Shown: positions 1-64,000, counted from the first letter of the stretch. The stretch: 64,000 nt of DNA from an uncultured Rhizobium sp. (GCA_964527775.1 CAZGQS010000005.1:2745-66744), one strand, 5' to 3'. Notes: a model not told the origin generated them from the letters alone. A program made the numbers and translations.

Positions 1-860
1 ACTACAAAAAAGGGTTAACCTTGGGCGTTTTATTGGATTTTGCCGGGGGACTAAAATACAGTGCAGATGCGGCCGAAGTAGAAATATTGAGGAGTTCGAT
101 TCACAAAAGTGACTTTAAATTGGGAGATAGAAATAAGACCGAATCCCTGAAAATAGCCTTGAACGCTAGTGGATTTGAGAATATTCCTTTGATGGCTGAA
201 GACATTGTCATTGTAAGAAGGGTGTCGAATTTAAACGACCGAATAGGTGTACAAATCGAGGGTGAAGTAACGCATCCTGGGGTATTTGTGATGGCCAAGA
301 ACGAGAATCGGGTGCGTGATTTAATTGAAAAGGGCGGAGGATTGACGGAGTTTGCCTACCCGGAAGCGGCGCAGATTTATCGTAAAAACGGACAGCAGTT
401 GGTGTTCAATTTGAAAGATGTATTGAAGTCCAAAAACAGCGAATACAACTATCGTTTGGAAGAGGGAGATAGACTTTTTGTGCCCTTGAAGCAAGATCTG
501 GTTTTACTGCCCAACACAGATACTTTATTGAGTCAAGACAAGATTTTGGCACCCCATATTTCGGGTAAGCGTGCCAGTTTTTATATGAAGAATTATTCTT
601 TGGGATTCAACAAGGAATTCAAGAAAAAGCGCTTGTACGTGGTTGAGCCGGGTGGGAAAATTGACCGGTCTAAGAATTTTGGATTGTTTGTCGTTACCCC
701 AAAGGTTGCCGCAGGATCAGAAATTCATTTTCAGCCAGCACCTATGAAAGCACCTAAGAAAGAGGTTGATAGCAAAACAGATTGGAATCGAGTGATTGAA
801 AACTTCACGGTAAAACTGACTGGATTCGCCACTTTGTGGGTATTGTTAAGTAGAATTTAA
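1..860 (+). CDS. Polysaccharide export protein, Wza/BexD-like C-terminal part (5' end lies outside the window)
   Basis: The reading frame is open from the window edge, and the track ORF 21..860 has no upstream stop. It has repeated beta-grasp-like segments ending in GDxxxV/P patterns (EDIVIVRR, EGDRLFVP) typical of SLBB domains. It sits directly upstream of a Wzz-like gene. Confidence 0.55.
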   Translation, partial: YKKGLTLGVLLDFAGGLKYSADAAEVEILRSSIHKSDFKLGDRNKTESLKIALNASGFENIPLMAEDIVIVRRVSNLNDRIGVQIEGEVTHPGVFVMAKNENRVRDLIEKGGGLTEFAYPEAAQIYRKNGQQLVFNLKDVLKSKNSEYNYRLEEGDRLFVPLKQDLVLLPNTDTLLSQDKILAPHISGKRASFYMKNYSLGFNKEFKKKRLYVVEPGGKIDRSKNFGLFVVTPKVAAGSEIHFQPAPMKAPKKEVDSKTDWNRVIENFTVKLTGFATLWVLLSRI

Positions 861-864
861 AGAA

Positions 865-1914
865 ATGTCACAAGAACTGAGACCACAAATGAGGTTCCGC
901 GACGATGAGATATCGTTGAGGGAAATTCTGTTTAAACTTTATAAATGGGTTAAAGTATTAAGATCTAATTGGTTGAAATTGTTGATTTCAGGGTTAGTTG
1001 GAGGTGTTTTGGGATTTATTTATCAAGCGAATAAAAAAATAATCTACAAAGCGGATTTGGTTTTTGTGACAGTTGAACCAGATAAAGGAAGCTTAGGTAA
1101 ATTAAGTTCTTTAGGATCGCAATTTGGTTTTGATTTTGGAGGTGGAAATTCAGGAGCTTTTGGAGGTGATAACCTGTTGGAGCTTATGAAAAGTAGACAA
1201 TTAGTGGAGCAGACATTGTTTGATAGTTTAATTTATAATGGTGTCAGTTACCGGCTACTTGAATTTTATCTCCGTCGTGATTCAATGGATACATCCAAAA
1301 CGCCTAAAGTAGATTTGAATAATATTGTTCGACGTGAAGATTGCGGATTTCGTCAAGATTCATTGCTCAAGGTGGTATACAAAAGGATTTGCGAGAAGAA
1401 TTTAAATATTGTCTCGCAGGATAAGGATTTGGCGTTCAAAAGAGTAACCTTTACGGATCTAGATCCAGTTTTTGCAAAAAATTTCGTAGAGCGACTGACA
1501 GATAATGTGACAAACTATTATTTGGAGACTAAAACTAGGCAGTCTAGAGCCAATATTAGAATGTTAGAACTTAAGGCCGATAGTGTAGGAAGAGTTTTGC
1601 AAAGCAAAATGTTGTCAGCAGCGTTACAACGTGATCAAAATCAGTTTTTAACAAATTCCACCGGTGCTGTATCCATGGTTAAACAACAAATAGAAGTTCA
1701 ATTATTGACCACAATGTACGGTGAAGTTGTAAAGAACTTAGAATTATCAAAAACAATGGCTGCCATGAGTGAGCCGTTAATTCAAATTATTGATAGGCCA
1801 AGATTTCCATTGGAAGATGATAGTGATAGAAAATTATTGTATTTGTTTTTTGGATGTTTATTTGGGTGGTTTTTTATGGGCGTAATAATTATTATTAAAG
1901 AGATAATTAAATAG
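865..1914 (+). CDS. Polysaccharide co-polymerase / chain-length determinant (Wzz-like)
   Basis: One N-terminal TM segment (LLISGLVGGVLGFIY) and one C-terminal TM segment (LLYLFFGCLFGWFFMGVIIII) flank a long, probably helical, periplasmic region. It lies 4 nt after the exporter gene. Confidence 0.6.
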   Translation: MSQELRPQMRFRDDEISLREILFKLYKWVKVLRSNWLKLLISGLVGGVLGFIYQANKKIIYKADLVFVTVEPDKGSLGKLSSLGSQFGFDFGGGNSGAFGGDNLLELMKSRQLVEQTLFDSLIYNGVSYRLLEFYLRRDSMDTSKTPKVDLNNIVRREDCGFRQDSLLKVVYKRICEKNLNIVSQDKDLAFKRVTFTDLDPVFAKNFVERLTDNVTNYYLETKTRQSRANIRMLELKADSVGRVLQSKMLSAALQRDQNQFLTNSTGAVSMVKQQIEVQLLTTMYGEVVKNLELSKTMAAMSEPLIQIIDRPRFPLEDDSDRKLLYLFFGCLFGWFFMGVIIIIKEIIK

Positions 1915-2049
1915 AATTGTTGTTAACTTTAGTTGTACTAATTCTAATTTTTTGATTAAGATAAATACTTGTAAAAACTGAATAACAAGATAGCTGTATT
2001 ATTTATTTTAATTTTTGGGATACCTCTTTTTATAAGTGGCTTCAACTTT

Positions 2050-3039
2050 TTGTATTTTCTATATTTTGTAACTGTGCCAATAATTTTATTCAAAAAAAAA
2101 TCAATTAAAGATAATTATAATATTAATTTGAATATTATTAAATTCTCAAGTAGGTATCTTTTTGTTTTCTTTTCTATCGCTTTAGTTTTGTTTTTAATGG
2201 GGGATCTTAAGATATTAAATCGTGCAACAAATAGAGAAGGTGTTTTAAATTATAATACGAGTTTTTTTGATTTTATAGGTTCATTTTTATCTTATTTTAT
2301 TATTTTTTTTAATTCTTTTAATTTTTCTAAGTACTTATTTAGTCAAAATCGTTTTAATTTGTTGGCTGCAGCGATAGGCTCTAGTTTGTTATTTTTTCTA
2401 ACAGGTACACGATGGCTGTTTATATTGAGCCTTTCGCCCATAATTATCTATGTATTAATGATAACAAAAATTAGAAATGTGATAATTTTTGTTCCGATTC
2501 TATTTGTTTTTTCACTATTTATTGCCATTATACGTTCCGGAAGTGCCGAATTAACATTATTTTCTGCGTTTTATTGGGATGTTCCTTCATTTCAGAGTTA
2601 TTACATAGTTGAAAAATATCCTAGTGAAATCATTAAGGGATTTCAGTCTTTTGTCAACGGGAATATATTAATACTCATCCCTAGGTTCCTATGGCATCAT
2701 AAACCAGAAGATTTTGCGATTGTTGATTATATGCGTAAAGAGTTGGGAACTAGGTATGATGAAGGTGCAACTGTTCTACCAGGGCTGATTGGTTCTTTTC
2801 ATTTGTATGGAGGAATTCTATTTACACTACTGATTTTACTTCCTATTAGAATGTTGTTAAGTTGGTTAAATAAGGCCTTAATGGAAACGGGGTCATATAG
2901 ATTGTTCTCTTTTGCGAGTGTTATAGTAATTGGGATCATTCTGCAATTTCGAGGAATTAGTATTGCATATTTTCTTCCAGGTTTATTACAAATCATTTGG
3001 ATTTTAATTCTTAATAATGAAGAAAATAGGGTTTTTTAA
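2050..3039 (+). CDS. Polytopic membrane protein, probable O-antigen/oligosaccharide repeat-unit polymerase (Wzy-like)
   Basis: It has about 9-10 hydrophobic segments, is extremely AT-rich, and sits within a polysaccharide locus. The start is uncertain: TTG at 2050, but the frame is open back to 1975. Confidence 0.45.
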   Translation: MYFLYFVTVPIILFKKKSIKDNYNINLNIIKFSSRYLFVFFSIALVLFLMGDLKILNRATNREGVLNYNTSFFDFIGSFLSYFIIFFNSFNFSKYLFSQNRFNLLAAAIGSSLLFFLTGTRWLFILSLSPIIIYVLMITKIRNVIIFVPILFVFSLFIAIIRSGSAELTLFSAFYWDVPSFQSYYIVEKYPSEIIKGFQSFVNGNILILIPRFLWHHKPEDFAIVDYMRKELGTRYDEGATVLPGLIGSFHLYGGILFTLLILLPIRMLLSWLNKALMETGSYRLFSFASVIVIGIILQFRGISIAYFLPGLLQIIWILILNNEENRVF

Positions 3040-4075
3040 AATTCCAACGGAGATTATAACATCATTTGATGTGGATTATACATTAGTTTATCCTGCAAAT
3101 CTCTATCAATATTTTCGTAGTTTCCGTCATTTTTCGAAGCTTAGAATTAACAACGTTTTTAATTTTGAATATTTACTTAAAAAAGCTGAAGAACAATATG
3201 TTTCATTTAGAAAGTTCTTTTTTATTGCCCATAAATGGAATCGAACTAAGGAATTAAATCAATTAAATCGTTGTTACAATTGGGGTTTGGAGATGCGAGA
3301 ATCTGGCATTTTGGTGATTGCATGGAATAAAAATGATCCTCAGACAATGGCCATGGCTGAAAGTGGCGCAGAGATTGTTTACTTGGAGAATGGTTTTTTT
3401 AGAGGCACACATTTATTCTGTTCAAAGCCGGAATTATTCCCCGTGATCAAGATTAATTCTAAGTATAGTTTTTTATTTCAAACTACTTTGAACTTTTTTG
3501 ATTGTGTTTTTGATTTTTTTGAAGCAAATAGAACTTTATTTTATTACAGTCAAACTATATATAACAAAATCAATAAATTGAAGTATTTGGTAAGGAGTAT
3601 TGGTAAAAGAAGTAAAACAGGAAATATATCTCAATCATATCTTTTGTTTATTGGGCAATTAGACTTTGATGCAAATACAATCATCCAAGGTAATAATCAC
3701 AATTCCAAATCTGTAATAGAGTATTTAAGTAATGCAAAAAGTGATTTTTTTTACCGCCCTCATCCTAATACCTTTACAAGTAAAAGTGAAAAAAGATATA
3801 TTCGAAAATTTCAGGATATAACCTTGGAACAGGAGATACTAAACTCCGAAATCATTATTACCATTAATTCTAGTGCGGCAGTTTCAGCCTTATTAAAGAA
3901 TAAATTGACACTTTTTTTAGGCGAAGGTGATCTGCCTGCCATTTTTCCAGAGTATTCTGTAAGTATAGGCGAGATTTTAACTAATAATCTACCGCAAAAG
4001 TTATGCGCCGTGGAAGTTAGATGCCGGTTGGAGTTATTTCGTCAAAATTCCCATTTAATAATTCAAAAGTCTTAG
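3017..4075 (+). CDS. Capsule polysaccharide biosynthesis protein (KpsS/Capsule_synth-like), tentative
   Basis: The motifs VYLENGFFR and LFIGQLDFDANTI...FFYRPHPN resemble the E-x-G-F-x-R and LQVxxDSQI...HP signatures I recall for the KpsS/KpsC-type family. It overlaps the previous gene by 23 nt. Confidence 0.4.
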   Translation: MKKIGFFKIPTEIITSFDVDYTLVYPANLYQYFRSFRHFSKLRINNVFNFEYLLKKAEEQYVSFRKFFFIAHKWNRTKELNQLNRCYNWGLEMRESGILVIAWNKNDPQTMAMAESGAEIVYLENGFFRGTHLFCSKPELFPVIKINSKYSFLFQTTLNFFDCVFDFFEANRTLFYYSQTIYNKINKLKYLVRSIGKRSKTGNISQSYLLFIGQLDFDANTIIQGNNHNSKSVIEYLSNAKSDFFYRPHPNTFTSKSEKRYIRKFQDITLEQEILNSEIIITINSSAAVSALLKNKLTLFLGEGDLPAIFPEYSVSIGEILTNNLPQKLCAVEVRCRLELFRQNSHLIIQKS

Positions 4076-4076
4076 A

Positions 4077-5141
4077 ATGCTTAGATTTACATCGCAAGTC
4101 TTTAATTCAGGATTTAATTTGATTTTTGGATTGCTAATAATGTATCTTCCTTCTTTAGAGTATTTTTTTGTCTTTTTTTTAACAATCAGTTCTTTATCAA
4201 CTAGTTTGTTTTTAATGCATTGGGAACGGTCTAAGCAAAAATTCTTGGTGCCTTCGCTTAGAACAGGATTGTTGGCTTTGTCTTTTTTAGTGATATGTGT
4301 TTATTGGCTTGTGCCTGTGAATCTTGGGTTTAATGCCCAGTTAATTCTGAGTGCGGTACTAGTGTCGTTATTGTTGTCTTATTATACTTTGCTTAGCTCA
4401 TATTTTGCCTTATTGAATAACCGTCTGAATGTGTTCTTAAGTTTTTTTATCAGAATAATTATTGGTGTTGTTTTCGTATTGTTTCATTTAAATATGATTT
4501 CAATTATCTTTTATTGTGTAACATATTTTATTATAATATTATTTTCATTTTATTGGACAAGGGGATTTTATTTAGCCAATACTCAAGATGATATAGATTT
4601 GATTTATTTACATTCTGTTGAATATCCAAAAAATCAACTTTGGTTATATTTGTCGCCTAGGTTATTGGATTTTAATATTTTAGGGCAGGTTTATGTTTCC
4701 CGACAAGTTTTGAGTTTACTGGCTTTTTTGTTTGCTTTTAGAAGAACTATTTGGTTTGATGATTTATATAGAAGAGATGAAGTTTTTGAGATCAACAAAC
4801 TAAAGAAATTGCTTTTGCCTTATCTCGGGTCGTTTATTTTGGTATTTTTATTCTCCTCTGTATTTCTTAAAACTGAATTATTTATAATTACATTAAGTTG
4901 GTTTTTTCTGATAATAGTTCAAGATTTGAAGGGCTATACAAATAGGGTGATTAACTTTAATTGGTTTCAACGGTCCTGGATAGTTCTACTTATTTTGTCT
5001 TTATCAGTTATTACTGTTGTATCAGTAAATGTGGGCTTTTTTACAAAAACGTATCATGTTTTGCAGATGATGATCTTGATTGACTTGGTTCTGCTTTTTT
5101 TATCTGCATGGATATTTAAGAATGAAAAAGTTTATTTATAA
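4077..5141 (+). CDS. Polytopic inner-membrane protein (possible Wzx-like flippase or ligase-like protein)
   Basis: About 10 predicted TM segments and no recognisable catalytic motif. The only other evidence is its position inside the polysaccharide operon, 1 nt after the preceding stop. Confidence 0.45.
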   Translation: MLRFTSQVFNSGFNLIFGLLIMYLPSLEYFFVFFLTISSLSTSLFLMHWERSKQKFLVPSLRTGLLALSFLVICVYWLVPVNLGFNAQLILSAVLVSLLLSYYTLLSSYFALLNNRLNVFLSFFIRIIIGVVFVLFHLNMISIIFYCVTYFIIILFSFYWTRGFYLANTQDDIDLIYLHSVEYPKNQLWLYLSPRLLDFNILGQVYVSRQVLSLLAFLFAFRRTIWFDDLYRRDEVFEINKLKKLLLPYLGSFILVFLFSSVFLKTELFIITLSWFFLIIVQDLKGYTNRVINFNWFQRSWIVLLILSLSVITVVSVNVGFFTKTYHVLQMMILIDLVLLFLSAWIFKNEKVYL

Positions 5142-6219
5142 TTTTAACATTGGAATTCGATTTAATCCAAAAGCATCTAAAAAAATAGTTTTTTTATCAT
5201 ATTTAGGTCCTACTTCATTAATTTTAGATGATCTGAATTTAAAAAAACATCCAAATGTTGAGCAACTTCGTTGTTTTATAAAAATTCTTTCATCGCATTA
5301 TCGTTTTGTGATATTTGTCGATTATCGTAATTCTTTTTTAAAAATAAAATCTGATTTTTTGATTGGTTTTGGTTTAGCATATAGAAATAATTTTTATTAT
5401 TCAAAACACAGGTTCTATTTTGCCACGGGTTCTAGTTCTGAATTTGTTTCAAAAGAAATCTTACGGGCAAAATCTCATTTGGATTTTGTGAATCCAAGTG
5501 AAGTACTTTGGCGAAATTCTGATCCTGCTGATGTTTGGGACGAAATTAATTCTGAGAGAATCTTATTGATTGGAAATAATTTTACAAAAAGTACTTTTCA
5601 GTTATGTAAAAAGCAGAATATTAGTTTGTTGCCTGGTAATTTTCTAAATGGAGATCTAAAACATCCTGTATCTCCTCAATCTATAAAATTAGATACTCTT
5701 TTGTGGTTTGGGAGTAATGGTTTGCTTCATAAGGGGTTGGATATTGCTGCTAATGTGGCCAGTATTTTGAATTGCAAGCTGATTGTAGTTGGAGTTTCAC
5801 CCCGTGAAGTTCAGCTTGCAAATGATATTTGTAAAAATTACTCTTTAGAGTTTGAATTACATGGTTTCCTAAGTTTAAAATCTTCGACATGGTATGATGT
5901 TCTAAATAGAGCGACCTTTGCTTTGTTTCCCTCCATTTCTGAAGGTATGAGTACGGGTGTTTTAACGTCAATTTTTTTTGGTTTATATCCAATCGTTACA
6001 GATCGATGTGGATGTGATGTTGGACACTTAGTTGAATTTAAAGAACGGTCTAAATTAGTGAATCAGTTTGTGGATGAATTAGCGAGTCTTAGGATTATGG
6101 ATGAATTATTCATTCATCAAAAAATAATATTATGGCAGAATCAAATTCAAAAGAATAATAGTTTAAATGCATTTTTTGAAATTTTAAAAGAAGCTTTAGA
6201 AGGTGAAGATATTAATTGA
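5122..6219 (+). CDS. Glycosyltransferase, GT-B fold (GT4/GT1-like)
   Basis: The C-terminal motif LFPSISEGMSTGVLTSIFFGLYPIV matches the E-x7-E region of GT4 enzymes. I place the start at ATG 5122 (MKKFIYNF) rather than at the track start 5080. Confidence 0.7.
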   Translation: MKKFIYNFNIGIRFNPKASKKIVFLSYLGPTSLILDDLNLKKHPNVEQLRCFIKILSSHYRFVIFVDYRNSFLKIKSDFLIGFGLAYRNNFYYSKHRFYFATGSSSEFVSKEILRAKSHLDFVNPSEVLWRNSDPADVWDEINSERILLIGNNFTKSTFQLCKKQNISLLPGNFLNGDLKHPVSPQSIKLDTLLWFGSNGLLHKGLDIAANVASILNCKLIVVGVSPREVQLANDICKNYSLEFELHGFLSLKSSTWYDVLNRATFALFPSISEGMSTGVLTSIFFGLYPIVTDRCGCDVGHLVEFKERSKLVNQFVDELASLRIMDELFIHQKIILWQNQIQKNNSLNAFFEILKEALEGEDIN

Positions 6220-7234
6220 TTGTATTATTTTTGAATATCAGAAATTTGGTGGGATTTCTGAGTATTTTAGACAATATATTCTGTTTTTATCCTCTAAAAA
6301 AGAAATTCAACTCAGTTTGATTATTTATTCCGATTTAGACTTTGGTAATAACATTGTTTATATAAAACGCAATAGGAGATTTCTTGAGAAATATAGATTC
6401 TTGGCAGTAAATGGAAATTATGACTTAGTCATACCGAGTTATTACCGATTTTGGCAATCTGGTGATTCAAAGAAACTCTTAGTTGTGCATGACTTTATCT
6501 ACGAACAATTCCGTGGGTTATTGCCAAGGAGTATACATGGTTTTTTGAAGAGGAGTTCATTGAAGCATGCGGATTTTATCGTTTGCATAAGTAATTCAAC
6601 AAGAGATGATTTATTTCGCTTTTATCCAAACATCACTTTAGACCGAAAGAATAATGTATTTACTGTGTATAATGGAGTAAGTGAAATTTTCACTAGAGAT
6701 TGGTCTAATTTGGCGTTGAAATTAACAGGACCACTTGTCTTCATAGGTACTAGAATTGAATATAAGAACTTTAGAGACGCGGTTCGAATAGCAAACTTTT
6801 TTCAAGATCATGAATTTGTGATAGTTGGTGGCGGTTCTTTGTCAAAGACTGAAATTGCTTCAATTGTAAATCCTCATAGGGTGCAGTATTTTGAAAATAT
6901 TGAAACAATTAAGTTGAATGAAATTTTAAACCGAGCTTCTTTTTTATTGTACACTTCTTTGTATGAAGGATTCGGAATCCCCATTTTAGAAGCATATAGA
7001 ACAGGCACTTTGGTACTAGCCTACAAAACAAGTGGAGTTTCTGAGGTATTACTACCTGAACATTGCAGAGTTGGAGTGAATAATGTATTAGAATTAATAG
7101 ATTTAGCTAACGAGTACTTATTAAATAGTGATAGTTATATGCGTGATTCAAAAAAAGTTGAAGAATGGTCCAGGAATTTCAGCTGGAGTAAGTGCTTTGA
7201 GAGACAGTTTGAACATATAAATAATTTGAAGTAA
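6203..7234 (+). CDS. Glycosyltransferase family 4 (GT-B)
   Basis: The motif YTSLYEGFGIPILEAYRTGTLVLA is the classic GT4 nucleotide-sugar binding motif. It overlaps the upstream gene by 17 nt. Confidence 0.85.
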   Translation: MKILIDCIIFEYQKFGGISEYFRQYILFLSSKKEIQLSLIIYSDLDFGNNIVYIKRNRRFLEKYRFLAVNGNYDLVIPSYYRFWQSGDSKKLLVVHDFIYEQFRGLLPRSIHGFLKRSSLKHADFIVCISNSTRDDLFRFYPNITLDRKNNVFTVYNGVSEIFTRDWSNLALKLTGPLVFIGTRIEYKNFRDAVRIANFFQDHEFVIVGGGSLSKTEIASIVNPHRVQYFENIETIKLNEILNRASFLLYTSLYEGFGIPILEAYRTGTLVLAYKTSGVSEVLLPEHCRVGVNNVLELIDLANEYLLNSDSYMRDSKKVEEWSRNFSWSKCFERQFEHINNLK

Positions 7235-7237
7235 GCG

Positions 7238-7987
7238 TTGAATTTGAAATTCTCCATCATCACAGCCACCTATAATAGCCAAAGTTCAATCTTTCAATGT
7301 TTGATTTCAATACTGAATCAGACATATACAAACTTTGAAATAGTTTTGGTTGATGGGGTTTCTACCGATGACACGCTACAAATAATTCAGGAATTTCATG
7401 ATTCGAGAATCAAGGTGGTTTCTGAGCCTGATAATGGACTTTACGATGCCTTAAATAAAGGAATTACTAGGGCCACTGGTGATATCATCGGATTTCTGCA
7501 TTCCGATGACTTTTTTGCAAATCCAAACGTACTTGAAAATCTGATCGCAGCGTTTCATGATGAAAAAGTACATGGCGTTTACTCTAATCTTAAATACGTA
7601 TCCCAAGAAAATCCAGAGAAAGTTCTGCGCAATTGGAAGTCCAAAGAATTTCAATTCGCAAATTTAAAATACGGTTGGATGCCCCCACACCCTACGCTGT
7701 TTCTAAGAAAAGAGGTATATCAGCAAATAGGATCCTTCAGTACAAGGTTGAAAATCGCGGCCGATTACGACTTTATTCTCCGGTTGTTTACTTCAAGGAA
7801 GTTCAATATTCAATTCCGGAATATTTATATCACCCACATGCGAATGGGGGGTGTCAGCAATGGGTCTGTCCATTCAATTTTACGAAAATCAAGTGAAGAC
7901 TATCAAGTAATATCCCAATTTAAATTATGGGGTATTTTCACATTGATTTTTAAAAATCTGCGCAAGTTGCCGCAGGTTTTTCTGTGA
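7238..7987 (+). CDS. Glycosyltransferase family 2 (GT-A)
   Basis: N-terminal FSIITATYNSQ...LNQTYTNFEIVLVDGVSTDDT, followed by a DxD-like HSDD. Confidence 0.9.
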   Translation: MNLKFSIITATYNSQSSIFQCLISILNQTYTNFEIVLVDGVSTDDTLQIIQEFHDSRIKVVSEPDNGLYDALNKGITRATGDIIGFLHSDDFFANPNVLENLIAAFHDEKVHGVYSNLKYVSQENPEKVLRNWKSKEFQFANLKYGWMPPHPTLFLRKEVYQQIGSFSTRLKIAADYDFILRLFTSRKFNIQFRNIYITHMRMGGVSNGSVHSILRKSSEDYQVISQFKLWGIFTLIFKNLRKLPQVFL

Positions 7988-7992
7988 TCATC

Positions 7993-8328
7993 TCAATTCA
8001 CAGAAATATTAGCTTTAATTTTATTAGTTAATTCTAACATCGATGGTCTGCTTATTGTTGCAAATCGTTTTATGATTATATTTCTGCTGACAGTAAATAT
8101 TTCATTGATTCGAACTTCACTGTCATATTTTAGCTCTCGGTCAATTTCTGATGTTAATAAGCGAAATGAAAATTGGTCAGAGCGAATCACTGAGGTGACT
8201 TTTGCCACTATATACGAACTTTGATTTTCTGTGGTCCTTGAAATAATCACGGCAGGTCTCTGTTTTATCCGAGATAAATCAGTAAATGGGTAAGGAATTA
8301 ATACAATATCTCCTTGCTTGTAATACAT
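7993..8328 (-). CDS. Type II toxin, PemK/MazF family endoribonuclease
   Basis: The N-terminal sequence GDIVLIPYPFTDLSRIKQRPAVIIS is the hallmark PemK/MazF SH3-like motif. The protein is 111 aa long. Confidence 0.85.
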   Translation of the reverse strand: MYYKQGDIVLIPYPFTDLSRIKQRPAVIISRTTENQSSYIVAKVTSVIRSDQFSFRLLTSEIDRELKYDSEVRINEIFTVSRNIIIKRFATISRPSMLELTNKIKANISVN

Positions 8329-8331
8329 ATT

Positions 8332-8763
8332 TCAATAAGTATTCCAATGGTCATCTAAGTTGTTATTCCAATCTGCAGATAACACAGCTTCCGATAATTG
8401 GTAGTTTTTATTTAAGTCTTCCACTGCATTCAACTGGTTATTTAATTGGATGATGGAATTGATTAATTCAAGAGAAGCAGTTTTGAATGGTCTTGCACTT
8501 TCCGCAGTGATTTGTTCTATATTGCTTTTGAGGTATTGTATGATTGGAATTAAAACTCTTAATGATTGTGCTTGGATTTTTGCTTTTTCAGCGCTGAGGT
8601 ATTTAACTTTTGAAATGGAATCTTTAATTCTTGATGATGATGCATTTATTCGTGGAATTGAATTGTCATTGAAGCTATTCCATGCATTTTGAGAATGATT
8701 GCTGCTGGTGATTGTTCCGATGGATTCAATAATCTTTTGAATATCGCTGTTCAAAGAAATCAT
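8332..8763 (-). CDS. Putative cognate antitoxin of the MazF-like toxin (atypical, 143 aa)
   Basis: It ends 3 nt upstream of the toxin gene. The C-terminal tail LSEAVLSADWNNNLDDHWNTY resembles the acidic Trp-containing tails I recall on short Bacteroidota antitoxins. The N-terminal ~115 aa are helical and unassigned. Confidence 0.45.
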   Translation of the reverse strand: MISLNSDIQKIIESIGTITSSNHSQNAWNSFNDNSIPRINASSSRIKDSISKVKYLSAEKAKIQAQSLRVLIPIIQYLKSNIEQITAESARPFKTASLELINSIIQLNNQLNAVEDLNKNYQLSEAVLSADWNNNLDDHWNTY

Positions 8764-8824
8764 GTTGTAAAATTAACTATTATTCGTATTTATCGAGGAA
8801 CCACTCCTTCATTTTTACCTTCAA

Positions 8825-10600
8825 TTATTTGCGATTTTTGCAATATAAATTTACCGTTTGCCGCAATTCCTCAAAATTCCCGGGTTTCACAATTTGAACA
8901 AACTCTGAGGATTCAATTCCGCACGATTCCGTTGTGATCACCGGTATGCCCATCGATAGGGCTTTTAATATGAGTCGAGGCTGGTGTTCCACATACGTTG
9001 GATAAATGACCAGCCCAATCTTCGACCAATCTCCACTAAATTTTTCTGTATTCAGGCCATCCCAAAAATTGGGGCCTTCGAACATTTTACCTAAAACCAT
9101 GAGATTTAGGTTCAGTTCTTTTGCCAATTTTTTGATTTCGTAGGCGCCTTTTCGTCCAACGGCAGAAGCCGGGAATAATACCGTCAAAGGCCTATCCATG
9201 TGACTTGAAACATTTTCTTCTTCCTTTTGAAATGGTGGAATGTGCCAGTTGAGTTTAATCGATTTTCTATTGAAAATTTGCGCGATTTCTGTGTGAGGAG
9301 TGATGATTTTTCGGGACAGATTTAATCCGTGATTTTCCCATTTTATAATTTCATTTGGTGCTCTATAATCATTGAGAGTGTTACTGCTTCGATGGATGTT
9401 AAATGCAAAATCGAGTCGCTCGTGCAGTTTTTCTAGGGGAAGTCTATTCATTAAAACATCGAAAGTGCGTCCACCCAAAGCGCCAGAATGGACCAAATAG
9501 GGAAGGAGATTTTGGGATATTACCAAGTGGGTGGTCTCAATGGGAATCATCTTTGCCGCGGCTAAAGCAATTTTTGCGTCTAACTCAAGGCTCAAGCCGA
9601 AAGTATTATTTTGCTTCGGCGCAAATCGTAATTTTAATGCTCTGTAAATCCCTTGAAAAGTAGTTGATTTATGGTTGCCCTTTCTCAACGATGACCATGA
9701 ATATCTATGGGTTTTAATCAATGCATTTCGATTTAAAGGGACTATGAAAAAGTCGTTTTCGGAATGATTATTTTCAATAAAATCATCAAATTCCGGCCAC
9801 TTTTCATCTAAAATGAAGGTGGTTTTTGGGCTGATTGGAGCAATTGTTTTTTCCGACGGATGTTTAGAACACGATGTGTTTCCGCAAGAGTAACAGTCGT
9901 TTAATGATGAAGCTTGCTGCGTTGATAGATGTAATTCATTCGCAACTATATGGTTTGTTGTTGATCTGAATTTCACCATTAAATGTGTAGAATTCAGTTC
10001 AACATCTATTTTGAAGTCATGTGGGGCACTGAAACGCAGGTCTAAATAATTCCATTTAACGGTAGCGTCGCGGTCTTTTTCGGCGAGAGAGCCTTTGATG
10101 ATTTTGGTGTGTTTGTGTCGCTCAATGATTTCAAAGTTGGCTTTCAGGGCTGCATCATATAAGGCATTCGACAACTGGCAAAGTCCGCCGGCAACGGTGG
10201 GAACAATGCAACCTTCCCTGATTTCACGTCCCACGACAAAACCCTGCCCGAAGTTAGGATACCCAATGTGTTTCCAAAAACTGAAGGGTTGATTGGCTTG
10301 GACATGAAGGCCGTTGATTTTTCGAGCGGTGATGCGCAAATTTTCTATTTTTCCGGCAGTCAAAATCCAATTATTGGCGTTATCATGGGGATTCCATAGT
10401 TCGGTTTCGGAGGATGCAATGACTGTGGAAGAGCCATTGTTGTGGTGATCAACCGCAAATTTTGGGCAGGGAGATAGCGTATTTTGAATGAACCGCCTTA
10501 AAATTAGAGCTATTATTTTTAGTCTGAAGATGGAATCATTCCAGAAATTGTGTTTTTCACGGAGGATATTGGTTCGATTCAAGGTGAAAATAGAACGCAA
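8825..10600 (-). CDS. VanW-domain protein fused to a GT-B glycosyltransferase-like C-terminal region
   Basis: The VanW signature is QPFSFWKHIG...TVAGGLCQLSNALYDAALKA. A Cys cluster (CYSCGNTSC) follows. The C-terminal half carries GT1-like features (VLFPASAVGRKGAYE...LSMGIPVITTESCG). The start codon is TTG. Confidence 0.7.
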   Translation of the reverse strand: MRSIFTLNRTNILREKHNFWNDSIFRLKIIALILRRFIQNTLSPCPKFAVDHHNNGSSTVIASSETELWNPHDNANNWILTAGKIENLRITARKINGLHVQANQPFSFWKHIGYPNFGQGFVVGREIREGCIVPTVAGGLCQLSNALYDAALKANFEIIERHKHTKIIKGSLAEKDRDATVKWNYLDLRFSAPHDFKIDVELNSTHLMVKFRSTTNHIVANELHLSTQQASSLNDCYSCGNTSCSKHPSEKTIAPISPKTTFILDEKWPEFDDFIENNHSENDFFIVPLNRNALIKTHRYSWSSLRKGNHKSTTFQGIYRALKLRFAPKQNNTFGLSLELDAKIALAAAKMIPIETTHLVISQNLLPYLVHSGALGGRTFDVLMNRLPLEKLHERLDFAFNIHRSSNTLNDYRAPNEIIKWENHGLNLSRKIITPHTEIAQIFNRKSIKLNWHIPPFQKEEENVSSHMDRPLTVLFPASAVGRKGAYEIKKLAKELNLNLMVLGKMFEGPNFWDGLNTEKFSGDWSKIGLVIYPTYVEHQPRLILKALSMGIPVITTESCGIESSEFVQIVKPGNFEELRQTVNLYCKNRK

Positions 10601-10632
10601 GAATAGGGTGAAATTGTATGTCTATTAAAAAT

Positions 10633-11013
10633 TTATAAGATGGTTAACCCATAACTTTTGAATGACTTGTCTCGAGTTATTAATTTGAAATCATGATTTA
10701 AACACTGACTTATTATTATTCTATCAAATAGATCGGTATGGTGGTAAGGGAGATTTTGAAGCTTCAGGAAGTCTGAATTTTGAATAGGTAAAATTGCCCA
10801 GCCGCTTCGTTCGACGTAGAAGAATAAATCTGAAAGAGGTATGGGTAATGTTAATTTACCAATACTGATTTTGATGGTTAATTCCCAAATAGATGCTTGG
10901 CTGATAAAAATGTGATTTTGCGTGTCTTCGATGGTAGTTCTAATCTCATTGGTGATTTTGGGGTTCCCCTCAAGTATCCAAATTAATATATGAGTATCTA
11001 ATATTAGATTCAT
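10633..11013 (-). CDS. vapC: Type II toxin VapC (PIN-domain ribonuclease)
   Basis: The N-terminal LILDTHILIWIL motif is followed by later acidic PIN residues. It is 126 aa long and has a 4-nt ATGA overlap with the upstream gene. Confidence 0.9.
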   Translation of the reverse strand: MNLILDTHILIWILEGNPKITNEIRTTIEDTQNHIFISQASIWELTIKISIGKLTLPIPLSDLFFYVERSGWAILPIQNSDFLKLQNLPYHHTDLFDRIIISQCLNHDFKLITRDKSFKSYGLTIL

Positions 11014-11381
11014 GGGGTGTATTCTTTGAATTCATCTAAAGGAGCATCAAAATCTTCAGACATGAATATTTGCCCTTTTAATAATCCCCACAAACTTGGT
11101 CTTGTCTGACTAGAATTTTTATGAATCAGAAACTGAGTGAATTCAAGTACTTGAATTTGTTTTTGCAGAGGTAATTTTTCGAGTCCAGTGGTGACTTCTG
11201 TTGCAATACTGCTGACAGAGTTATAACTAGGTAAGGGCTCCGAAGCAATTTTTGTTTTATTGTAATTAATGAGTAAATCCTCAATTTTCTCGCTGAGACT
11301 TTTGCCTTCCTTTTTTGACCAGAATTTTGACTTTTGGTGTACGATTTCGTCAAGGGTAATGTTGATACGTTTTTTATTCAT
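11010..11381 (-). CDS. Antitoxin partner of VapC (RHH-like N-terminus plus DUF2281-like C-terminal tail)
   Basis: It is translationally coupled to vapC. The N-terminal INITLDEIVHQK region is ribbon-helix-helix-like. The C-terminal MSEDFDAPLDEFKEY matches the DUF2281-type tail as I recall it. Confidence 0.7.
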   Translation of the reverse strand: MNKKRINITLDEIVHQKSKFWSKKEGKSLSEKIEDLLINYNKTKIASEPLPSYNSVSSIATEVTTGLEKLPLQKQIQVLEFTQFLIHKNSSQTRPSLWGLLKGQIFMSEDFDAPLDEFKEYTP

Positions 11382-11423
11382 ACATCAAAAATAAATGATG
11401 TGTATCAATCTAAAAAATACACA

Positions 11424-13001
11424 CTATTGCTTTTGCGTTTTTTGCAAAACTAGGTAGTCGATTTTGCTGAAATGACGGGGGTCACGGGGTATTTTGAGCA
11501 ATTTAACATCGCCGTCAGGCAGTCTCAAGGAACGCAAATCTTCTTCTACAGGAGAGAAGCAACCGAGTTTTGGGTATGCCAAATGCTTGAATGAATCGCA
11601 GCGATTTAACTCTAAAAAGTAAACTAATTTGTTATTGATTTTCAATACAGTGCCCATAATTACTCCTGGAATATGTCGCAATTGATATTCCATCAAGAAG
11701 GGATATAAAGATTGACCTTGCCAATCAATGATTTGTTGACAACGACCCAGAAGTCGGAGGTTTCCATTGGCGTCAATGTAACCCGAGTCGCCGGTTCGGT
11801 GGAATAGTTTTTGGTCAATTAGGATTTTGGAACTTGCCATTTGTTCTGCTGCTTGGGGACCAAAATATTCTTTAACTACATGGTTTCCGGCAACGGCAAT
11901 TTCGCCAATCTGACCCGTTTCAAGTACCTTTTGTGATTGGATATCTAAAATTTTAACGACAGTACAAGATTCTATTTTTCCTACACAAAGTCCATCTTCA
12001 AAAGTGGAATCGGCGGTCTGAATGAGCGTGCGTGCATTAATGCTGGAAATAGGTTCTGCCTCGGTACTACCGTAAACAATTTCAACCCTGGAATTTGGAA
12101 ATGCGGTGAGCCATAATTTGGCCTCAGAAGGAAACACGGGCGCCCCACCGCTGAAGACTTCACGCACCGAACCTAGATTGGGTGAAATGTTTTGAGATAG
12201 GCTCTTAATGCACAGTTGATCAATGAAATAGGGTGATGCGATGATGCGATTGACGCGAAACTTCTCTATGGTCTTAATGATCTTTTGAGCCTTTAATTTA
12301 TAGGGCTTTTTGCTGCTCCAATTCACAATGACGCTGCTCACTCCTAGGCCCAAATTAATCATTAAAACAATGGGCAAAACAGGCATATCTACCGTGTCAT
12401 CACGGGTTTGTAAGGTATTTTGGAGTGCTAAAAATTGTTGATGTAGAATTTCGTGGCTGCGTTTGACCGCTTTGGGAATACCCGTGCTGCCGGTGGTGAA
12501 CGTGATTAGTGCGGTGTCATTTGAGGCATCAATAGAAACCGCATCGTGGTAGAGGCTTTTCTTGGCGTTCTTTATTTCTCGCGTGGTAATGCGGATGGGT
12601 ATTTGTCTGATATCCCTGATTAAATGTCCCAAGAAAGAAGCCAACGAAATACCAATAAATCCTTTGCAGTCAGCTATTTGGCAGGAAGTTTTTAAGCGGT
12701 TAAGTTTGGCCCATTCATCGATAAAAACGGCCGTGCAACCCATTTGAAACAAGGCCAATACGCTGACATATAAATCAATGCTCATGGGAACGAAGACCAA
12801 AACGCGGTCACCTGACTTTAGGCCTCGTTCTACAAATAATGAATGCGCGGCATCAATTTTATGTCGAAGTTCACCGAAGGTAATCTTTGAATGTTCATCG
12901 GCGATGGCCAGGCGATTGGAATTCATGATCGCGGCAGCATGGAAATGTTCCATGATATTGCCTTTAGTTAAAGTCTGTGCGATATGAATGATGTTAGACA
13001 T
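11424..13001 (-). CDS. AMP-dependent synthetase/ligase (ANL superfamily)
   Basis: Core motifs are ITFTTGSTGIPKAV, YGSTEAEP and HRTGDSGYIDANGNLRLLGR. The start lies 2 nt after the stop of the upstream gene. Confidence 0.9.
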   Translation of the reverse strand: MSNIIHIAQTLTKGNIMEHFHAAAIMNSNRLAIADEHSKITFGELRHKIDAAHSLFVERGLKSGDRVLVFVPMSIDLYVSVLALFQMGCTAVFIDEWAKLNRLKTSCQIADCKGFIGISLASFLGHLIRDIRQIPIRITTREIKNAKKSLYHDAVSIDASNDTALITFTTGSTGIPKAVKRSHEILHQQFLALQNTLQTRDDTVDMPVLPIVLMINLGLGVSSVIVNWSSKKPYKLKAQKIIKTIEKFRVNRIIASPYFIDQLCIKSLSQNISPNLGSVREVFSGGAPVFPSEAKLWLTAFPNSRVEIVYGSTEAEPISSINARTLIQTADSTFEDGLCVGKIESCTVVKILDIQSQKVLETGQIGEIAVAGNHVVKEYFGPQAAEQMASSKILIDQKLFHRTGDSGYIDANGNLRLLGRCQQIIDWQGQSLYPFLMEYQLRHIPGVIMGTVLKINNKLVYFLELNRCDSFKHLAYPKLGCFSPVEEDLRSLRLPDGDVKLLKIPRDPRHFSKIDYLVLQKTQKQ

Positions 13002-13003
13002 TG

Positions 13004-15220
13004 TTATAGATCTATTCCATACAGTTGGTATTCAGAAATGATTTCGGCTTCCAAAGATTCAGAGCACCTCAATGATGCTGCGTCTATATGCATGAATGAA
13101 TGGACTACTTGAAAAATGCCCAGTTTTTTGGCTTTTTGTTGCAAAATATCTGTCATCACCAATCCCAATCCACCAAGTCTAAAATCGGGTTTTCGAGCTA
13201 CTGTTTTCATGATGATGGAATTATTTTCAATGTCTAAGTAGGCAAAGACAAATCCCTGCAAATTCCGTTCCAATTCTGCTAGAAGTACCCATTCGGGATC
13301 AATTAAATGTTTGATTTCGTTGTATTTCAGTAAAAAGTCTTTCCAATGTATGGGTGTATAGTAGGGATTGTGTTGGAAGGCCACGAGGCTGAGCTCGTGG
13401 ATTTTGTGAAGTTCTTCTTCCCAATGATTCGGGTTTAAATGCCTGAATCTGATGCCTTGGATTTCCAATTGACTTTTTCGGTCATCCAATCTGGAAATGC
13501 TACCAGGAATTTCGTGCATGAGGGTACTTACATATCGTTCAATGGGTTTGAATCCCGCATTTTCAAAGAACTCAATCTGTTCAGGTTGGTAGGGGATATC
13601 CCCCAAAAAATTGCGATGAGAAGTGGTTTTTAAACGATAATCGTTCCAAGTACTTCCTCCGTTCATGGGGCCAATGATGCGTTTGTAGCCGTTTTGTTGG
13701 GACCAAATTATCAGTTTTCGGAGGTCGGTGATCGGTGATCGGAGGTCGGTGATCGGTGATCGGAGGTCGGAGGTCGGTGATCGGAGGTCGGAGGTCGGTG
13801 ATCGGAGGTCGGTGGTCAGTACACGGCTATCAGAGTTCGGCTGACGGCTTTCGGCTGGTGGCTGTAGGTTGAAAGCTGAGGGCTGATTGCAGTTGACTGA
13901 TAGGGCTAATGTTTCTAAATTTAGGGGCCAGATATGGATGGTGATCGGTGATCGGAGATCGGTGGTCGGTGATTGGTGATCGGTGATCGGTGATCGGTGA
14001 TCGGTGGACAGTACACGGCTATCAGTGTTCGGCTGACGGCTGTCGGCTGATGGCTGATGGTTGCCCGCTGAAAGCTGATCGCTTTCGGCTGATGGCTGAA
14101 GGCTGAAAGCTGACGACTGATCGTTATAATCAATGACAATGGTATTGTAGAAGTAACCGTCGTCTTGAGCGCGGAGTTCCGACATGAGGTCTGATTGTTC
14201 TGTTAGTGTGGGAACTACCTGTGAACATCTTCGGGTGACCATCAAATTCCAGTAAGCCAAACGTCCCCCGGGAAAAAGACCGGAAGATAGTTTGGTGGCG
14301 GCCTCGCTGAATTCAGATTCATTCATATATTCGAAGATGTTGCTCAGGTTCATGGCGTGGAAATGTCCGTAATGAGAAATAGCGTCCTCGGCGAAACCGT
14401 GAAATAATGAAATTCTATGGATTCTGGCTTTGATGAATTCGTAGTTATTTGGTTGAAGGTAGTGGGGCAAAAGTTCGCCGAAACTGCCCGTTAGATTGTA
14501 GCGAAGAAAGGGGTTCTGCTGCGCGCTGACAGAACTTAAGTGAGTTTCAGCTTGATTCAATATGAAATCTGAAACGGGTATCTTCACTTGTTTTAAGAAT
14601 TCGGGGTCGCGGCCCAATCTTCCCATGACGGTGCGACTGAAAAACAATTTGAACAATCCGCGCCAACGCCAAGTGTTCCATTTGTTTAGAAAGAATTGGC
14701 GCTGTTCATGGGCCGATTTGGGAGCGAATAATTCAGCGATTCTATTTTTGTTGTGAATCAGCGGGAGGACTTTTTGGGAAAAAATTTGGAAGTACTTTTC
14801 GAATTTTCCATGATGAATGATGCCTGTTGAATTCCATTTAGACAGCGTTTTTGAGAAGTAATTGGCTGCATCTTTAGAAAGATGGGGAACTAATATGTTG
14901 AATAGATCCGCACGATTTGAGGCGGGTGAATATCCCAAGAAAGCAAGAACCTCGGAGTAAGTAAGGTGCTCAATGGCCCTAATTTTCAGCTCGGTTAAAT
15001 AGAGTTGAACAGGGTTGATGTCGGCGGCAACAATCAGTTTTGGGTCGGCCATCAACAGACTGAAACAGTTGTCACCTGCGGAGGCAATGCTTAACACCTG
15101 ATCGTGTTTCTGAATGTTGAGCGCTTTGAGCAAGACTTTGGGGTCTTCCCAAACCGTGGCATAACGAATGAAGTCAAACGATGCTGATTGTGAAATGCTC
15201 AATCTTCTAGTTCCCTCCAT
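13004..15220 (-). CDS. BtaA-like (DUF3419, SAM-dependent 3-amino-3-carboxypropyl transferase-like) N-domain joined to a GNAT-like C-domain through heptamer-repeat-encoded linkers
   Basis: The N-terminal ~365 aa carry FIRYATVWEDPKV and SIASAGDNCFS (BtaA-like). Residues ~366-500 are 7-aa repeats (DLRSPIT, DHRSPIT, SRQPSA). The C-terminal part has IIGPMNGGSTWNDYRL and an acyltransferase-like fold pattern. Confidence 0.7.
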   Translation of the reverse strand: MEGTRRLSISQSASFDFIRYATVWEDPKVLLKALNIQKHDQVLSIASAGDNCFSLLMADPKLIVAADINPVQLYLTELKIRAIEHLTYSEVLAFLGYSPASNRADLFNILVPHLSKDAANYFSKTLSKWNSTGIIHHGKFEKYFQIFSQKVLPLIHNKNRIAELFAPKSAHEQRQFFLNKWNTWRWRGLFKLFFSRTVMGRLGRDPEFLKQVKIPVSDFILNQAETHLSSVSAQQNPFLRYNLTGSFGELLPHYLQPNNYEFIKARIHRISLFHGFAEDAISHYGHFHAMNLSNIFEYMNESEFSEAATKLSSGLFPGGRLAYWNLMVTRRCSQVVPTLTEQSDLMSELRAQDDGYFYNTIVIDYNDQSSAFSLQPSAESDQLSAGNHQPSADSRQPNTDSRVLSTDHRSPITDHQSPTTDLRSPITIHIWPLNLETLALSVNCNQPSAFNLQPPAESRQPNSDSRVLTTDLRSPTSDLRSPTSDLRSPITDLRSPITDLRKLIIWSQQNGYKRIIGPMNGGSTWNDYRLKTTSHRNFLGDIPYQPEQIEFFENAGFKPIERYVSTLMHEIPGSISRLDDRKSQLEIQGIRFRHLNPNHWEEELHKIHELSLVAFQHNPYYTPIHWKDFLLKYNEIKHLIDPEWVLLAELERNLQGFVFAYLDIENNSIIMKTVARKPDFRLGGLGLVMTDILQQKAKKLGIFQVVHSFMHIDAASLRCSESLEAEIISEYQLYGIDL
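13719..13887. repeat. Heptanucleotide-phased tandem repeat block A1 (GGTGATC/GGAGGTC units, then GGCTGAC-type units)
   Basis: The period-7 repeats can be read directly. The block shares a near-identical ~47-nt core (13811-13857) with block A2 (14003-14049). Confidence 0.9.
13939..14122. repeat. Heptanucleotide-phased tandem repeat block A2 (GGTGATC x ~9, then GGCTGAT/GGCTGAA/AGCTGAx units)
   Basis: The period-7 repeats can be read directly. It is separated from A1 by ~50 nt of unique sequence that encodes IHIWPLNLETLALSVN on the minus strand. Confidence 0.9.
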
Positions 15221-17730
15221 GAATTCTCTAACACAATTTTGATTTTACCGGTGGCACCGTCCATTTCAACGATGTCGCCAGTTTCAAGTTGATTCAATAA
15301 ATTGGTGATACCCACAATGCAAGGTTTTCCTAATTCTCGTGAAACAATGGCGCTGTGAGATAGGAGGGAGCCTCTTTCTACCAAGATTCCAGATGCCGTT
15401 GGAAACAACATCACCCAACCTGGGTCGGTGGATGAGGTTACTAAAATGTCTCCATTTAAATCGCTCACTTCTCGAGGATCTATTACAATTCTCACCTTTG
15501 CTTTGACGATGCCAGGACAACACCCAATGCCTTTGAGATCAGCACCTTCCAACGAACTTTTGGTTTCTTGAATGAAAGAGTTTGCATGGTAGACGTTCCC
15601 ATAAGTTCTGATTCTTTCGGAGGTGTTTTGGGACTCGTAACCTTGGTATTTCACCTTTCTGAATTCTATGAGATCGGCAATTTCTGGCGTAACCGATGTT
15701 CCCTTGATGAAGTCAAAAATTTCTTCTTGGGTTAGGTAAAAAATGTCACGCGGGTGTTTGATGATGCCTTCGCCGTAAAATTGATTTCCGATGGCCAAAA
15801 ACAGTTCTCTTATTTTTCCAAATCCGCGGGTTCGTTCAAACCTGAGGTTTTCGCGCGCGCTCACCATTTCACGGGTTTTGCCCAAAACATAGTTGAAAAT
15901 CCGTCTTTTAATGGGTTTATCCCTGAAGGTTTCTTTAATAATGTCTTCGCCTTGTTTTCTGAGGTCTTTATGCGAAGGTTGGCCGTAAGATGGGTCGTTG
16001 GTTGAACTGTAATTCGCTTGATATCTCACGTGTGACTGAATCAAAGCTGCGAACATTGCAGGATCTTGTCTGTAGGTTATGGTTTCAAGTTTGAGTTCTC
16101 CCACGGTGCGGTCGCCAAATTTATCAATGTAGTATTTGAATTCTTTTAAAACGTTTTCAAAGTTTCTGTCTGTTTCAAAGGCTTTTAAAATCTCCTCGGG
16201 AGTGGCCTTAACTATAAATTCAATCCAATTCCAGTGCTTGCTAAGTTTGTCAACAATTTTTTCAATTTGATGGATGGGCTCTACTGAAATGATATCTCCA
16301 GCACTACTCAATAATTGATTGTGAATGCCGTCGGGGAGTTGATATTTTTCGGCCAACTTTTGAGTAAACCCAAAGTAAATCATGGCATAAAAATCATTCA
16401 CCAATGGAGCTTTCCATTTTTTCAAAAGGGTTTGTTCGAACCTTAAAATCAATTCCATCAACTCATGTGAATCTTTTTCGTGGAGCGGAATTTGGTTGAA
16501 TTCATCCATGACTTTTTGGAAGTCGGCTTGAAAAGTCACCCTCATTTTAGGAAGTGCCCTCAAGTTGCTGATCATCGATTTAATCATGATCAACACACGC
16601 GTTCTTTCGGTCCATTTGCTTCTTTTGGGAAGGTCTTTCAGCTCAAATCGCTCTTTCACGCCCATCATTTTCTCCATGAATTCGGCGTTGAGATGATATC
16701 CGGGCAATAAGGCTAGAGCTTTGTACCACGATAGAAGATTGTAATAAACTCGGCCGTTGATAAGACCCAGCATATTGGCAAAAATTCCCGCATTTTTGGT
16801 TAAATCTGCTTCGCTCACACCCAACAATCTGCAAAGTTGGATGTACACTGATTCATACATCTTAATGATAAAACTAAAGGTAAGGGGAGTGGTGACTCCC
16901 GGATACGATTCGATGATGTTGGAATTGTCCCACAGTATCATCTCCGATGATTGATCAGACGTCAGATTCAGCGTGGTTACGGGTCTGCTTTGAAGTAAGT
17001 AAAATTGCTCATCCTCCCAGCAAAATTCGATGTCTTGCGGTTTTTTGTAAAGAGCCTTCAGGTCGCTTAGAACCTTGCAAATATGTTTAAGCTGATTGGG
17101 TGTGAGTTTTGTTTCGGGGGATGCTTGGAAGTCAGAATCTATCAAATTTCTGGTTGTTGAATCCAAAATGTAGGTATCAGAATTCAACTCTCCGCTAACC
17201 AGTCCCTCACCCAAACCGCACACAGCCGATATCACGATTTCTTTGCGTTTGCCGTTGACGGGATTCATTCCAAAGGCAACACCTGAAACCGCAGGGTTGA
17301 GCATGCGCTGAATCACAATTCCCATTTTTTGTGGGGGTTCAATACCGTGTTCGTGGCAATAAGCAACCACTTCAGGTCGTTTGAGCGAGTTCCATACATT
17401 GGTGATGGCCTGATTCACTTGGTCCCATTCAACATTTAGTTGAGTCAGAAATTGACCGGCAAAACTCTGACTTCCGCTGTCTTCGCCCAACGCCGATGAT
17501 CTTACCGAAACGAATTTGGGACTGCCCAAATAGTCTTTGATTTCTTGAAGTTCAACCTCAGACAGTGGTTTTGAAATATCAATCTGTTGAGCATTGTACA
17601 CAACAAATTCAGGAACTTTGAATCCATAGTCTGAAAGATGCAACAGGTTGAATCCCTTCCCCCCACTGAATATGGGATTGGATTTTACATCGAATGGACT
17701 TTTATATAAAATGAACTTTACGAAATCCAT
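15199..17730 (-). CDS. PEP-utilizing-family dikinase-like enzyme (ATP-grasp N-domain, large central domain, C-terminal swivel phosphohistidine domain; no PEP/pyruvate TIM-barrel domain)
   Basis: The N-terminal GGKGFNLLHL...VPEFVV is a PPDK_N-type ATP-grasp motif. The C-terminal TSSTDPGWVMLFPTASGILVERGSLLSHSAIVSRELGKPCIVG is the mobile His domain. I chose the start at ATG 17730 (MDFVKF); the track start is 17781. Confidence 0.85.
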   Translation of the reverse strand: MDFVKFILYKSPFDVKSNPIFSGGKGFNLLHLSDYGFKVPEFVVYNAQQIDISKPLSEVELQEIKDYLGSPKFVSVRSSALGEDSGSQSFAGQFLTQLNVEWDQVNQAITNVWNSLKRPEVVAYCHEHGIEPPQKMGIVIQRMLNPAVSGVAFGMNPVNGKRKEIVISAVCGLGEGLVSGELNSDTYILDSTTRNLIDSDFQASPETKLTPNQLKHICKVLSDLKALYKKPQDIEFCWEDEQFYLLQSRPVTTLNLTSDQSSEMILWDNSNIIESYPGVTTPLTFSFIIKMYESVYIQLCRLLGVSEADLTKNAGIFANMLGLINGRVYYNLLSWYKALALLPGYHLNAEFMEKMMGVKERFELKDLPKRSKWTERTRVLIMIKSMISNLRALPKMRVTFQADFQKVMDEFNQIPLHEKDSHELMELILRFEQTLLKKWKAPLVNDFYAMIYFGFTQKLAEKYQLPDGIHNQLLSSAGDIISVEPIHQIEKIVDKLSKHWNWIEFIVKATPEEILKAFETDRNFENVLKEFKYYIDKFGDRTVGELKLETITYRQDPAMFAALIQSHVRYQANYSSTNDPSYGQPSHKDLRKQGEDIIKETFRDKPIKRRIFNYVLGKTREMVSARENLRFERTRGFGKIRELFLAIGNQFYGEGIIKHPRDIFYLTQEEIFDFIKGTSVTPEIADLIEFRKVKYQGYESQNTSERIRTYGNVYHANSFIQETKSSLEGADLKGIGCCPGIVKAKVRIVIDPREVSDLNGDILVTSSTDPGWVMLFPTASGILVERGSLLSHSAIVSRELGKPCIVGITNLLNQLETGDIVEMDGATGKIKIVLENSWRELED

Positions 17731-18644
17731 TGCCAGGCGGTGAGTATTCCTCCGAGGGTTAGGTACATGAGAATGGTCCATAGTCCGCTGGCAATTTCAA
17801 CGCCTTTGGCGGTTTTAGAACTCTTGTATTTAAAATGTAGCGCTGCTGATATTAGGGTCAAGACAAAATAGATAAGCAATGCGGCAAACACACTACTGGG
17901 TAATTTTGCATAATCTGCTGCGAGGATGGCCAGTATCAATGTCCCCAGAAGAACAAACATCCAAAGCCAAAGGGCTTTGCTGAGACCCAACATGGCTGAG
18001 TAAGTTTGAACACCGGGTTTTTCATCGTGGGGAGCACGGATTTTACGTCCCAATTCCAACACAATGCCGTTCATGAAAGACACCCCGAAGAAGTATAACA
18101 GTCCGAAAGGAGCTGGATTATCAGATAGTTTCCAATCATATCCTGATGCATAAACATCAATCAAAGGAATGATGAGCATGTGGGATGTGACGTACCAAAA
18201 CTGGTGGTTTTTGAGCCAATCTTTGATAAAGAATTCTTTGCCCATGAGCAGTAAATAACCAATTGCAAGGGCATAGAGGGGAAGCATATTAGGAAATGTC
18301 AACGCGCTGATGATGATTTGAGCGGCAAAGACAAACCAAGCAATGTTTCGGAGTTCTTTTAGAGAAATGAGTCCTCGAGGAACGGGCAGTTCTGAGCGGT
18401 AGAGGGCATCGTCTTCGGCGTCTTTGTGTTCATCAAAAACACGAAGCAAAAAGAAGAGGGTTACCGTGTTGAAAATGCAGACCAAAAACTTTTCCCAGCC
18501 AATGAATCCGGGGAGTTGTTGCGACAATCTAGAATAGCCTATGGCGCTGAAACTGAAGGCAGAGATGAGGATTCCGTGGGAGTGTAGAGGGAATCTTTCA
18601 TTGAGGTATTGCCAAAATCTTTGGTAGAGTGGGGTTTGGGACAT
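17718..18644 (-). CDS. UbiA-superfamily prenyltransferase (integral membrane)
   Basis: About 8-9 TM segments. The first Asp-rich motif is LLRVFDEHKDAEDD. A second motif-like region is APHDEKPGVQTYS. Confidence 0.85.
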   Translation of the reverse strand: MSQTPLYQRFWQYLNERFPLHSHGILISAFSFSAIGYSRLSQQLPGFIGWEKFLVCIFNTVTLFFLLRVFDEHKDAEDDALYRSELPVPRGLISLKELRNIAWFVFAAQIIISALTFPNMLPLYALAIGYLLLMGKEFFIKDWLKNHQFWYVTSHMLIIPLIDVYASGYDWKLSDNPAPFGLLYFFGVSFMNGIVLELGRKIRAPHDEKPGVQTYSAMLGLSKALWLWMFVLLGTLILAILAADYAKLPSSVFAALLIYFVLTLISAALHFKYKSSKTAKGVEIASGLWTILMYLTLGGILTAWQWIS

Positions 18645-18762
18645 GGGATAGGTTCTGAAAGGTTCGAATGTACGCGGATTTTGAAGAGGTTCAAAAAGGA
18701 AAAATGCAAAAAGTGAAGTTGTAAATTACGGATTATCCTTAAAAATTAAAGATTTAGGTGGA

Positions 18763-18770
18763 TATATTTG
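18763..18770 (+). promoter_or_regulatory. Candidate Bacteroidota -7 promoter box (TATATTTG)
   Basis: It matches the TAnnTTTG consensus and lies 10 nt upstream of ATG 18781. Confidence 0.35.
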
Positions 18771-18780
18771 CCTTCCATTG

Positions 18781-21060
18781 ATGAAAGTTAGTGAATTGAA
18801 TGTGCCATTTGTTCCCGGTAGAGGTTTTAATACCTCTTCGGCGGTTCAAATGCGTTTGGATTATCTTAGAAAAAGAGAGATTTCTCTTCCGTCTCTAGAA
18901 ACACATCAGTTGCCCTTAGACGAAGTAAGAAATAATATAGAATCATTTATAGGAAGCGTAGAGATTCCTGTGGGCTTAGTTGGCCCACTGTTATACCATG
19001 GTGAAGATGGTCAGGATGAATGGGTTCATGCTCCCGCCGCCACCTTGGAAGGTGCTTTGGTTTACAGCATGAACAGAGGTGCAAAGTTGATCTCAAAAAG
19101 CGGCGGTTTTACCGCTCATTTTCATTATCAGAAAATGCTGCGGGCGCCCATGTTTATATTGGGAAACCCAGATGTAGTCCAGAAGTTATCTGAATTTATT
19201 TCATCGAATTTTGATGCCATTAAAGAGGTTGCCGAGTCTTATTCCAATCACGGAAAGCTTATTGAAGTTCAGTGCGAACCCATTGATAATCATTTAAATG
19301 CTTATTTTTATTATGTGACAGGAGATGCCGCAGGACAGAATTTAACCACTACTTGTACATGGCACGCGCTTCAATTTATTGCTGAAAATTTTGACGGGGA
19401 GATTTTAGATTATGTCATAGAGGGCAATGGCGCATCCGATAAAAAAATATCCCTCAGAAACATAGAAAAGGGAAGAGGCAGTAAAGTGTCAGCTGAAGTT
19501 GTAGTTGATGATGCGATGATAGAAGAAGTTTTGAGAACTACTTCTGATCAAATCATGAGGTATTTTGAGCCGTCTAAGCGCATTGCATTGCAACACGGTA
19601 TGGTTGGATATAGCATCAATGCGGCCAATGCCATTGCCGCTATTTTTGCTGCTACGGGACAAGACCTCGCGTGCATTCATGAGTCGGCGACGGCATTTTT
19701 AGACATCGAAAGGCTTGAAAATGGGCTTAAATTCTCTTTGCTTTTGCCTAATTTGGTCATTGGAACTGTGGGTGGCGGCACTCATTTGGCTAAGCAATCG
19801 GATGCTTTGAATTTGATGGGTTGCAAGGGCTCAGGTAAGGTCAAGCGCTTCGCTGAACTCATTGCTGGGTTCACTCTAGCCCTTGAAATATCTACTTTTG
19901 GAGCCATAGTGAGCGGCGAGTTTGCTAAGTCACACGAGAAGTTGGGAAGAAATAAGCCTCAAAGTTGGTTGCTAAAATCTGAAGTTAATCTTGATTTCGT
20001 AAAGTCAATTTTGGTTGCTAAAGATGCTCCTTCGGTTGAATTTCTTGAATGGCAAAGTCATTTGTACTTTGACAATGGCATCATCACCCAACTTTCTCAA
20101 AAAGTGAGTAAAAAGCTTCAAGGTTATTACTTGTTGAAGGTCAAAGAGTCTAGTAACGGATTGGTGCTTTTGAAGTCGCGTCCCACCAGCGACGAAGTCA
20201 TCAAAGGGCTGCACTTGATTGCGGTTTCGGTTGACGGTCAACTCGCTGATTTATTGTTGTTTTGTCGAGAGTATTTGGAGTTTCACCAATGCCATTTGAA
20301 GGAATTGGCAATCAATAGGTTTTTGTTTTCCGGGGGATATGCTTACGCTCCCAAATATTATGGTGATAAAATTGACAGTCAGCGCGAGATTTTTTTGCTC
20401 GCTCAAGAATATATTTACCCTCAGAATACCCGTTTACTGAACTCGGAAGATCAGCCCAATTTATGGCAATCAGTTGATGTCATAAAATGCATCGACGCCA
20501 TAAACGAGTTTCACATCAAAACGTTTGGGTTAGATGGTATTGAAGATGTTCAGATTCCATTGCAACAACCCTGGCTCGCAAGCTCTTTCTACCAGCGTTT
20601 ACAAGAGATCTTGGTTCAAACTTGGGATGGTGACCATTTGGAAGTCTTGAAAAGTCTCAACATTGCTTCGTTGGATGAAGAATTTTCAACCCTAAAAATG
20701 CCTACCTGTTTTATTCACAACGACTTTAATCCACGAAACATCATGATTCTTAAAAATGGTAATCCCGTAATTTACGATTGGGAATTAACCGTGAGAGACA
20801 TACCGCAGCGTGATATTATGGAGTTGTTGTGTTTTGTTTTAAAAGATGATGAATCACCCGAACCATATATGCGTTATCACTGTAAACTAATAAACGCAGA
20901 TTGGGCAGAATATCAACGCGCTGCAAAATATGCCTTAAAGAGTTTGATTCTAACTAGATTTGCGTTGTACGAAGTATCGGGAATTGTAGCGAAGTATGAG
21001 TTCTCGAAGCGCGTGATGGGGAAGGCGTTGAATTTGACGGCTTCGCCGGAGACTTTTTGA
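18781..21060 (+). CDS. HMG-CoA-reductase-like (class I type) catalytic domain fused to an APH/choline-kinase-like phosphotransferase domain
   Basis: HMGR-like motifs are ESFIGSVEIPVGLVGPL, TLEGALVYS, GDAAGQN, ASDKK, ATGQDLA, GTVGGGT and KSHEKLGRN. Kinase motifs are FIHNDFNPRNIMI and IYDWELT. The track start is 18778 (TTG), followed immediately by ATG. Confidence 0.8.
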   Translation: MKVSELNVPFVPGRGFNTSSAVQMRLDYLRKREISLPSLETHQLPLDEVRNNIESFIGSVEIPVGLVGPLLYHGEDGQDEWVHAPAATLEGALVYSMNRGAKLISKSGGFTAHFHYQKMLRAPMFILGNPDVVQKLSEFISSNFDAIKEVAESYSNHGKLIEVQCEPIDNHLNAYFYYVTGDAAGQNLTTTCTWHALQFIAENFDGEILDYVIEGNGASDKKISLRNIEKGRGSKVSAEVVVDDAMIEEVLRTTSDQIMRYFEPSKRIALQHGMVGYSINAANAIAAIFAATGQDLACIHESATAFLDIERLENGLKFSLLLPNLVIGTVGGGTHLAKQSDALNLMGCKGSGKVKRFAELIAGFTLALEISTFGAIVSGEFAKSHEKLGRNKPQSWLLKSEVNLDFVKSILVAKDAPSVEFLEWQSHLYFDNGIITQLSQKVSKKLQGYYLLKVKESSNGLVLLKSRPTSDEVIKGLHLIAVSVDGQLADLLLFCREYLEFHQCHLKELAINRFLFSGGYAYAPKYYGDKIDSQREIFLLAQEYIYPQNTRLLNSEDQPNLWQSVDVIKCIDAINEFHIKTFGLDGIEDVQIPLQQPWLASSFYQRLQEILVQTWDGDHLEVLKSLNIASLDEEFSTLKMPTCFIHNDFNPRNIMILKNGNPVIYDWELTVRDIPQRDIMELLCFVLKDDESPEPYMRYHCKLINADWAEYQRAAKYALKSLILTRFALYEVSGIVAKYEFSKRVMGKALNLTASPETF

Positions 21061-21087
21061 CTTAGGACGGGCGCATCGCGCTGCTTT

Positions 21088-21166
21088 GCGGCTCAGCCGC
21101 TGCTGATGGCTGATAGCCGGATCTTGGCTGACGGCTGACGGCTGATCACCGATCACCGATCACCGC
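21088..21166. repeat. Heptanucleotide repeat block B (GGCTGAT/GGCTGAC units, then inverted GATCACC units)
   Basis: It reads ...GCTGATGGCTGATAGCC...GGCTGACGGCTGACGGCTGATCACCGATCACCGATCACCG. It fills the convergent gap between the stops at 21060 and 21167. Confidence 0.85.
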
Positions 21167-21934
21167 TCACGGTAACTTAGCAATCATCCTATTATACCGT
21201 TCCTGGTATTTGTTGCCGGTTTTTCCGCCGAGCTTTTTGTGAAGTTCGTGGATGTGTTGAACGCGTTTGCCTGGGTCTGGGTGAGTGCTTAAGAATGCGG
21301 GGATGTTTTGTCCGCCGGAGGCGGACATCCGCTCAAAGAATCCGGCTGCACCAGTGGCTTGATAGGATGTGTTGTAGAGCCATTTAACTGAATATTCATC
21401 TGATTCGAGTTCGTCTTTACGTCCGTATTTCAGAAATGCGAGACCGGCTGCAATGTTTGTTAGATCATGATATTGAGTATCTATGAATAGGTGGGTAATG
21501 AGGGTGATTCCGTATTGACGGGTTAAGGCATCGGTGCTGTGTCTTTTTGCAGCGTGGGCGATTTCATGTCCCATAACACCAGCAAGCTCGTCTTCGGATT
21601 GAAGGTATTTAAGTATGCCTGTGTAGAAATAAATGTAACCACCGGGAGTACAAAAGGCGTTGAGGGTGGGGTCATTGATGATCCTAATACGCCATGGAAA
21701 GCGAGCTTCGTGATCAATTTCGTTGTTCTTGAAGATGCTGTCCCTGATGGAATACAAATAGCGGTATATGACGCCATTTGTGGTACTATCGAGAATGTTA
21801 TTTTTATTGTCTTTGTCAATTTGGGCAGCGGCTTGCGCACCAAAGTTGAGGTCAGATGAAACGGGAAAAACGTTTAGGCTCTTAGAAAATGTGGAGCAAC
21901 CCACGAGAATGAAGGCGGCTAATAATGGACGCAT
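21167..21934 (-). CDS. M48-family zinc metallopeptidase, lipoprotein
   Basis: HExxH occurs in GVMGHEIAHAAKRH, with a downstream ELESDEYS. The signal peptide has a lipobox (ILVGCS). Confidence 0.9.
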   Translation of the reverse strand: MRPLLAAFILVGCSTFSKSLNVFPVSSDLNFGAQAAAQIDKDNKNNILDSTTNGVIYRYLYSIRDSIFKNNEIDHEARFPWRIRIINDPTLNAFCTPGGYIYFYTGILKYLQSEDELAGVMGHEIAHAAKRHSTDALTRQYGITLITHLFIDTQYHDLTNIAAGLAFLKYGRKDELESDEYSVKWLYNTSYQATGAAGFFERMSASGGQNIPAFLSTHPDPGKRVQHIHELHKKLGGKTGNKYQERYNRMIAKLP

Positions 21935-22004
21935 GGTTCAAAATTAAACTAAAATTCATTATTTATCAGACCAACTCTTGACAAAAACATCCCCCGCAAG
22001 GGGT

Positions 22005-22012
22005 TAAATTTG
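22005..22012 (+). promoter_or_regulatory. Candidate -7 promoter box (TAAATTTG)
   Basis: It matches TAnnTTTG and lies 8 nt upstream of ATG 22021. A TTG at 21978-21980 could serve as the -33 element. Confidence 0.4.
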
Positions 22013-22020
22013 CAGCACAA

Positions 22021-22779
22021 ATGAACACGTTTATTTCAAAACTTCAAGGTGATATTCAGGCGCAGCGTGCCCAACTTCTTCAGCATCCCGTTTATCAAAG
22101 CATCAATGACCTAAATGGGTTGATTGAGTTTTCGCAAAAACATGTTTTTGCGGTGTGGGATTTTATGAGTTTATTGAAGGCCTTGCAGCGCGATTTGACT
22201 TGCGTAGATCTTCCTTGGGTTCCGGTGGGAACGGCAGATACTCGCTATTTGATCAACGAAATTGTTTTGGGAGAAGAATCAGATGTAGATGAAAATGGGG
22301 TTCGTATTTCTCATTTTGAATTGTACATCAAAGCCATGAATCAAATGGGAGCCAATTTTCAGCCCATATTTGAATTGATTGATTCTTTAAAATCAGAACA
22401 TATTTTCTCTGCTATAGACAAGGCTAACTTACACCCTAAGGTAAAATCATTCTTACATTTCACTTTTGATGTTGCCTTAAATGCACCCACTCACGTGAAA
22501 GCGGCTGTTTTTACTTTCGGACGTGAAGATTTGATTCCAGATATGTTCGTAGAAATTCTACAACAGATTTATAAAGATCACCCAGAGAAGGTCTCTACTT
22601 TTAAATATTACATCGAAAGACACATCGAAGTTGACGGAGATCACCACTCTCACCTAGCTCTGGAAATGGTATCTCAACTTTGTGGAGATGACGAATCAAA
22701 ATGGGAAGAAGCTTCTCGTTATTCTGTTGAATCTTTGAAGCAGCGCTCGTTGCTTTGGGATGCGATTATTGATAGATAA
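22021..22779 (+). CDS. DUF3050-family (heme-oxygenase-like fold, MgoB-like) protein
   Basis: The sequence HPVYQSI...KHVFAVWDFMSLLKALQ matches what I recall of the DUF3050 family. The protein appears all-helical. Confidence 0.55.
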   Translation: MNTFISKLQGDIQAQRAQLLQHPVYQSINDLNGLIEFSQKHVFAVWDFMSLLKALQRDLTCVDLPWVPVGTADTRYLINEIVLGEESDVDENGVRISHFELYIKAMNQMGANFQPIFELIDSLKSEHIFSAIDKANLHPKVKSFLHFTFDVALNAPTHVKAAVFTFGREDLIPDMFVEILQQIYKDHPEKVSTFKYYIERHIEVDGDHHSHLALEMVSQLCGDDESKWEEASRYSVESLKQRSLLWDAIIDR

Positions 22780-23488
22780 TCTTGGTGCGTTCGTCGCCCT
22801 TGTTAATGTAAATCACATTCTCCTTTTCTGCAGCGGGTTCTAAATTCAATTCCCATTTTACACCAACCATAATAGGGTGTGATATGGTGTATATGTTTTT
22901 TCCTGGATCTTGCCCATTGTCAGCAAAGTAATAACCCATTCTTTCGTATTTGGGCAACGATAAAAACTGTTGATATGAAGCTTCAATCAGTAAATTAGGC
23001 ATCAAATTATATTTCAATTGGATACTAAAAAAACTGCTCGTTGAATATGTTTCAGTATTATAATATCCCCATTGAGTAGTTCCAAAATGCCTTCTATTAC
23101 TCTCATTTTCATAACTGGCCTCATTTAACCATCCATGTCCGTAATTCCAGATTCCCGCACCTAGCGAAAGTTTCAAATCTTTGGCAAGTTTAATGTTTCC
23201 CGAAACTCGCAGCAGAGCCTCTTTAAGGTTTAAATTGAGGTCGGCAGTGAACGCTTTCTTGGTGAAACTCGCCCCAATCATCATCCCATTCAAGTCCATC
23301 CAACCTTCTTCCGCTCTAAGAGTATTATTATCATCGGCCCTAAATTTCATCGTGTGAACATTATTCACTAAGCTCAGTCCCAATCCGATTTTTGTTTCGG
23401 GGGATGTTTGGCCGTTGAGACGTCCCCAAGAACCCAAAAAAACAAGCGCAAGGCCTAAGAAGGTCTTAGTTTTTAACTTTAACCACAT
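22766..23488 (-). CDS. Secreted hypothetical protein, probable outer-membrane beta-barrel
   Basis: It has an N-terminal signal peptide and alternating-hydrophobicity strands with aromatic residues. It overlaps the upstream lipoprotein gene by 23 nt. Confidence 0.4.
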   Translation of the reverse strand: MWLKLKTKTFLGLALVFLGSWGRLNGQTSPETKIGLGLSLVNNVHTMKFRADDNNTLRAEEGWMDLNGMMIGASFTKKAFTADLNLNLKEALLRVSGNIKLAKDLKLSLGAGIWNYGHGWLNEASYENESNRRHFGTTQWGYYNTETYSTSSFFSIQLKYNLMPNLLIEASYQQFLSLPKYERMGYYFADNGQDPGKNIYTISHPIMVGVKWELNLEPAAEKENVIYINKGDERTKIIYQ

Positions 23489-23777
23489 CGTAAATTAGAT
23501 AATAAGTAGTTTTACCCTTGTATTTCTTTTGTTGCTCACGAATATTGGTGATGGTCACATTTCCAAATTTCTCTTTGGCTTCCAACAATACGTCAGCAAT
23601 GATAATGGGTGAACCCACTTGTCTTGCAGTTCGCGTTTCAATATATTCCAACTGCAACGTATCATAAGCATGCCTATTTTGCGCTTTATCGTCAATGGGC
23701 TTCAAGTCAGAAACCAGTGCTCTGCACGAAGTAGCTCCAAGGATCAAAGCCAATGAAGCGACATAAAGAAATTTCAT
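23466..23777 (-). CDS. Small lipoprotein, unknown function
   Basis: Signal peptide with a lipobox (LILGATSC). 103 aa. Confidence 0.5.
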   Translation of the reverse strand: MKFLYVASLALILGATSCRALVSDLKPIDDKAQNRHAYDTLQLEYIETRTARQVGSPIIIADVLLEAKEKFGNVTITNIREQQKKYKGKTTYYLIYDVVKVKN

Positions 23778-23801
23778 GCTGCGAAGATAGTTAATTCAGT
23801 T

Positions 23802-23910
23802 GACAGCGGTCAGCGGTCAGCTATCAGCTATCAGCTATCGGTGATCGGTGATCGGTGATCGGTGATCGGCTGTCGGCAGAAAACTGAGAATTGATCACCG
23901 ATTACCGATT
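23802..23910. repeat. Heptanucleotide repeat block C: (CAGCGGT)2 (CAGCTAT)3 (CGGTGAT)4, plus an inverted GATCACCGATTACCGAT arm
   Basis: The repeats can be read directly. The inverted arm can pair with the CGGTGAT run to form a long hairpin immediately downstream of the peroxiredoxin stop. Confidence 0.9.
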
Positions 23911-23911
23911 T

Positions 23912-24559
23912 TTAAATTGATTTTTTAGCAAGATAGAAATCCATCATTTCGTAGTCTGACTTTTCGCGTTCAAGCATGTCAGCTACAGTTCTTGGTGGAG
24001 GAACAATCACTTGGTCTCCAATTTTCCAATTGAGTGGCATTGCAACGCTGTGCTTGTCAGAGGTTTGAAGAGCTACTAATGCACGTTTGATTTCATCCAT
24101 GTTGCGCCCCACGTTTAATGGATAGTACATGATTAAACGGATTTTCTTACTAGGGTCAATGAAAAAAACTGCGCGAACCGCTGCCGTTTCGCTTTCGCCT
24201 GGCTGAAGCATTCCGTATAATTTTGAAACGCTCATGTCAATGTCAGCAATGATAGGAAACTCAAACAAGATTCCGCTGTTCTTGTATACATTGTTCACCC
24301 ATGCAACGTGTGCGTGTATAGAATCGATACTTAGTCCTACCAATTTGGTGTTATGCTCATTGAAAAAAGGAGTTTCAACTGCAAAGCCAGACATCTCTGT
24401 AGTGCAAACAGGCGTAAAATCAGCAGGATGAGAAAATAAAATAGTCCAACTACCTTCAATGTGTTCGTGGAAGTTCATTTTTCCAGTAGTGGTAGTTGCG
24501 TCAAAATTGGGAGCAATGTCACCAATTCTTGGCATAGGGTAGATTGTTGTGTTTTCCAT
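23912..24559 (-). CDS. 1-Cys peroxiredoxin (Prx6-type)
   Basis: The motif FSHPADFTPVCTTE contains the peroxidatic Cys. The 215-aa length fits the 1-Cys Prx type. Confidence 0.9.
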   Translation of the reverse strand: MENTTIYPMPRIGDIAPNFDATTTTGKMNFHEHIEGSWTILFSHPADFTPVCTTEMSGFAVETPFFNEHNTKLVGLSIDSIHAHVAWVNNVYKNSGILFEFPIIADIDMSVSKLYGMLQPGESETAAVRAVFFIDPSKKIRLIMYYPLNVGRNMDEIKRALVALQTSDKHSVAMPLNWKIGDQVIVPPPRTVADMLEREKSDYEMMDFYLAKKSI

Positions 24560-24563
24560 GATT

Positions 24564-24571
24564 CAAAGTTA
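24564..24571 (-). promoter_or_regulatory. Candidate -7 promoter box for the peroxiredoxin gene (TAACTTTG on the minus strand)
   Basis: The reverse complement of CAAAGTTA matches TAnnTTTG. It lies only 4 nt upstream of the ATG, which would imply a very short leader or none. Confidence 0.3.
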
Positions 24572-24614
24572 GAGAGATGAATTTTTAGATAAGGTGACAT
24601 AGGTCACGTTTTAT

Positions 24615-24712
24615 GGCTTTCAGCGGCCAGCGGTCAGTTGAAGGTCTAGAGATTAGAGTTGAGCCCGCTACCCTCTAAACGCTACACCCTGAACTCAAAA
24701 GCGGTCAGCCGA
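24615..24712. repeat. Degenerate heptamer-phased block D (CAGCGGC, CAGCGGT; xxTAGxG units on the minus strand)
   Basis: GGCTTTCAGCGGCCAGCGGTCAG sits at the left end and AGCGGTCAGCC at the right end. The interior is phased with period 7 when read on the minus strand. Confidence 0.55.
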
Positions 24713-25810
24713 TTATTGAACCGTATAAATCGCCATTCTGTTCAAATGGCCGAAGTGCGATTTTAGAGCATCGTAAAAAGTGCGGTGAGATTTGTATGGG
24801 AGATTGAATTCTTGGGCAGTCTGTTTTACAATTTTAGAGATGTTTTTATAGTGCACATGACAAACGGTAGGAAACAAATGATGTTCTATTTGATAATTGA
24901 GTCCCCCGAAAAACCAAGTTAAAAAAGCGCTATTCTCAGCGAAATTGGCCGTGGTTTTCATTTGATGAACGGCCCAGTTGTTTTCCATACTTCCATTATT
25001 GTCATCTGATGAAAAGAATTCCATGTCATCGCCAACATGAGCAGGCTGAGTGGCATAAGCCAAAATGATTCCGCTAATAAAATGGTGTATAAAATATCCG
25101 GCTATAGTATATCCAACAGAAAAAGGAGAGAAATAGATGGGCAAAAAAAGAGTTACAGGCCAGTAAAGAGTTTTTAATACAATGATTTCAGTGAGGGCTC
25201 GGCGATCGGTTCGGCCGTATTTGGAATAGAGATTTTGACCTTTATACCGATTGTATTGCTCAAAATCTTTGCTCAGAATCCAAATAAACGGATAAATCAT
25301 ATATAAAACTGTAGAATAGAAAGCCTGAAATTTATGAAGGAAAAAATAGGGGTGCTTGGGTGAAAATCTGATAATGGTTTTTCTGATATCTTCATCGTGT
25401 CCTACTATATTGGTATAGGTGTGGTGGAATACATTGTGCTGAATTTTCCAATTTACGTGGTATGCACCAACTAAATTAAGGAGCCCTCCCATGAATTCAT
25501 TTACTTTGGGATTTCGAGAGTACGCTCCGTGGTTTGCATCGTGCATGATGGTTAATCCAATTCCTACCATCCCCAATCCCATGATTGCCCATAAAATAAA
25601 ATGCGTGTAGAGAGTGGAAATCGGACCAACAATGAGCCAGGTTAAAGGAATGATATACAGTAAAACAATGATGACAGTTTTTAAGTACATTGCACCGTTG
25701 GCAAATTTGCTTATTTGATTTTCACTGAAGTATTCATTAACTCGGCGAGTGAGCGTGGTAAAGAATTCTGGGTTATCTGTTTTATTGAACGATATCTTTG
25801 AATAATCCAT
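24713..25810 (-). CDS. Membrane fatty-acid desaturase (no cytochrome b5 fusion)
   Basis: Three histidine boxes are present (HDANHG, HNVFHH, QIEHHLFP), together with TM segments. Confidence 0.9.
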   Translation of the reverse strand: MDYSKISFNKTDNPEFFTTLTRRVNEYFSENQISKFANGAMYLKTVIIVLLYIIPLTWLIVGPISTLYTHFILWAIMGLGMVGIGLTIMHDANHGAYSRNPKVNEFMGGLLNLVGAYHVNWKIQHNVFHHTYTNIVGHDEDIRKTIIRFSPKHPYFFLHKFQAFYSTVLYMIYPFIWILSKDFEQYNRYKGQNLYSKYGRTDRRALTEIIVLKTLYWPVTLFLPIYFSPFSVGYTIAGYFIHHFISGIILAYATQPAHVGDDMEFFSSDDNNGSMENNWAVHQMKTTANFAENSAFLTWFFGGLNYQIEHHLFPTVCHVHYKNISKIVKQTAQEFNLPYKSHRTFYDALKSHFGHLNRMAIYTVQ

Positions 25811-25902
25811 GTTTTAATTTGTTCAATTTTACATGAAATATTTCATCAAAAAATTCGTTAAGTCCTAGAATGTCTTAGTTTTGCATTGAATTTATAACGG
25901 AA

Positions 25903-26034
25903 ATGAAAAAGTTGTTAAGTATTATTTTGGTAGTCGTTGGTGTGTTTATGTTTGTAAGCGCTTGTAAATCAACACACAGAGCAGACTTTAATCCAATAAA
26001 AAGAAAGTCAATCAAAGCTTGTCCTTCTTTTTAA
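25903..26034 (+). CDS. Possible small lipoprotein (43 aa), absent from the ORF track
   Basis: The ORF MKKLLSIILVVVGVFMFVSACKST... has a clean signal peptide plus lipobox and lies in an otherwise empty intergenic region. Confidence 0.35.
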   Translation: MKKLLSIILVVVGVFMFVSACKSTHRADFNPIKRKSIKACPSF

Positions 26035-26078
26035 GGACTAAAATATTGTGTAGTAGATTGTGTAGTTTTTAGGGTTGA

Positions 26079-26966
26079 TTAAAACCTCAAAAACGTTCCC
26101 AACGGAAGTTTCTTCTTGAACTTATCGGTTAAATAAAGTTCTCCGAGTTCAATTTTGGAGGTTTTCAGGTGTGACTTGAAATGTTGGTAGACCAAATTTT
26201 CGGTGATCAACGCTGAAAATCCTAGAGAATATAAGTTTATAACGAAGAATCCTTGTGGGGCTAGAATTTCTGAGCACATATGGAGCAGTTCGTTTATTTG
26301 CTTTTCAAGCACCCATTTTTCTCCTTGCGGTCCGCGGCCGTAGGCGGGAGGATCTAAAATAATGCCGTCGTATTTTTTGCCTCGTTTCACTTCTCGTTGA
26401 ACAAATTTAAAGGCATCTTCAATGACCCAACGAATGCCGTCTAGGTTAGAGGATTCCATATTTTCTCGACTCCAAGTTACTACTTGCTTTACGCTATCTA
26501 CATGGGTAATATCTGCGCCGGCTTGACAAGCGGCGAGCGATGCACCACCGGTGTAAGCAAAAAGATTCAGTACTTTAGGTTGATGTTTGAAGCTTTTGCA
26601 TTTGGCGGCAATAAAGTCCCAATTGCTGGCCTGTTCTGGAAAAATTCCTACATGTTTGAAGGATGTAAGGGCCAGTCGCATGTTGAAGTTGAGCGGTCCT
26701 TTTTTGTAGTTTACCAACCAACGATCGGGCATGCCTTTTTTGATGGTCCAGTTTCCGGCATCGGCATCAATTTTTTCTCCTGCTTTTCTGAAGAATTCGG
26801 CGTGAGATTGGCTCTTCCATTGTTCTTCGGGAAGGCTTTTACTCCAAACGGCTTGAGGTTCTGGTCTTCTGAGCACCCACTTGCCGAAGCGTTCTAATTT
26901 TTCGAAATTTCCGCTGTCAATGAGTTCGTATTCGGGCAGCGTATCTGGAGTAACGGTTAAAAGCAC
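26079..26966 (-). CDS. Class I SAM-dependent methyltransferase (RlmI/RlmK-like rRNA methyltransferase type)
   Basis: The SAM-binding motif is NLFAYTGGASLA and the catalytic-region motif is IILDPPAYG. The start codon is GTG. Confidence 0.8.
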   Translation of the reverse strand: MLLTVTPDTLPEYELIDSGNFEKLERFGKWVLRRPEPQAVWSKSLPEEQWKSQSHAEFFRKAGEKIDADAGNWTIKKGMPDRWLVNYKKGPLNFNMRLALTSFKHVGIFPEQASNWDFIAAKCKSFKHQPKVLNLFAYTGGASLAACQAGADITHVDSVKQVVTWSRENMESSNLDGIRWVIEDAFKFVQREVKRGKKYDGIILDPPAYGRGPQGEKWVLEKQINELLHMCSEILAPQGFFVINLYSLGFSALITENLVYQHFKSHLKTSKIELGELYLTDKFKKKLPLGTFLRF

Positions 26967-27019
26967 ATGGCAAAGATAATTTTAAAATGTAAGTAAACCT
27001 TTGTAGGTTTACTGCGTCT

Positions 27020-28564
27020 ATGAAACGTATGCAATTAAAAATATTTTTTTTGCCCTTTATTCTATTTTTGGCAGCAAAGATAGGCGCTCAATCTGCACCC
27101 AATTGGAGCGAACATGTAGCTCCCATCATTTATAAAAGTTGTACTCCTTGTCATTCCAGTGGCGGTATTGCTCCGTTTGCCTTGAGCAATTACCAAGAGG
27201 TTAAATACCTAGGCAATGCGGTGGTTTCGGCAACACAGGCACGTAGAATGCCCCCTTATCCTGCAAGTTTAGAAAAAAATAGATACGCTCATGAAAATGT
27301 TCTGTCTGCCTATGAAATTGACGTAATCAAGCGGTGGAATGAGAATAAACATCCCCAGGGAGACACCACCAAAGAACCCAAAAAACCCGTTTTGAATTCA
27401 AACAGTGACTTGCCTCGCGTGGATGTTACCTATAAAATGACGCCTTACCTGGTGAAGACCAATAGCGATGTTTACAGATGTTTCGCGATTCCTAGCAACT
27501 TGTTTTCTGATAAAATGATCAAAGGGATGGAAGTGATTCCTGGAAACAGAAAAGTGGTGCATCACGTTTTGGTATTTCAAGATACCTCACAAAAGCCCTT
27601 ACAATTAGACAATGCTGATCCAGAACCCGGCTATAAGGCCTTCGGAAGCACCGGCAGTGCGAGTTCTACTTTGTTGGGGATGTACGTTCCAGGTCAGTCA
27701 CCGTTTTTGTATCCATCAAATTTTGCTGCTCGACTGAAAAAGAACAGTGTAATTGTGCTTCAAATTCACTATCCCCCAGGTATCAACGAAATTTGGGATT
27801 CTACCAAGCTCAATTTGATGCTCGAAGACCCCTCAAATCAAAGAGAAGTTTTTGTGCAATCACCATTGAATTTTCAAAGTCCCTCTCTCGTAAACGGTCC
27901 ATTATACATCGAAGCCAATGCCATAAAAACATTTTACAATCGATTTGTTATGCCTGCGAAAATCAGTCTTTTGGCGGTGGCTCCCCACATGCATTTGTTG
28001 GGTGATACTATAAAATCATCTTTGATAAATGGAACCGATACTACTCCCATTATTGATATTCCCAAGTGGGATTTCCATTGGCAAATGGCCTATCAATTTC
28101 GCAAGCCTATCGTTGCTGATAAAGGGTCAGTTCTCTGGGGTAAGGCAACCTATGATAATACCTATGCCAATCCGCACAACCCGAATGTTCCTCCACGTGA
28201 TGTGAGAGCAGGAGAGGGTACTGCCGATGAAATGTTCTTGATTTATTTCTGGTATACTCTCTACAAGTCGGGCGATGAGAATTTGGAATTGGATACCACG
28301 CCGCTAAAGATGTTGAGTGTTTCTAAGGTAAATCCAAATAACATGCTGGTATATCCTAATCCCGCAAACAATCAAATCAACGTAATCAATGCACTTCATG
28401 GGTCAAAGATTCGTGTCTATAATTCTGTGGGAAAACTGATCTTTGAAACCTCGGTGAACAGCGCCACAACATTTATCAATGTCCATAATTGGCCCGACGG
28501 AATGTATATTATTCAAAATTCAAGTTTGAATGGAGATTCGATTGTTCGATTTTTGAAGAATTAG
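27020..28564 (+). CDS. Secreted cytochrome c-like domain fused to a PHM/DBH-like copper type II monooxygenase, with a T9SS type A C-terminal domain
   Basis: It has a signal peptide, a CTPCH heme-binding motif with a downstream RRMPPYP, and Cu-site-like motifs VHHVLVF, LQIHYPPG, APHMHLLG and GTADEMFLIYFWY. The C-terminal LVYPNPANNQINVI... is a Por_Secre_tail-type domain. Confidence 0.7.
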   Translation: MKRMQLKIFFLPFILFLAAKIGAQSAPNWSEHVAPIIYKSCTPCHSSGGIAPFALSNYQEVKYLGNAVVSATQARRMPPYPASLEKNRYAHENVLSAYEIDVIKRWNENKHPQGDTTKEPKKPVLNSNSDLPRVDVTYKMTPYLVKTNSDVYRCFAIPSNLFSDKMIKGMEVIPGNRKVVHHVLVFQDTSQKPLQLDNADPEPGYKAFGSTGSASSTLLGMYVPGQSPFLYPSNFAARLKKNSVIVLQIHYPPGINEIWDSTKLNLMLEDPSNQREVFVQSPLNFQSPSLVNGPLYIEANAIKTFYNRFVMPAKISLLAVAPHMHLLGDTIKSSLINGTDTTPIIDIPKWDFHWQMAYQFRKPIVADKGSVLWGKATYDNTYANPHNPNVPPRDVRAGEGTADEMFLIYFWYTLYKSGDENLELDTTPLKMLSVSKVNPNNMLVYPNPANNQINVINALHGSKIRVYNSVGKLIFETSVNSATTFINVHNWPDGMYIIQNSSLNGDSIVRFLKN

Positions 28565-28648
28565 TTTTTAAGGATTTTCCGTAATTCTTTTTTTGAGATT
28601 TGCGAAAAATGCAAAAGTTGTTTGATTAAGACTTCTTAGTTTCGTTCC

Positions 28649-30010
28649 ATGCAAAAAAGTGCTTTGGTATTACGGATTTTCACTTTGGTTTTTTCTTTTG
28701 TTTCTGGGGGACATTTATTCGGTCAAGGAATCATGGGAGAGGGTAGCTCTTCATCGGTTCTCAGTCAACCCAATCGGCCATTGCCACCGCTTGATAAAAC
28801 AAATCTGGGTGAAATCTCCTATTACGACATCACTCAAGAATTGCTTGACTCTCTCCGTAGCAGATACAGACTTCAAAAAACACCTTATTACAAGGTGAAA
28901 ATGTCAATTGGGAATTTTTCAGAATCAGGGGTATTAAGACAGCAGGTTTATTTGGGATTTGGTTCAGCGAAAGCAAATGACAAGGTCTTTCGTATGAAAC
29001 GGAATTTAGTCAAAGGGAAGCTCATTGCAGTAGATTCACATGGAGTCTACCTCTATCAGAAGTCAGCAAAAAAAATGGGATTTGTACCATATACTGATAT
29101 TTGGTATATCAGAAGAGGAAATACAAGTTCAGATAAAATAATTCGAGATGCAAGCGCAATCATTGGTACTACAACTCTTATTGGAATGGGAGCTGGAATT
29201 GCAGAAGGGGAGTTAGATTATGTACCACTCGGGGCTATAATTGGTGGGTTCGTAGGTGCTTTCCTTTCACCGTTTGTCATAGTTCCAGATTTGATTTATC
29301 ATGAACTTCAAAATACTTCAAAGCGCATAAAATTCCGTATAAATTACCGCAGTGATAAGATGACTGATTACATTGCGATGGTAGAAAAAGACCGTTACCG
29401 CTATGGTAAGCGCATTATGTATCATGAGTTTCCGGGTTCTAACAATTCCACTATTGATCAGGATCAACCAGTAATCAGCGATCAGCCTTCTTCCACGAGC
29501 CACGAGCCAATTGCTAAAGACCAAGAGCCAGTAATCAGCGTTCAGCCTTCAGCTAACAGCCAACAGCCAATTGCTAAAGACCAAGATCCAATATCCAAAG
29601 ACCAACAACCAATATCCAAAGACCAAAATCCAATAGTTTTACCACCCTTCAAATCGGGTAAATACATTTCTGCTGCTTGGATGATTCAAGGGTTTGAATC
29701 GAAGTTTGTAAATGTGCAACGTATGCTCAAGACGTTTCCAGATTTGAGGAACAGTCAATTGACAGATGCCGATAAAGCACTTTTTAAGAATTCTGATGAA
29801 GTAAAATATGCAGCAATGCTTATTTGTACCCCTTTGGGATTTGATTTCAGTAAAGCGGTAGCATTGAATGAAAGCCAAGCAAATGACCTCACACAATTGT
29901 TGCCTTATTACAACGTTCAAGTTGTTAATGGTCAAACGGTAATTAAGTCAAGTGGATTGACTAGAATTGACGAAGTGAATTTGGAATTCCTTTACAAGTT
30001 GATGAAATAA
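28649..30010 (+). CDS. Membrane protein of unknown function with a heptamer-repeat-encoded low-complexity linker
   Basis: It has a signal peptide and glycine-zipper TM segments (GTTTLIGMGAGIA, GAIIGGFVGAFLSPFVIV). A PISKDQx repeat linker is followed by a ~120-aa C-terminal globular region. Confidence 0.55.
   Translation: MQKSALVLRIFTLVFSFVSGGHLFGQGIMGEGSSSSVLSQPNRPLPPLDKTNLGEISYYDITQELLDSLRSRYRLQKTPYYKVKMSIGNFSESGVLRQQVYLGFGSAKANDKVFRMKRNLVKGKLIAVDSHGVYLYQKSAKKMGFVPYTDIWYIRRGNTSSDKIIRDASAIIGTTTLIGMGAGIAEGELDYVPLGAIIGGFVGAFLSPFVIVPDLIYHELQNTSKRIKFRINYRSDKMTDYIAMVEKDRYRYGKRIMYHEFPGSNNSTIDQDQPVISDQPSSTSHEPIAKDQEPVISVQPSANSQQPIAKDQDPISKDQQPISKDQNPIVLPPFKSGKYISAAWMIQGFESKFVNVQRMLKTFPDLRNSQLTDADKALFKNSDEVKYAAMLICTPLGFDFSKAVALNESQANDLTQLLPYYNVQVVNGQTVIKSSGLTRIDEVNLEFLYKLMK
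29455..29640. repeat. Heptanucleotide-phased block E inside a CDS (CAGCGAT, CAGCCTT, GAGCCAC..., then CCAATAT/CCAAAGA/CCAACAA units)
   Basis: The period-7 phasing can be read directly over ~185 nt. It is translated in frame as 7-residue repeats (PISKDQQ, PIAKDQE). Confidence 0.7.
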
Positions 30011-30014
30011 ATCA

Positions 30015-32321
30015 TCAACGAGTGAATACATGTGTCTGAGCAGCCTCTAAATGATGTGGCTGATCATACAAACTGAATTCAATGGAAGATTCACCGAGAT
30101 TGCTGATGACAATTTGTTTCTCAGAAACCTCAATGTTTACAGGTTGATTGTTGTATAGGATTTTGAAAGCGTATTTCTTCCATTCCTTTGGTAGGTTGGG
30201 AGAAAGTTGAAGGTGTTGATTCTTGATTCTCAATCCCCCGAAACCCTGAACAATGCTCAAATAACTACCAGCCATGGAGGTGATGTGTAGACCGTCTTCG
30301 GTGTCGTTGTTATAATTATCTAGGTCTAGTCTGGCAGTACGCAGGTACATCTCATACGCTTTGTCGTATTGTCCAATTTTGGCAGCCAAGATACTATGAA
30401 CACAAGGACTTAACGAACTTTCATGAACGGTGAAGGGTTCGTAGAAGAGGAAATTTCGTTTGTGAGTTTCTATGTCAAAGTCGTCTTCGAAGAAATATAG
30501 GCCTTGAAGAACGTCTGCTTGTTTGATGTAGACGCTTCTCAAAATGCGATCCCAGCTCCATTTTTGGTTTAGGGGTCTATCAACAGCGGGAAGGTCATTT
30601 ACGGGAATGAGCTCTTTGTCTAAAAAGCCATCGTGTTGAACGTAAACTTTTTCTTGCTCATCGAAGGGAAGGTACATGTTTTGGATGATGTGTTCCCATT
30701 TTTGAAGTTCAGATGCTGCATCAAAGGAGGTCTTTCGTCCAATTTCTGCGAAGATTTGAGGGAATTTGGATTGCAAGAATTCAGTAGCTTCTTTGGTGTA
30801 TTTTAGGCACCACATGGCTATGTAACTCGTGTACCAGTTGTTATTTACGTTGTTTTCGTATTCGTTGGGGCCGGTAACGCCGTGCATTTCGTAACGTTGT
30901 TTACGGGTGTTCCAATGAACGCGTTGAGCCCAGAAACGGCTGATTCCCAAGAGGACTTCAAATCCGCCTTCGGCGAGATAGGTGCGATCTCCAGTGTGCT
31001 CAATGTAGTTGTAAATGGCGTATGCAATGGCACCGTTTCGGTGAATTTCTTCGAAGGTAATTTCCCATTCGTTGTGACACTCTTCACCGTTCATGGTAAC
31101 CATGGGGTACAAAGCTGCACCGTTGTTGAAGCCCAGTTTTGAGGCATTTTCAATGGCCTTATCTAGTTGTTTATATCGGTAAACCAGAAGTTGTTTTGAT
31201 ATGCTAGAATGGCTTGAAACGAGGTAGAAGGGGAGGCAGTATGCTTCGGTGTCCCAATAGGTACTTCCGCCGTATTTTTCTCCGGTGAAACCTTTCGGGC
31301 CAATATTCAATCTTGGGTCATCACCGCAATATGTTTGGTTTAGGTGATAGATGTTGAATCGAACAGCTTGTTGTGCAGCGTCATCACCTTCCACGACTAC
31401 ATCGTGGTTGTTCCACTTTTCGTTCCAAGCTTTTGAGCTCATTTCGAGGTGAGATTCAAAAGTGGAGGAAGCCATTTTCTTCACGGCATTTTTTGCATGA
31501 ATTAAGACGGCATCGTTTGGATGGTTGAAGTTGCTCGCTGAGATGACGTGTTTTACGAAAACGAATTCATGTCCCCCGGAAAGAGAAAAAGAATAAGTGC
31601 TTTCAGCATATTTCGATTTTACTGCGTGCTGTGGTTCGGGCGAAAAAGCTTCGCCGTCAAGGAAAAACTGAGCCACACAAGAAGTTGCCAAGAGCCAATC
31701 GAGTTTTTTCGTGCGCACCAACAAGTGGAGCTCGTTGGAAGTACTTTCTTGGTTCTCTTCGAGCCAGAACTTCTCGTCGTAATTGCTGTCTTTGTTGGAT
31801 ATATCGCCGTCAAGATAGTTTGTTAATGAAACCTCGCAATTTTGGTTGGTCTTAACGCGGTATCGGAGCGCGGAATATTCTTTGTTGATGAGGCTGTAAA
31901 AACGGGTTGATTCAATGGTGACTTCAATGCCGTTGTTTAAAGTGATGGTACTTCGGCGGTTCAATACGCCGTTGTACATATCTAGTTCGCGATAGAACTG
32001 ATGGATGGTTGCATTATTTAAATCAACCACTTCATTATTGATTTTTAATACAATGCCACTCCAGTAGGTACTGTTGATGACCTTAGCGAAGTACTCGGGG
32101 TAACCGTTTTTCCACCAGCCAACACGGGTTTTATCTGGGTAGTAAACTCCACCTACGTAGGTGCCTTGAAGCGTATGCCCGGTGTAGGTTTCTTCTAAAT
32201 TGGCTCGCTGTCCCATCATGCCATTTCCTATGGCAAAAACGCTTTCAGCGACTTCGTTGTATTGAGGGTCAAAACCTTCTTCAATGACCTTCCAAGGGTG
32301 AACTTTGAAATAGGATTTCAT
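30015..32321 (-). CDS. Glycoside hydrolase family 65 disaccharide phosphorylase (maltose/trehalose/kojibiose phosphorylase type)
   Basis: The N-terminal HPWKVIEEGFDP...ESVFAIGNGMMGQR matches, as does the 768-aa length. A beta-phosphoglucomutase gene lies immediately downstream. Confidence 0.9.
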   Translation of the reverse strand: MKSYFKVHPWKVIEEGFDPQYNEVAESVFAIGNGMMGQRANLEETYTGHTLQGTYVGGVYYPDKTRVGWWKNGYPEYFAKVINSTYWSGIVLKINNEVVDLNNATIHQFYRELDMYNGVLNRRSTITLNNGIEVTIESTRFYSLINKEYSALRYRVKTNQNCEVSLTNYLDGDISNKDSNYDEKFWLEENQESTSNELHLLVRTKKLDWLLATSCVAQFFLDGEAFSPEPQHAVKSKYAESTYSFSLSGGHEFVFVKHVISASNFNHPNDAVLIHAKNAVKKMASSTFESHLEMSSKAWNEKWNNHDVVVEGDDAAQQAVRFNIYHLNQTYCGDDPRLNIGPKGFTGEKYGGSTYWDTEAYCLPFYLVSSHSSISKQLLVYRYKQLDKAIENASKLGFNNGAALYPMVTMNGEECHNEWEITFEEIHRNGAIAYAIYNYIEHTGDRTYLAEGGFEVLLGISRFWAQRVHWNTRKQRYEMHGVTGPNEYENNVNNNWYTSYIAMWCLKYTKEATEFLQSKFPQIFAEIGRKTSFDAASELQKWEHIIQNMYLPFDEQEKVYVQHDGFLDKELIPVNDLPAVDRPLNQKWSWDRILRSVYIKQADVLQGLYFFEDDFDIETHKRNFLFYEPFTVHESSLSPCVHSILAAKIGQYDKAYEMYLRTARLDLDNYNNDTEDGLHITSMAGSYLSIVQGFGGLRIKNQHLQLSPNLPKEWKKYAFKILYNNQPVNIEVSEKQIVISNLGESSIEFSLYDQPHHLEAAQTHVFTR

Positions 32322-32339
32322 GGAAATAAATGAGTGTGT

Positions 32340-32981
32340 TTAATTCAAATAGGTTTGAAAATCGTAATTGCCGAGATTGGAAACGTATTCATCGGCAAGG
32401 GGTAGGTCTTGGGGGATACCAACCCCAACAGTATACATGTTGGCCGCTTTTGCAGCTTGAATTCCAGATAGACTGTCTTCAAAAACGATGCAATTTTCTG
32501 GTGCAATATTCAACAGTTCAGCAGCTTTCAAAAAGGTTTCGGGATGAGGTTTTCCGTTGGTGACGGTTGAAGCATCTACAATTCCCTTAAAAGCGTCTAT
32601 TAATCCAACTTTTGAGAGCACCAAACGCGCATTCTTACTGGCAGAACCAAGGGCAAGAGGAATGTTGTATCTCACGGCGCGTTCAAAAAACTCACGCACT
32701 CCAGGAAGTAGATCTTTGGAGTTCATGGTTTCAACGAGTTCAAGATACCAACCGTTTTTACGGTCTAGGTCTCTATTGAATTGATCTGGATTGAGAACAC
32801 GACCGGCCCATTCCAAAATCAATTTAAGGGAGTCAGCGCGTGAAACACCTTTGAGTTGTTCGTTATGTTCATGAGTGAGAAGAAGGTCATATTCTGCTGC
32901 AAGCCTTTTCCACGCTTTGTAATGGAATTCAGCGGTATCGCAAATTACGCCGTCTAGGTCAAGGATGATTCCTTGTTTCAT
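32340..32981 (-). CDS. pgmB: Beta-phosphoglucomutase (HAD superfamily)
   Basis: The HAD motif I is ILDLDGVICDT. The size and the pairing with a GH65 gene are typical. Confidence 0.85.
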   Translation of the reverse strand: MKQGIILDLDGVICDTAEFHYKAWKRLAAEYDLLLTHEHNEQLKGVSRADSLKLILEWAGRVLNPDQFNRDLDRKNGWYLELVETMNSKDLLPGVREFFERAVRYNIPLALGSASKNARLVLSKVGLIDAFKGIVDASTVTNGKPHPETFLKAAELLNIAPENCIVFEDSLSGIQAAKAANMYTVGVGIPQDLPLADEYVSNLGNYDFQTYLN

Positions 32982-33835
32982 GCGTGAACGCCCAATTTTT
33001 TCAAATGGTAATCCACAAGATTAACTACGGGTTCGCTGGTGATTACACCAATGTTTAAACGGTGAATCTTGCAAGCTTCACGGAGTAAATCTTGGAAGTG
33101 GAACGCTACAGATCCCACAAAATGCACGGGCACGTCTTTGTGGTTCTCGTATTTCCAAATATGTATGTTGATGAATTTGCTGAACCCGTTATAAATGAAA
33201 TCACGCACCCATTTACTGTCGCGGTTATCGCTTAAAAAGCGCATAAAAGACGCCAAGTAAACATTGGGATTGGGTTTGTTATAAACAGCTTCAAAAATAG
33301 ATTCTTTGGTTAATTGATAACGATCAATAAGTCCTTGGTGGATTTTCTCGGGAAGTTCATGGTACAAGAACATTCTGAGAAGTTCTTTGCCGTAAAATGT
33401 TCCTCCGGCTTCGTCGCCCAATACATAACCTAATGCAGGAACTTCTTCGTAGATGTCTTGTCCGTCGAAATAGCAAGAGTTAGAACCAGTACCCATGATG
33501 CAGGCAATACCGGGTTCATCTCCGCAAGTAGCGTAAACGGCACCCGTTAAATCATGGTCAACGGTTATTTCTGCATGAGTGAATACGCGTTTTAGGGCTT
33601 CTTCTACAACTGCATTTCTGGTGGGATGGCTAGCGCCGGCACCGTAGAAATATACGTGCTGCACTTGTGGTGCTAAAGCAGAGAGCTCGGTATTTTTTCT
33701 TATCTCACTTTCTATAAGGTCAGTGGGGTGAAAAAATGGGTTAAATCCCATGGTATGGTAGGTTGATCTTTTCTCCGAACCATCGGTGAAAACCCAGTCA
33801 CATTTGGTGCTTCCGCTATCTGCTACGAGTAACAT
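32978..33835 (-). CDS. BadF/BadG/BcrA/BcrD-type ATPase (N-acetylglucosamine-kinase-like sugar kinase)
   Basis: The N-terminal motif is LLVADSGSTKCDW, followed by GTGSNS and GDEAGG motifs. It has a 4-nt overlap with pgmB. Confidence 0.8.
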   Translation of the reverse strand: MLLVADSGSTKCDWVFTDGSEKRSTYHTMGFNPFFHPTDLIESEIRKNTELSALAPQVQHVYFYGAGASHPTRNAVVEEALKRVFTHAEITVDHDLTGAVYATCGDEPGIACIMGTGSNSCYFDGQDIYEEVPALGYVLGDEAGGTFYGKELLRMFLYHELPEKIHQGLIDRYQLTKESIFEAVYNKPNPNVYLASFMRFLSDNRDSKWVRDFIYNGFSKFINIHIWKYENHKDVPVHFVGSVAFHFQDLLREACKIHRLNIGVITSEPVVNLVDYHLKKLGVHA

Positions 33836-33991
33836 AATTATTGTGTTAAGTACAATTATAGGTAAATTTTGTCACGCAATTTAGTAATTTATTAATTAGT
33901 GTCAAAAAAACACTTATTAAAATAGGGCATGTTTTTTTCGAATACCCAATACACATTTGTGAACGGAAAGTTTCATCCGTAAAAAATTAAA

Positions 33992-33999
33992 TATCTTTG
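33992..33999 (+). promoter_or_regulatory. Candidate -7 promoter box (TATCTTTG)
   Basis: It matches TAnnTTTG and lies 10 nt upstream of ATG 34010. Confidence 0.4.
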
Positions 34000-34009
34000 C
34001 TCTGAATTT

Positions 34010-34780
34010 ATGAGCTTGAACCCGTCAATCAACCCCCACGTTTCTACTGACTGTGTCATCTTTGGTTTTAGTCAAGATACGCTCAGGTTGCTATTAATTC
34101 GCAGAAGTATTCCCAATAGGCTTACCGATGTTAACGACATACATTATGCATTGCCGGGAGATTTGGTTCGTGATGATGAAGATTTAGACAAAGCGGCAAA
34201 CAGAGTCTTATCTGAACTTACAGGGTTAAAGGGAATTTATCTTGAGCAATTCCATTCATTTGGAGATCCTTTGCGTGTTACAAAACCAAAGGATAGATCT
34301 TGGTTGGAAAGTGTAAGACAAGATCCAGATGCTCGAGTAATAACTGTTGCCTATATGGCCTTAATTGATGCAAATAAGGCAGTTTTACAACCCGGTTCAT
34401 TTTCAAAAGAGGCCGTTTGGTTGCCCATTTCGGAAGTGCCAGAATTGGCTTTTGACCATAATGAAATTTTCGAGAATGCCCTTAAAGCATTGAAGGAAAA
34501 GGTTCAAATTCAACCCATTGGGTTTGAATTGTTGCCAGAAAAGTTCACCATGAGTCAATTGCAATCTCTTTATGAAACCATCTTAGAGAGAGATCTTGAC
34601 AAACGTAATTTTAGACGAAAAATGTTGAATAGTGGGGTATTGATACCACTATCAGAGAAACAATTGGGCGTGAGCAATAAACCAGCCCGTTTCTATTCAT
34701 TCAACCGCGATTTATTTGAAAATTCGGAGAATAGATATTTAAATCTTCGAATGGATGGTAGTTTTTCACTCTTCGGTTGA
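34010..34780 (+). CDS. Nudix-domain transcriptional regulator (NrtR-like: Nudix fold plus C-terminal winged helix)
   Basis: The Nudix-like region is ALPGDLVRDDEDLDKAANRVLSELTG. The C-terminal FTMSQLQSLYETILERDLDKRNFRRKML is typical of the NrtR wHTH. Confidence 0.7.
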   Translation: MSLNPSINPHVSTDCVIFGFSQDTLRLLLIRRSIPNRLTDVNDIHYALPGDLVRDDEDLDKAANRVLSELTGLKGIYLEQFHSFGDPLRVTKPKDRSWLESVRQDPDARVITVAYMALIDANKAVLQPGSFSKEAVWLPISEVPELAFDHNEIFENALKALKEKVQIQPIGFELLPEKFTMSQLQSLYETILERDLDKRNFRRKMLNSGVLIPLSEKQLGVSNKPARFYSFNRDLFENSENRYLNLRMDGSFSLFG

Positions 34781-34786
34781 TTTTCG

Positions 34787-34794
34787 TACCTTTG
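34787..34794 (+). promoter_or_regulatory. Candidate -7 promoter box (TACCTTTG)
   Basis: It matches TAnnTTTG and lies 20 nt upstream of ATG 34815. Confidence 0.4.
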
Positions 34795-34808
34795 CAACTC
34801 ATTTTTGA

Positions 34809-36431
<1,623 letters not shown>

Positions 36432-36444
36432 AATTGAAAATAAA

Positions 36445-37197
36445 ATGAAACCTAATTATACATTTTTTGCTTTGTCAGCGGTGTTGGCATTAGCAAGTTG
36501 CGGAGGTGATATTGACGCAAGCAAAAACCCTTCTACTTCATTAGATTCTTTCAGTTACTCGGTGGGAGTTGATTTGGCCAAGAATTTTAAAAATCAAGCC
36601 ATCACTGAAATCGATTTTGGATCTTTGGTTAGAGGTATTCAAGACGGATTAGCAAAAGATAGCGGATTTGCTATTTCTGAAGAAAAACTTCAAGATGTAC
36701 AACGCAGCTACGTTACCTCTATTCAGGCGAAAAGAATGAAAGAGATTCAACAAGAAACCAAAGAAATTTTAACTGCATTTGGTAAAGAATCTGGGGTAAC
36801 ACAATTGCCAAGCAAAGGATATTACAAACAAATCAAAGCGGGTAACGGTCCATCTCCACAATCATACGATACCATTGAGTGTAGATTCATTGCCAAAGAC
36901 GGCAAGGGAAAAGTATTGTTTGAAAATACCAAAGAGCCTGCTCCATTTAGAGGTGTGGTTACATCATTGAATTTGTTACCCTTGGAAGAGGCATTGATGA
37001 AAACAGCCGCTGGCGGAAAATTCCAAGTGAAATTATCGAATGAATTGAATCCTGTAATGGCTCGTTCTTCTCGTTCTTTTGATGCCATGTATGGAATCAC
37101 TGATTTTGAAGTTGAATTGATCAGTGTTAAAGCCGGATTGCCTCCTGCGCCAGGTGCAACAGCACAAGGCCCTGCTCAAGCAAACGGCCCGCAATAA
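36445..37197 (+). CDS. FKBP-type peptidyl-prolyl isomerase lipoprotein (FkpA/Mip-like)
   Basis: Lipobox ALASCGG, an FKBP_N-like region (DSFSYSVGVDLAKNF) and a divergent FKBP domain. I place the start at ATG 36445 rather than the track start 36391, which overlaps the ABC-F gene. Confidence 0.6.
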   Translation: MKPNYTFFALSAVLALASCGGDIDASKNPSTSLDSFSYSVGVDLAKNFKNQAITEIDFGSLVRGIQDGLAKDSGFAISEEKLQDVQRSYVTSIQAKRMKEIQQETKEILTAFGKESGVTQLPSKGYYKQIKAGNGPSPQSYDTIECRFIAKDGKGKVLFENTKEPAPFRGVVTSLNLLPLEEALMKTAAGGKFQVKLSNELNPVMARSSRSFDAMYGITDFEVELISVKAGLPPAPGATAQGPAQANGPQ

Positions 37198-37264
37198 TTT
37201 GCCATTGAATTCAATGCGTTGAAATGCATTGAAATTGGCACGATTTTTTCTTGTTAATTAACAC

Positions 37265-37272
37265 TAACTTTG
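37265..37272 (+). promoter_or_regulatory. Candidate -7 promoter box (TAACTTTG)
   Basis: It matches TAnnTTTG. It overlaps the track TTG start at 37270, which suggests the real start is ATG 37282 (MKKLQK). Confidence 0.4.
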
Positions 37273-40200
37273 TTAATGTCAATGAAAAAATTGCAAAAAA
37301 TAGCCTCTTCAATTGCAGTTTTTTGCACTTTTTGCCAATTATTTTTAACTATAAATACTTTGAAAGCCCAGTGTAATGCTGGGTTTTCTTATGATACGCT
37401 CCTTTGCACGGTAAAAAATATCTCGTTTTCAGCCAATTCATCTGCTAGCGGACTCAAGTATCAATGGGAGTTTGGCGATCCAGCCTCAGGCGCACTGAAC
37501 ACCGATACTTTAAAAAACACGAAGCATTCTTTCAATAAACGAGGAACCTATCTGGTTACTCTCATTGTGACCAATTCTTCGGGTTGCCGCGATTCTGTTT
37601 CCAAATCAATCACGGTTTATAAAAATCCAGGTGCTCAGTTCAGTTATTCGAATGCATGTGCGGGATTAAAAACATCCTTCGAAAATAAAAGTACGGGCGA
37701 TTCCATTGATAAAATCAAGTCGTATTTTTGGAATTTCGAATCAGGCAGTACGAGCAGTGATTCCTCTCCAAGTCATTCTTTCAGCTCCACAGGGTCTAAA
37801 ACGGTAAAATTAAGGGTTGAATCTAAGTCGGGCTGCAAAGATTCGTCATCGGTGGTCATTCAAGTTTTTGATAAGCCATCTGCTACACTCGCAGGTAAGA
37901 AAGTATGTCAAAATAGTACATTTACATTTTCTGCCGATTCTAAAACTGGAGCAAGCGCTTACACATGGAACTTTGGTGATAGCTCCAATTATACCCAGCA
38001 AAATGTGAATCACGTGTATCAGAAATTGGGATGGATGAAACCTTCGCTTACGGTAACATATACATCTACAAAATGCGTAATTCTTCTCGATTCAATCAAA
38101 GTCAATCCGTTACCCAATGCCAATTTTGACATCGTAAATGATACCCAATGTTTTAATGGGAATGAAGTTTGTGTAAAGCTCAAACACGACCAGAGCATCA
38201 CAAAACGTAACGTCATTTTCGATGATGGTTTTAACGATGATTTTTCATCCATCAAAGATTCCATCATTTGCCATAAATACATTGATAAAGATGGTGGGAC
38301 CTATAGCATTACCGTAGAGTTGACCGATTCTAATTCGTGTTCCAGGACGGTGAAAAAAGATTCAGTGGTGATCATTTATCCGCAGTTAAAAGCTTCTTTT
38401 TCTCATCCATCTTCTGTTGGATGTTTTGGATTAGGAGTTAAATTTCAAAATACGTCTAACAGAGATTCAGCTGCAGTAAAAACCACCACTTGGATTTGGG
38501 GAGACTCTTCGAGCAGCAATAAACCGTATTACAGACCGAGCCACGGATTTAACAAGGACGGAATTTTCTATGTAAAGTTGGCCTTGACGGATACATTTGG
38601 GTGTTCCGATACGTTTACTTCTCCCAATAAAATTCAAAACACTTCGTACGTTGTTGATGCTAAATTAGACTCTATTTCTAGTCAATGCGCTCGAAATAAT
38701 GCTACTTTTTTTCATCAGACGCCCATTACAGGAGCTTCTATTGTTTGGCAAATTCCTTATCAGTCTTATAGTTTCCAATTTTCTTATAATTACCGTACAC
38801 CGGGTATTTACAAGCCGCGGGTGACCATCAGTAAAAATGGGTGTGATAGCACGGTGATACTTGATTCAGTATTGATTAGAGGACCTGTTGCACGAATGAA
38901 TGTGGTGAATCAATTTCAGTGTCAGGTTAAAGACACCGTCTATTTTACCAATTCATCTAGTTCTTTTTATAATGGTTATTTGCAGTCTTATTGGGATGCG
39001 GGCGATCAATGGGCACCTAATTGTGTGATCAATCGAAAGGCCGGTCAAAACATTGGGAAGAACTGCAATTTTTCAAAAGATTCTCTCAATTTTAAGCACA
39101 GATATAAAGATGGAAAAGAAGGTTGCTATAACGCAAGGTTGATAGTTAAAGATACTGTGCATGGATGTGCTGATACCGCTTATGAGCCTTTGCCATTAAT
39201 GGCTCCCAAAGCCGCGGGTACCTTCACACCCAGCGATACCAATGCTTGTCCAGGTCCAGAGTTTTATAAAACCATTACCTTCGATTTGAACAAATCGGAA
39301 CCTGTATGCAAGAAGCTCAATTGGTGGGTGATGTGGGATTCATTGCAGGCCAGAAATACTTCAAATTTTGACAGCAATTGGATGCAAAACAGCATCAGTT
39401 ACAACTATAAGGTAGGCGTGCCTGTAGGAGACTCAAACGGTTATGTGAGTATTGGGTTGGTCATTGAGAATGGATCTGATACCGCTGGAAATGTTTGTAG
39501 AGATACAGCCTGGTATCACAAAGCTATAAAAGTAACCAAGTTGGATGCGAAATTCAATACTCAATTTGCAGATTCATTGCATTTTTGTCCTGGTGATTCC
39601 ATCTGGTTCAGGGTTAAAGACACTGCACAAGCTGCAGGAATAAAGTTTACTTGGGATTTTGGGGATTATAGAACACTGACTACTACCAGAGTGGATACAG
39701 TGAGACATGCCTACCAGAAGTCAGGTTCGTATTGGGTTCGATTGACAGCGGTACATCCCAACGGTTGCACCATTTACGAGGAACGGTATATTTCTATTGG
39801 GTTTAAACCCGAACTCTTCGTTAATAAAACTTTGATCTGCGCCAAATTAGATAGTTTTAGGTTGACAGAGAACACCAAATATTACCATTTGGAACAAAAT
39901 TCTGCGGGGATTTTCAGCAATCCACAGCGTTATCAAGCAAGTAAAGAACAAATTAAGTACGATTTAGGCGATGGTTCTGGCTATCAATATTTAGGCAAGA
40001 ATCCTGTGATTTCATACAACAAACCCGGTGTATATGCTATTTCTATGGCAGTAAAAGACAGTATGGGTTGCAGAGATACACTAAAAAATCACCTAATTCT
40101 TAATGTTTCAGGGGTTTATGCGGGGTTCAATTTGCCGTCTGATACGGTTTTATGTCCCCAAACCTTAAAAATAAACTCTACGGCCAAAGTGGCTGATACT

Positions 40201-43200
40201 TCGGGGGCTTCACTTTCGGGGGATGTAATCACGGGCTGGGAATACACGTTTGGAGGCACTTATCCCAAGAGTTTGTTCGAAAATCCGAATCGGTATTTTG
40301 CCACCGGCGATTATCCTATCGTTCAAATAGTGAGGAACAATAGAGGGTGTGTAGATACGGCTAGAAAACTCATGGTGGTTGTGGGTCCGGAGCCCAAGTT
40401 TAATTTTCTGTCGGATTCAGTAGGTTGCGAACCATTGAAGGTCAAATTTGACAATCTAAGTAAGAATGCAGATGAGTATATTTGGCGTTTTAATGACAAG
40501 AATAACAATGTATTAACCACCAAGAGCGACAGTAATGTAACGCTGAGTTTTCAAGGCTATGGGTTGTATTATCCGCAATTGGTTGCCCGAGGAACCTTTG
40601 TGATTAATGGAAATAGCAAGGTTTGTGAAGCCATTTATCCAGATACTTCTAAAACGCTAAAACGAACTGTAGAAGTATGGGAAAAGCCTAGGGCTAACAT
40701 GTTTTGGGTCACCAATTGCAGAAATTATACCACACAATTTTACGACATCACCAGTTTGAACACGGGTTATGTGGCTGAGAGTATGTGGACCTTCGGCGAT
40801 TCTTCCATGGGCAGCGATATACTTCACCCATTCAAGGCTTGGGGCGACACTGGTACGTATTCTGTGAGACATATTGTGATTTCAAATAAGGGCTGTGTTG
40901 ATACGGTAGACCGAACGGTGAAGGTGTCTCCACCACCAGTTGCTTATTTTAGTTTTACTTCTAGTTGCATTGGAGAGTCTACTCAGTTTTACGATTCTAC
41001 CGAAGCGTTCAATGATTATATAGATTACCGAAATTGGACCTTTGGAGATGGAAGTCAAAGCGGTGCATTGAATCCCTTGAAAACCTATGCAAATGATCAA
41101 AATTATTCGGTGAATTTGGTGGTTCGAAATTCGGCGGGGTGTTTTGATACAGCCACACGTGATGTGTTGATTTATTCCAGACCAGTTCCAAATTTTAGCG
41201 CTAGCAGTGTGTGTTTTGGGGACTCCACAAGGTTTTTAAATAGCAGTACATCCAAACAGGCCATAGACAGTATTTTATGGAGTTATGATGACTCTTCTTA
41301 TTTCGGGGGATGGCAGCAAAAACACAAGTATAAATATCCAGATAACTTCAGAGTCAAGCTCAAGTTAAGAACCATTCATGGTTGTAAAGACAGTGTATCG
41401 CGATGGGCTTTTGTTTACCATATACCTCAGGCAAAAATTCAATTCACGGCAGATTCTGTTCAGTGTTTTACTCAGCATGTTTTGAAAGCTCAAGATGTAT
41501 CTACTGTAAAAGTAGGTTCCACAACCTCGAGATGGCAATTGGGTAATGTGAATCCTTTTGCCAACTATACCACTACCAACATTTCGCACCGGTTTAATGA
41601 CACAGGAACTTATGCAATGCGGTTAATTTCGGTTTCGAATTATGGGTGTAGAGATACGGTATTTAGTAAATTTAAGATTTTACCGTCGGTCGTGCCCAAT
41701 TTTAGCATTAACCAAGATTGGCAATGTTTTAGAGGTAATGAGTTTATATTCAGTGATTTATCGTCCATCAAAAAAGGAAGTTTCACCGCTCAATGGACCT
41801 ACAGCGATGGCACTCAAAGCAATGTAATTAATTCTAGTGGGAGCGTTAAGCATTCCTATAAGGATACAGGTTATCAGTGGGCTATGCTGCGAACTCTAAC
41901 TGATCAGGGATGCTCCGATACGCTGTTTAAATCGGTGCGATTGCTTCCAATGCCTAAAGCGAATTTTAACATTAATGATTCAATTCAATGCATTAAAAAT
42001 CAATACTTTGAATTTGCAAATGCATCGTCGATTTTCTGGGGCAATCTGTCGTATTTATGGAGTCTAGGTAACAATGTTCAATCTACTTTGACTTCGCCAA
42101 CGGCCAATTATCCCGATACTGGATACTGGAATGTTCGGTTGATTACTACTTCTGCGTTTCAATGTAGAGATACCGTTCACAAGCGCGTGAACGTGGTGGA
42201 TATGCCCGTTCCGAAGTTCAGCATCAACGACAGTAGCCAATGCTGGAAACAGAATCAGTTTAAATTCACCAACAACAGCACCGATTCTAGAGGCGGAATA
42301 AAAGCGTATTGGAGTTTTGGCGATGGAACTGGAGATTCAGGTACTTCCGTAAGTCATATCTATGCTAATTATGGAAATCGTTCGGTTCGACTGATTGCCC
42401 AAACCGTACACGGCTGTCGAGATTCATTGCGAAAAAATGTTTTTGTTAGGGCCATGCCATTGCCTGCATTTAGCATCAATGACAGTGATCAATGCATAAA
42501 TAACCAGCAATTTGTTTTTACAAATCAGTCTACTATTCCTGTTGGTTTAAGCTCAGTGAGTTGGAAATTCAAAGGCGATTCCCTTTTGAAAGGAAATTCA
42601 ATAGGCGTTCATTTTTCTAGAGATACAACATTTACTATGAGGCTGATTGCTGAAAGTGATTTTGGATGTATAGATTCTGTTGATCGCAAGATTGTGGTTT
42701 TTCCAAAGCCTACGCCACTTTTTGAAATTGTCAATGATTCGCAGTGTTTAAGCGGTAATCGTTTTGAATTTAAGTCCCTCAGCAAAATAAAATACGGATC
42801 CATGACCTATGATTGGGAATTTGGGGATGGAAATGGGATCACTAATTCTAATGCTCCGGTGCATAGTTTTGCGGCCGATGCACATTACCGAGTGAGGATG
42901 CTGGCTACAAGCAATAACGGCTGCAAGGATACCGTTTCAGCAGGGTTAAATGTTTGGCCCATGCCAATGGCTGATTTTACTTATAATGATTCAGCACAGT
43001 GTTTGGAGCAGAATTACTATAAATTCACCAATACTTCAAAGGTTAAGTTTGGAAGCATGACATATTGGTGGGATTTGGGCGAGGGCAGCATTGGCGATAC
43101 CTTTAACCTGACCTCCCCCGGTTATTTTTATTCGTATTCTGGATTTAAACGCGCATTTTTAAGAGCCAAGTCCAATCACGGTTGCATTGATACGGTCTCA

Positions 43201-45204
43201 CGTGTGGTGAGGGTAAATCCTATGCCCGTCCCCCGAATAGCAGTGAATGATTCTGAGCAATGTTTGTTCGGGAATAAATTTGATTTTCGAGCTCTGAGTT
43301 TTATTGACGAAGGAAGTATGACTTCGAAGTGGCTAATGATGGACGGTTTTGCAACGGCACAGAAGCAGTTTTCACATTCATTCAATAAAGATTCATTCTA
43401 TTGGGTGAAATTGATAGAAACTTCCGATCAAGGTTGTATTGATTCGGTTTCAAAGTGGGTGGTTACACATCCGCATCCCATCATAGAGTTTACCATCAAC
43501 GACACCTTGCAGTGTTTGAGGCAGAATCAATTCGATATTACCAATTATACCAGGGTGAAATACGGTCTTTCTTGGGGACAGTGGGATTTTGGGGACGGTA
43601 AATTGGATACGAATTATGAAGTGTCACACAAATACACCAAGCACGGAAGATATGCTATAACCATGCGTGCCATCACCAATCATGGATGTGCAGATACTGC
43701 GACTCAATGGGTGAGGGTAGGTGCTATGCCATCTGCTGATTTCTATACGAATGATCAGGGCCAGTGTTTCAGAGATCAAGATTTTATTTTTTTAAATCAA
43801 ACGAGTATTCTTGAAGGTACCTATGATTTAACTTGGAATTTCGGCGGGATTAAATTTGTGAATTCCAATCTTGACCAGAAATATACCTTTGCAGATACCG
43901 GTGGGCATTTTGTTAGGTTAGTGGCGGTTTCCGACTTGGATTGTATTGATTCTGTCGCACAATTTCTATTTGTCAATCCCAACCCCAAAAGTGTATTGCA
44001 AGTGAATGACAGCGATCAATGCATCAATAGTCAGAGTTTTGTTTTTACGGCTTCGAGCAACATCAGTCGAGGTAAAATCATTGCCCATCAATGGAACTTA
44101 GATGAGGGAGATGTGAGAATGAACGGTGGTTCAATAGAATCAAAAATGTATGTAAATTCTGGATTTAAAACCATTCGATTGGTGAATGTTTCAGATAGCG
44201 GTTGTATGGACAGTGCGAAGCAAGTGATTCGCGTCTATCCTCGTCCTACAGCCATTCTTGGTATTAATGACAGCGCACAATGTTTGTTTCAAAATCAATA
44301 CGTCTTCAATAATTTGAGCACTGATTCATTCAGTTTAATCAGGCAATGGTGGGATATCCATGGCGAAAAGTCTGAGATATTGCCTTTGGTTAATTACAAA
44401 TTTGATTCTCCTGGCTACAAGCGGATTTATTTGAATGTGGAGAGTTCTGTTGGATGTTTTGACTCTGTAAGTCGAGCTATTTTCGTGAAACCCATGCCAG
44501 ATCCTGTATTTGCACCTTTGAGGGAATATTATTGTGAGGGATCTGGGAATTATCCAATGCTTGCAATTGTTGCGGGAGGTGATTTCTACGGAAAGAATAT
44601 GGTTGGTAGTGATTTAATTCCAACGGTTTTATGGAAGGATACTATAAAATATGTAGTTTCTGTAAATGGTTGCACAGATAGTTCCAGTCAAACTACGTGG
44701 ATTTATCCGTATCCAAGGGTGAATTTGGGGGCGGATAGTATTTTGTGTAAAGATGAACTGTTAGAGTTGAGCATTGACAATTGGAATACCCAATACACTT
44801 GGGATGACGGAAGTAGACTGCCATCTCGAAGAATAGTTAAGCCGGGACTGTATTGGGTAACTGCTACCAATATTTGTGGTGTGGCTACAGATAGTATTAA
44901 TATTGTTTTTAGAGACCACAATTGCCGGGTATATTGTCCAACGGCGTTTACACCAAATGCAGATGGTAGGAATGAATATTTTAGGCCCATTGTGTATGAT
45001 GTTGAGGAATTGACTTATACCATTTACAGCAGATGGGGCGAGAAGTTGTTTGAAGGCACGAAAGACGATGAAGGTTGGGACGGTAGTTTCGGTGGTTTAC
45101 TTGTTCAGTCAGGCAGTTATATCATCATGTACAGTTATAAATATAAGAGTGGAACAAGGTCATTGCGGGGTTCAGAGCAGGTGGTATTTCACCTTTTGCG
45201 TTAA
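37270..45204 (+). CDS. Giant surface protein: signal peptide, ~27 PKD-like repeats, T9SS type B (gliding-motility-associated, CHU_C-like) C-terminal domain
   Basis: The repeat unit F..ND..QC...F.F.N.S...W.FGDG...H.Y...G...V.L......GC.D recurs about 27 times. The C-terminal CPTAFTPNADGRNEYFRP...GWDGSFGG is the type B sorting domain. The probable true start is 37282. Confidence 0.9.
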   Translation: MLMSMKKLQKIASSIAVFCTFCQLFLTINTLKAQCNAGFSYDTLLCTVKNISFSANSSASGLKYQWEFGDPASGALNTDTLKNTKHSFNKRGTYLVTLIVTNSSGCRDSVSKSITVYKNPGAQFSYSNACAGLKTSFENKSTGDSIDKIKSYFWNFESGSTSSDSSPSHSFSSTGSKTVKLRVESKSGCKDSSSVVIQVFDKPSATLAGKKVCQNSTFTFSADSKTGASAYTWNFGDSSNYTQQNVNHVYQKLGWMKPSLTVTYTSTKCVILLDSIKVNPLPNANFDIVNDTQCFNGNEVCVKLKHDQSITKRNVIFDDGFNDDFSSIKDSIICHKYIDKDGGTYSITVELTDSNSCSRTVKKDSVVIIYPQLKASFSHPSSVGCFGLGVKFQNTSNRDSAAVKTTTWIWGDSSSSNKPYYRPSHGFNKDGIFYVKLALTDTFGCSDTFTSPNKIQNTSYVVDAKLDSISSQCARNNATFFHQTPITGASIVWQIPYQSYSFQFSYNYRTPGIYKPRVTISKNGCDSTVILDSVLIRGPVARMNVVNQFQCQVKDTVYFTNSSSSFYNGYLQSYWDAGDQWAPNCVINRKAGQNIGKNCNFSKDSLNFKHRYKDGKEGCYNARLIVKDTVHGCADTAYEPLPLMAPKAAGTFTPSDTNACPGPEFYKTITFDLNKSEPVCKKLNWWVMWDSLQARNTSNFDSNWMQNSISYNYKVGVPVGDSNGYVSIGLVIENGSDTAGNVCRDTAWYHKAIKVTKLDAKFNTQFADSLHFCPGDSIWFRVKDTAQAAGIKFTWDFGDYRTLTTTRVDTVRHAYQKSGSYWVRLTAVHPNGCTIYEERYISIGFKPELFVNKTLICAKLDSFRLTENTKYYHLEQNSAGIFSNPQRYQASKEQIKYDLGDGSGYQYLGKNPVISYNKPGVYAISMAVKDSMGCRDTLKNHLILNVSGVYAGFNLPSDTVLCPQTLKINSTAKVADTSGASLSGDVITGWEYTFGGTYPKSLFENPNRYFATGDYPIVQIVRNNRGCVDTARKLMVVVGPEPKFNFLSDSVGCEPLKVKFDNLSKNADEYIWRFNDKNNNVLTTKSDSNVTLSFQGYGLYYPQLVARGTFVINGNSKVCEAIYPDTSKTLKRTVEVWEKPRANMFWVTNCRNYTTQFYDITSLNTGYVAESMWTFGDSSMGSDILHPFKAWGDTGTYSVRHIVISNKGCVDTVDRTVKVSPPPVAYFSFTSSCIGESTQFYDSTEAFNDYIDYRNWTFGDGSQSGALNPLKTYANDQNYSVNLVVRNSAGCFDTATRDVLIYSRPVPNFSASSVCFGDSTRFLNSSTSKQAIDSILWSYDDSSYFGGWQQKHKYKYPDNFRVKLKLRTIHGCKDSVSRWAFVYHIPQAKIQFTADSVQCFTQHVLKAQDVSTVKVGSTTSRWQLGNVNPFANYTTTNISHRFNDTGTYAMRLISVSNYGCRDTVFSKFKILPSVVPNFSINQDWQCFRGNEFIFSDLSSIKKGSFTAQWTYSDGTQSNVINSSGSVKHSYKDTGYQWAMLRTLTDQGCSDTLFKSVRLLPMPKANFNINDSIQCIKNQYFEFANASSIFWGNLSYLWSLGNNVQSTLTSPTANYPDTGYWNVRLITTSAFQCRDTVHKRVNVVDMPVPKFSINDSSQCWKQNQFKFTNNSTDSRGGIKAYWSFGDGTGDSGTSVSHIYANYGNRSVRLIAQTVHGCRDSLRKNVFVRAMPLPAFSINDSDQCINNQQFVFTNQSTIPVGLSSVSWKFKGDSLLKGNSIGVHFSRDTTFTMRLIAESDFGCIDSVDRKIVVFPKPTPLFEIVNDSQCLSGNRFEFKSLSKIKYGSMTYDWEFGDGNGITNSNAPVHSFAADAHYRVRMLATSNNGCKDTVSAGLNVWPMPMADFTYNDSAQCLEQNYYKFTNTSKVKFGSMTYWWDLGEGSIGDTFNLTSPGYFYSYSGFKRAFLRAKSNHGCIDTVSRVVRVNPMPVPRIAVNDSEQCLFGNKFDFRALSFIDEGSMTSKWLMMDGFATAQKQFSHSFNKDSFYWVKLIETSDQGCIDSVSKWVVTHPHPIIEFTINDTLQCLRQNQFDITNYTRVKYGLSWGQWDFGDGKLDTNYEVSHKYTKHGRYAITMRAITNHGCADTATQWVRVGAMPSADFYTNDQGQCFRDQDFIFLNQTSILEGTYDLTWNFGGIKFVNSNLDQKYTFADTGGHFVRLVAVSDLDCIDSVAQFLFVNPNPKSVLQVNDSDQCINSQSFVFTASSNISRGKIIAHQWNLDEGDVRMNGGSIESKMYVNSGFKTIRLVNVSDSGCMDSAKQVIRVYPRPTAILGINDSAQCLFQNQYVFNNLSTDSFSLIRQWWDIHGEKSEILPLVNYKFDSPGYKRIYLNVESSVGCFDSVSRAIFVKPMPDPVFAPLREYYCEGSGNYPMLAIVAGGDFYGKNMVGSDLIPTVLWKDTIKYVVSVNGCTDSSSQTTWIYPYPRVNLGADSILCKDELLELSIDNWNTQYTWDDGSRLPSRRIVKPGLYWVTATNICGVATDSINIVFRDHNCRVYCPTAFTPNADGRNEYFRPIVYDVEELTYTIYSRWGEKLFEGTKDDEGWDGSFGGLLVQSGSYIIMYSYKYKSGTRSLRGSEQVVFHLLR

Positions 45205-45333
45205 GTTATGGTAGCATAACATTCGTCATTTTAGGTATAATTTCATAAGATAGAATAAGATTTAGTAGCACCTTCTGATGAGGAGTGTGTATGTGTTGGG
45301 GCTTATTTTAACTTTGATCTCAGGTGAATGAAA

Positions 45334-45384
45334 AAGGAGGGGCAACGGTTCTAGATTTGGTTAACCAGCCCCTTTCTTTTTTTT
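45334..45384 (+). terminator. Possible rho-independent terminator downstream of the giant gene
   Basis: AAGGAGGGGC...GCCCCTTTCTT forms a stem with an internal GGTT/AACC pairing and is followed by a T8 run. The loop is long, so confidence is moderate. Confidence 0.4.
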
Positions 45385-45409
45385 AGGAGTATCACTACGA
45401 GTTACACTG

Positions 45410-45724
45410 ATGATGAAAAGCAATAACAATCTAGAACAAGAAAATAGGGGTTCGAAAAATACCAGTCGAAAACTGAAACGCAATTCAGCGCTAGGAGTTT
45501 ATATATTTTCTTTTGTAGCGATGATAGCAGGGGTAATGAGTTCATTTTGGGTTACTTTATTAATTCAACCCGTTGCAATAGTCTCTCTCTATTATATCTA
45601 TGTTTTTAGGGGCCGTAAGATGTATCAAATTAACTCATTTCCTGTTGCCTATGCAATAGGAATTAGTTTACATATCTTACTGAGTTTACTGCTGTTTGTT
45701 TGGTTGGTAACATCTTCTGTTTGA
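45410..45724 (+). CDS. Possible small two-TM membrane protein
   Basis: It has two clear hydrophobic segments. However, it overlaps the 3' end of the convergent AraC-type gene by 76 nt, so it may not be real. Confidence 0.3.
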   Translation: MMKSNNNLEQENRGSKNTSRKLKRNSALGVYIFSFVAMIAGVMSSFWVTLLIQPVAIVSLYYIYVFRGRKMYQINSFPVAYAIGISLHILLSLLLFVWLVTSSV

Positions 45725-46911
45725 AGTTGTTGAATGATTTCATTTGGAGATAATGCCATGTGCTTTTTAAATGTACGTAACATGGTACTATTTGATCCAA
45801 AGCCAGCGGTTTCACCCAATGATTCAATGGTGTGTGAATGATGTTTATTTTGAGAGAGTAAGTTAATAACTTTAACCATTCGGATAAAATTTTTATATCC
45901 ATGAAAACCAAATTCCTGGTAATACCTAAATAAAAACTTCAAATGGTGTATAGGTATTCTCGTGTTTTTGCTTAATTGTTCCATGGTGAAATCATCACGG
46001 TTAAAATCTGCTTTCGAACACGCATATTCTTGTATGGTTTCCATGATCAATGTGAGATCAGTATTCTCAGTAAATTGATTTTGTTGGTTGATTGGGTTTT
46101 TCCAACCTGCAATTTCTAATTGGTAAGGGAAAATACTCGGAGCCATTTTTTTTGTTGATTTCCAATTAGGTAACCCAATTAGGATTTGTGGTTTGGACCA
46201 TACATATACCACCATCATCAACAAATACATATTTTTAACAATGAGGTGTTGAGTATTGGTGACGATAGCTTTATCTAGCCAAAACGCAGTTATTACCTCC
46301 TTGCAAAGTAAAAAATAAAACAATGTGTATGGTATTATTTGAAGCAGCACCCAAATTCCTGTTTCTCTTCCATGATTACCCAAAAAACTTCCTTGTGAAA
46401 TACCCCTAATAAAAATGCGGTAAATCATAAATAGATAAGGAAAAGCCATGATGACCCACAATGCATATAAATATTTTGCATGAACCAGCATCTTTAATTC
46501 TTGAACCGATTGATCATAAATAAATGCAGTTTGTGCAGTTGTTGGTTGTTGTTTGTAAATAGCGAAACTAATGAGCGCGATTAAAAACGCAATTATCCCA
46601 GGTGCGAAGTGCCAATAATGATTATTCTTCCATTGAAGTTCATCTGTGATTAGGGCTCTGTGATAAAGGAAAACACTTGCCGGGACCACAAATTGGAAAC
46701 CTACAAACAAGTAAAACGGGAAAACCGTAAAATCTAATACTTCTAAATTAATGATTCCCTGAGAAAAGTTTCTAACGCTAAGGGCAAAAATGATGATTGA
46801 AAGTAGTTTGGAAAGATAGGGGTTATCTCTTCCCGCAAAGAAGAGATAAACTGAGGCACTTAAACCAAGGGTAGCAATAAATAAGTTAATCCAATTTAGG
46901 CTTTCATGCAT
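45649..46911 (-). CDS. Membrane-anchored AraC-family transcriptional regulator (multi-TM N-domain plus C-terminal HTH)
   Basis: The N-terminal region has ~7 TM segments. The C-terminal AraC-type double HTH includes FTMEQLSKNTRIPIHHLKFLFR...ESLGETAGFGSNSTMLRTFKKH. Confidence 0.8.
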   Translation of the reverse strand: MHESLNWINLFIATLGLSASVYLFFAGRDNPYLSKLLSIIIFALSVRNFSQGIINLEVLDFTVFPFYLFVGFQFVVPASVFLYHRALITDELQWKNNHYWHFAPGIIAFLIALISFAIYKQQPTTAQTAFIYDQSVQELKMLVHAKYLYALWVIMAFPYLFMIYRIFIRGISQGSFLGNHGRETGIWVLLQIIPYTLFYFLLCKEVITAFWLDKAIVTNTQHLIVKNMYLLMMVVYVWSKPQILIGLPNWKSTKKMAPSIFPYQLEIAGWKNPINQQNQFTENTDLTLIMETIQEYACSKADFNRDDFTMEQLSKNTRIPIHHLKFLFRYYQEFGFHGYKNFIRMVKVINLLSQNKHHSHTIESLGETAGFGSNSTMLRTFKKHMALSPNEIIQQLQTEDVTNQTNSSKLSKICKLIPIA

Positions 46912-46931
46912 ATTTCGAATAAAACGTAAAG

Positions 46932-47651
46932 TTACGCAATGGAGAACCTAGAAATGAGAGTTTTTTTGCCTGATTTTGAGGCTTTCACAGTTTCCCCGTT
47001 GTGAAGTAGAACCTGATTCCCTGAAAGACTGTTTATATGTTTGATATGCACAGCAAACGAACGGTGGGTTCGAATAAAACACTTTGGAAGTTGCTCCAAT
47101 AGTTTTTTGAGATTCTTGGAAACAATATACTGTTTGTTGATCGAATGAACTTTTGTATATGCTCCCAAGCCTTCTAAGACAGTAATGTTATTGAGATTAA
47201 TAAATGTGCTCTCTCCGCGGTCTTTAACAACAAAATACTCACCTACAACCATGTCGGTTTGGTCAATTTCAAGCGCTTTTTTGCATCTGTCAATGCAAGA
47301 TTCTAGATCTACATGGCTTTCTATTTTTTGCACATAATCATTTACTTGAAATTCGCTTTGATTTCTAATAATTAATGATGCCCAGTTAAATTGAGGATCA
47401 ATGATCACTAAGTAAGAAGAATTAAATTTTTTAAGATATACAAATATCAATTCTTCAGACATGTTTTCTGTATCGATCAAAACCAGAGATTTTTTATTCT
47501 GTGAAATTGCTGTCTCACAATCTATAACATGACTATCGTTCAATATAGAAATGGAATGACTACTTTCTTTTGAAAAATGTTTCCATTTGGTGGTGTTATT
47601 TTGATGAGTAATGAGATAAATTTTGATCATAATTGCACAGTTTGTTTTCAT
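46932..47651 (-). CDS. LytTR-family DNA-binding protein with a degenerate receiver-like N-domain
   Basis: The C-terminal LytTR pattern is ...ITVLEGLGAYTKVHS...FIRTHRSFAVHIKHI. The N-terminal part keeps LVLIDT but lacks the usual acidic pair after beta-1 (ITHQNN). An alternative start is MIKIYL at 47630. Confidence 0.8.
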   Translation of the reverse strand: MKTNCAIMIKIYLITHQNNTTKWKHFSKESSHSISILNDSHVIDCETAISQNKKSLVLIDTENMSEELIFVYLKKFNSSYLVIIDPQFNWASLIIRNQSEFQVNDYVQKIESHVDLESCIDRCKKALEIDQTDMVVGEYFVVKDRGESTFINLNNITVLEGLGAYTKVHSINKQYIVSKNLKKLLEQLPKCFIRTHRSFAVHIKHINSLSGNQVLLHNGETVKASKSGKKTLISRFSIA

Positions 47652-47805
47652 TCAACATTGCAAACTTCGGCATTGTATATTATCTTAATAATAGCCTATC
47701 AAAATTCTTATGTAGGATTATGCTGTCGGTGGTTAATCGACCATAATTTATGGTAAAAGTTATGGAAAGTTATGATTGTAGAATATTCTCTATTACCTTA
47801 GCCGT

Positions 47806-49734
47806 ATGAATTTGCTTATCTTGACACAGCGATTGAGGAATCATAGGCACAATTTCCTTGTTTTCTTATTGTTATCTTTTTTACTGGTAGACTGCGGTAA
47901 GAACTCCGGAGTATCTTTTGAGTCATACATGAAAAAAAAATGCACCAATGTAGACAGTATATGGGTGCATTTTGAAAGTCAATCTGACATTATTAAACGT
48001 ACTGAATTTGTAATCAATAAATATAATCAGTTGTCACAGAATTCCGGGTTAAATGATTCGGCAGATAAACTATTGAAAAAACTGACCAAGTTTGCTAAGA
48101 CCAATCCTGATCCTACATTCCTTTGTTATTATTTTTCACTTCAAAAAAATATTGCGTTTCATTCTGGAGATATGAAACACGCTTGGTATTGGCACCACAA
48201 AAGAGTTCCTTTTGAGCCGTTTGCGCCTGTCAACAATAAATTATCAGATGATATTGTGTACGGCAATATGCTTTATATGGAGTCAAGAATTGATAGTGCA
48301 ATTTATGTTTTGCAGAATACATTAAACTTTTCAATAAAAGAGAAAGATACTTTTTACCGACAAACAATTTTGATTAATCTAGGCTCTGCATATTATGATG
48401 TTGGTTTTTTTGGTGCAGCTTCCAATTGCTTTTCACAGGCCTCGTTATTTAATTTTCCTACCCTAGAATACAAACAAGTTCTCTATACCAATTTATTGGC
48501 TTCCTTAAACTCTGAACGGAAATTCAAAGATGTTATTCAGATTGTAAAACAAAATCCAGAACTCTTATCAATGTCAAGTGGTAGAATTGACATGACGCAG
48601 TTATTTCGGCTTAATTATGTATCAGCATTAATATCATCAAAACAAGATATTGCGGAAGTGAAAAAGCAATTAGATTCTGTCGAAAATCATGAAATTAATG
48701 ATCAATTGAAGAGCTTTTATTTGTTTATGAAGGGTAGGTATTTAAGAACTATTAATGACTTGACAAGTTTCAAGAAGCTCTACCTGGATAATTTAACATT
48801 TCTATACAACAGTCAACCAAAAAGCGTCTTAGATCATGCAGAGGGTATACAGTTTGGACTTTCGAGAGGCTTATTTACGGTTGATTTTAATGAGTTTTAC
48901 AAGGAGTATGCCCAGATAACACCCTCAGAAACAAATTATTTACTGTTAGCAAATTACGCAGATATTTTCAATGCAATTAAGAAGCAGCAAGGCAAATTGG
49001 CAGAGGCTAGATCTTGGGAACAGGAAAGTGATAAATTTTTGCTGAAAATGAGCAAAGTCAGTGATGAACTTAGGAATTCAAATATCCAACAGGAAATGGA
49101 AAAAGCTAAAATTCGCCGGCTTTTAGATGAACAAAAATATCAAATTGAAAAAGCCGAAATAAAAGGTAATTGGTTGTTAGCTCTTTCAGTGGTTTTTGGC
49201 GCTCTGCTCATTTCTACGGCCTTGTTTTTATACCAGTTTAATATCAATAGAAAGAAACAGTTAAGTATTTTAGAACTTGAATCAGAGTTGAAAGAAAAAG
49301 AACTTGAACTGCTCAAACAAAATCAAGAAAAACAGCAAAATACGGTCTTTACCTCTAAACTAATTCTTAGTAAAATAGATGAGCTTATTGTCAAAATTAA
49401 AAACTCTAATCTATCAAGCAATCCAACCATGGTTGATATTAAAGTTGAATTGGAACGACTTAAAGATGTAGAATTGCCCTTTGAAACGGAAGATGTTCAG
49501 GAGTCGGATATCTTTGAAAAATACCACTACCTATCAGAGAAATTCCCTTCCTTGGCCGATATCAATTCAACCACTTACAAGATTTTGGTCCTATCAATTT
49601 TGGATAATGCACCCAAAGACATTGCCAATTTGCTGAATTTGAATATGCAATACGTTAGAAATGTTCGTTCAAAACTCAAGAAAGAACTTTCCGAGGAGTT
49701 GGGAGAAGATTGGGACTGGCCAGATTTGGCCTAA
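47806..49734 (+). CDS. Lipoprotein-anchored TPR-like sensor with one TM, a cytoplasmic coiled coil and a C-terminal LuxR/GerE-like HTH (tentative)
   Basis: Lipobox LLVDCG and a long helical-repeat region. The TM segment is WLLALSVVFGALLISTALFLYQF and the coiled coil is ELESELKEKELELLKQNQEKQQ. The tail YKILVLSILDNAPKDIANLLNLNMQYVRNVRSKLKKEL is HTH-like. Confidence 0.55.
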   Translation: MNLLILTQRLRNHRHNFLVFLLLSFLLVDCGKNSGVSFESYMKKKCTNVDSIWVHFESQSDIIKRTEFVINKYNQLSQNSGLNDSADKLLKKLTKFAKTNPDPTFLCYYFSLQKNIAFHSGDMKHAWYWHHKRVPFEPFAPVNNKLSDDIVYGNMLYMESRIDSAIYVLQNTLNFSIKEKDTFYRQTILINLGSAYYDVGFFGAASNCFSQASLFNFPTLEYKQVLYTNLLASLNSERKFKDVIQIVKQNPELLSMSSGRIDMTQLFRLNYVSALISSKQDIAEVKKQLDSVENHEINDQLKSFYLFMKGRYLRTINDLTSFKKLYLDNLTFLYNSQPKSVLDHAEGIQFGLSRGLFTVDFNEFYKEYAQITPSETNYLLLANYADIFNAIKKQQGKLAEARSWEQESDKFLLKMSKVSDELRNSNIQQEMEKAKIRRLLDEQKYQIEKAEIKGNWLLALSVVFGALLISTALFLYQFNINRKKQLSILELESELKEKELELLKQNQEKQQNTVFTSKLILSKIDELIVKIKNSNLSSNPTMVDIKVELERLKDVELPFETEDVQESDIFEKYHYLSEKFPSLADINSTTYKILVLSILDNAPKDIANLLNLNMQYVRNVRSKLKKELSEELGEDWDWPDLA

Positions 49735-49735
49735 T

Positions 49736-49767
49736 AAAAAGGCGACCATTTGTAGGGTCGCCTTTTT
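49736..49767. terminator. Bidirectional rho-independent terminator
   Basis: The sequence is AAAAA GGCGACC atttgta GGGTCGCC TTTTT. It lies between convergent genes ending at 49734 and 49786. Confidence 0.7.
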
Positions 49768-49785
49768 ATGAAAATTATAGAATGA

Positions 49786-50919
49786 TTATGGACTAACTAA
49801 ATTCACGCTCACGTTGAAGTAAAACGGATTAGTCAATGTGTTGGTCATCACATAGGGCTCATCAGACAACAATCCGAAGGCACGGTATATTTCTTTCCCA
49901 TTGGTCAATCTATCAACATCGTAACGGTAGTTAATTCGGTATCCTGCTTGAATAGACATCCAAATGAAATCTTTCAAAGAGAATTCATAAACGGCTCTCA
50001 AACGAATCTCGGCGCGTCTGATTTCTAAGTCTTGATTTCTGATGCTTTCCATGCGGTACAAACGGTAAGATTGTCCTTCCAATTCGTAACCTGCAAAAAG
50101 CATATTACGAGAGTTGATGGTTCTTCTCACGTGCGCTCTAGCTGGGAAAAGCACTTCCGAACCCCATTTGTTCGCGGCATCGGTATGATTGAAGAAGATG
50201 ATGGGAATGTAGTTCAATTCGCCCGCGCGGTAGGTGCGTGCAAGTCCAACTCCCCATTGTTTTCTTTCTGAGGGACGTTTACCGTAAATCAATGCCGCTG
50301 AGTACTTCATGTACTTTGCGGGCATTAAATTCCAGTTATAATCACCACTCATATCTGCCGATCCTTGGAATAACAAGAAATTCTTGTCGCTCAATGGTTT
50401 GAAAATAGTGGTGTTTATTCCCAGGGTTCTCAATCCGTTTGCATACAATGATTTTAACATAGGATTTTCTACGTATCCCACAGCCAATGGGCCTTTATCC
50501 ATGACATTGTATCCGCTTTCCCAATAATTGGCTCCCATTTGCCACACCAACGATGTTTTTGAAACTACCGGAATGTTGCAGGCGAATCGGGCGCCGCTAG
50601 TGGTTGTGGTTTTGCCATTTTCGGGGAAACCTTGGTTGATGTTGTTATTAAAGGTATCCAAATTCATTTGGTAAGGCCCTTGAAAATCAAAGCCGATGCT
50701 GATCAATTTAGCCGGACTTAGACCTTCAATTTTAGGGGAGCAATATCTTTTAGCGCCTTTATCTGCAAATCCAACTTCATCATACATCGAAAAGTCTTCG
50801 TCTTCGGTGGTTGTTTCGGGGGACTTTGTGGTATCTGTCTGTGCCTTTACAGATGCGGTAAGTGCAAAGGCAAAGCAAGCCGCTAATGCGGCTTGCTTGT
50901 GAAGATTCAATAATTTCAT
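49786..50919 (-). CDS. Outer-membrane beta-barrel protein, unknown family
   Basis: It has a signal peptide ending in KAQ and abundant alternating aromatic strands. Confidence 0.5.
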   Translation of the reverse strand: MKLLNLHKQAALAACFAFALTASVKAQTDTTKSPETTTEDEDFSMYDEVGFADKGAKRYCSPKIEGLSPAKLISIGFDFQGPYQMNLDTFNNNINQGFPENGKTTTTSGARFACNIPVVSKTSLVWQMGANYWESGYNVMDKGPLAVGYVENPMLKSLYANGLRTLGINTTIFKPLSDKNFLLFQGSADMSGDYNWNLMPAKYMKYSAALIYGKRPSERKQWGVGLARTYRAGELNYIPIIFFNHTDAANKWGSEVLFPARAHVRRTINSRNMLFAGYELEGQSYRLYRMESIRNQDLEIRRAEIRLRAVYEFSLKDFIWMSIQAGYRINYRYDVDRLTNGKEIYRAFGLLSDEPYVMTNTLTNPFYFNVSVNLVSP

Positions 50920-50922
50920 GGA

Positions 50923-51387
50923 TTACTTTTTCTTGACTTCCAAACGTTTCCAAATATCGGTACGACCTAATGCCGAAACCCCTATATATCCACGGATTTC
51001 CAAAGAGTTTTTGTCGGTCATTTTGATGGTGCAGCTGTAAGTACTGCCGTTCAATGGGTCATAGATGGTACCTTCGGTCCATTCGTCTTTACCTGCATAA
51101 ACGAAGTCTTTCAGCATTCTATATCCCTTAAGAGGAACGTTTTGAAGGTTTGGATCTGGGTTGTTTTTGTCGGTTTTGGGTTGCTTAGTTACTGGATCTA
51201 CAGCTTCTTTAAGCCAAACAATTTTACCGTAATACTTAGCGCCAATTTTCTCCACTTTGACACGTGCACGTCCGTTTGAAGGTTCCCAAACGCCAATAAG
51301 TCTGTCGCCAGCGGCATCTTGGTTAACAAAAGAGCTAAGGATGGTGCCGAAGAAAGCGGCAAATGCGATGAATAATATTTTTTTCAT
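50923..51387 (-). CDS. DUF2147-domain secreted protein
   Basis: The sequence GVWEPSNGRARVKVEKIGAKYYGKIVWLKE...YSCTIKMTDKNSLEIRGYIG matches the DUF2147 pattern as I recall it. Confidence 0.7.
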   Translation of the reverse strand: MKKILFIAFAAFFGTILSSFVNQDAAGDRLIGVWEPSNGRARVKVEKIGAKYYGKIVWLKEAVDPVTKQPKTDKNNPDPNLQNVPLKGYRMLKDFVYAGKDEWTEGTIYDPLNGSTYSCTIKMTDKNSLEIRGYIGVSALGRTDIWKRLEVKKK

Positions 51388-51395
51388 GGGTTTAA

Positions 51396-51908
51396 TTAGT
51401 TGTGTTTTAGTTTGAATTTAATTTCTCCTTTGAAAGAAAGATTGTCTTCGATGTCGGCGTTTAATCCTACGTCAAGAATGATATAGTATTGTTTTTCTTG
51501 GAAGTATTTGCCTGCGTTAGCTTCCCCCGAAGGGTTCAAAACGGCAGTTAGGCTTCCTTCTTTGATTGGATTGATTACACCGAGTTCGAGCATTTTTAGT
51601 TCAGGATTATCTGAAGCTACGCTCAAGACCATAGAGTTGATTCCAGATAAACTTCCTGAATCAATGGGGGAGATGGTTGCTGATGCTAAAGTTGCATCTG
51701 TAATTTTAACGCCTTCATGGTATTTATCTCCAAGCAGGGTTTTAAGGTTAACTGGGTACACCAGCTGAGCAGGGTTGGATCCTTCATAAAGGGGGCCTTC
51801 AAGGGTAAAGGTATCTGTTACGGTAATTTCTGTGGCTTGGTCAGAACTACTACAAGCTGAGAAAAAAGTGATTGCAGCGAGTGCCACACTTAAAAACTTT
51901 AATTTCAT
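51396..51908 (-). CDS. Lipoprotein, unknown function
   Basis: Signal peptide with a lipobox (FFSACSS). I prefer ATG 51908 over the TTG at 51917. Confidence 0.5.
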   Translation of the reverse strand: MKLKFLSVALAAITFFSACSSSDQATEITVTDTFTLEGPLYEGSNPAQLVYPVNLKTLLGDKYHEGVKITDATLASATISPIDSGSLSGINSMVLSVASDNPELKMLELGVINPIKEGSLTAVLNPSGEANAGKYFQEKQYYIILDVGLNADIEDNLSFKGEIKFKLKHN

Positions 51909-51993
51909 AGGGGGCAAGATAGTTCATAGTTTATGAAAAAAGCAAATATGCAGATACACACGATGATGAAACAACTTGATATTATATTTGAAC

Positions 51994-53592
51994 ATGTCAA
52001 ATCTTGAACAAAAATCTTCTGCAGTATTGCTGCCTGCTATTGGTGACTTAGGGAATAAATTTAGGAGTTATTCTTTTTTTAATAATAGTCCGGCGTTTGT
52101 TCCTGTCATTAGTAGGTCAAGTATTTCTTTGGTTCTTGATTTTTACATTGGTAAAAGAATAAAAGTTTATGTCGCTATCGAGTCAGGAATGGAAAACCTG
52201 TTCAGGCAAGAGTTATCCTTCTATGAAGAGAACATTGAGTTTCTAGTATTAGAGAGAACTCTTGGAATTAATGATACGATTGAAAAGTCTTGTCCATTGA
52301 TTTCTGAAAACGATTTAATCATTAATTTGGTAACTAGTATTCCTCGGAAATTAGTTGACTCTAATTCTGCATTAATTGGATATGAAACATTTTCACATAA
52401 TTCTTATTCAGGTGTGAAGATTTTGGAGGATGAAATTTTATTCAAAAGCAAGTTTGATCCGAATATGCTGATAGCAAATCCGTTTCAGGGAATTATGCGA
52501 ACAAGTAAAAATGATATAGAAACGGGCTGTTCTTTAATAAACAATAAACAAGATTTATTGAAATTAGCAGAATGGTTACATTTAAATCGGGAATTGACTT
52601 TTAAATATTCAGAATGGTTAGATACTGGACATGAAGAAAACTATCCAGGTATACGTAAAAAGATTTTATCTTCAAGAAGTTTCAATAGACTTATGTTCAA
52701 TCCAGAAAGTGGACTACTGACAAAAGAAAGTGATAATAAGTTAAAGTTTTTGAATGAAATAGATTATGTGAAAAACTTACCGATAGAATTGCAGGTGTTT
52801 TTCCCTAGAATTATCAAGTTTGATAGGGAGAAACCATCGGTATCAATGGAGTATTATGGATATCCAAATTTAAGTGAGTATCAGTTGTACAGGAGTATAG
52901 ATGGATTTCAGTGGAAGAGGATTTTTGAATTTATAAAACTCTACATTATTCGAAATAGATCATATAAATCTGAAATTTCCAAAGATCAGTTCTTGAGTTT
53001 TACTTACGAAAAGACTAATCAGCGACTTTCAGATTTTTTAGAAAAATCTGAGTTTAAGAATTACGAAAATTTCATAATAAACGGGGTAGGATGTCAGAGT
53101 TTTAGTTTACTTGATGCTTTAGTTAGAGAAAAATTAGAAATAATGTATAATTCAGATTTTCATGTTATTATGCATGGTGATCTTTGTTTTAATAATGTAC
53201 TTTATGATGTTTTTAGTGAAACAATTAGATTTATAGATCCACGAGGTTCCACAAATGAAAATGTGCCATCCATTTTTGGGGATTTGAGATATGATTTAGC
53301 TAAAGTTTTACATTCTGCTGTTGGAAACTATGATTACATGGTTAATAATTTATTTGAACTCAGAATAGATCAGAATGAGATAAATTTCCAATTTCCATTA
53401 AGGCAAAATTCTGATGTCTTAAAGTCAGAGTGTGAACAGATAATTCAAGATTTAAATGTAAATTTGAAGGATGTGTATTTGCTGATGAGTTTATTGTTTT
53501 TGTCAATGACTCCATTGCATTCGGATAATGTTAAACGACAAAAGATAATGTTTGCACAGGGTATTTACTATTTAAATTATTCATTAAAATAA
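51994..53592 (+). CDS. Bifunctional-looking protein: degenerate nucleotidyltransferase-like N-domain plus an APH/choline-kinase-like phosphotransferase C-domain
   Basis: The N-terminal AVLLPAIGDLGNKFRS resembles a degraded (L/I)P.AG.G.R motif. The C-terminal IMHGDLCFNNVLY...IRFIDPRG is the kinase HxDxxxxN...D signature. Confidence 0.6.
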   Translation: MSNLEQKSSAVLLPAIGDLGNKFRSYSFFNNSPAFVPVISRSSISLVLDFYIGKRIKVYVAIESGMENLFRQELSFYEENIEFLVLERTLGINDTIEKSCPLISENDLIINLVTSIPRKLVDSNSALIGYETFSHNSYSGVKILEDEILFKSKFDPNMLIANPFQGIMRTSKNDIETGCSLINNKQDLLKLAEWLHLNRELTFKYSEWLDTGHEENYPGIRKKILSSRSFNRLMFNPESGLLTKESDNKLKFLNEIDYVKNLPIELQVFFPRIIKFDREKPSVSMEYYGYPNLSEYQLYRSIDGFQWKRIFEFIKLYIIRNRSYKSEISKDQFLSFTYEKTNQRLSDFLEKSEFKNYENFIINGVGCQSFSLLDALVREKLEIMYNSDFHVIMHGDLCFNNVLYDVFSETIRFIDPRGSTNENVPSIFGDLRYDLAKVLHSAVGNYDYMVNNLFELRIDQNEINFQFPLRQNSDVLKSECEQIIQDLNVNLKDVYLLMSLLFLSMTPLHSDNVKRQKIMFAQGIYYLNYSLK

Positions 53593-53594
53593 TC

Positions 53595-53969
53595 ATGTAT
53601 AGAATTTGTTTGGATTTGGATGGCGTTATTTGCGAGTTAAAGAAGGAGGGTGAGTCTTACGAAGACTTACTTCCAAGAAAAGGTGCGATTGAGAAAATTA
53701 AGAAGTTAAAGTTGGAAGGTTGTTATATCATAATTCAAACAGCAAGACACATGAAAACTTGTGAAGGCAATTTAGGTAAGGTTGTAGCAAGAATTAGTTC
53801 AATTACTTTAGATTGGCTAAATAAATATGATGTGCCCTTTGATGAGATATATTTTGGTAAGCCATGGGCTGATATATACATAGATGATAATGGTTTTAGG
53901 TTTTCTGAATGGTCAGAATTCCCTGAATCCTATCAAGATTTACCTAGTTCAAAAGAAAATTCAAAATAA
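53595..53969 (+). CDS. Small HAD-superfamily phosphatase (capsule-biosynthesis-phosphatase-like)
   Basis: HAD motif I is CLDLDGVICE, with a later IIQTAR and YIDDN. The 124-aa size is like the EcbF/BcbF-type phosphatases I recall from Pasteurella capsule loci. Confidence 0.65.
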   Translation: MYRICLDLDGVICELKKEGESYEDLLPRKGAIEKIKKLKLEGCYIIIQTARHMKTCEGNLGKVVARISSITLDWLNKYDVPFDEIYFGKPWADIYIDDNGFRFSEWSEFPESYQDLPSSKENSK

Positions 53970-53973
53970 AGTA

Positions 53974-54693
53974 ATGAATTTTGTTATTCCGATGGCTGGA
54001 AGGGGTCAACGTTTTCTGGATCAAGGTTTCAAAGTCCCTAAACCGTTGGTTGAAAGTAATGGCAAAACTTTGTTGGAGTGGAGTATTGACTCTTTGCCGT
54101 TGGAATTGTGTTCTCGATTAATATGTATTGTGCTAGAAGAGCATTGTGATAAGTTTAATCTTGATGATTTCCTCGTTAGCAAATATGGAAACAAGAAGTT
54201 TGAGTTACATATTTTGAAAATTCCAACCGTAACTAAAGGACAAGCAGAAACTGTATACTATTCAAGAGATCTTTGGGATATGAATGAAGGTTTAGCCATA
54301 TTCAATGCGGATACTGCTTTTAAGTCGTCAAATTTATCAAACGTTTTGAATTATATGTCGCATGATGGAATGTTGTGCAGTTTCAACTCGACCGAAGATA
54401 GATTTAGCTATGCTAAAATAGATGAGTATTCTGGATTTGTATCTGAAACAAAAGAAAAGGAAGTTATTTCAAATTACGCACTTAATGGATTTTATCACTT
54501 TTCCAAGCCTTCAGATTTTAATGAAGCTTTTGAGTTTTACAAGGCTAATGGGTTGAAGGTGAATAATGAATTTTATGTCGCACCGTTATATAATTTTTTA
54601 ATTGATAGAGGAAGGCGGTTCACTATAGTTGAGGTAGATGAGAATTACATATTAGGGACGCCCGAGGAATTGCAATTATTCGATCCAAAATGA
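53974..54693 (+). CDS. Sugar-phosphate nucleotidyltransferase (GT-A-like NTP transferase)
   Basis: The N-terminal MNFVIPMAGRGQRF signature motif is present. I place the start at ATG 53974 rather than the track start 53884. Confidence 0.75.
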   Translation: MNFVIPMAGRGQRFLDQGFKVPKPLVESNGKTLLEWSIDSLPLELCSRLICIVLEEHCDKFNLDDFLVSKYGNKKFELHILKIPTVTKGQAETVYYSRDLWDMNEGLAIFNADTAFKSSNLSNVLNYMSHDGMLCSFNSTEDRFSYAKIDEYSGFVSETKEKEVISNYALNGFYHFSKPSDFNEAFEFYKANGLKVNNEFYVAPLYNFLIDRGRRFTIVEVDENYILGTPEELQLFDPK

Positions 54694-55646
54694 GTGTAAA
54701 GCTTTTATTTAGTATTCCTGTTCACGAGAAACCAGAGGTCATAAGAAATCAAATCGATAATTTCTTATTTTTCAACCCTAGTTCTGTCATCATACTTCAT
54801 TTATCGAAACAAATGAGTGAGAGTGATGTTGAAAACTTGAAATACTTCATCAAAGATTTAAATTCAGTATTTGTTAATTCTGAGAGATTTTTCAGTGGGT
54901 GGGGAGATGGATCATTAATAAAAATTCATCTGAGTAATTTTGAGTTTGCCATAAATTCAAATATTGAATTTACGCATTGTTGTTTACACGCGTCAAATGA
55001 TATGTTTGTGAGAAGAGGGCTTGATTTGTGGGTTGATGGATTTGACGCTGGATTTGATATGATTAACCAAGGTAGAAAAAATCCAGTATATCAACAGATT
55101 GATCATTTTTCGCGTGATTTATCCAGCAGAATATTGTCAAAAAAATATAAAATTCAAAAAGTTCTTGGTAGTCAGATAGAAGGCTCATTTTACTCAAGAG
55201 AACTTATATTGAAATTGCTTGAAAGAGTAAATGCACATAGTTTGTGGGATATCCCTTATATCTTCTCCATGGGCCTACATCCTTTATCTTCTTGGAGATA
55301 TAAGATTTATTTGTGGACTGAAAGAATTTTAAGGTATGCTCGATCCCCCGTTAAAATTACTATTTTTTGCAGAGAGGAGGTTTATTTCCCTACGATGATT
55401 TATGAGTTTATTAGGAAGCCTAGGCCTTTCAATTATTGTTATATTAATTGGTCTAACGGATTAAAATTGTCAGATGAGGAGATAAATCACTGCGCAAATA
55501 GTAATGATGATTTATTGATAAAGTTGAAGGATTTTGATGTTTCACTTGAGTTGACTAAGGAGTTGAAATTTTTTGCTGTAAAGAGAATTGAGCGGGATAT
55601 CAACGATAATCAGAGAATTAAAATATCTGAAATGAAGAATCTATGA
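54690..55646 (+). CDS. Hypothetical protein (possibly a GT-A-like transferase)
   Basis: It has a 4-nt ATGA overlap with the nucleotidyltransferase gene. The N-terminal LFSIPVHEKPEVIRNQIDNFLFF vaguely resembles branching-type glycosyltransferases, but there is no firm motif. Confidence 0.35.
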   Translation: MSVKLLFSIPVHEKPEVIRNQIDNFLFFNPSSVIILHLSKQMSESDVENLKYFIKDLNSVFVNSERFFSGWGDGSLIKIHLSNFEFAINSNIEFTHCCLHASNDMFVRRGLDLWVDGFDAGFDMINQGRKNPVYQQIDHFSRDLSSRILSKKYKIQKVLGSQIEGSFYSRELILKLLERVNAHSLWDIPYIFSMGLHPLSSWRYKIYLWTERILRYARSPVKITIFCREEVYFPTMIYEFIRKPRPFNYCYINWSNGLKLSDEEINHCANSNDDLLIKLKDFDVSLELTKELKFFAVKRIERDINDNQRIKISEMKNL

Positions 55647-55905
55647 ATTTTCAATAAAAAGGTTTCTAGCATCAAATAAATTGGCAAATCTAGATTTCAT
55701 ATTGGCATAAGTAATTTCTTAAACGGCCTAATTTTTATTTGGATCAATGAAAATATTTAATCCAAGCGTTCATTTTGTCAATATACTCAGGGTAAAATTT
55801 TGAAAAAGCACTTTTTGCCAATATAGCTCTTACACGTACCAAGAAATCCCTTGTAAACACTGGGAAAGGCATAAAAAAAGCCACCTAAAAAGATGGCTTT
55901 GAGTG

Positions 55906-55979
55906 GTGCACGCGTAGGGATTAGCTCCGATGAACCCAACTGTTTAGTTCTGCAATAGCAAAAGTCCATCGCTACGCGC
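55906..55979 (-). pseudogene. Degenerate tRNA-Arg-like copy (tRNA pseudogene or remnant)
   Basis: It shares an exact 17-nt GTGCACGCGTAGGGATT with the 3' end of the adjacent tRNA-Arg. It keeps a 7-bp acceptor-like pairing (GCGCGTA/TACGCGT), but the D, anticodon and T loops do not fold canonically. Confidence 0.5.
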
Positions 55980-56035
55980 TGGCTTTTTTTATGGCACTAA
56001 GCTCACTTGATCAGTAGATCAGACTCGCTCAAAGC

Positions 56036-56069
56036 CATAAAAAAAGTCCTCAACTTCTGGTTGAGGACT
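56036..56069 (-). terminator. Hairpin terminator downstream of tRNA-Arg
   Basis: AGTCCTCAAC ttctg GTTGAGGACT forms the stem, flanked by an A-run on the plus strand (a T-run on the minus strand). Confidence 0.5.
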
Positions 56070-56083
56070 TTTGCTTTTGATCG

Positions 56084-56157
56084 TGCACGCGTAGGGATTC
56101 GAACCCCAAACCTTCTGATCCGTAGTCAGATGCTCTATCCAATTGAGCTACGCATGC
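56084..56157 (-). tRNA. tRNA-Arg (anticodon ACG)
   Basis: The manual cloverleaf has acceptor GCATGCG/CGCGTGC, D-loop AGCTCAATTGGATAGAGC, anticodon arm TCTGA-CTACGGA-TCAGA, T-arm with TTCGAAT and discriminator A. CCA is not encoded. Confidence 0.9.
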
Positions 56158-56303
56158 ATTTGTCTGAGATTGCAAGGGTTGGAAACAACCTCAAACGGGA
56201 GTGCAAAGATAGTAAAAATATGAATATGTACAACCCATGGCGGAGTTTTTTGCAATTTTCGCAAAACTCGTTGGTTCTGTTTGATTTGACCATGGATATT
56301 CCG

Positions 56304-56311
56304 TATTTTTG
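56304..56311 (+). promoter_or_regulatory. Candidate -7 promoter box (TATTTTTG)
   Basis: It matches TAnnTTTG and lies 29 nt upstream of ATG 56341. Confidence 0.35.
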
Positions 56312-56340
56312 TTCCTTTATTTCTATCTTATATCAAGAAA

Positions 56341-58263
56341 ATGAATGCTTTGAGACTTTTATTGACCACTTCAATTGCGGTTTTTTGTCAGACCATATTC
56401 GCTCAGGCTCTTTATGTTTCCTCGGGCGAAACCGTATTTATATCCTCAGGAACCACAGTAACATCCACCAGTGGAGTGACAACCATTGTTTCAGGTGGTA
56501 CATTAAATGTAGCGGGTGAATATCAAAGTGCGGGCAACTTTACCAATTCTGGAACGCTAACAGCTTCCTCTGGTACTTTGACTTTTACTGGCTCCGGACA
56601 AACTGTTTCAGCCAATAACGCAACAGTGAAAAATGTGAATATTGGTTCATCGGCATCTGTTACACTTAGCAGTTCACTTAATATTCAAGGGGGTACGAAT
56701 TATGGTACTTTGACGGTGGCCAACGGCGGTTCACTGAATTCTGCGGGATACTTGACATTGAAATCAGATGCGAATGGAAACGCGGTTGTTGCAGCTGGTT
56801 CTTCATCTGGATCATACATTACCAATAATGTGGTTGTAGAAAGGTACATCCCAGCTCGTAGAGCTTTTAGAATTGTTTCCCCTAGCGTTACAACTTCAAC
56901 TTCCATATACTCAAACTGGCAAGAAGGTGGTTCGAGTAGCTCTTCTTTAGGAACTCACATCACCGGAAACAGCGGCTCATCTAACGGATTTGATAATACC
57001 GCCACCAACAACGCCTCTCTTTTTAGTTTTAACAACGCATCCGGTTCAAATACCGATGGAAGTTGGTCGGCAGTTACAAATACCAACACCAATACATTGA
57101 CTGCCGGTTCGCCTCTGAGAGTTTTAATAAGAGGTGATCGTACCATTGATCTATCAACTGCGGCCCCTACACCTACAGCAACAACCTTAAGAGCAACAGG
57201 TACTCTTGGACAAGGAAATGTTACAGTAAGCAGTCTGAGTCAAATTTCAAACGGATTCAGTCTGGTTGGAAATCCATTTCCGACCCCTGTAAACATGAAG
57301 TCTGTTCTGGATAACGCTACCAACGTATCAAATGCTTACTTTTATGTTTGGGATCCACAAGTGAATACTCGCGGTGGATATGTGACGTTTGATTTGAGCA
57401 CTAACACAAGCAATGTGGGTACTTCTGACCAAAACGTCTTTCTTCAACCTGGACAATCTGCTTTTGTCAAAACGTCGTCTAATGGTTCCGCTTCTTTGAC
57501 TTTTGCTGAAAGTTACAAATCAACTTCTAGTATAAATCAAGGGGTGTTCTTGACCATTCCTCCTCAATCGGTTCTGAAAATGGAATTGTCTCAGCGCGAT
57601 AGTTTCAAAGTGGGTGGAAATATGTGCGATGCGTTGATTGTGAAGTTTGATCCTTCTATGTCGAATACACTAGAGATTCAAGATGCGATCAAACCTATTA
57701 ATCAAGATGAGAATTTATCTGTATTAGTAGGAGAAAAGTTTTGTTCCATCGAATCGAGAAGTATCCCTCAGAATGAAGAAATCATTGATCTAAGAATTTC
57801 TCAATTGAGGCATTTGAACTATACCTTGAAGGCTGAATTTACCGGTGATTTGGGAATGGATGCTTACTTGTTGGACAGATTTACTGGCAAAACGCATGCC
57901 TTGAAAAGAGAAGGAGAGACTGTCATTGAATTTGATGTTGATGCAACAACCGAAAGTAAAGCCAATCAGCGTTTTGCATTAATCTTTGATGCTGGAAACA
58001 ACAGTAGAGTAAAGAGCATTCAACAGTCATTTAAAGCATATCCAAATCCTTTGAATGGTTCGAAGATTACCTTAGATGTATTTGCGGCCCAAATTCAAAG
58101 CGTTGAAATCTATGATATTTCAGGTAGATACATGGGGAATTTGAAATCTGCCCCTAACGAAAATGAGTTTGAGCTCCATGAACAATTGCCTAATGGTGCG
58201 TATTTACTAAGAGCAAACACCAACGAAGGTCAGTTTTCTACCACTATTTCTGTTGCTCGATAG
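56341..58263 (+). CDS. Secreted Gly/Ser/Thr-rich beta-helix-like protein with a T9SS type A C-terminal domain
   Basis: The signal peptide ends in FAQ. N-terminal repeats such as GTLTASSGTLTFTGSGQT are present. The C-terminal KAYPNPLNGSKITLDV...GAYLLRANTNEGQFSTTISV is a Por_Secre_tail-type domain. Confidence 0.75.
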   Translation: MNALRLLLTTSIAVFCQTIFAQALYVSSGETVFISSGTTVTSTSGVTTIVSGGTLNVAGEYQSAGNFTNSGTLTASSGTLTFTGSGQTVSANNATVKNVNIGSSASVTLSSSLNIQGGTNYGTLTVANGGSLNSAGYLTLKSDANGNAVVAAGSSSGSYITNNVVVERYIPARRAFRIVSPSVTTSTSIYSNWQEGGSSSSSLGTHITGNSGSSNGFDNTATNNASLFSFNNASGSNTDGSWSAVTNTNTNTLTAGSPLRVLIRGDRTIDLSTAAPTPTATTLRATGTLGQGNVTVSSLSQISNGFSLVGNPFPTPVNMKSVLDNATNVSNAYFYVWDPQVNTRGGYVTFDLSTNTSNVGTSDQNVFLQPGQSAFVKTSSNGSASLTFAESYKSTSSINQGVFLTIPPQSVLKMELSQRDSFKVGGNMCDALIVKFDPSMSNTLEIQDAIKPINQDENLSVLVGEKFCSIESRSIPQNEEIIDLRISQLRHLNYTLKAEFTGDLGMDAYLLDRFTGKTHALKREGETVIEFDVDATTESKANQRFALIFDAGNNSRVKSIQQSFKAYPNPLNGSKITLDVFAAQIQSVEIYDISGRYMGNLKSAPNENEFELHEQLPNGAYLLRANTNEGQFSTTISVAR

Positions 58264-58308
58264 TCAAAATAAGGCCTTTCGGTCTAAAATTACTATCATT
58301 GCAGTTGC

Positions 58309-60888
58309 ATGAGAAAAGTAGTATTCTTAATGGTTGCCACTGCAGCCATGATTCCATCTACATGGGCTCAATTTAAGAGCAAGAAAAAAGAAAAAACAGC
58401 CACTCCCCAAGCACAAGATCAACCTGCAAAAGGGAAAAAAACTGAGACTATAGATAATAAAGTCAAGGGTTGTGATACCATATCAGGCTTATTTACCTTA
58501 TATCGTGATACTACTTCAGGAGAGTTATTTATGCAAATTTCTCCTCAGCAATTGAATAAGGAATTTATTCATTTTACATACACTGAAAATGGAGTGCTTG
58601 AAGCGGGACATCACCGCGGCGCTTACCGCGGAAGCCGTATTTTTAAGATTGTCAGAAAGTATGAGGCGATAGAGTTTATTCAACAAAATACATCATTCTA
58701 TTTTGATCCCAAGAACAATGTGTCAAAAAGTGCCAATGCCAATATTTCGGAGGCCATTTTGGCTCATGAAAAAATTGTTGCAAAAGATAAGAAAGGAAAT
58801 TTATTGATTGCGGCTGACGAGTTGTTTTTAACTGAACAACTTCATCAAGTTGTTGAAGGTGGCAGACCTGGAAGAGGATTTGAATTGGGTAGACTGGCAA
58901 AAGGGAAAACACAATACGAGAAAATCAAAAATTACCCCGCCAACTTAGATATTGTGGTAAAGTATGTTTACGACAATGCCTCTCCCAAGGGCGGCGCCAC
59001 AGAAGCAGTTACTGACCCAAGAAGCGTGTCTATTTTGCTTCAACATAGCTTCATGGAAGTTCCAAACAATGACTTTAAGCCTCGATTTGATGACTATAGA
59101 ATTGGTTATTTCTCTGAGAACGTAAATGATATGACAGCTCAGGGTTTTACCAATTACCGAGATTTGATTCACCGTTGGGACTTGAGAAAGAAAGATCCTA
59201 ATGCCATTAAAAGCGAACCCGTAAAACCCATAGTTTGGTGGATTGAAAATACCACTCCAAAAGAACTTCGTCCCATCATTAAACATGCAGCTTTGCAATG
59301 GAATAAAGCTTTTGAACCCCTTGGATTCATCAATGCCGTTCAAGTATTTGAACAACCTGATGATGCTGATTGGGATGCAGGCGATGTGAGATACAATGTT
59401 TTGCGTTGGACGTCTTCACCCAATCCTCCTTTTGGGGGTTATGGTCCATCTTTCGTAAACCCACGAACAGGAGAAATTTTGGGTGCAGACATTATGTTGG
59501 AATACATCTTCTTGACCAATAGAGTCCGCACTCAACAGATTTATGGTATTGAAGGTGCAGAGATGGAGAATGAGCATCATTCAGCCCATGCCGGATGCGA
59601 TGCTGGACTTTATTTGCATCATCAACTTCAATCATCCCAAGGAATCATGAATATCCAAGATGCTGACACCATTGAGATGACCCGACTGCTTGAGGAGTCA
59701 ATTCACTATTTGATTTTGCATGAAATGGGGCATACCATGGGATTGATGCACAACATGAAAGCTTCGCAAGTGAGAACGGTAGAAGAGTTGAACAATCCTG
59801 AGATCACGTATAAACAAGGATTGATTGGTTCGGTTATGGATTATCCAGCCATCAACATGCCGTCTTACGGGGTGAAGAATAAGGTTCAATATTGTCAAGT
59901 AGAGCCGGGGCCTTATGATTTGTGGGCGATTGATTTTGGATATAGCCTTCCGTTAGAAAATGTAGATGAGGAAGCTGTCAGACTTAAAAATATCTTGTCG
60001 AAAAGCATTCAGCCAGATCTAACGTTTGGAAACGATGCTGATGATATGCGTGCCCCAGGTAAAGGTCTTGATCCTCGGGTGATGATCAATGATTTGAGCG
60101 GTGAATCTGTGAAGTTTAGTGCGGAGAAAATGGATTTGATTCGTTCTTTGATGCCTAAATTATTGGTGAAGTACGGAAACGGACAGCATAGCTATCAACC
60201 CATGGTATCGGTGATGAATTCTCTGATGTCTGGTTATGGTACTCATGCGGGAATCATATCGAGATACATTGGAGGTGTTAAGGTGGAGCGCTATACTCCT
60301 GGCCAAGCTCAAGGGAAATCTCCATATACAGCATACTCTTTGGCTGAGCAAAAAGCGGCGATGGAGGCATTGAATAAGTACATTTTTGCTCCCAATGCTT
60401 TTGAAATATCGGGCGAAATTGCTCAGCATTTGCAGCAGCAAAGACGAGGTTTCAACTTCTTTGCATCCACAGAAGAGCCCAAAATTCACAGACAAATAGA
60501 AGGTATCCAAAACTCGGTAATGGCTCATTTGTTGAGTCCGTCGGTTTTGAATAGAATGACCGATGCCAAATATTTGGGAAATGCCTATACGGTTTCGGAT
60601 ATGCTCAAAGATTTGACCAATGCAGTTTTTGAAGCGGATATCAAATCATTACCTAACACGCATAGACGTCAACTTCAAACCAATTATGTTAAGGCATTGG
60701 TTCAGTTTATGGATAAGCCCAGTAACGGATTGGATGCAGTTGCTAGCGCCTCGATTTATAGAGAGCTCAAACGTATTGAATCGATGATGAAATCAGGTAG
60801 TCCGTTATCTAATCCCTGGGAAAATCAAGAGGTGAACAACCACAGAAATTACATCATGTTTCTGATTGAGCGCGGATTAGACGATTAA
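58309..60888 (+). CDS. Secreted zinc-dependent metalloprotease (DUF5117/DUF4953-type)
   Basis: It has a signal peptide and a zinc site in LILHEMGHTMGLMHN with a downstream GSVMDYP. The ~860-aa size is typical of this Bacteroidota family. Confidence 0.8.
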   Translation: MRKVVFLMVATAAMIPSTWAQFKSKKKEKTATPQAQDQPAKGKKTETIDNKVKGCDTISGLFTLYRDTTSGELFMQISPQQLNKEFIHFTYTENGVLEAGHHRGAYRGSRIFKIVRKYEAIEFIQQNTSFYFDPKNNVSKSANANISEAILAHEKIVAKDKKGNLLIAADELFLTEQLHQVVEGGRPGRGFELGRLAKGKTQYEKIKNYPANLDIVVKYVYDNASPKGGATEAVTDPRSVSILLQHSFMEVPNNDFKPRFDDYRIGYFSENVNDMTAQGFTNYRDLIHRWDLRKKDPNAIKSEPVKPIVWWIENTTPKELRPIIKHAALQWNKAFEPLGFINAVQVFEQPDDADWDAGDVRYNVLRWTSSPNPPFGGYGPSFVNPRTGEILGADIMLEYIFLTNRVRTQQIYGIEGAEMENEHHSAHAGCDAGLYLHHQLQSSQGIMNIQDADTIEMTRLLEESIHYLILHEMGHTMGLMHNMKASQVRTVEELNNPEITYKQGLIGSVMDYPAINMPSYGVKNKVQYCQVEPGPYDLWAIDFGYSLPLENVDEEAVRLKNILSKSIQPDLTFGNDADDMRAPGKGLDPRVMINDLSGESVKFSAEKMDLIRSLMPKLLVKYGNGQHSYQPMVSVMNSLMSGYGTHAGIISRYIGGVKVERYTPGQAQGKSPYTAYSLAEQKAAMEALNKYIFAPNAFEISGEIAQHLQQQRRGFNFFASTEEPKIHRQIEGIQNSVMAHLLSPSVLNRMTDAKYLGNAYTVSDMLKDLTNAVFEADIKSLPNTHRRQLQTNYVKALVQFMDKPSNGLDAVASASIYRELKRIESMMKSGSPLSNPWENQEVNNHRNYIMFLIERGLDD

Positions 60889-60894
60889 AAAACC

Positions 60895-62760
60895 ATGCGT
60901 AACTTATTCTTAGCGGTAATCTTTCTGGGTGCCGGATTAAAGGCACAAGCTCAGGTTGATTCTTTGATCTATGTTCAGTTGGGAGAAGTAAGTTTACATT
61001 CCAATAGATTGAGTCAGAATTTGACTCAAACGGGATTGAATGTGGAAGTGATTGAGATGGCCTCTTTTAGAAAGAAGTTTCCGGTTCAAAGTTTGAATGA
61101 AGTTTTGACATTTGTTAGCGGTGTTGATTTGAGGCAAAGGGGGCCAGTAGGGGTTCAGGCTGATTTAGGCATTCGCGGATCGGGTTCAGATCAGGTGTTG
61201 GTTCTGGTAAATGGAATCAGAATGAGTGACCCACAAACGGGACATCATCAGTTGAATCTTCCCATCCCTTTAGATTTAATTGAAAGAATTGAAGTCATTA
61301 AAGGGCCTATGGCTCGTAGATATGGATTGAATGCTTTGAGTGGGGTGATCAATGTGGTATTAAAAAGTGAAGGTGCTTCGCAGATACAAGAGGGAATCCA
61401 CGCCAGCGTTGAAACTTGGGCAGGTGCTCCAGCTCAAAGTGATTCAGTGCGGTATTCGGCGTGGGGATATAGAGCCGGAATTAGCATCCAAAAGAAGCAA
61501 CACAACCTATGGTATTCTACCGAAGGGATGATGGGCAATGGGTATAGACCCAACTCGGAGTTTGAGAATTTTCGAAATTTCTTGGGTTATTCATGGGTTT
61601 CAAAAAAGCACTATTTCAATGCCATGGCCTCATTGGTTAACAATGATTTTGGGGCCAGTTATTTTTATGCGGCTCCCAATGATCATTCTGCCAAGGAATT
61701 TGTGAGTACCCGACTGATCTCGGCAAAATACGGATATAAAATATCACAGAAGCTCAGCATGAATGCGGTTTTGAGCAATAGAAATAACTTTGATCACTAC
61801 ATTTATTTCAAACCGAAGCCAGAACTTTACCAGAATAAGCATACCAATGTGGTGAACATGATGGAGTTGAATTTGGTGGGTAAATCAAAATGGTTGGATT
61901 ACAGTTTTGGTGTGGAAAATCGTCAAGAGCAAATTGAAAGCAATAATTTAGGAAATCATACACGCGAGTTTACCGGCAGTTTCGCAGAGTTTTCGCCTAG
62001 ATTAGGATCTAAATTGCACACAACTGCTGGAATTTACGCTATGTGGGGCAGCGGTGTAACCACCAATAAATTTGACCTTTTTCCTGGGTTTGATGTTCGT
62101 TATTCGTTGAATAAAACGTTTGATTTCTGGGGATGTTGGGGCGTGGGACAGCGACTTCCATCGTTTACAGATTTGTATTATACAGATAAAGGCAATAGAG
62201 GCAATCCATTATTGAAATCGGAAAACGCACAATCAATAGAAGCAGGATTAAAAGCAAAAACGGCTCGTGGAACTCGTTTTCAAATGAGTTTTTTCAGAAA
62301 AGATATTTACAGAATGATTGATTGGTTTAGAGATAGCGTCAGTCAACCTTGGTTTCCTGAGAATCTCGGCAATCAAATGATCAACGGTTTAGAGGCCAAT
62401 GTAAACTGGCCCATCAATCAAAAGATTATTTGGAACACCAACGCCACTTACATGAATGGAAGCATGAATGCAGATTTGAATCAGTATTCTAAACTCGCGC
62501 TGAATTTTGTTCGATTGCAAGTAGTTTCAAGTTTGAATGTTCAGTGGACAAAAAACATCAATACAAGTTTGGTTTTCAGGCATATAGATAGAATGAACAA
62601 TACATCTTATCAACTGTTGGATTTTAGATTTAACTATCAGTTGAAGAAAATGAATTTTTATGTTAATGCCACAAACTTAGGCAATGCTCAATACCGAGAA
62701 ATACAGTCGGTTCCATTGATGCCACGTTGGATTTATTTAGGTTTTAAGTTTAATATTTAA
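60895..62760 (+). CDS. TonB-dependent outer-membrane receptor (small, BtuB/CirA-sized)
   Basis: Plug-domain motifs are present (IRGSGSDQVLVLVNGIRM, IERIEVIKGPMARRYGLNALSGVINVV). The C-terminal beta-barrel ends in an aromatic-rich strand. Confidence 0.85.
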   Translation: MRNLFLAVIFLGAGLKAQAQVDSLIYVQLGEVSLHSNRLSQNLTQTGLNVEVIEMASFRKKFPVQSLNEVLTFVSGVDLRQRGPVGVQADLGIRGSGSDQVLVLVNGIRMSDPQTGHHQLNLPIPLDLIERIEVIKGPMARRYGLNALSGVINVVLKSEGASQIQEGIHASVETWAGAPAQSDSVRYSAWGYRAGISIQKKQHNLWYSTEGMMGNGYRPNSEFENFRNFLGYSWVSKKHYFNAMASLVNNDFGASYFYAAPNDHSAKEFVSTRLISAKYGYKISQKLSMNAVLSNRNNFDHYIYFKPKPELYQNKHTNVVNMMELNLVGKSKWLDYSFGVENRQEQIESNNLGNHTREFTGSFAEFSPRLGSKLHTTAGIYAMWGSGVTTNKFDLFPGFDVRYSLNKTFDFWGCWGVGQRLPSFTDLYYTDKGNRGNPLLKSENAQSIEAGLKAKTARGTRFQMSFFRKDIYRMIDWFRDSVSQPWFPENLGNQMINGLEANVNWPINQKIIWNTNATYMNGSMNADLNQYSKLALNFVRLQVVSSLNVQWTKNINTSLVFRHIDRMNNTSYQLLDFRFNYQLKKMNFYVNATNLGNAQYREIQSVPLMPRWIYLGFKFNI

Positions 62761-62767
62761 ATTATAA

Positions 62768-63196
62768 ATGAGACGAAACTATGTGGCCATTGCATTATTC
62801 ATGATGGCGATTGCAGTGGCTTTGGGCGCATTTGGTGCTCACGGTTTGGAAAATAAGTTAAATGATCACGACATGCACACTTGGGAAAAAGCCACCGGTT
62901 ATTGGGTCTATGTGGCATTGTCAATTTTAGGGATTGTTGGATTTGTACAGAATAAGGCAGATGATAACGATAGTGCTCAAAAGATACTTGGGATGAAAGG
63001 CCGTGTTTTTAGTGGATCTTTGATTTGGCTATTCTTGGGAGCGGTCATTTTTTCGGTGACATTATGGTTGGTTGCCACTTCTAATTTAACATGGCCCATG
63101 TTGAGAAAGTTAGGAATGATCACCCCTATTGGAGGAGTATTGATGATTGTGGGTTATTGTTCTTTGGGATTCAGAATCTGGAAGATGAATCGTTAA
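62768..63196 (+). CDS. DUF423-family small membrane protein (YgdD-like)
   Basis: The motif LGAFGAHGLE and four TM segments are present. 142 aa. Confidence 0.75.
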   Translation: MRRNYVAIALFMMAIAVALGAFGAHGLENKLNDHDMHTWEKATGYWVYVALSILGIVGFVQNKADDNDSAQKILGMKGRVFSGSLIWLFLGAVIFSVTLWLVATSNLTWPMLRKLGMITPIGGVLMIVGYCSLGFRIWKMNR

Positions 63197-64000
63197 AAAT
63201 CAATGTAAGACGATAATTTTACGCCAAAATTATTCTGGCTATTTCTGTGTGTTAATCGCCAAACAGCATCCACTCTTAAGAATTTGAAGATATTTTCAAT
63301 ACCAAAACCAACTTCTACATAGGGAGCATAGTTGAATGATTTTATGGGTGTGATGTTGTTTTTAATTTGAATTTCTGTAGGTATCAATGAACGATTGGAT
63401 GCGCTCAATGAACCTTCGATGAGTTTGGCGTTGATGATTTCGCGCCAACCCCATTTATTCAAAACTGGAATTCTGTTGAAGAACAATCCGTTGAAGTGAT
63501 GTTCAAAAATAGCTTCAATATTTTGATCGGTTACAAATTCGAATAAGTTCATTTGGTTAAATGCCCTGGTATTATATACAATGGCTTGATTTCCCAAAGG
63601 GATGTTTAGCAATGGAAAAGGAACATCACCAATCAGTTTATTGGCCGTAATTTTCATTTGTGTCCGGCCTATGCCTGCCCAAATGTAGTTATAGTTATAA
63701 AGGAAGCTCAATTTGGTGTAATCATAAGAGCTACCTAAAATTTGTGGTAGCGCTTTTTGAAATGAAAGGGAATATTTAGGACCTGGTTGAGCCCAATTGG
63801 TTCTGCGATAATCATTTACTACGTAAAATACTTTTGGCTCGTAAGTCAATTTAACATTGATTGTGCTGTTATTTAAGTGCGTAGAAATGTTTTGGGAATT
63901 GGGGTTTTCAAACCAGCCGAGTTTGATTTTTTGGGATTCGGGGATATCATAAATTCGGTGATTCAACTTCACTTGGAAACTAAGTCCCCTAACAATGTCT
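63193..64000 (-). CDS. C-terminal part of a large outer-membrane protein (DUF5686/carboxypeptidase-regulatory-like family, tentative); the 5' end lies outside the window
   Basis: The frame remains open to the window edge beyond the track start 63972. The C-terminal VGFGIENIFKFLRVDAVWRLTHR resembles the DUF5686 terminus as I recall it. Confidence 0.45.
   Translation of the reverse strand, partial: DIVRGLSFQVKLNHRIYDIPESQKIKLGWFENPNSQNISTHLNNSTINVKLTYEPKVFYVVNDYRRTNWAQPGPKYSLSFQKALPQILGSSYDYTKLSFLYNYNYIWAGIGRTQMKITANKLIGDVPFPLLNIPLGNQAIVYNTRAFNQMNLFEFVTDQNIEAIFEHHFNGLFFNRIPVLNKWGWREIINAKLIEGSLSASNRSLIPTEIQIKNNITPIKSFNYAPYVEVGFGIENIFKFLRVDAVWRLTHRNSQNNFGVKLSSYIDF

Follow-up and report, generated by a model that had tools for sequence, protein, structure and literature searches.

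To our knowledge, the HMG-CoA reductase (HMGR) fold was seen as specific to mevalonate synthesis until 2025. The description of FcrA, an HMGR homologue that reduces C4-C18 acyl-CoA and not HMG-CoA, showed that an enzyme of the same fold can reduce fatty acyl-CoA (Grossi et al. 2025, ISME J; PMC11948995). Three substitutions were reported for FcrA (Ser684 to Glu, the HMG-binding Lys to a small residue and Leu862 to a bulky one), and certain members carry an N-terminal Lad (long-chain alkyl carrier) domain (PMC11948995); since only those were described with it, Lad is not obligatory. The other relevant relatives are the canonical class I HMGRs (EC 1.1.1.34; human 1DQA and M. thermolithotrophicus 6HR7) and the kinases of the APH clan (choline/ethanolamine kinases, type II homoserine kinase and aminoglycoside phosphotransferases), all of which phosphorylate hydroxyl groups of small molecules.

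Here we compare with these systems a gene from a 64-kb window (the whole stretch of DNA that was analysed) whose product joins both folds. The reductase half is of a known kind, and the kinase fusion and its proposed pathway appear to be new. We found no paper on the kinase fusion or on its gene cluster. The fusion is absent from the main text and one supplementary file of PMC11948995, and the lipocone paper mentions HMGR only beside GHMP kinases. This agrees with the initial annotation, which knew of no description of the fusion; the architecture is common in databases, labeled "phosphotransferase" or "hydroxymethylglutaryl-CoA reductase (NADPH)."

Domain layout and active site of the reductase half

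The gene, a complete ORF on the plus strand, encodes 759 aa (18781-21060; ATG at 18781, stop codon TGA at 21058-21060), and independent gene calls of two public assemblies give an identical 759-aa product. An in-frame TTG is located at 18778, just ahead of the ATG. The HMG-CoA_red domain (PF00368) covers aa 22-390 (18844-19950) and profile positions 2-368 of 368 (E=1.6e-95). The kinase domain occupies aa 392-759 (19954-21057), with the Pfam APH match at aa 522-708 (nt 20344-20904; E=3.3e-9, 37.3 bits versus a cut-off of 23.2). The reductase-kinase fusion read by the initial annotation is thus real, and its assignment of the C-terminal part to the choline-kinase/APH type holds. The peptide HEKLGRNKPxxW (H385-W396, 19933-19968) joins the reductase's C-terminal helix to the kinase, and across 24 aligned fusion proteins its residues H385, K387, G389, R390, N391, K392, P393 and W396 show no variation. 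The pLDDT of this junction is low in the predicted structure (below 50 for residues 388-391), and the full-length model (pTM 0.59) does not fix the mutual placement of the two domains, which leaves substrate channelling between them hypothetical. As the HMGR core begins at about aa 10-22, there is no N-terminal extension and hence no Lad domain, and Pfam found no SDR (NAD_binding_4), adenylation or carrier domain in the protein.

All the motifs listed in the initial annotation are present, once each and in the order given: ESFIG (54-58), PVGLVGPL (63-70), TLEGALV (88-94), GDAAGQN (181-187), ASDKK (218-222), GQDLA (293-297), GTVGGGT (328-334) and SHEKLGRN (384-391) in the reductase half, followed by HNDFNPRN (646-653) and DWE (666-668) in the kinase. 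The best solved relatives of the reductase are the class I HMGRs 6hr7 and 1dqa (Foldseek E~1e-25 to 1e-22; 36% identity to 6hr7), with which it shares the fold, the catalytic residues, the DKK of the cis-loop, the closing C-terminal His helix and, presumably, the four-electron thioester-to-alcohol chemistry. Alignment with human HMGR 1dq8 (numbered as chain index + 421) equates E90 (19048-19050) with E559, K221 (19441-19443) with K691, D295 (19663-19665) with D767 and H385 (19933-19935) with H866, all on the plus strand, so the four catalytic residues named in the initial annotation (Glu, Lys, Asp, His) are indeed there. This tetrad is kept in 43 fusion proteins, the sole exception being a 5'-truncated sequence with a gap at E559. 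The equivalents of E559, S565, R568, R590, D690, K691, K692, N755, D767 and H866 are kept in 41 to 43 of the 43, and the exceptions are one 5'-truncated and one alignment-edge sequence.

The pocket differs from that of a canonical HMGR. Both contacts to the HMG carboxylate, Ser684 and Lys735 (the latter through a salt bridge; PMC9500038), are absent from the window protein. The S684 position is E214 (19420-19422), and all 43 fusion proteins have an acidic residue there, either Glu or Asp. In the K735 column Lys occurs in 0/43 and Arg in 2/43, with no conserved basic residue within ±8 columns among these 43 proteins. At the L862 position (F381), the 43 fusion proteins all have Phe, the 27 non-fused relatives all have either F or W, and three canonical HMGRs have L. 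By residue alignment, E214, S265/P264 and F381 (plus strand) are in the FcrA state. Two further changes, H752 to Asn (N280) and L853 to Thr (T372), also on the plus strand, characterize the fusion subfamily, as they occur in 43/43 fusion proteins versus 2/27 non-fused relatives. Residues touching the polar part of HMG (R590, D690, K692, N755) are kept, and the score against the HMGR equivalog TIGR00533 (NCBIfam) is 261.1 bits, below its cut-off of 441.8. Of the substitutions flagged in the initial annotation, the one in the NADP loop stood, since DAMGMN has become DA[A/S]GQN in the fusion proteins (DAAGQN in the window protein), and it joins S684 to E214, the loss of K735, L862 to F381, H752 to N280 and L853 to T372 as an informative change. 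The other, EGALVYS (Cys561 to Ala), was ruled out as diagnostic, because 6hr7, a bona fide HMGR of archaeal origin, reads EGALVAS and the Tyr occurs in only 3/43 fusions.

All three residues that distinguish FcrA are therefore in the FcrA state, and the landmark spacing equals that of published N. pharaonis FcrA, the numbering being shifted by a constant 146-147. The domain is classed as FcrA-type from its signature residues and from this comparison with the published numbers. The fusion protein is not an ordinary HMGR, and the substrate of its reductase half is probably not HMG-CoA. The different substrate proposed in the initial annotation had already been established for the FcrA clade (Grossi et al., PMC11948995), where it is fatty acyl-CoA, and the analogy with mevalonate kinase is for this reason only formal. 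The window protein departs from FcrA in having Phe, not Trp, at 862, in the extra H752N and L853T, and in carrying a C-terminal kinase of about 370 aa and no Lad. With H752N and L853T in the pocket, the enzyme might take something different from plain fatty acyl-CoA, for example an acyl-CoA that is branched or bears a 3-hydroxy group.

Kinase half and spread of the fusion family

The kinase was modelled on its own because HMGR chains swamped the full-length Foldseek search. The model (pLDDT 92.5, pTM 0.92) matches choline kinase, type II homoserine kinase and LicA with probability 1.00, and ethanolamine kinase too, at a low likeness (TM 0.4-0.6, identity 10-17%); a PDB sequence search with the domain gave no significant match. 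It shares with the APH clan the bilobal fold, the HxDxxxxN motif and the metal-binding Asp, here as a Brenner-type H646-x-D648-x4-N653 and as D666-W-E668 for the metal-binding loop, and K445 would be the beta3 Lys. None of K445, H646/D648/N653 and D666 varies among 24 aligned fusion proteins, and the kinase domain is intact. It differs from the known members of the clan in belonging to a small family that is mostly fused to reductases and whose substrate would be a long-chain alcohol. No GHMP family matched the fusion protein in Pfam or NCBIfam, GHMP being presumably also the type of the Flavobacterium johnsoniae mevalonate-pathway kinases. The reductase plus mevalonate kinase pair is formally similar, as a CoA thioester becomes a primary alcohol that is then phosphorylated with ATP, but mevalonate kinases have the unrelated GHMP fold, the window lacks the downstream mevalonate enzymes and the substrate is probably not HMG-CoA. 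The refuting case set out in the initial annotation, in which the protein is the genome's only HMGR, of the ordinary kind, and its C-domain a kinase known from the mevalonate pathway, does not apply.

The database search suggested in the initial annotation returned more than 120 full-length homologues of the fusion at 45-94% identity, together with full-length matches in other phyla at 31-36%, which places the architecture far beyond chance. The fusion is also found in Streptomyces, Paenibacillus and Moraxellaceae. The kinase family is small (422 representative clusters among 1.84 billion proteins), and its full-length members mostly sit behind a thioester reductase, either of the HMGR fold or an unrelated SDR-type R domain. 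Among the best 149 newly returned representatives, 81 follow an HMGR-fold domain and 17 an SDR thioester reductase (NAD_binding_4/TIGR01746), the rest being of stand-alone size (26), fragments (24) or other (1). Thioester reductase-kinase fusions are sometimes preceded by a fatty-acyl-AMP ligase (FAAL) and a carrier domain. One protein (P0230) reads FAAL-carrier-HMGR-kinase, with a FadD32-like FAAL part (428 bits), another (P0207) FAAL-SDR-reductase-kinase, and AMP-binding-carrier-HMGR proteins occur as well (c35). Stand-alone FcrA homologues with no APH domain occupy the same cluster in Sphingobacterium and Dyadobacter, so the kinase must be dispensable or replaceable there.

These architectures recall the A-T-R logic of carboxylic acid reductases, NRPS-type terminal reductases and ElbD-type enzymes, in which an acid is activated, held as a thioester and reduced with NAD(P)H, the resulting alcohol serving to build lipids or ether lipids. 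The sister proteins P0202 and P0207 use an SDR R domain with the same kinase family, and some homologues are themselves FAAL-carrier-HMGR(-kinase) proteins. The window reductase, in contrast, has the HMGR fold and not the SDR fold, its ligase is a separate gene and it has no carrier domain. The resemblance is functional, and the window protein is not a member of this group.

Gene neighbourhood in the window and elsewhere

A divergent intergenic region (18645-18780) separates the fusion gene from an operon on the minus strand that starts with a UbiA-like gene. Within it, as read directly in the sequence, TATATTTG, about 12 nt upstream of the ATG, fits what we take to be the Bacteroidota -7 promoter consensus TAnnTTTG and is a putative promoter element. 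The UbiA-superfamily membrane transferase (17718-18644, minus strand, 308 aa) belongs to no characterised subfamily, as it scores below all NCBIfam cut-offs, and a PDB sequence search gave no match. It is followed on the same strand by a rifampin-phosphotransferase (Rph)-type ATP-dependent dikinase of 860 aa (15199-17781), with PPDK_N and the PEP-utilizers swivel-His domain and Listeria Rph 5hv2/5fbs as best PDB match (E=1e-52). Next, also on the minus strand, are a 738-aa protein (13004-15220) in which a repetitive low-complexity stretch links DUF3419 (BtaA-like, aa 8-364) to a GNAT-like part (aa ~500-738), and a 525-aa AMP-binding enzyme (11424-13001). The latter comes closest to the fatty-acid CoA ligase family PRK09274, where its 307 bits fall short of the cut-off (478), and it is likely to supply acyl-CoA. 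Homologues of CarS, CDP-OH phosphatidyltransferase, MMPL, PlsC and desaturase were not found in the window by tblastn, so these are not part of the window locus.

In other genomes the set is broader. Where a fusion locus has 5 kb or more of flanking DNA on each side (28 loci), the flanking genes include an Rph-like dikinase (17 loci), a UbiA-like protein (14), a CarS/CdsA-like protein (14) and a CDP-OH phosphatidyltransferase (13), and at other fusion loci TMPK-like kinases and NTP_transf_5 replace those partners. All these recurrent neighbours are enzymes of phosphate-ester substrates. The clusters also contain MMPL lipid exporters, PlsC-like acyltransferase, fatty-acid desaturases, PEMT/ICMT-like methyltransferases and a BtaA-like (homoserine-transferring) protein. 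The conserved set (dikinase, UbiA-like transferase, CarS/CdsA-like, CDP-alcohol transferase, BtaA-like, GNAT-like and MMPL) extends over Bacteroidota, Gammaproteobacteria, Bdellovibrionota, Desulfobacterota, Bacillota, Gemmatimonadota and Riflebacteria-type candidate lineages. The neighbours present in the window, the fatty-acid CoA ligase among them, likewise belong to a cluster that several phyla share. At loci of high GC content the simple ORF caller produced spurious antisense ORFs (clusters c20 and c21, and ORFs next to L049, L054 and L064), and for this reason the contexts of Actinomycetota stand-alone homologues were left out.

Genes for HMG-CoA synthase, mevalonate or phosphomevalonate (GHMP) kinase and decarboxylase are missing from the 64-kb window, and none is among the recurrent families within 10 kb of 43 fusion loci, a result that covers Pfam calls for L001-L006 and cluster representatives, not every flanking ORF. 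Contexts free of mevalonate genes and ties to fadD-like ligases and ACP/FAAL fusions are shared with FcrA, whereas the dikinase, UbiA and CDP-type enzymes seen here differ from wax-ester synthesis, and no WS/DGAT was seen. Families of the archaeal ether-lipid pathway (UbiA-type DGGGPS, CarS, CDP-alcohol phosphatidyltransferases) recur beside the fusion in many genomes. However, the members at the fusion loci are distant and uncharacterised, the chain would come from a fatty acid and not from prenyl diphosphate, no GGGPS or G1P dehydrogenase was seen, and the window has the UbiA-like gene only.

A candidate lipid pathway and its alternatives

The reading that we favour, and consider reasonably probable, is that the fusion protein converts fatty acyl-CoA into a fatty alcohol and then into an alkyl phosphate, with its neighbours supplying the substrate and consuming the product on the way to a membrane lipid. 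The divergently transcribed ligase-like enzyme would make the acyl-CoA. The N-terminal domain, a presumably neofunctionalised class I HMGR fold with the same Glu/Lys/Asp/His chemistry, would then spend two NAD(P)H on taking the thioester of a long-chain (fatty or lipid) acyl-CoA, not HMG-CoA, through the aldehyde to the primary alcohol, by analogy with an FcrA activity that was assayed on a different family member (PMC11948995). The substrate is presumably a CoA thioester, since the ligase is a separate gene and the protein has no carrier domain. The kinase would phosphorylate the alcohol with ATP to a long-chain alkyl phosphate, which the dikinase and the UbiA-like transferase may handle here, and which in other genomes may pass to CarS/CdsA-like cytidylyltransferases and CDP-alcohol phosphatidyltransferases, or to TMPK-like kinases and a nucleotidyltransferase. 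That the same kinase family follows two unrelated thioester reductases (81 HMGR-fold and 17 SDR-fold of the best 149) would be hard to explain if its substrate were not the reductase product, so the direct phosphorylation of the alcohol suggested in the initial annotation seems probable. That hundreds of sequences in databases join a dedicated kinase to the reductase also points to the fatty alcohol phosphate as a committed intermediate. We considered other products as well, namely N-acyl-amino-alcohols, prenol made from 3-methylcrotonyl-CoA and 1,3-diols made from 3-hydroxyacyl-CoA, and saw nothing that speaks for any of them in particular.

The two halves could instead serve co-regulation and not consecutive steps, with the FcrA-type domain making fatty alcohol and the kinase acting on a different molecule of the pathway, for which a choline-, ethanolamine- or homoserine-type head-group alcohol and a hydroxyl of some lipid intermediate formed later are candidates. 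The closest kinase structures, the CDP-alcohol phosphatidyltransferases, PEMT/ICMT-like methyltransferases and BtaA-like protein of the clusters, and a Sphingobacterium and Dyadobacter cluster that works with no APH domain would all fit. The low likeness to choline kinase, the invariant junction peptide and the position of the kinase directly behind two kinds of reductase make this unlikely. CarS/CdsA-type cytidylyltransferases act on lipid phosphates, and their presence in the clusters, together with MMPL, PlsC-like proteins and desaturases, speaks against a further proposal, that the reductase takes a short or polar (hydroxy- or amino-) acyl-CoA and that the alcohol phosphate becomes a new polar head group by a Kennedy-like CDP route. 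The acidic E214, the retained HMG-contact residues and a pocket made more polar by H752N and L853T than in non-fused relatives are in its favour, as is the finding that, of the 59 members of the FcrA clade that were modelled, 12 accommodate smaller molecules only (PMC11948995). We nevertheless regard it as quite improbable, as the FadD32-like FAAL fusion indicates long-chain acids and the adjacent ligase is closest to fatty-acid CoA ligases.

Streptomyces, Paenibacillus and Moraxellaceae use the MEP pathway, and the fusion in these lineages is difficult to reconcile with a genuine HMGR fused to a non-GHMP mevalonate kinase, which would make phosphomevalonate for isoprenoids and maybe feed the adjacent UbiA prenyltransferase. 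Such a role would be consistent with the conserved tetrad and HMG contacts, with the adjoining UbiA-family gene and with the TMPK-like P-loop kinases of some loci, which could resemble animal phosphomevalonate kinase in function; some Bacteroidota, including F. johnsoniae, do use the mevalonate pathway (PMC6107057). The F. johnsoniae kinases of that pathway are, however, distant relatives of known enzymes (PMC6107057), the three HMG-selectivity residues are all in the FcrA state (PMC11948995), and the score falls short of TIGR00533. With the same kinase joined to SDR-type fatty thioester reductases and FAALs, and the other mevalonate genes missing from the recurrent neighbours of the 43 loci, this role is highly implausible.

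Returning to the conversion of fatty acyl-CoA to alkyl phosphate, we can tentatively extend it to a fuller scheme, possible but doubtful as a whole, in which the fusion protein catalyses the first step of a bacterial lipid pathway not described before, one that applies archaeal-style chemistry to fatty-acid-derived chains by one or both of two routes. In route (a), a CarS/CdsA-like enzyme would activate the alkyl phosphate with CTP and a CDP-alcohol phosphatidyltransferase would add the head group, giving glycerol-free alkyl-phospho-head-group lipids. In route (b), the Rph-type dikinase would form an alkyl diphosphate, or the alkyl phosphate would act as nucleophile, and the UbiA-like transferase would produce ether- or phospho-linked lipids.

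The fusion locus suggests a concrete second role for an FcrA-type reductase, beyond wax esters. If the favoured reading is true, the widespread labels "HMG-CoA reductase (NADPH)" and "phosphotransferase" would be corrected, and the fusion gene would no longer be counted as evidence of the mevalonate pathway in genome surveys. It would also point to an unrecognised bacterial lipid family, possibly of ether-linked or glycerol-free phospholipids, and, if routes (a) or (b) operate, a new class of membrane lipid in several bacterial phyla.

Domain composition and the reductase half

The gene at 18781-21060 (+) is a single long ORF of 759 aa, with its ATG at 18781, an in-frame TTG one codon 5' of it, and the stop codon at 21058-21060. 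The identical product has been called in two public assemblies, where it adjoins the same UbiA-like and dikinase genes. The reductase-kinase fusion proposed in the initial annotation was confirmed by Pfam domains, motifs, solved relatives, and model fold. HMG-CoA_red spans aa 22 to 390 with the entire profile covered (E=1.6e-95), the APH phosphotransferase family matches aa 522 to 708 above its gathering score (E=3.3e-9), and each motif that had been listed occurs once, in the order claimed. The closest solved relatives of the reductase half are class I HMG-CoA reductases (HMGRs), with that of Methanothermococcus (6hr7, E=2e-69) ahead of those of Arabidopsis and human, and fold comparison of a full-length AlphaFold model (pLDDT 85) likewise leads to class I HMGR.

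We surveyed the active site in 43 full-length fusion proteins from many phyla, 27 nonfused relatives, and 3 canonical enzymes, with human numbering transferred through the 1dq8 alignment (chain index + 421). The catalytic Glu, Lys, Asp, and His described as intact map, by alignment to human HMGR, to E90, K221, D295, and H385 of the window protein (E559, K691, D767, and H866) and are almost fully conserved in the 43 fusion proteins, as are S565, R568, R590, D690, K692, and N755. The pocket is different. In genuine HMGRs, the terminal carboxylate of HMG receives a salt bridge from Lys735, and Ser684 is among the polar contacts (PMC9500038). The Ser684 position is acidic in all 43 fusion proteins (Glu in 38, Asp in 5; E214 in the window protein), the Lys735 column contains no Lys and only two Arg, with no conserved basic residue within 8 columns of it, and Leu862 is always Phe (F381). 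His752 is replaced by Asn and Leu853 by Thr in 43/43, and DAMGMN by DA[A/S]GQN. This last substitution had already been pointed out and held across the fusion proteins, while the two odd residues noted around EGCLV were uninformative: a genuine archaeal HMGR has the same Cys-to-Ala change, and the Tyr of EGALVYS is present in only 3 of the 43.

These three pocket states are those of FcrA, an HMGR-related fatty acyl-CoA reductase that reduces C4-C18 acyl-CoA and not HMG-CoA, described with an assayed enzyme from Promineifilum by Grossi et al. (2025, ISME J, PMC11948995). The FcrA group takes in most bacterial class I sequences and retains the catalytic tetrad, with Ser684 changed to Glu, the conserved Lys that binds HMG (Lys795 in print, evidently Lys735) to a small residue, and Leu862 to a bulky one, Trp528 in N. 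pharaonis (PMC11948995). The landmarks of the window protein follow the published numbering of N. pharaonis FcrA at a constant offset of 146-147, which places Ser265 of the window protein at the lost-Lys position; the offset corresponds to an N-terminal Lad domain absent from the window protein. A true HMGR would agree with the fold and the tetrad; the NCBIfam HMGR equivalog gives 261 bits against a cutoff of 441.8. Because of the three FcrA-state residues and the matching landmark spacing, the N-terminal half is best filed as an FcrA-type acyl-CoA reductase, an assignment that we regard as very probable and that was made by signature residues and published numbering rather than by a tree with the characterized enzyme. 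The H752N and L853T changes, together with the polar residues that are kept, are compatible with a modified acyl chain, e.g., 3-hydroxy or branched.

The Vibrio-type HMGR is a long-known orphan in the older literature. A stand-alone "class I HMGR" of the Vibrionaceae member Photobacterium minamisatsumaniensis (locus L071, 9884-11143) has the FcrA-type signature, with Asp at 684 and no Lys at 735, so the orphan Vibrio-type enzyme may belong to the same nonmevalonate group.

The kinase domain and its fusion partners

The kinase domain (aa 392-759), modeled separately with 23 homologues, gave a confident structure (pLDDT 92.5, pTM 0.92). Sequence search found no match for it in the PDB. Foldseek matched the model to choline kinases, type II homoserine kinase, LicA, CotS/YtaA, ethanolamine kinase, fructosamine-3-kinase, and aminoglycoside phosphotransferases, with a probability of 1.00 throughout, yet with TM scores of 0.4-0.6 and 10-17% identity. 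The catalytic residues K445, H646-x-D648-x4-N653, and D666-W-E668 are invariant across the family, and the C-terminal kinase recognized initially from HNDFNPRN and DWE is thus borne out by Pfam APH, the model, and these motifs. The junction HEKLGRNKPxxW, right after the catalytic His, is also invariant and is predicted to be flexible.

When the kinase domain by itself was searched against 1.84 billion representative proteins, there were 422 matches with E<=1e-3, of which 166 had E<=1e-10. We sorted the 149 newly returned best matches with purpose-built HMMs and tested selected ones against Pfam and NCBIfam. More than half (78/149) carry an HMGR-fold domain before the kinase; two more of ~1040 aa (P0125 and P0127) have a TMPK-like P-loop kinase ahead of both, and one of 1454 aa (P0230) a FadD32-like fatty acyl-AMP ligase (FAAL) and a carrier. 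Another 16 place an SDR thioester reductase (NAD_binding_4) before the kinase, such as P0202 with a PP-binding domain, and in P0207 (1486 aa) a FAAL precedes the SDR thioester reductase (TIGR01746, 293 bits), the sizes of these carrier- or FAAL-containing proteins being 879-1486 aa. The remainder are kinases of stand-alone size (26), fragments (24), and one other architecture. Two unrelated reductase folds that carry out the same thioester-to-alcohol reaction are thus found directly upstream of one small kinase family, sometimes preceded by a fatty-acid-activating module. Of the available evidence, this argues most strongly that the kinase would act on the alcohol produced by the fused reductase, and that the chain would be fatty.

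Proteins of ~1000 aa combining AMP-binding, carrier (LDSLG), and FcrA-like HMGR domains occur in Riflebacteria/Ozemobacter MAGs (loci L053, L061, L066, and L072), for example at L066:8126-11140, followed by formyltransferase-like and UbiA-like genes. Their layout is similar to that of carboxylic acid reductase but is built on the HMGR fold, and they add to the reading of a reductase product with a fatty chain.

Gene cluster, neighborhoods, and distribution

Four genes diverge from the fusion gene across a 136-bp spacer, all on the minus strand. The first (17718-18644) encodes a membrane protein of the UbiA superfamily. It is followed by the gene for a dikinase of the rifampin-phosphotransferase type (Rph-like; 15199-17781; 860 aa), best matched among solved structures by rifampin phosphotransferases of Listeria, then by that for a 738-aa protein in which DUF3419 (BtaA-like) is joined to a weakly GNAT-like domain (13004-15220), and finally by that for an AMP-binding enzyme (11424-13001) most similar to fatty-acid CoA ligases. 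The DUF3419/GNAT-like linker is a low-complexity region of 7-aa units (SPITDLR/SPTSDLR-like) encoded by 7- and 21-nt tandem repeats (13718-14123); its copy number appears to vary, as the orthologue in the related MAG of locus L007 has 681 aa. The cluster is bordered by toxin-antitoxin genes on one side and by an M48 peptidase and, beyond it, a DUF3050 gene (22021-22779, +) on the other. At L007, a DUF3050 homologue lies within 10 kb of the fusion gene, with several inserted genes between. A VanW-domain gene (8825-10600) sits between two toxin-antitoxin-like pairs (7993-8763 and 10633-11381, -), which mark the boundary of the lipid cluster. In the first pair, a PemK/MazF toxin (7993-8328, -) has an unannotated ORF of 143 aa upstream of it; in the second, DUF2281/DUF6364 (11010-11381) is the partner of a PIN-domain toxin (10633-11013, -).

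We called and clustered the ORFs of 80 loci from a species-level genome collection and six from assemblies. For 28 fusion loci, 5 kb or more of flank was available on each side, and the neighbors in these were an Rph-like dikinase (17 loci), UbiA-like (14), a CarS-like or CdsA-like cytidylyltransferase (14), CDP-alcohol phosphatidyltransferase (13), AMP-binding ligase (8), GNAT-like (8), and MMPL exporter (6). The cluster partners are overwhelmingly phosphate-ester and lipid enzymes. HMG-CoA synthase, GHMP kinase, and decarboxylase genes are absent from the 64-kb window and not recurrent near the fusion gene in the surveyed loci; CarS-like and CDP-alcohol transferase homologues are also absent from the window. 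The minimal module, in Kordia, consists of the fusion gene, CarS-like, and CDP-OH phosphatidyltransferase; in some loci, two TMPK-like kinases and an NTP_transf_5 nucleotidyltransferase are replacement partners, and loci of the Flavobacterium gilvum type additionally carry a PlsC-like acyltransferase, desaturases, and a methyltransferase. The same operon occurs with an unfused FcrA-like gene in Sphingobacterium, Dyadobacter, and Longimicrobiaceae, and also in a Riflebacteria MAG, in which AMP-binding and carrier domains take the place of the kinase as fusion partners of the FcrA-like domain.

A Bacteroidia MAG (JAMNXP010000002.1) is the nearest genome, with 94% protein identity and the same gene order. 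Proteins in the window that are sorted by type IX secretion likewise point to Bacteroidota. Full-length fusions are found in Kordia, Psychroserpens, Winogradskyella, F. gilvum, Saprospiraceae, and Phaeodactylibacter and, at 31-36% identity, in Moraxellaceae, Ketobacter, Bermanella, Zooshikella, Streptomyces, Entotheonella, Planctomycetota, Bdellovibrionales, Myxococcaceae, Desulfomonilia, Paenibacillus, and Rickettsiales MAGs, labeled in databases as "phosphotransferase" or "hydroxymethylglutaryl-CoA reductase (NADPH)." Culturable carriers include F. gilvum, Kordia jejudonensis, Psychroserpens sp. NJDZ02, and Phaeodactylibacter luteus, with Sphingobacterium and Dyadobacter representing the unfused form. 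All fusion proteins share N752/T853, seen in only two nonfused relatives that are probably split or frameshifted copies, which suggests a single origin of the fusion followed by horizontal spread.

Elsewhere in the window, a locus for polysaccharide export and glycosyltransferases (SLBB protein, Wzz-like protein, GT1, GT2, and GT4) lies in a low-GC stretch (~1-8000, 29-34% versus ~40-44% for the remainder), along with three ORFs of ~330-350 aa that had no Pfam match. A second low-GC patch (51976-56519, ~31-34%), with three ORFs lacking a Pfam match and an adjoining tRNA-Arg(ACG) (56083-56157, -), may be an integrated element. The 2644-aa product of 37270-45204 (+) is a predicted giant surface protein exported by type IX secretion (T9SS), given its about ten PKD repeats and CHU_C signal. 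The product of 27020-28564 (+) combines, unusually for a bacterium, a T9SS C-terminal sorting domain with weak matches to both halves of copper type II ascorbate-dependent monooxygenases (PHM/DBH-like). An operon at 30015-33835 (-) codes for a GH65 phosphorylase, a HAD-family hydrolase, possibly beta-phosphoglucomutase-like though matched by HAD domains only, and a BadF/BcrAD-type ATPase, with a divergent NrtR-like Nudix regulator (34010-34780).

A putative route to alkyl phosphates

In the mechanism we propose, a fatty-acid CoA ligase would supply an acyl-CoA, the FcrA-type domain would reduce it to the alcohol by two hydride transfers, the fused kinase would convert the alcohol to an alkyl phosphate, and partner enzymes would activate or transfer the latter. 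UbiA enzymes normally ionize allylic diphosphates, so a saturated alkyl diphosphate would be an unusual donor; alternatively, the alkyl phosphate could act as the nucleophile at the UbiA-like step, by analogy with decaprenyl phosphate, the nucleophile for a UbiA-family phosphoribosyltransferase. We consider the reductase-then-kinase mechanism reasonably likely. It combines the observed architecture, residue conservation, fusion patterns, and neighborhoods with the activity borrowed from FcrA (PMC11948995), and from these we infer the type of chain, the kinase substrate, and all downstream steps.

The fusions named in PMC11948995 are to Lad and ACP, and the words "kinase" and "phosphotransferase" do not appear in its main text or in one supplementary file. 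The initial annotation knew of no report of the fusion, and we found no description of it in the literature. Its overall interpretation was essentially right: the reductase half is of a kind already described in 2025, while the fusion to a kinase, the alkyl phosphate that it implies as an intermediate, and the cluster conserved in several phyla are, as far as we found, undescribed.
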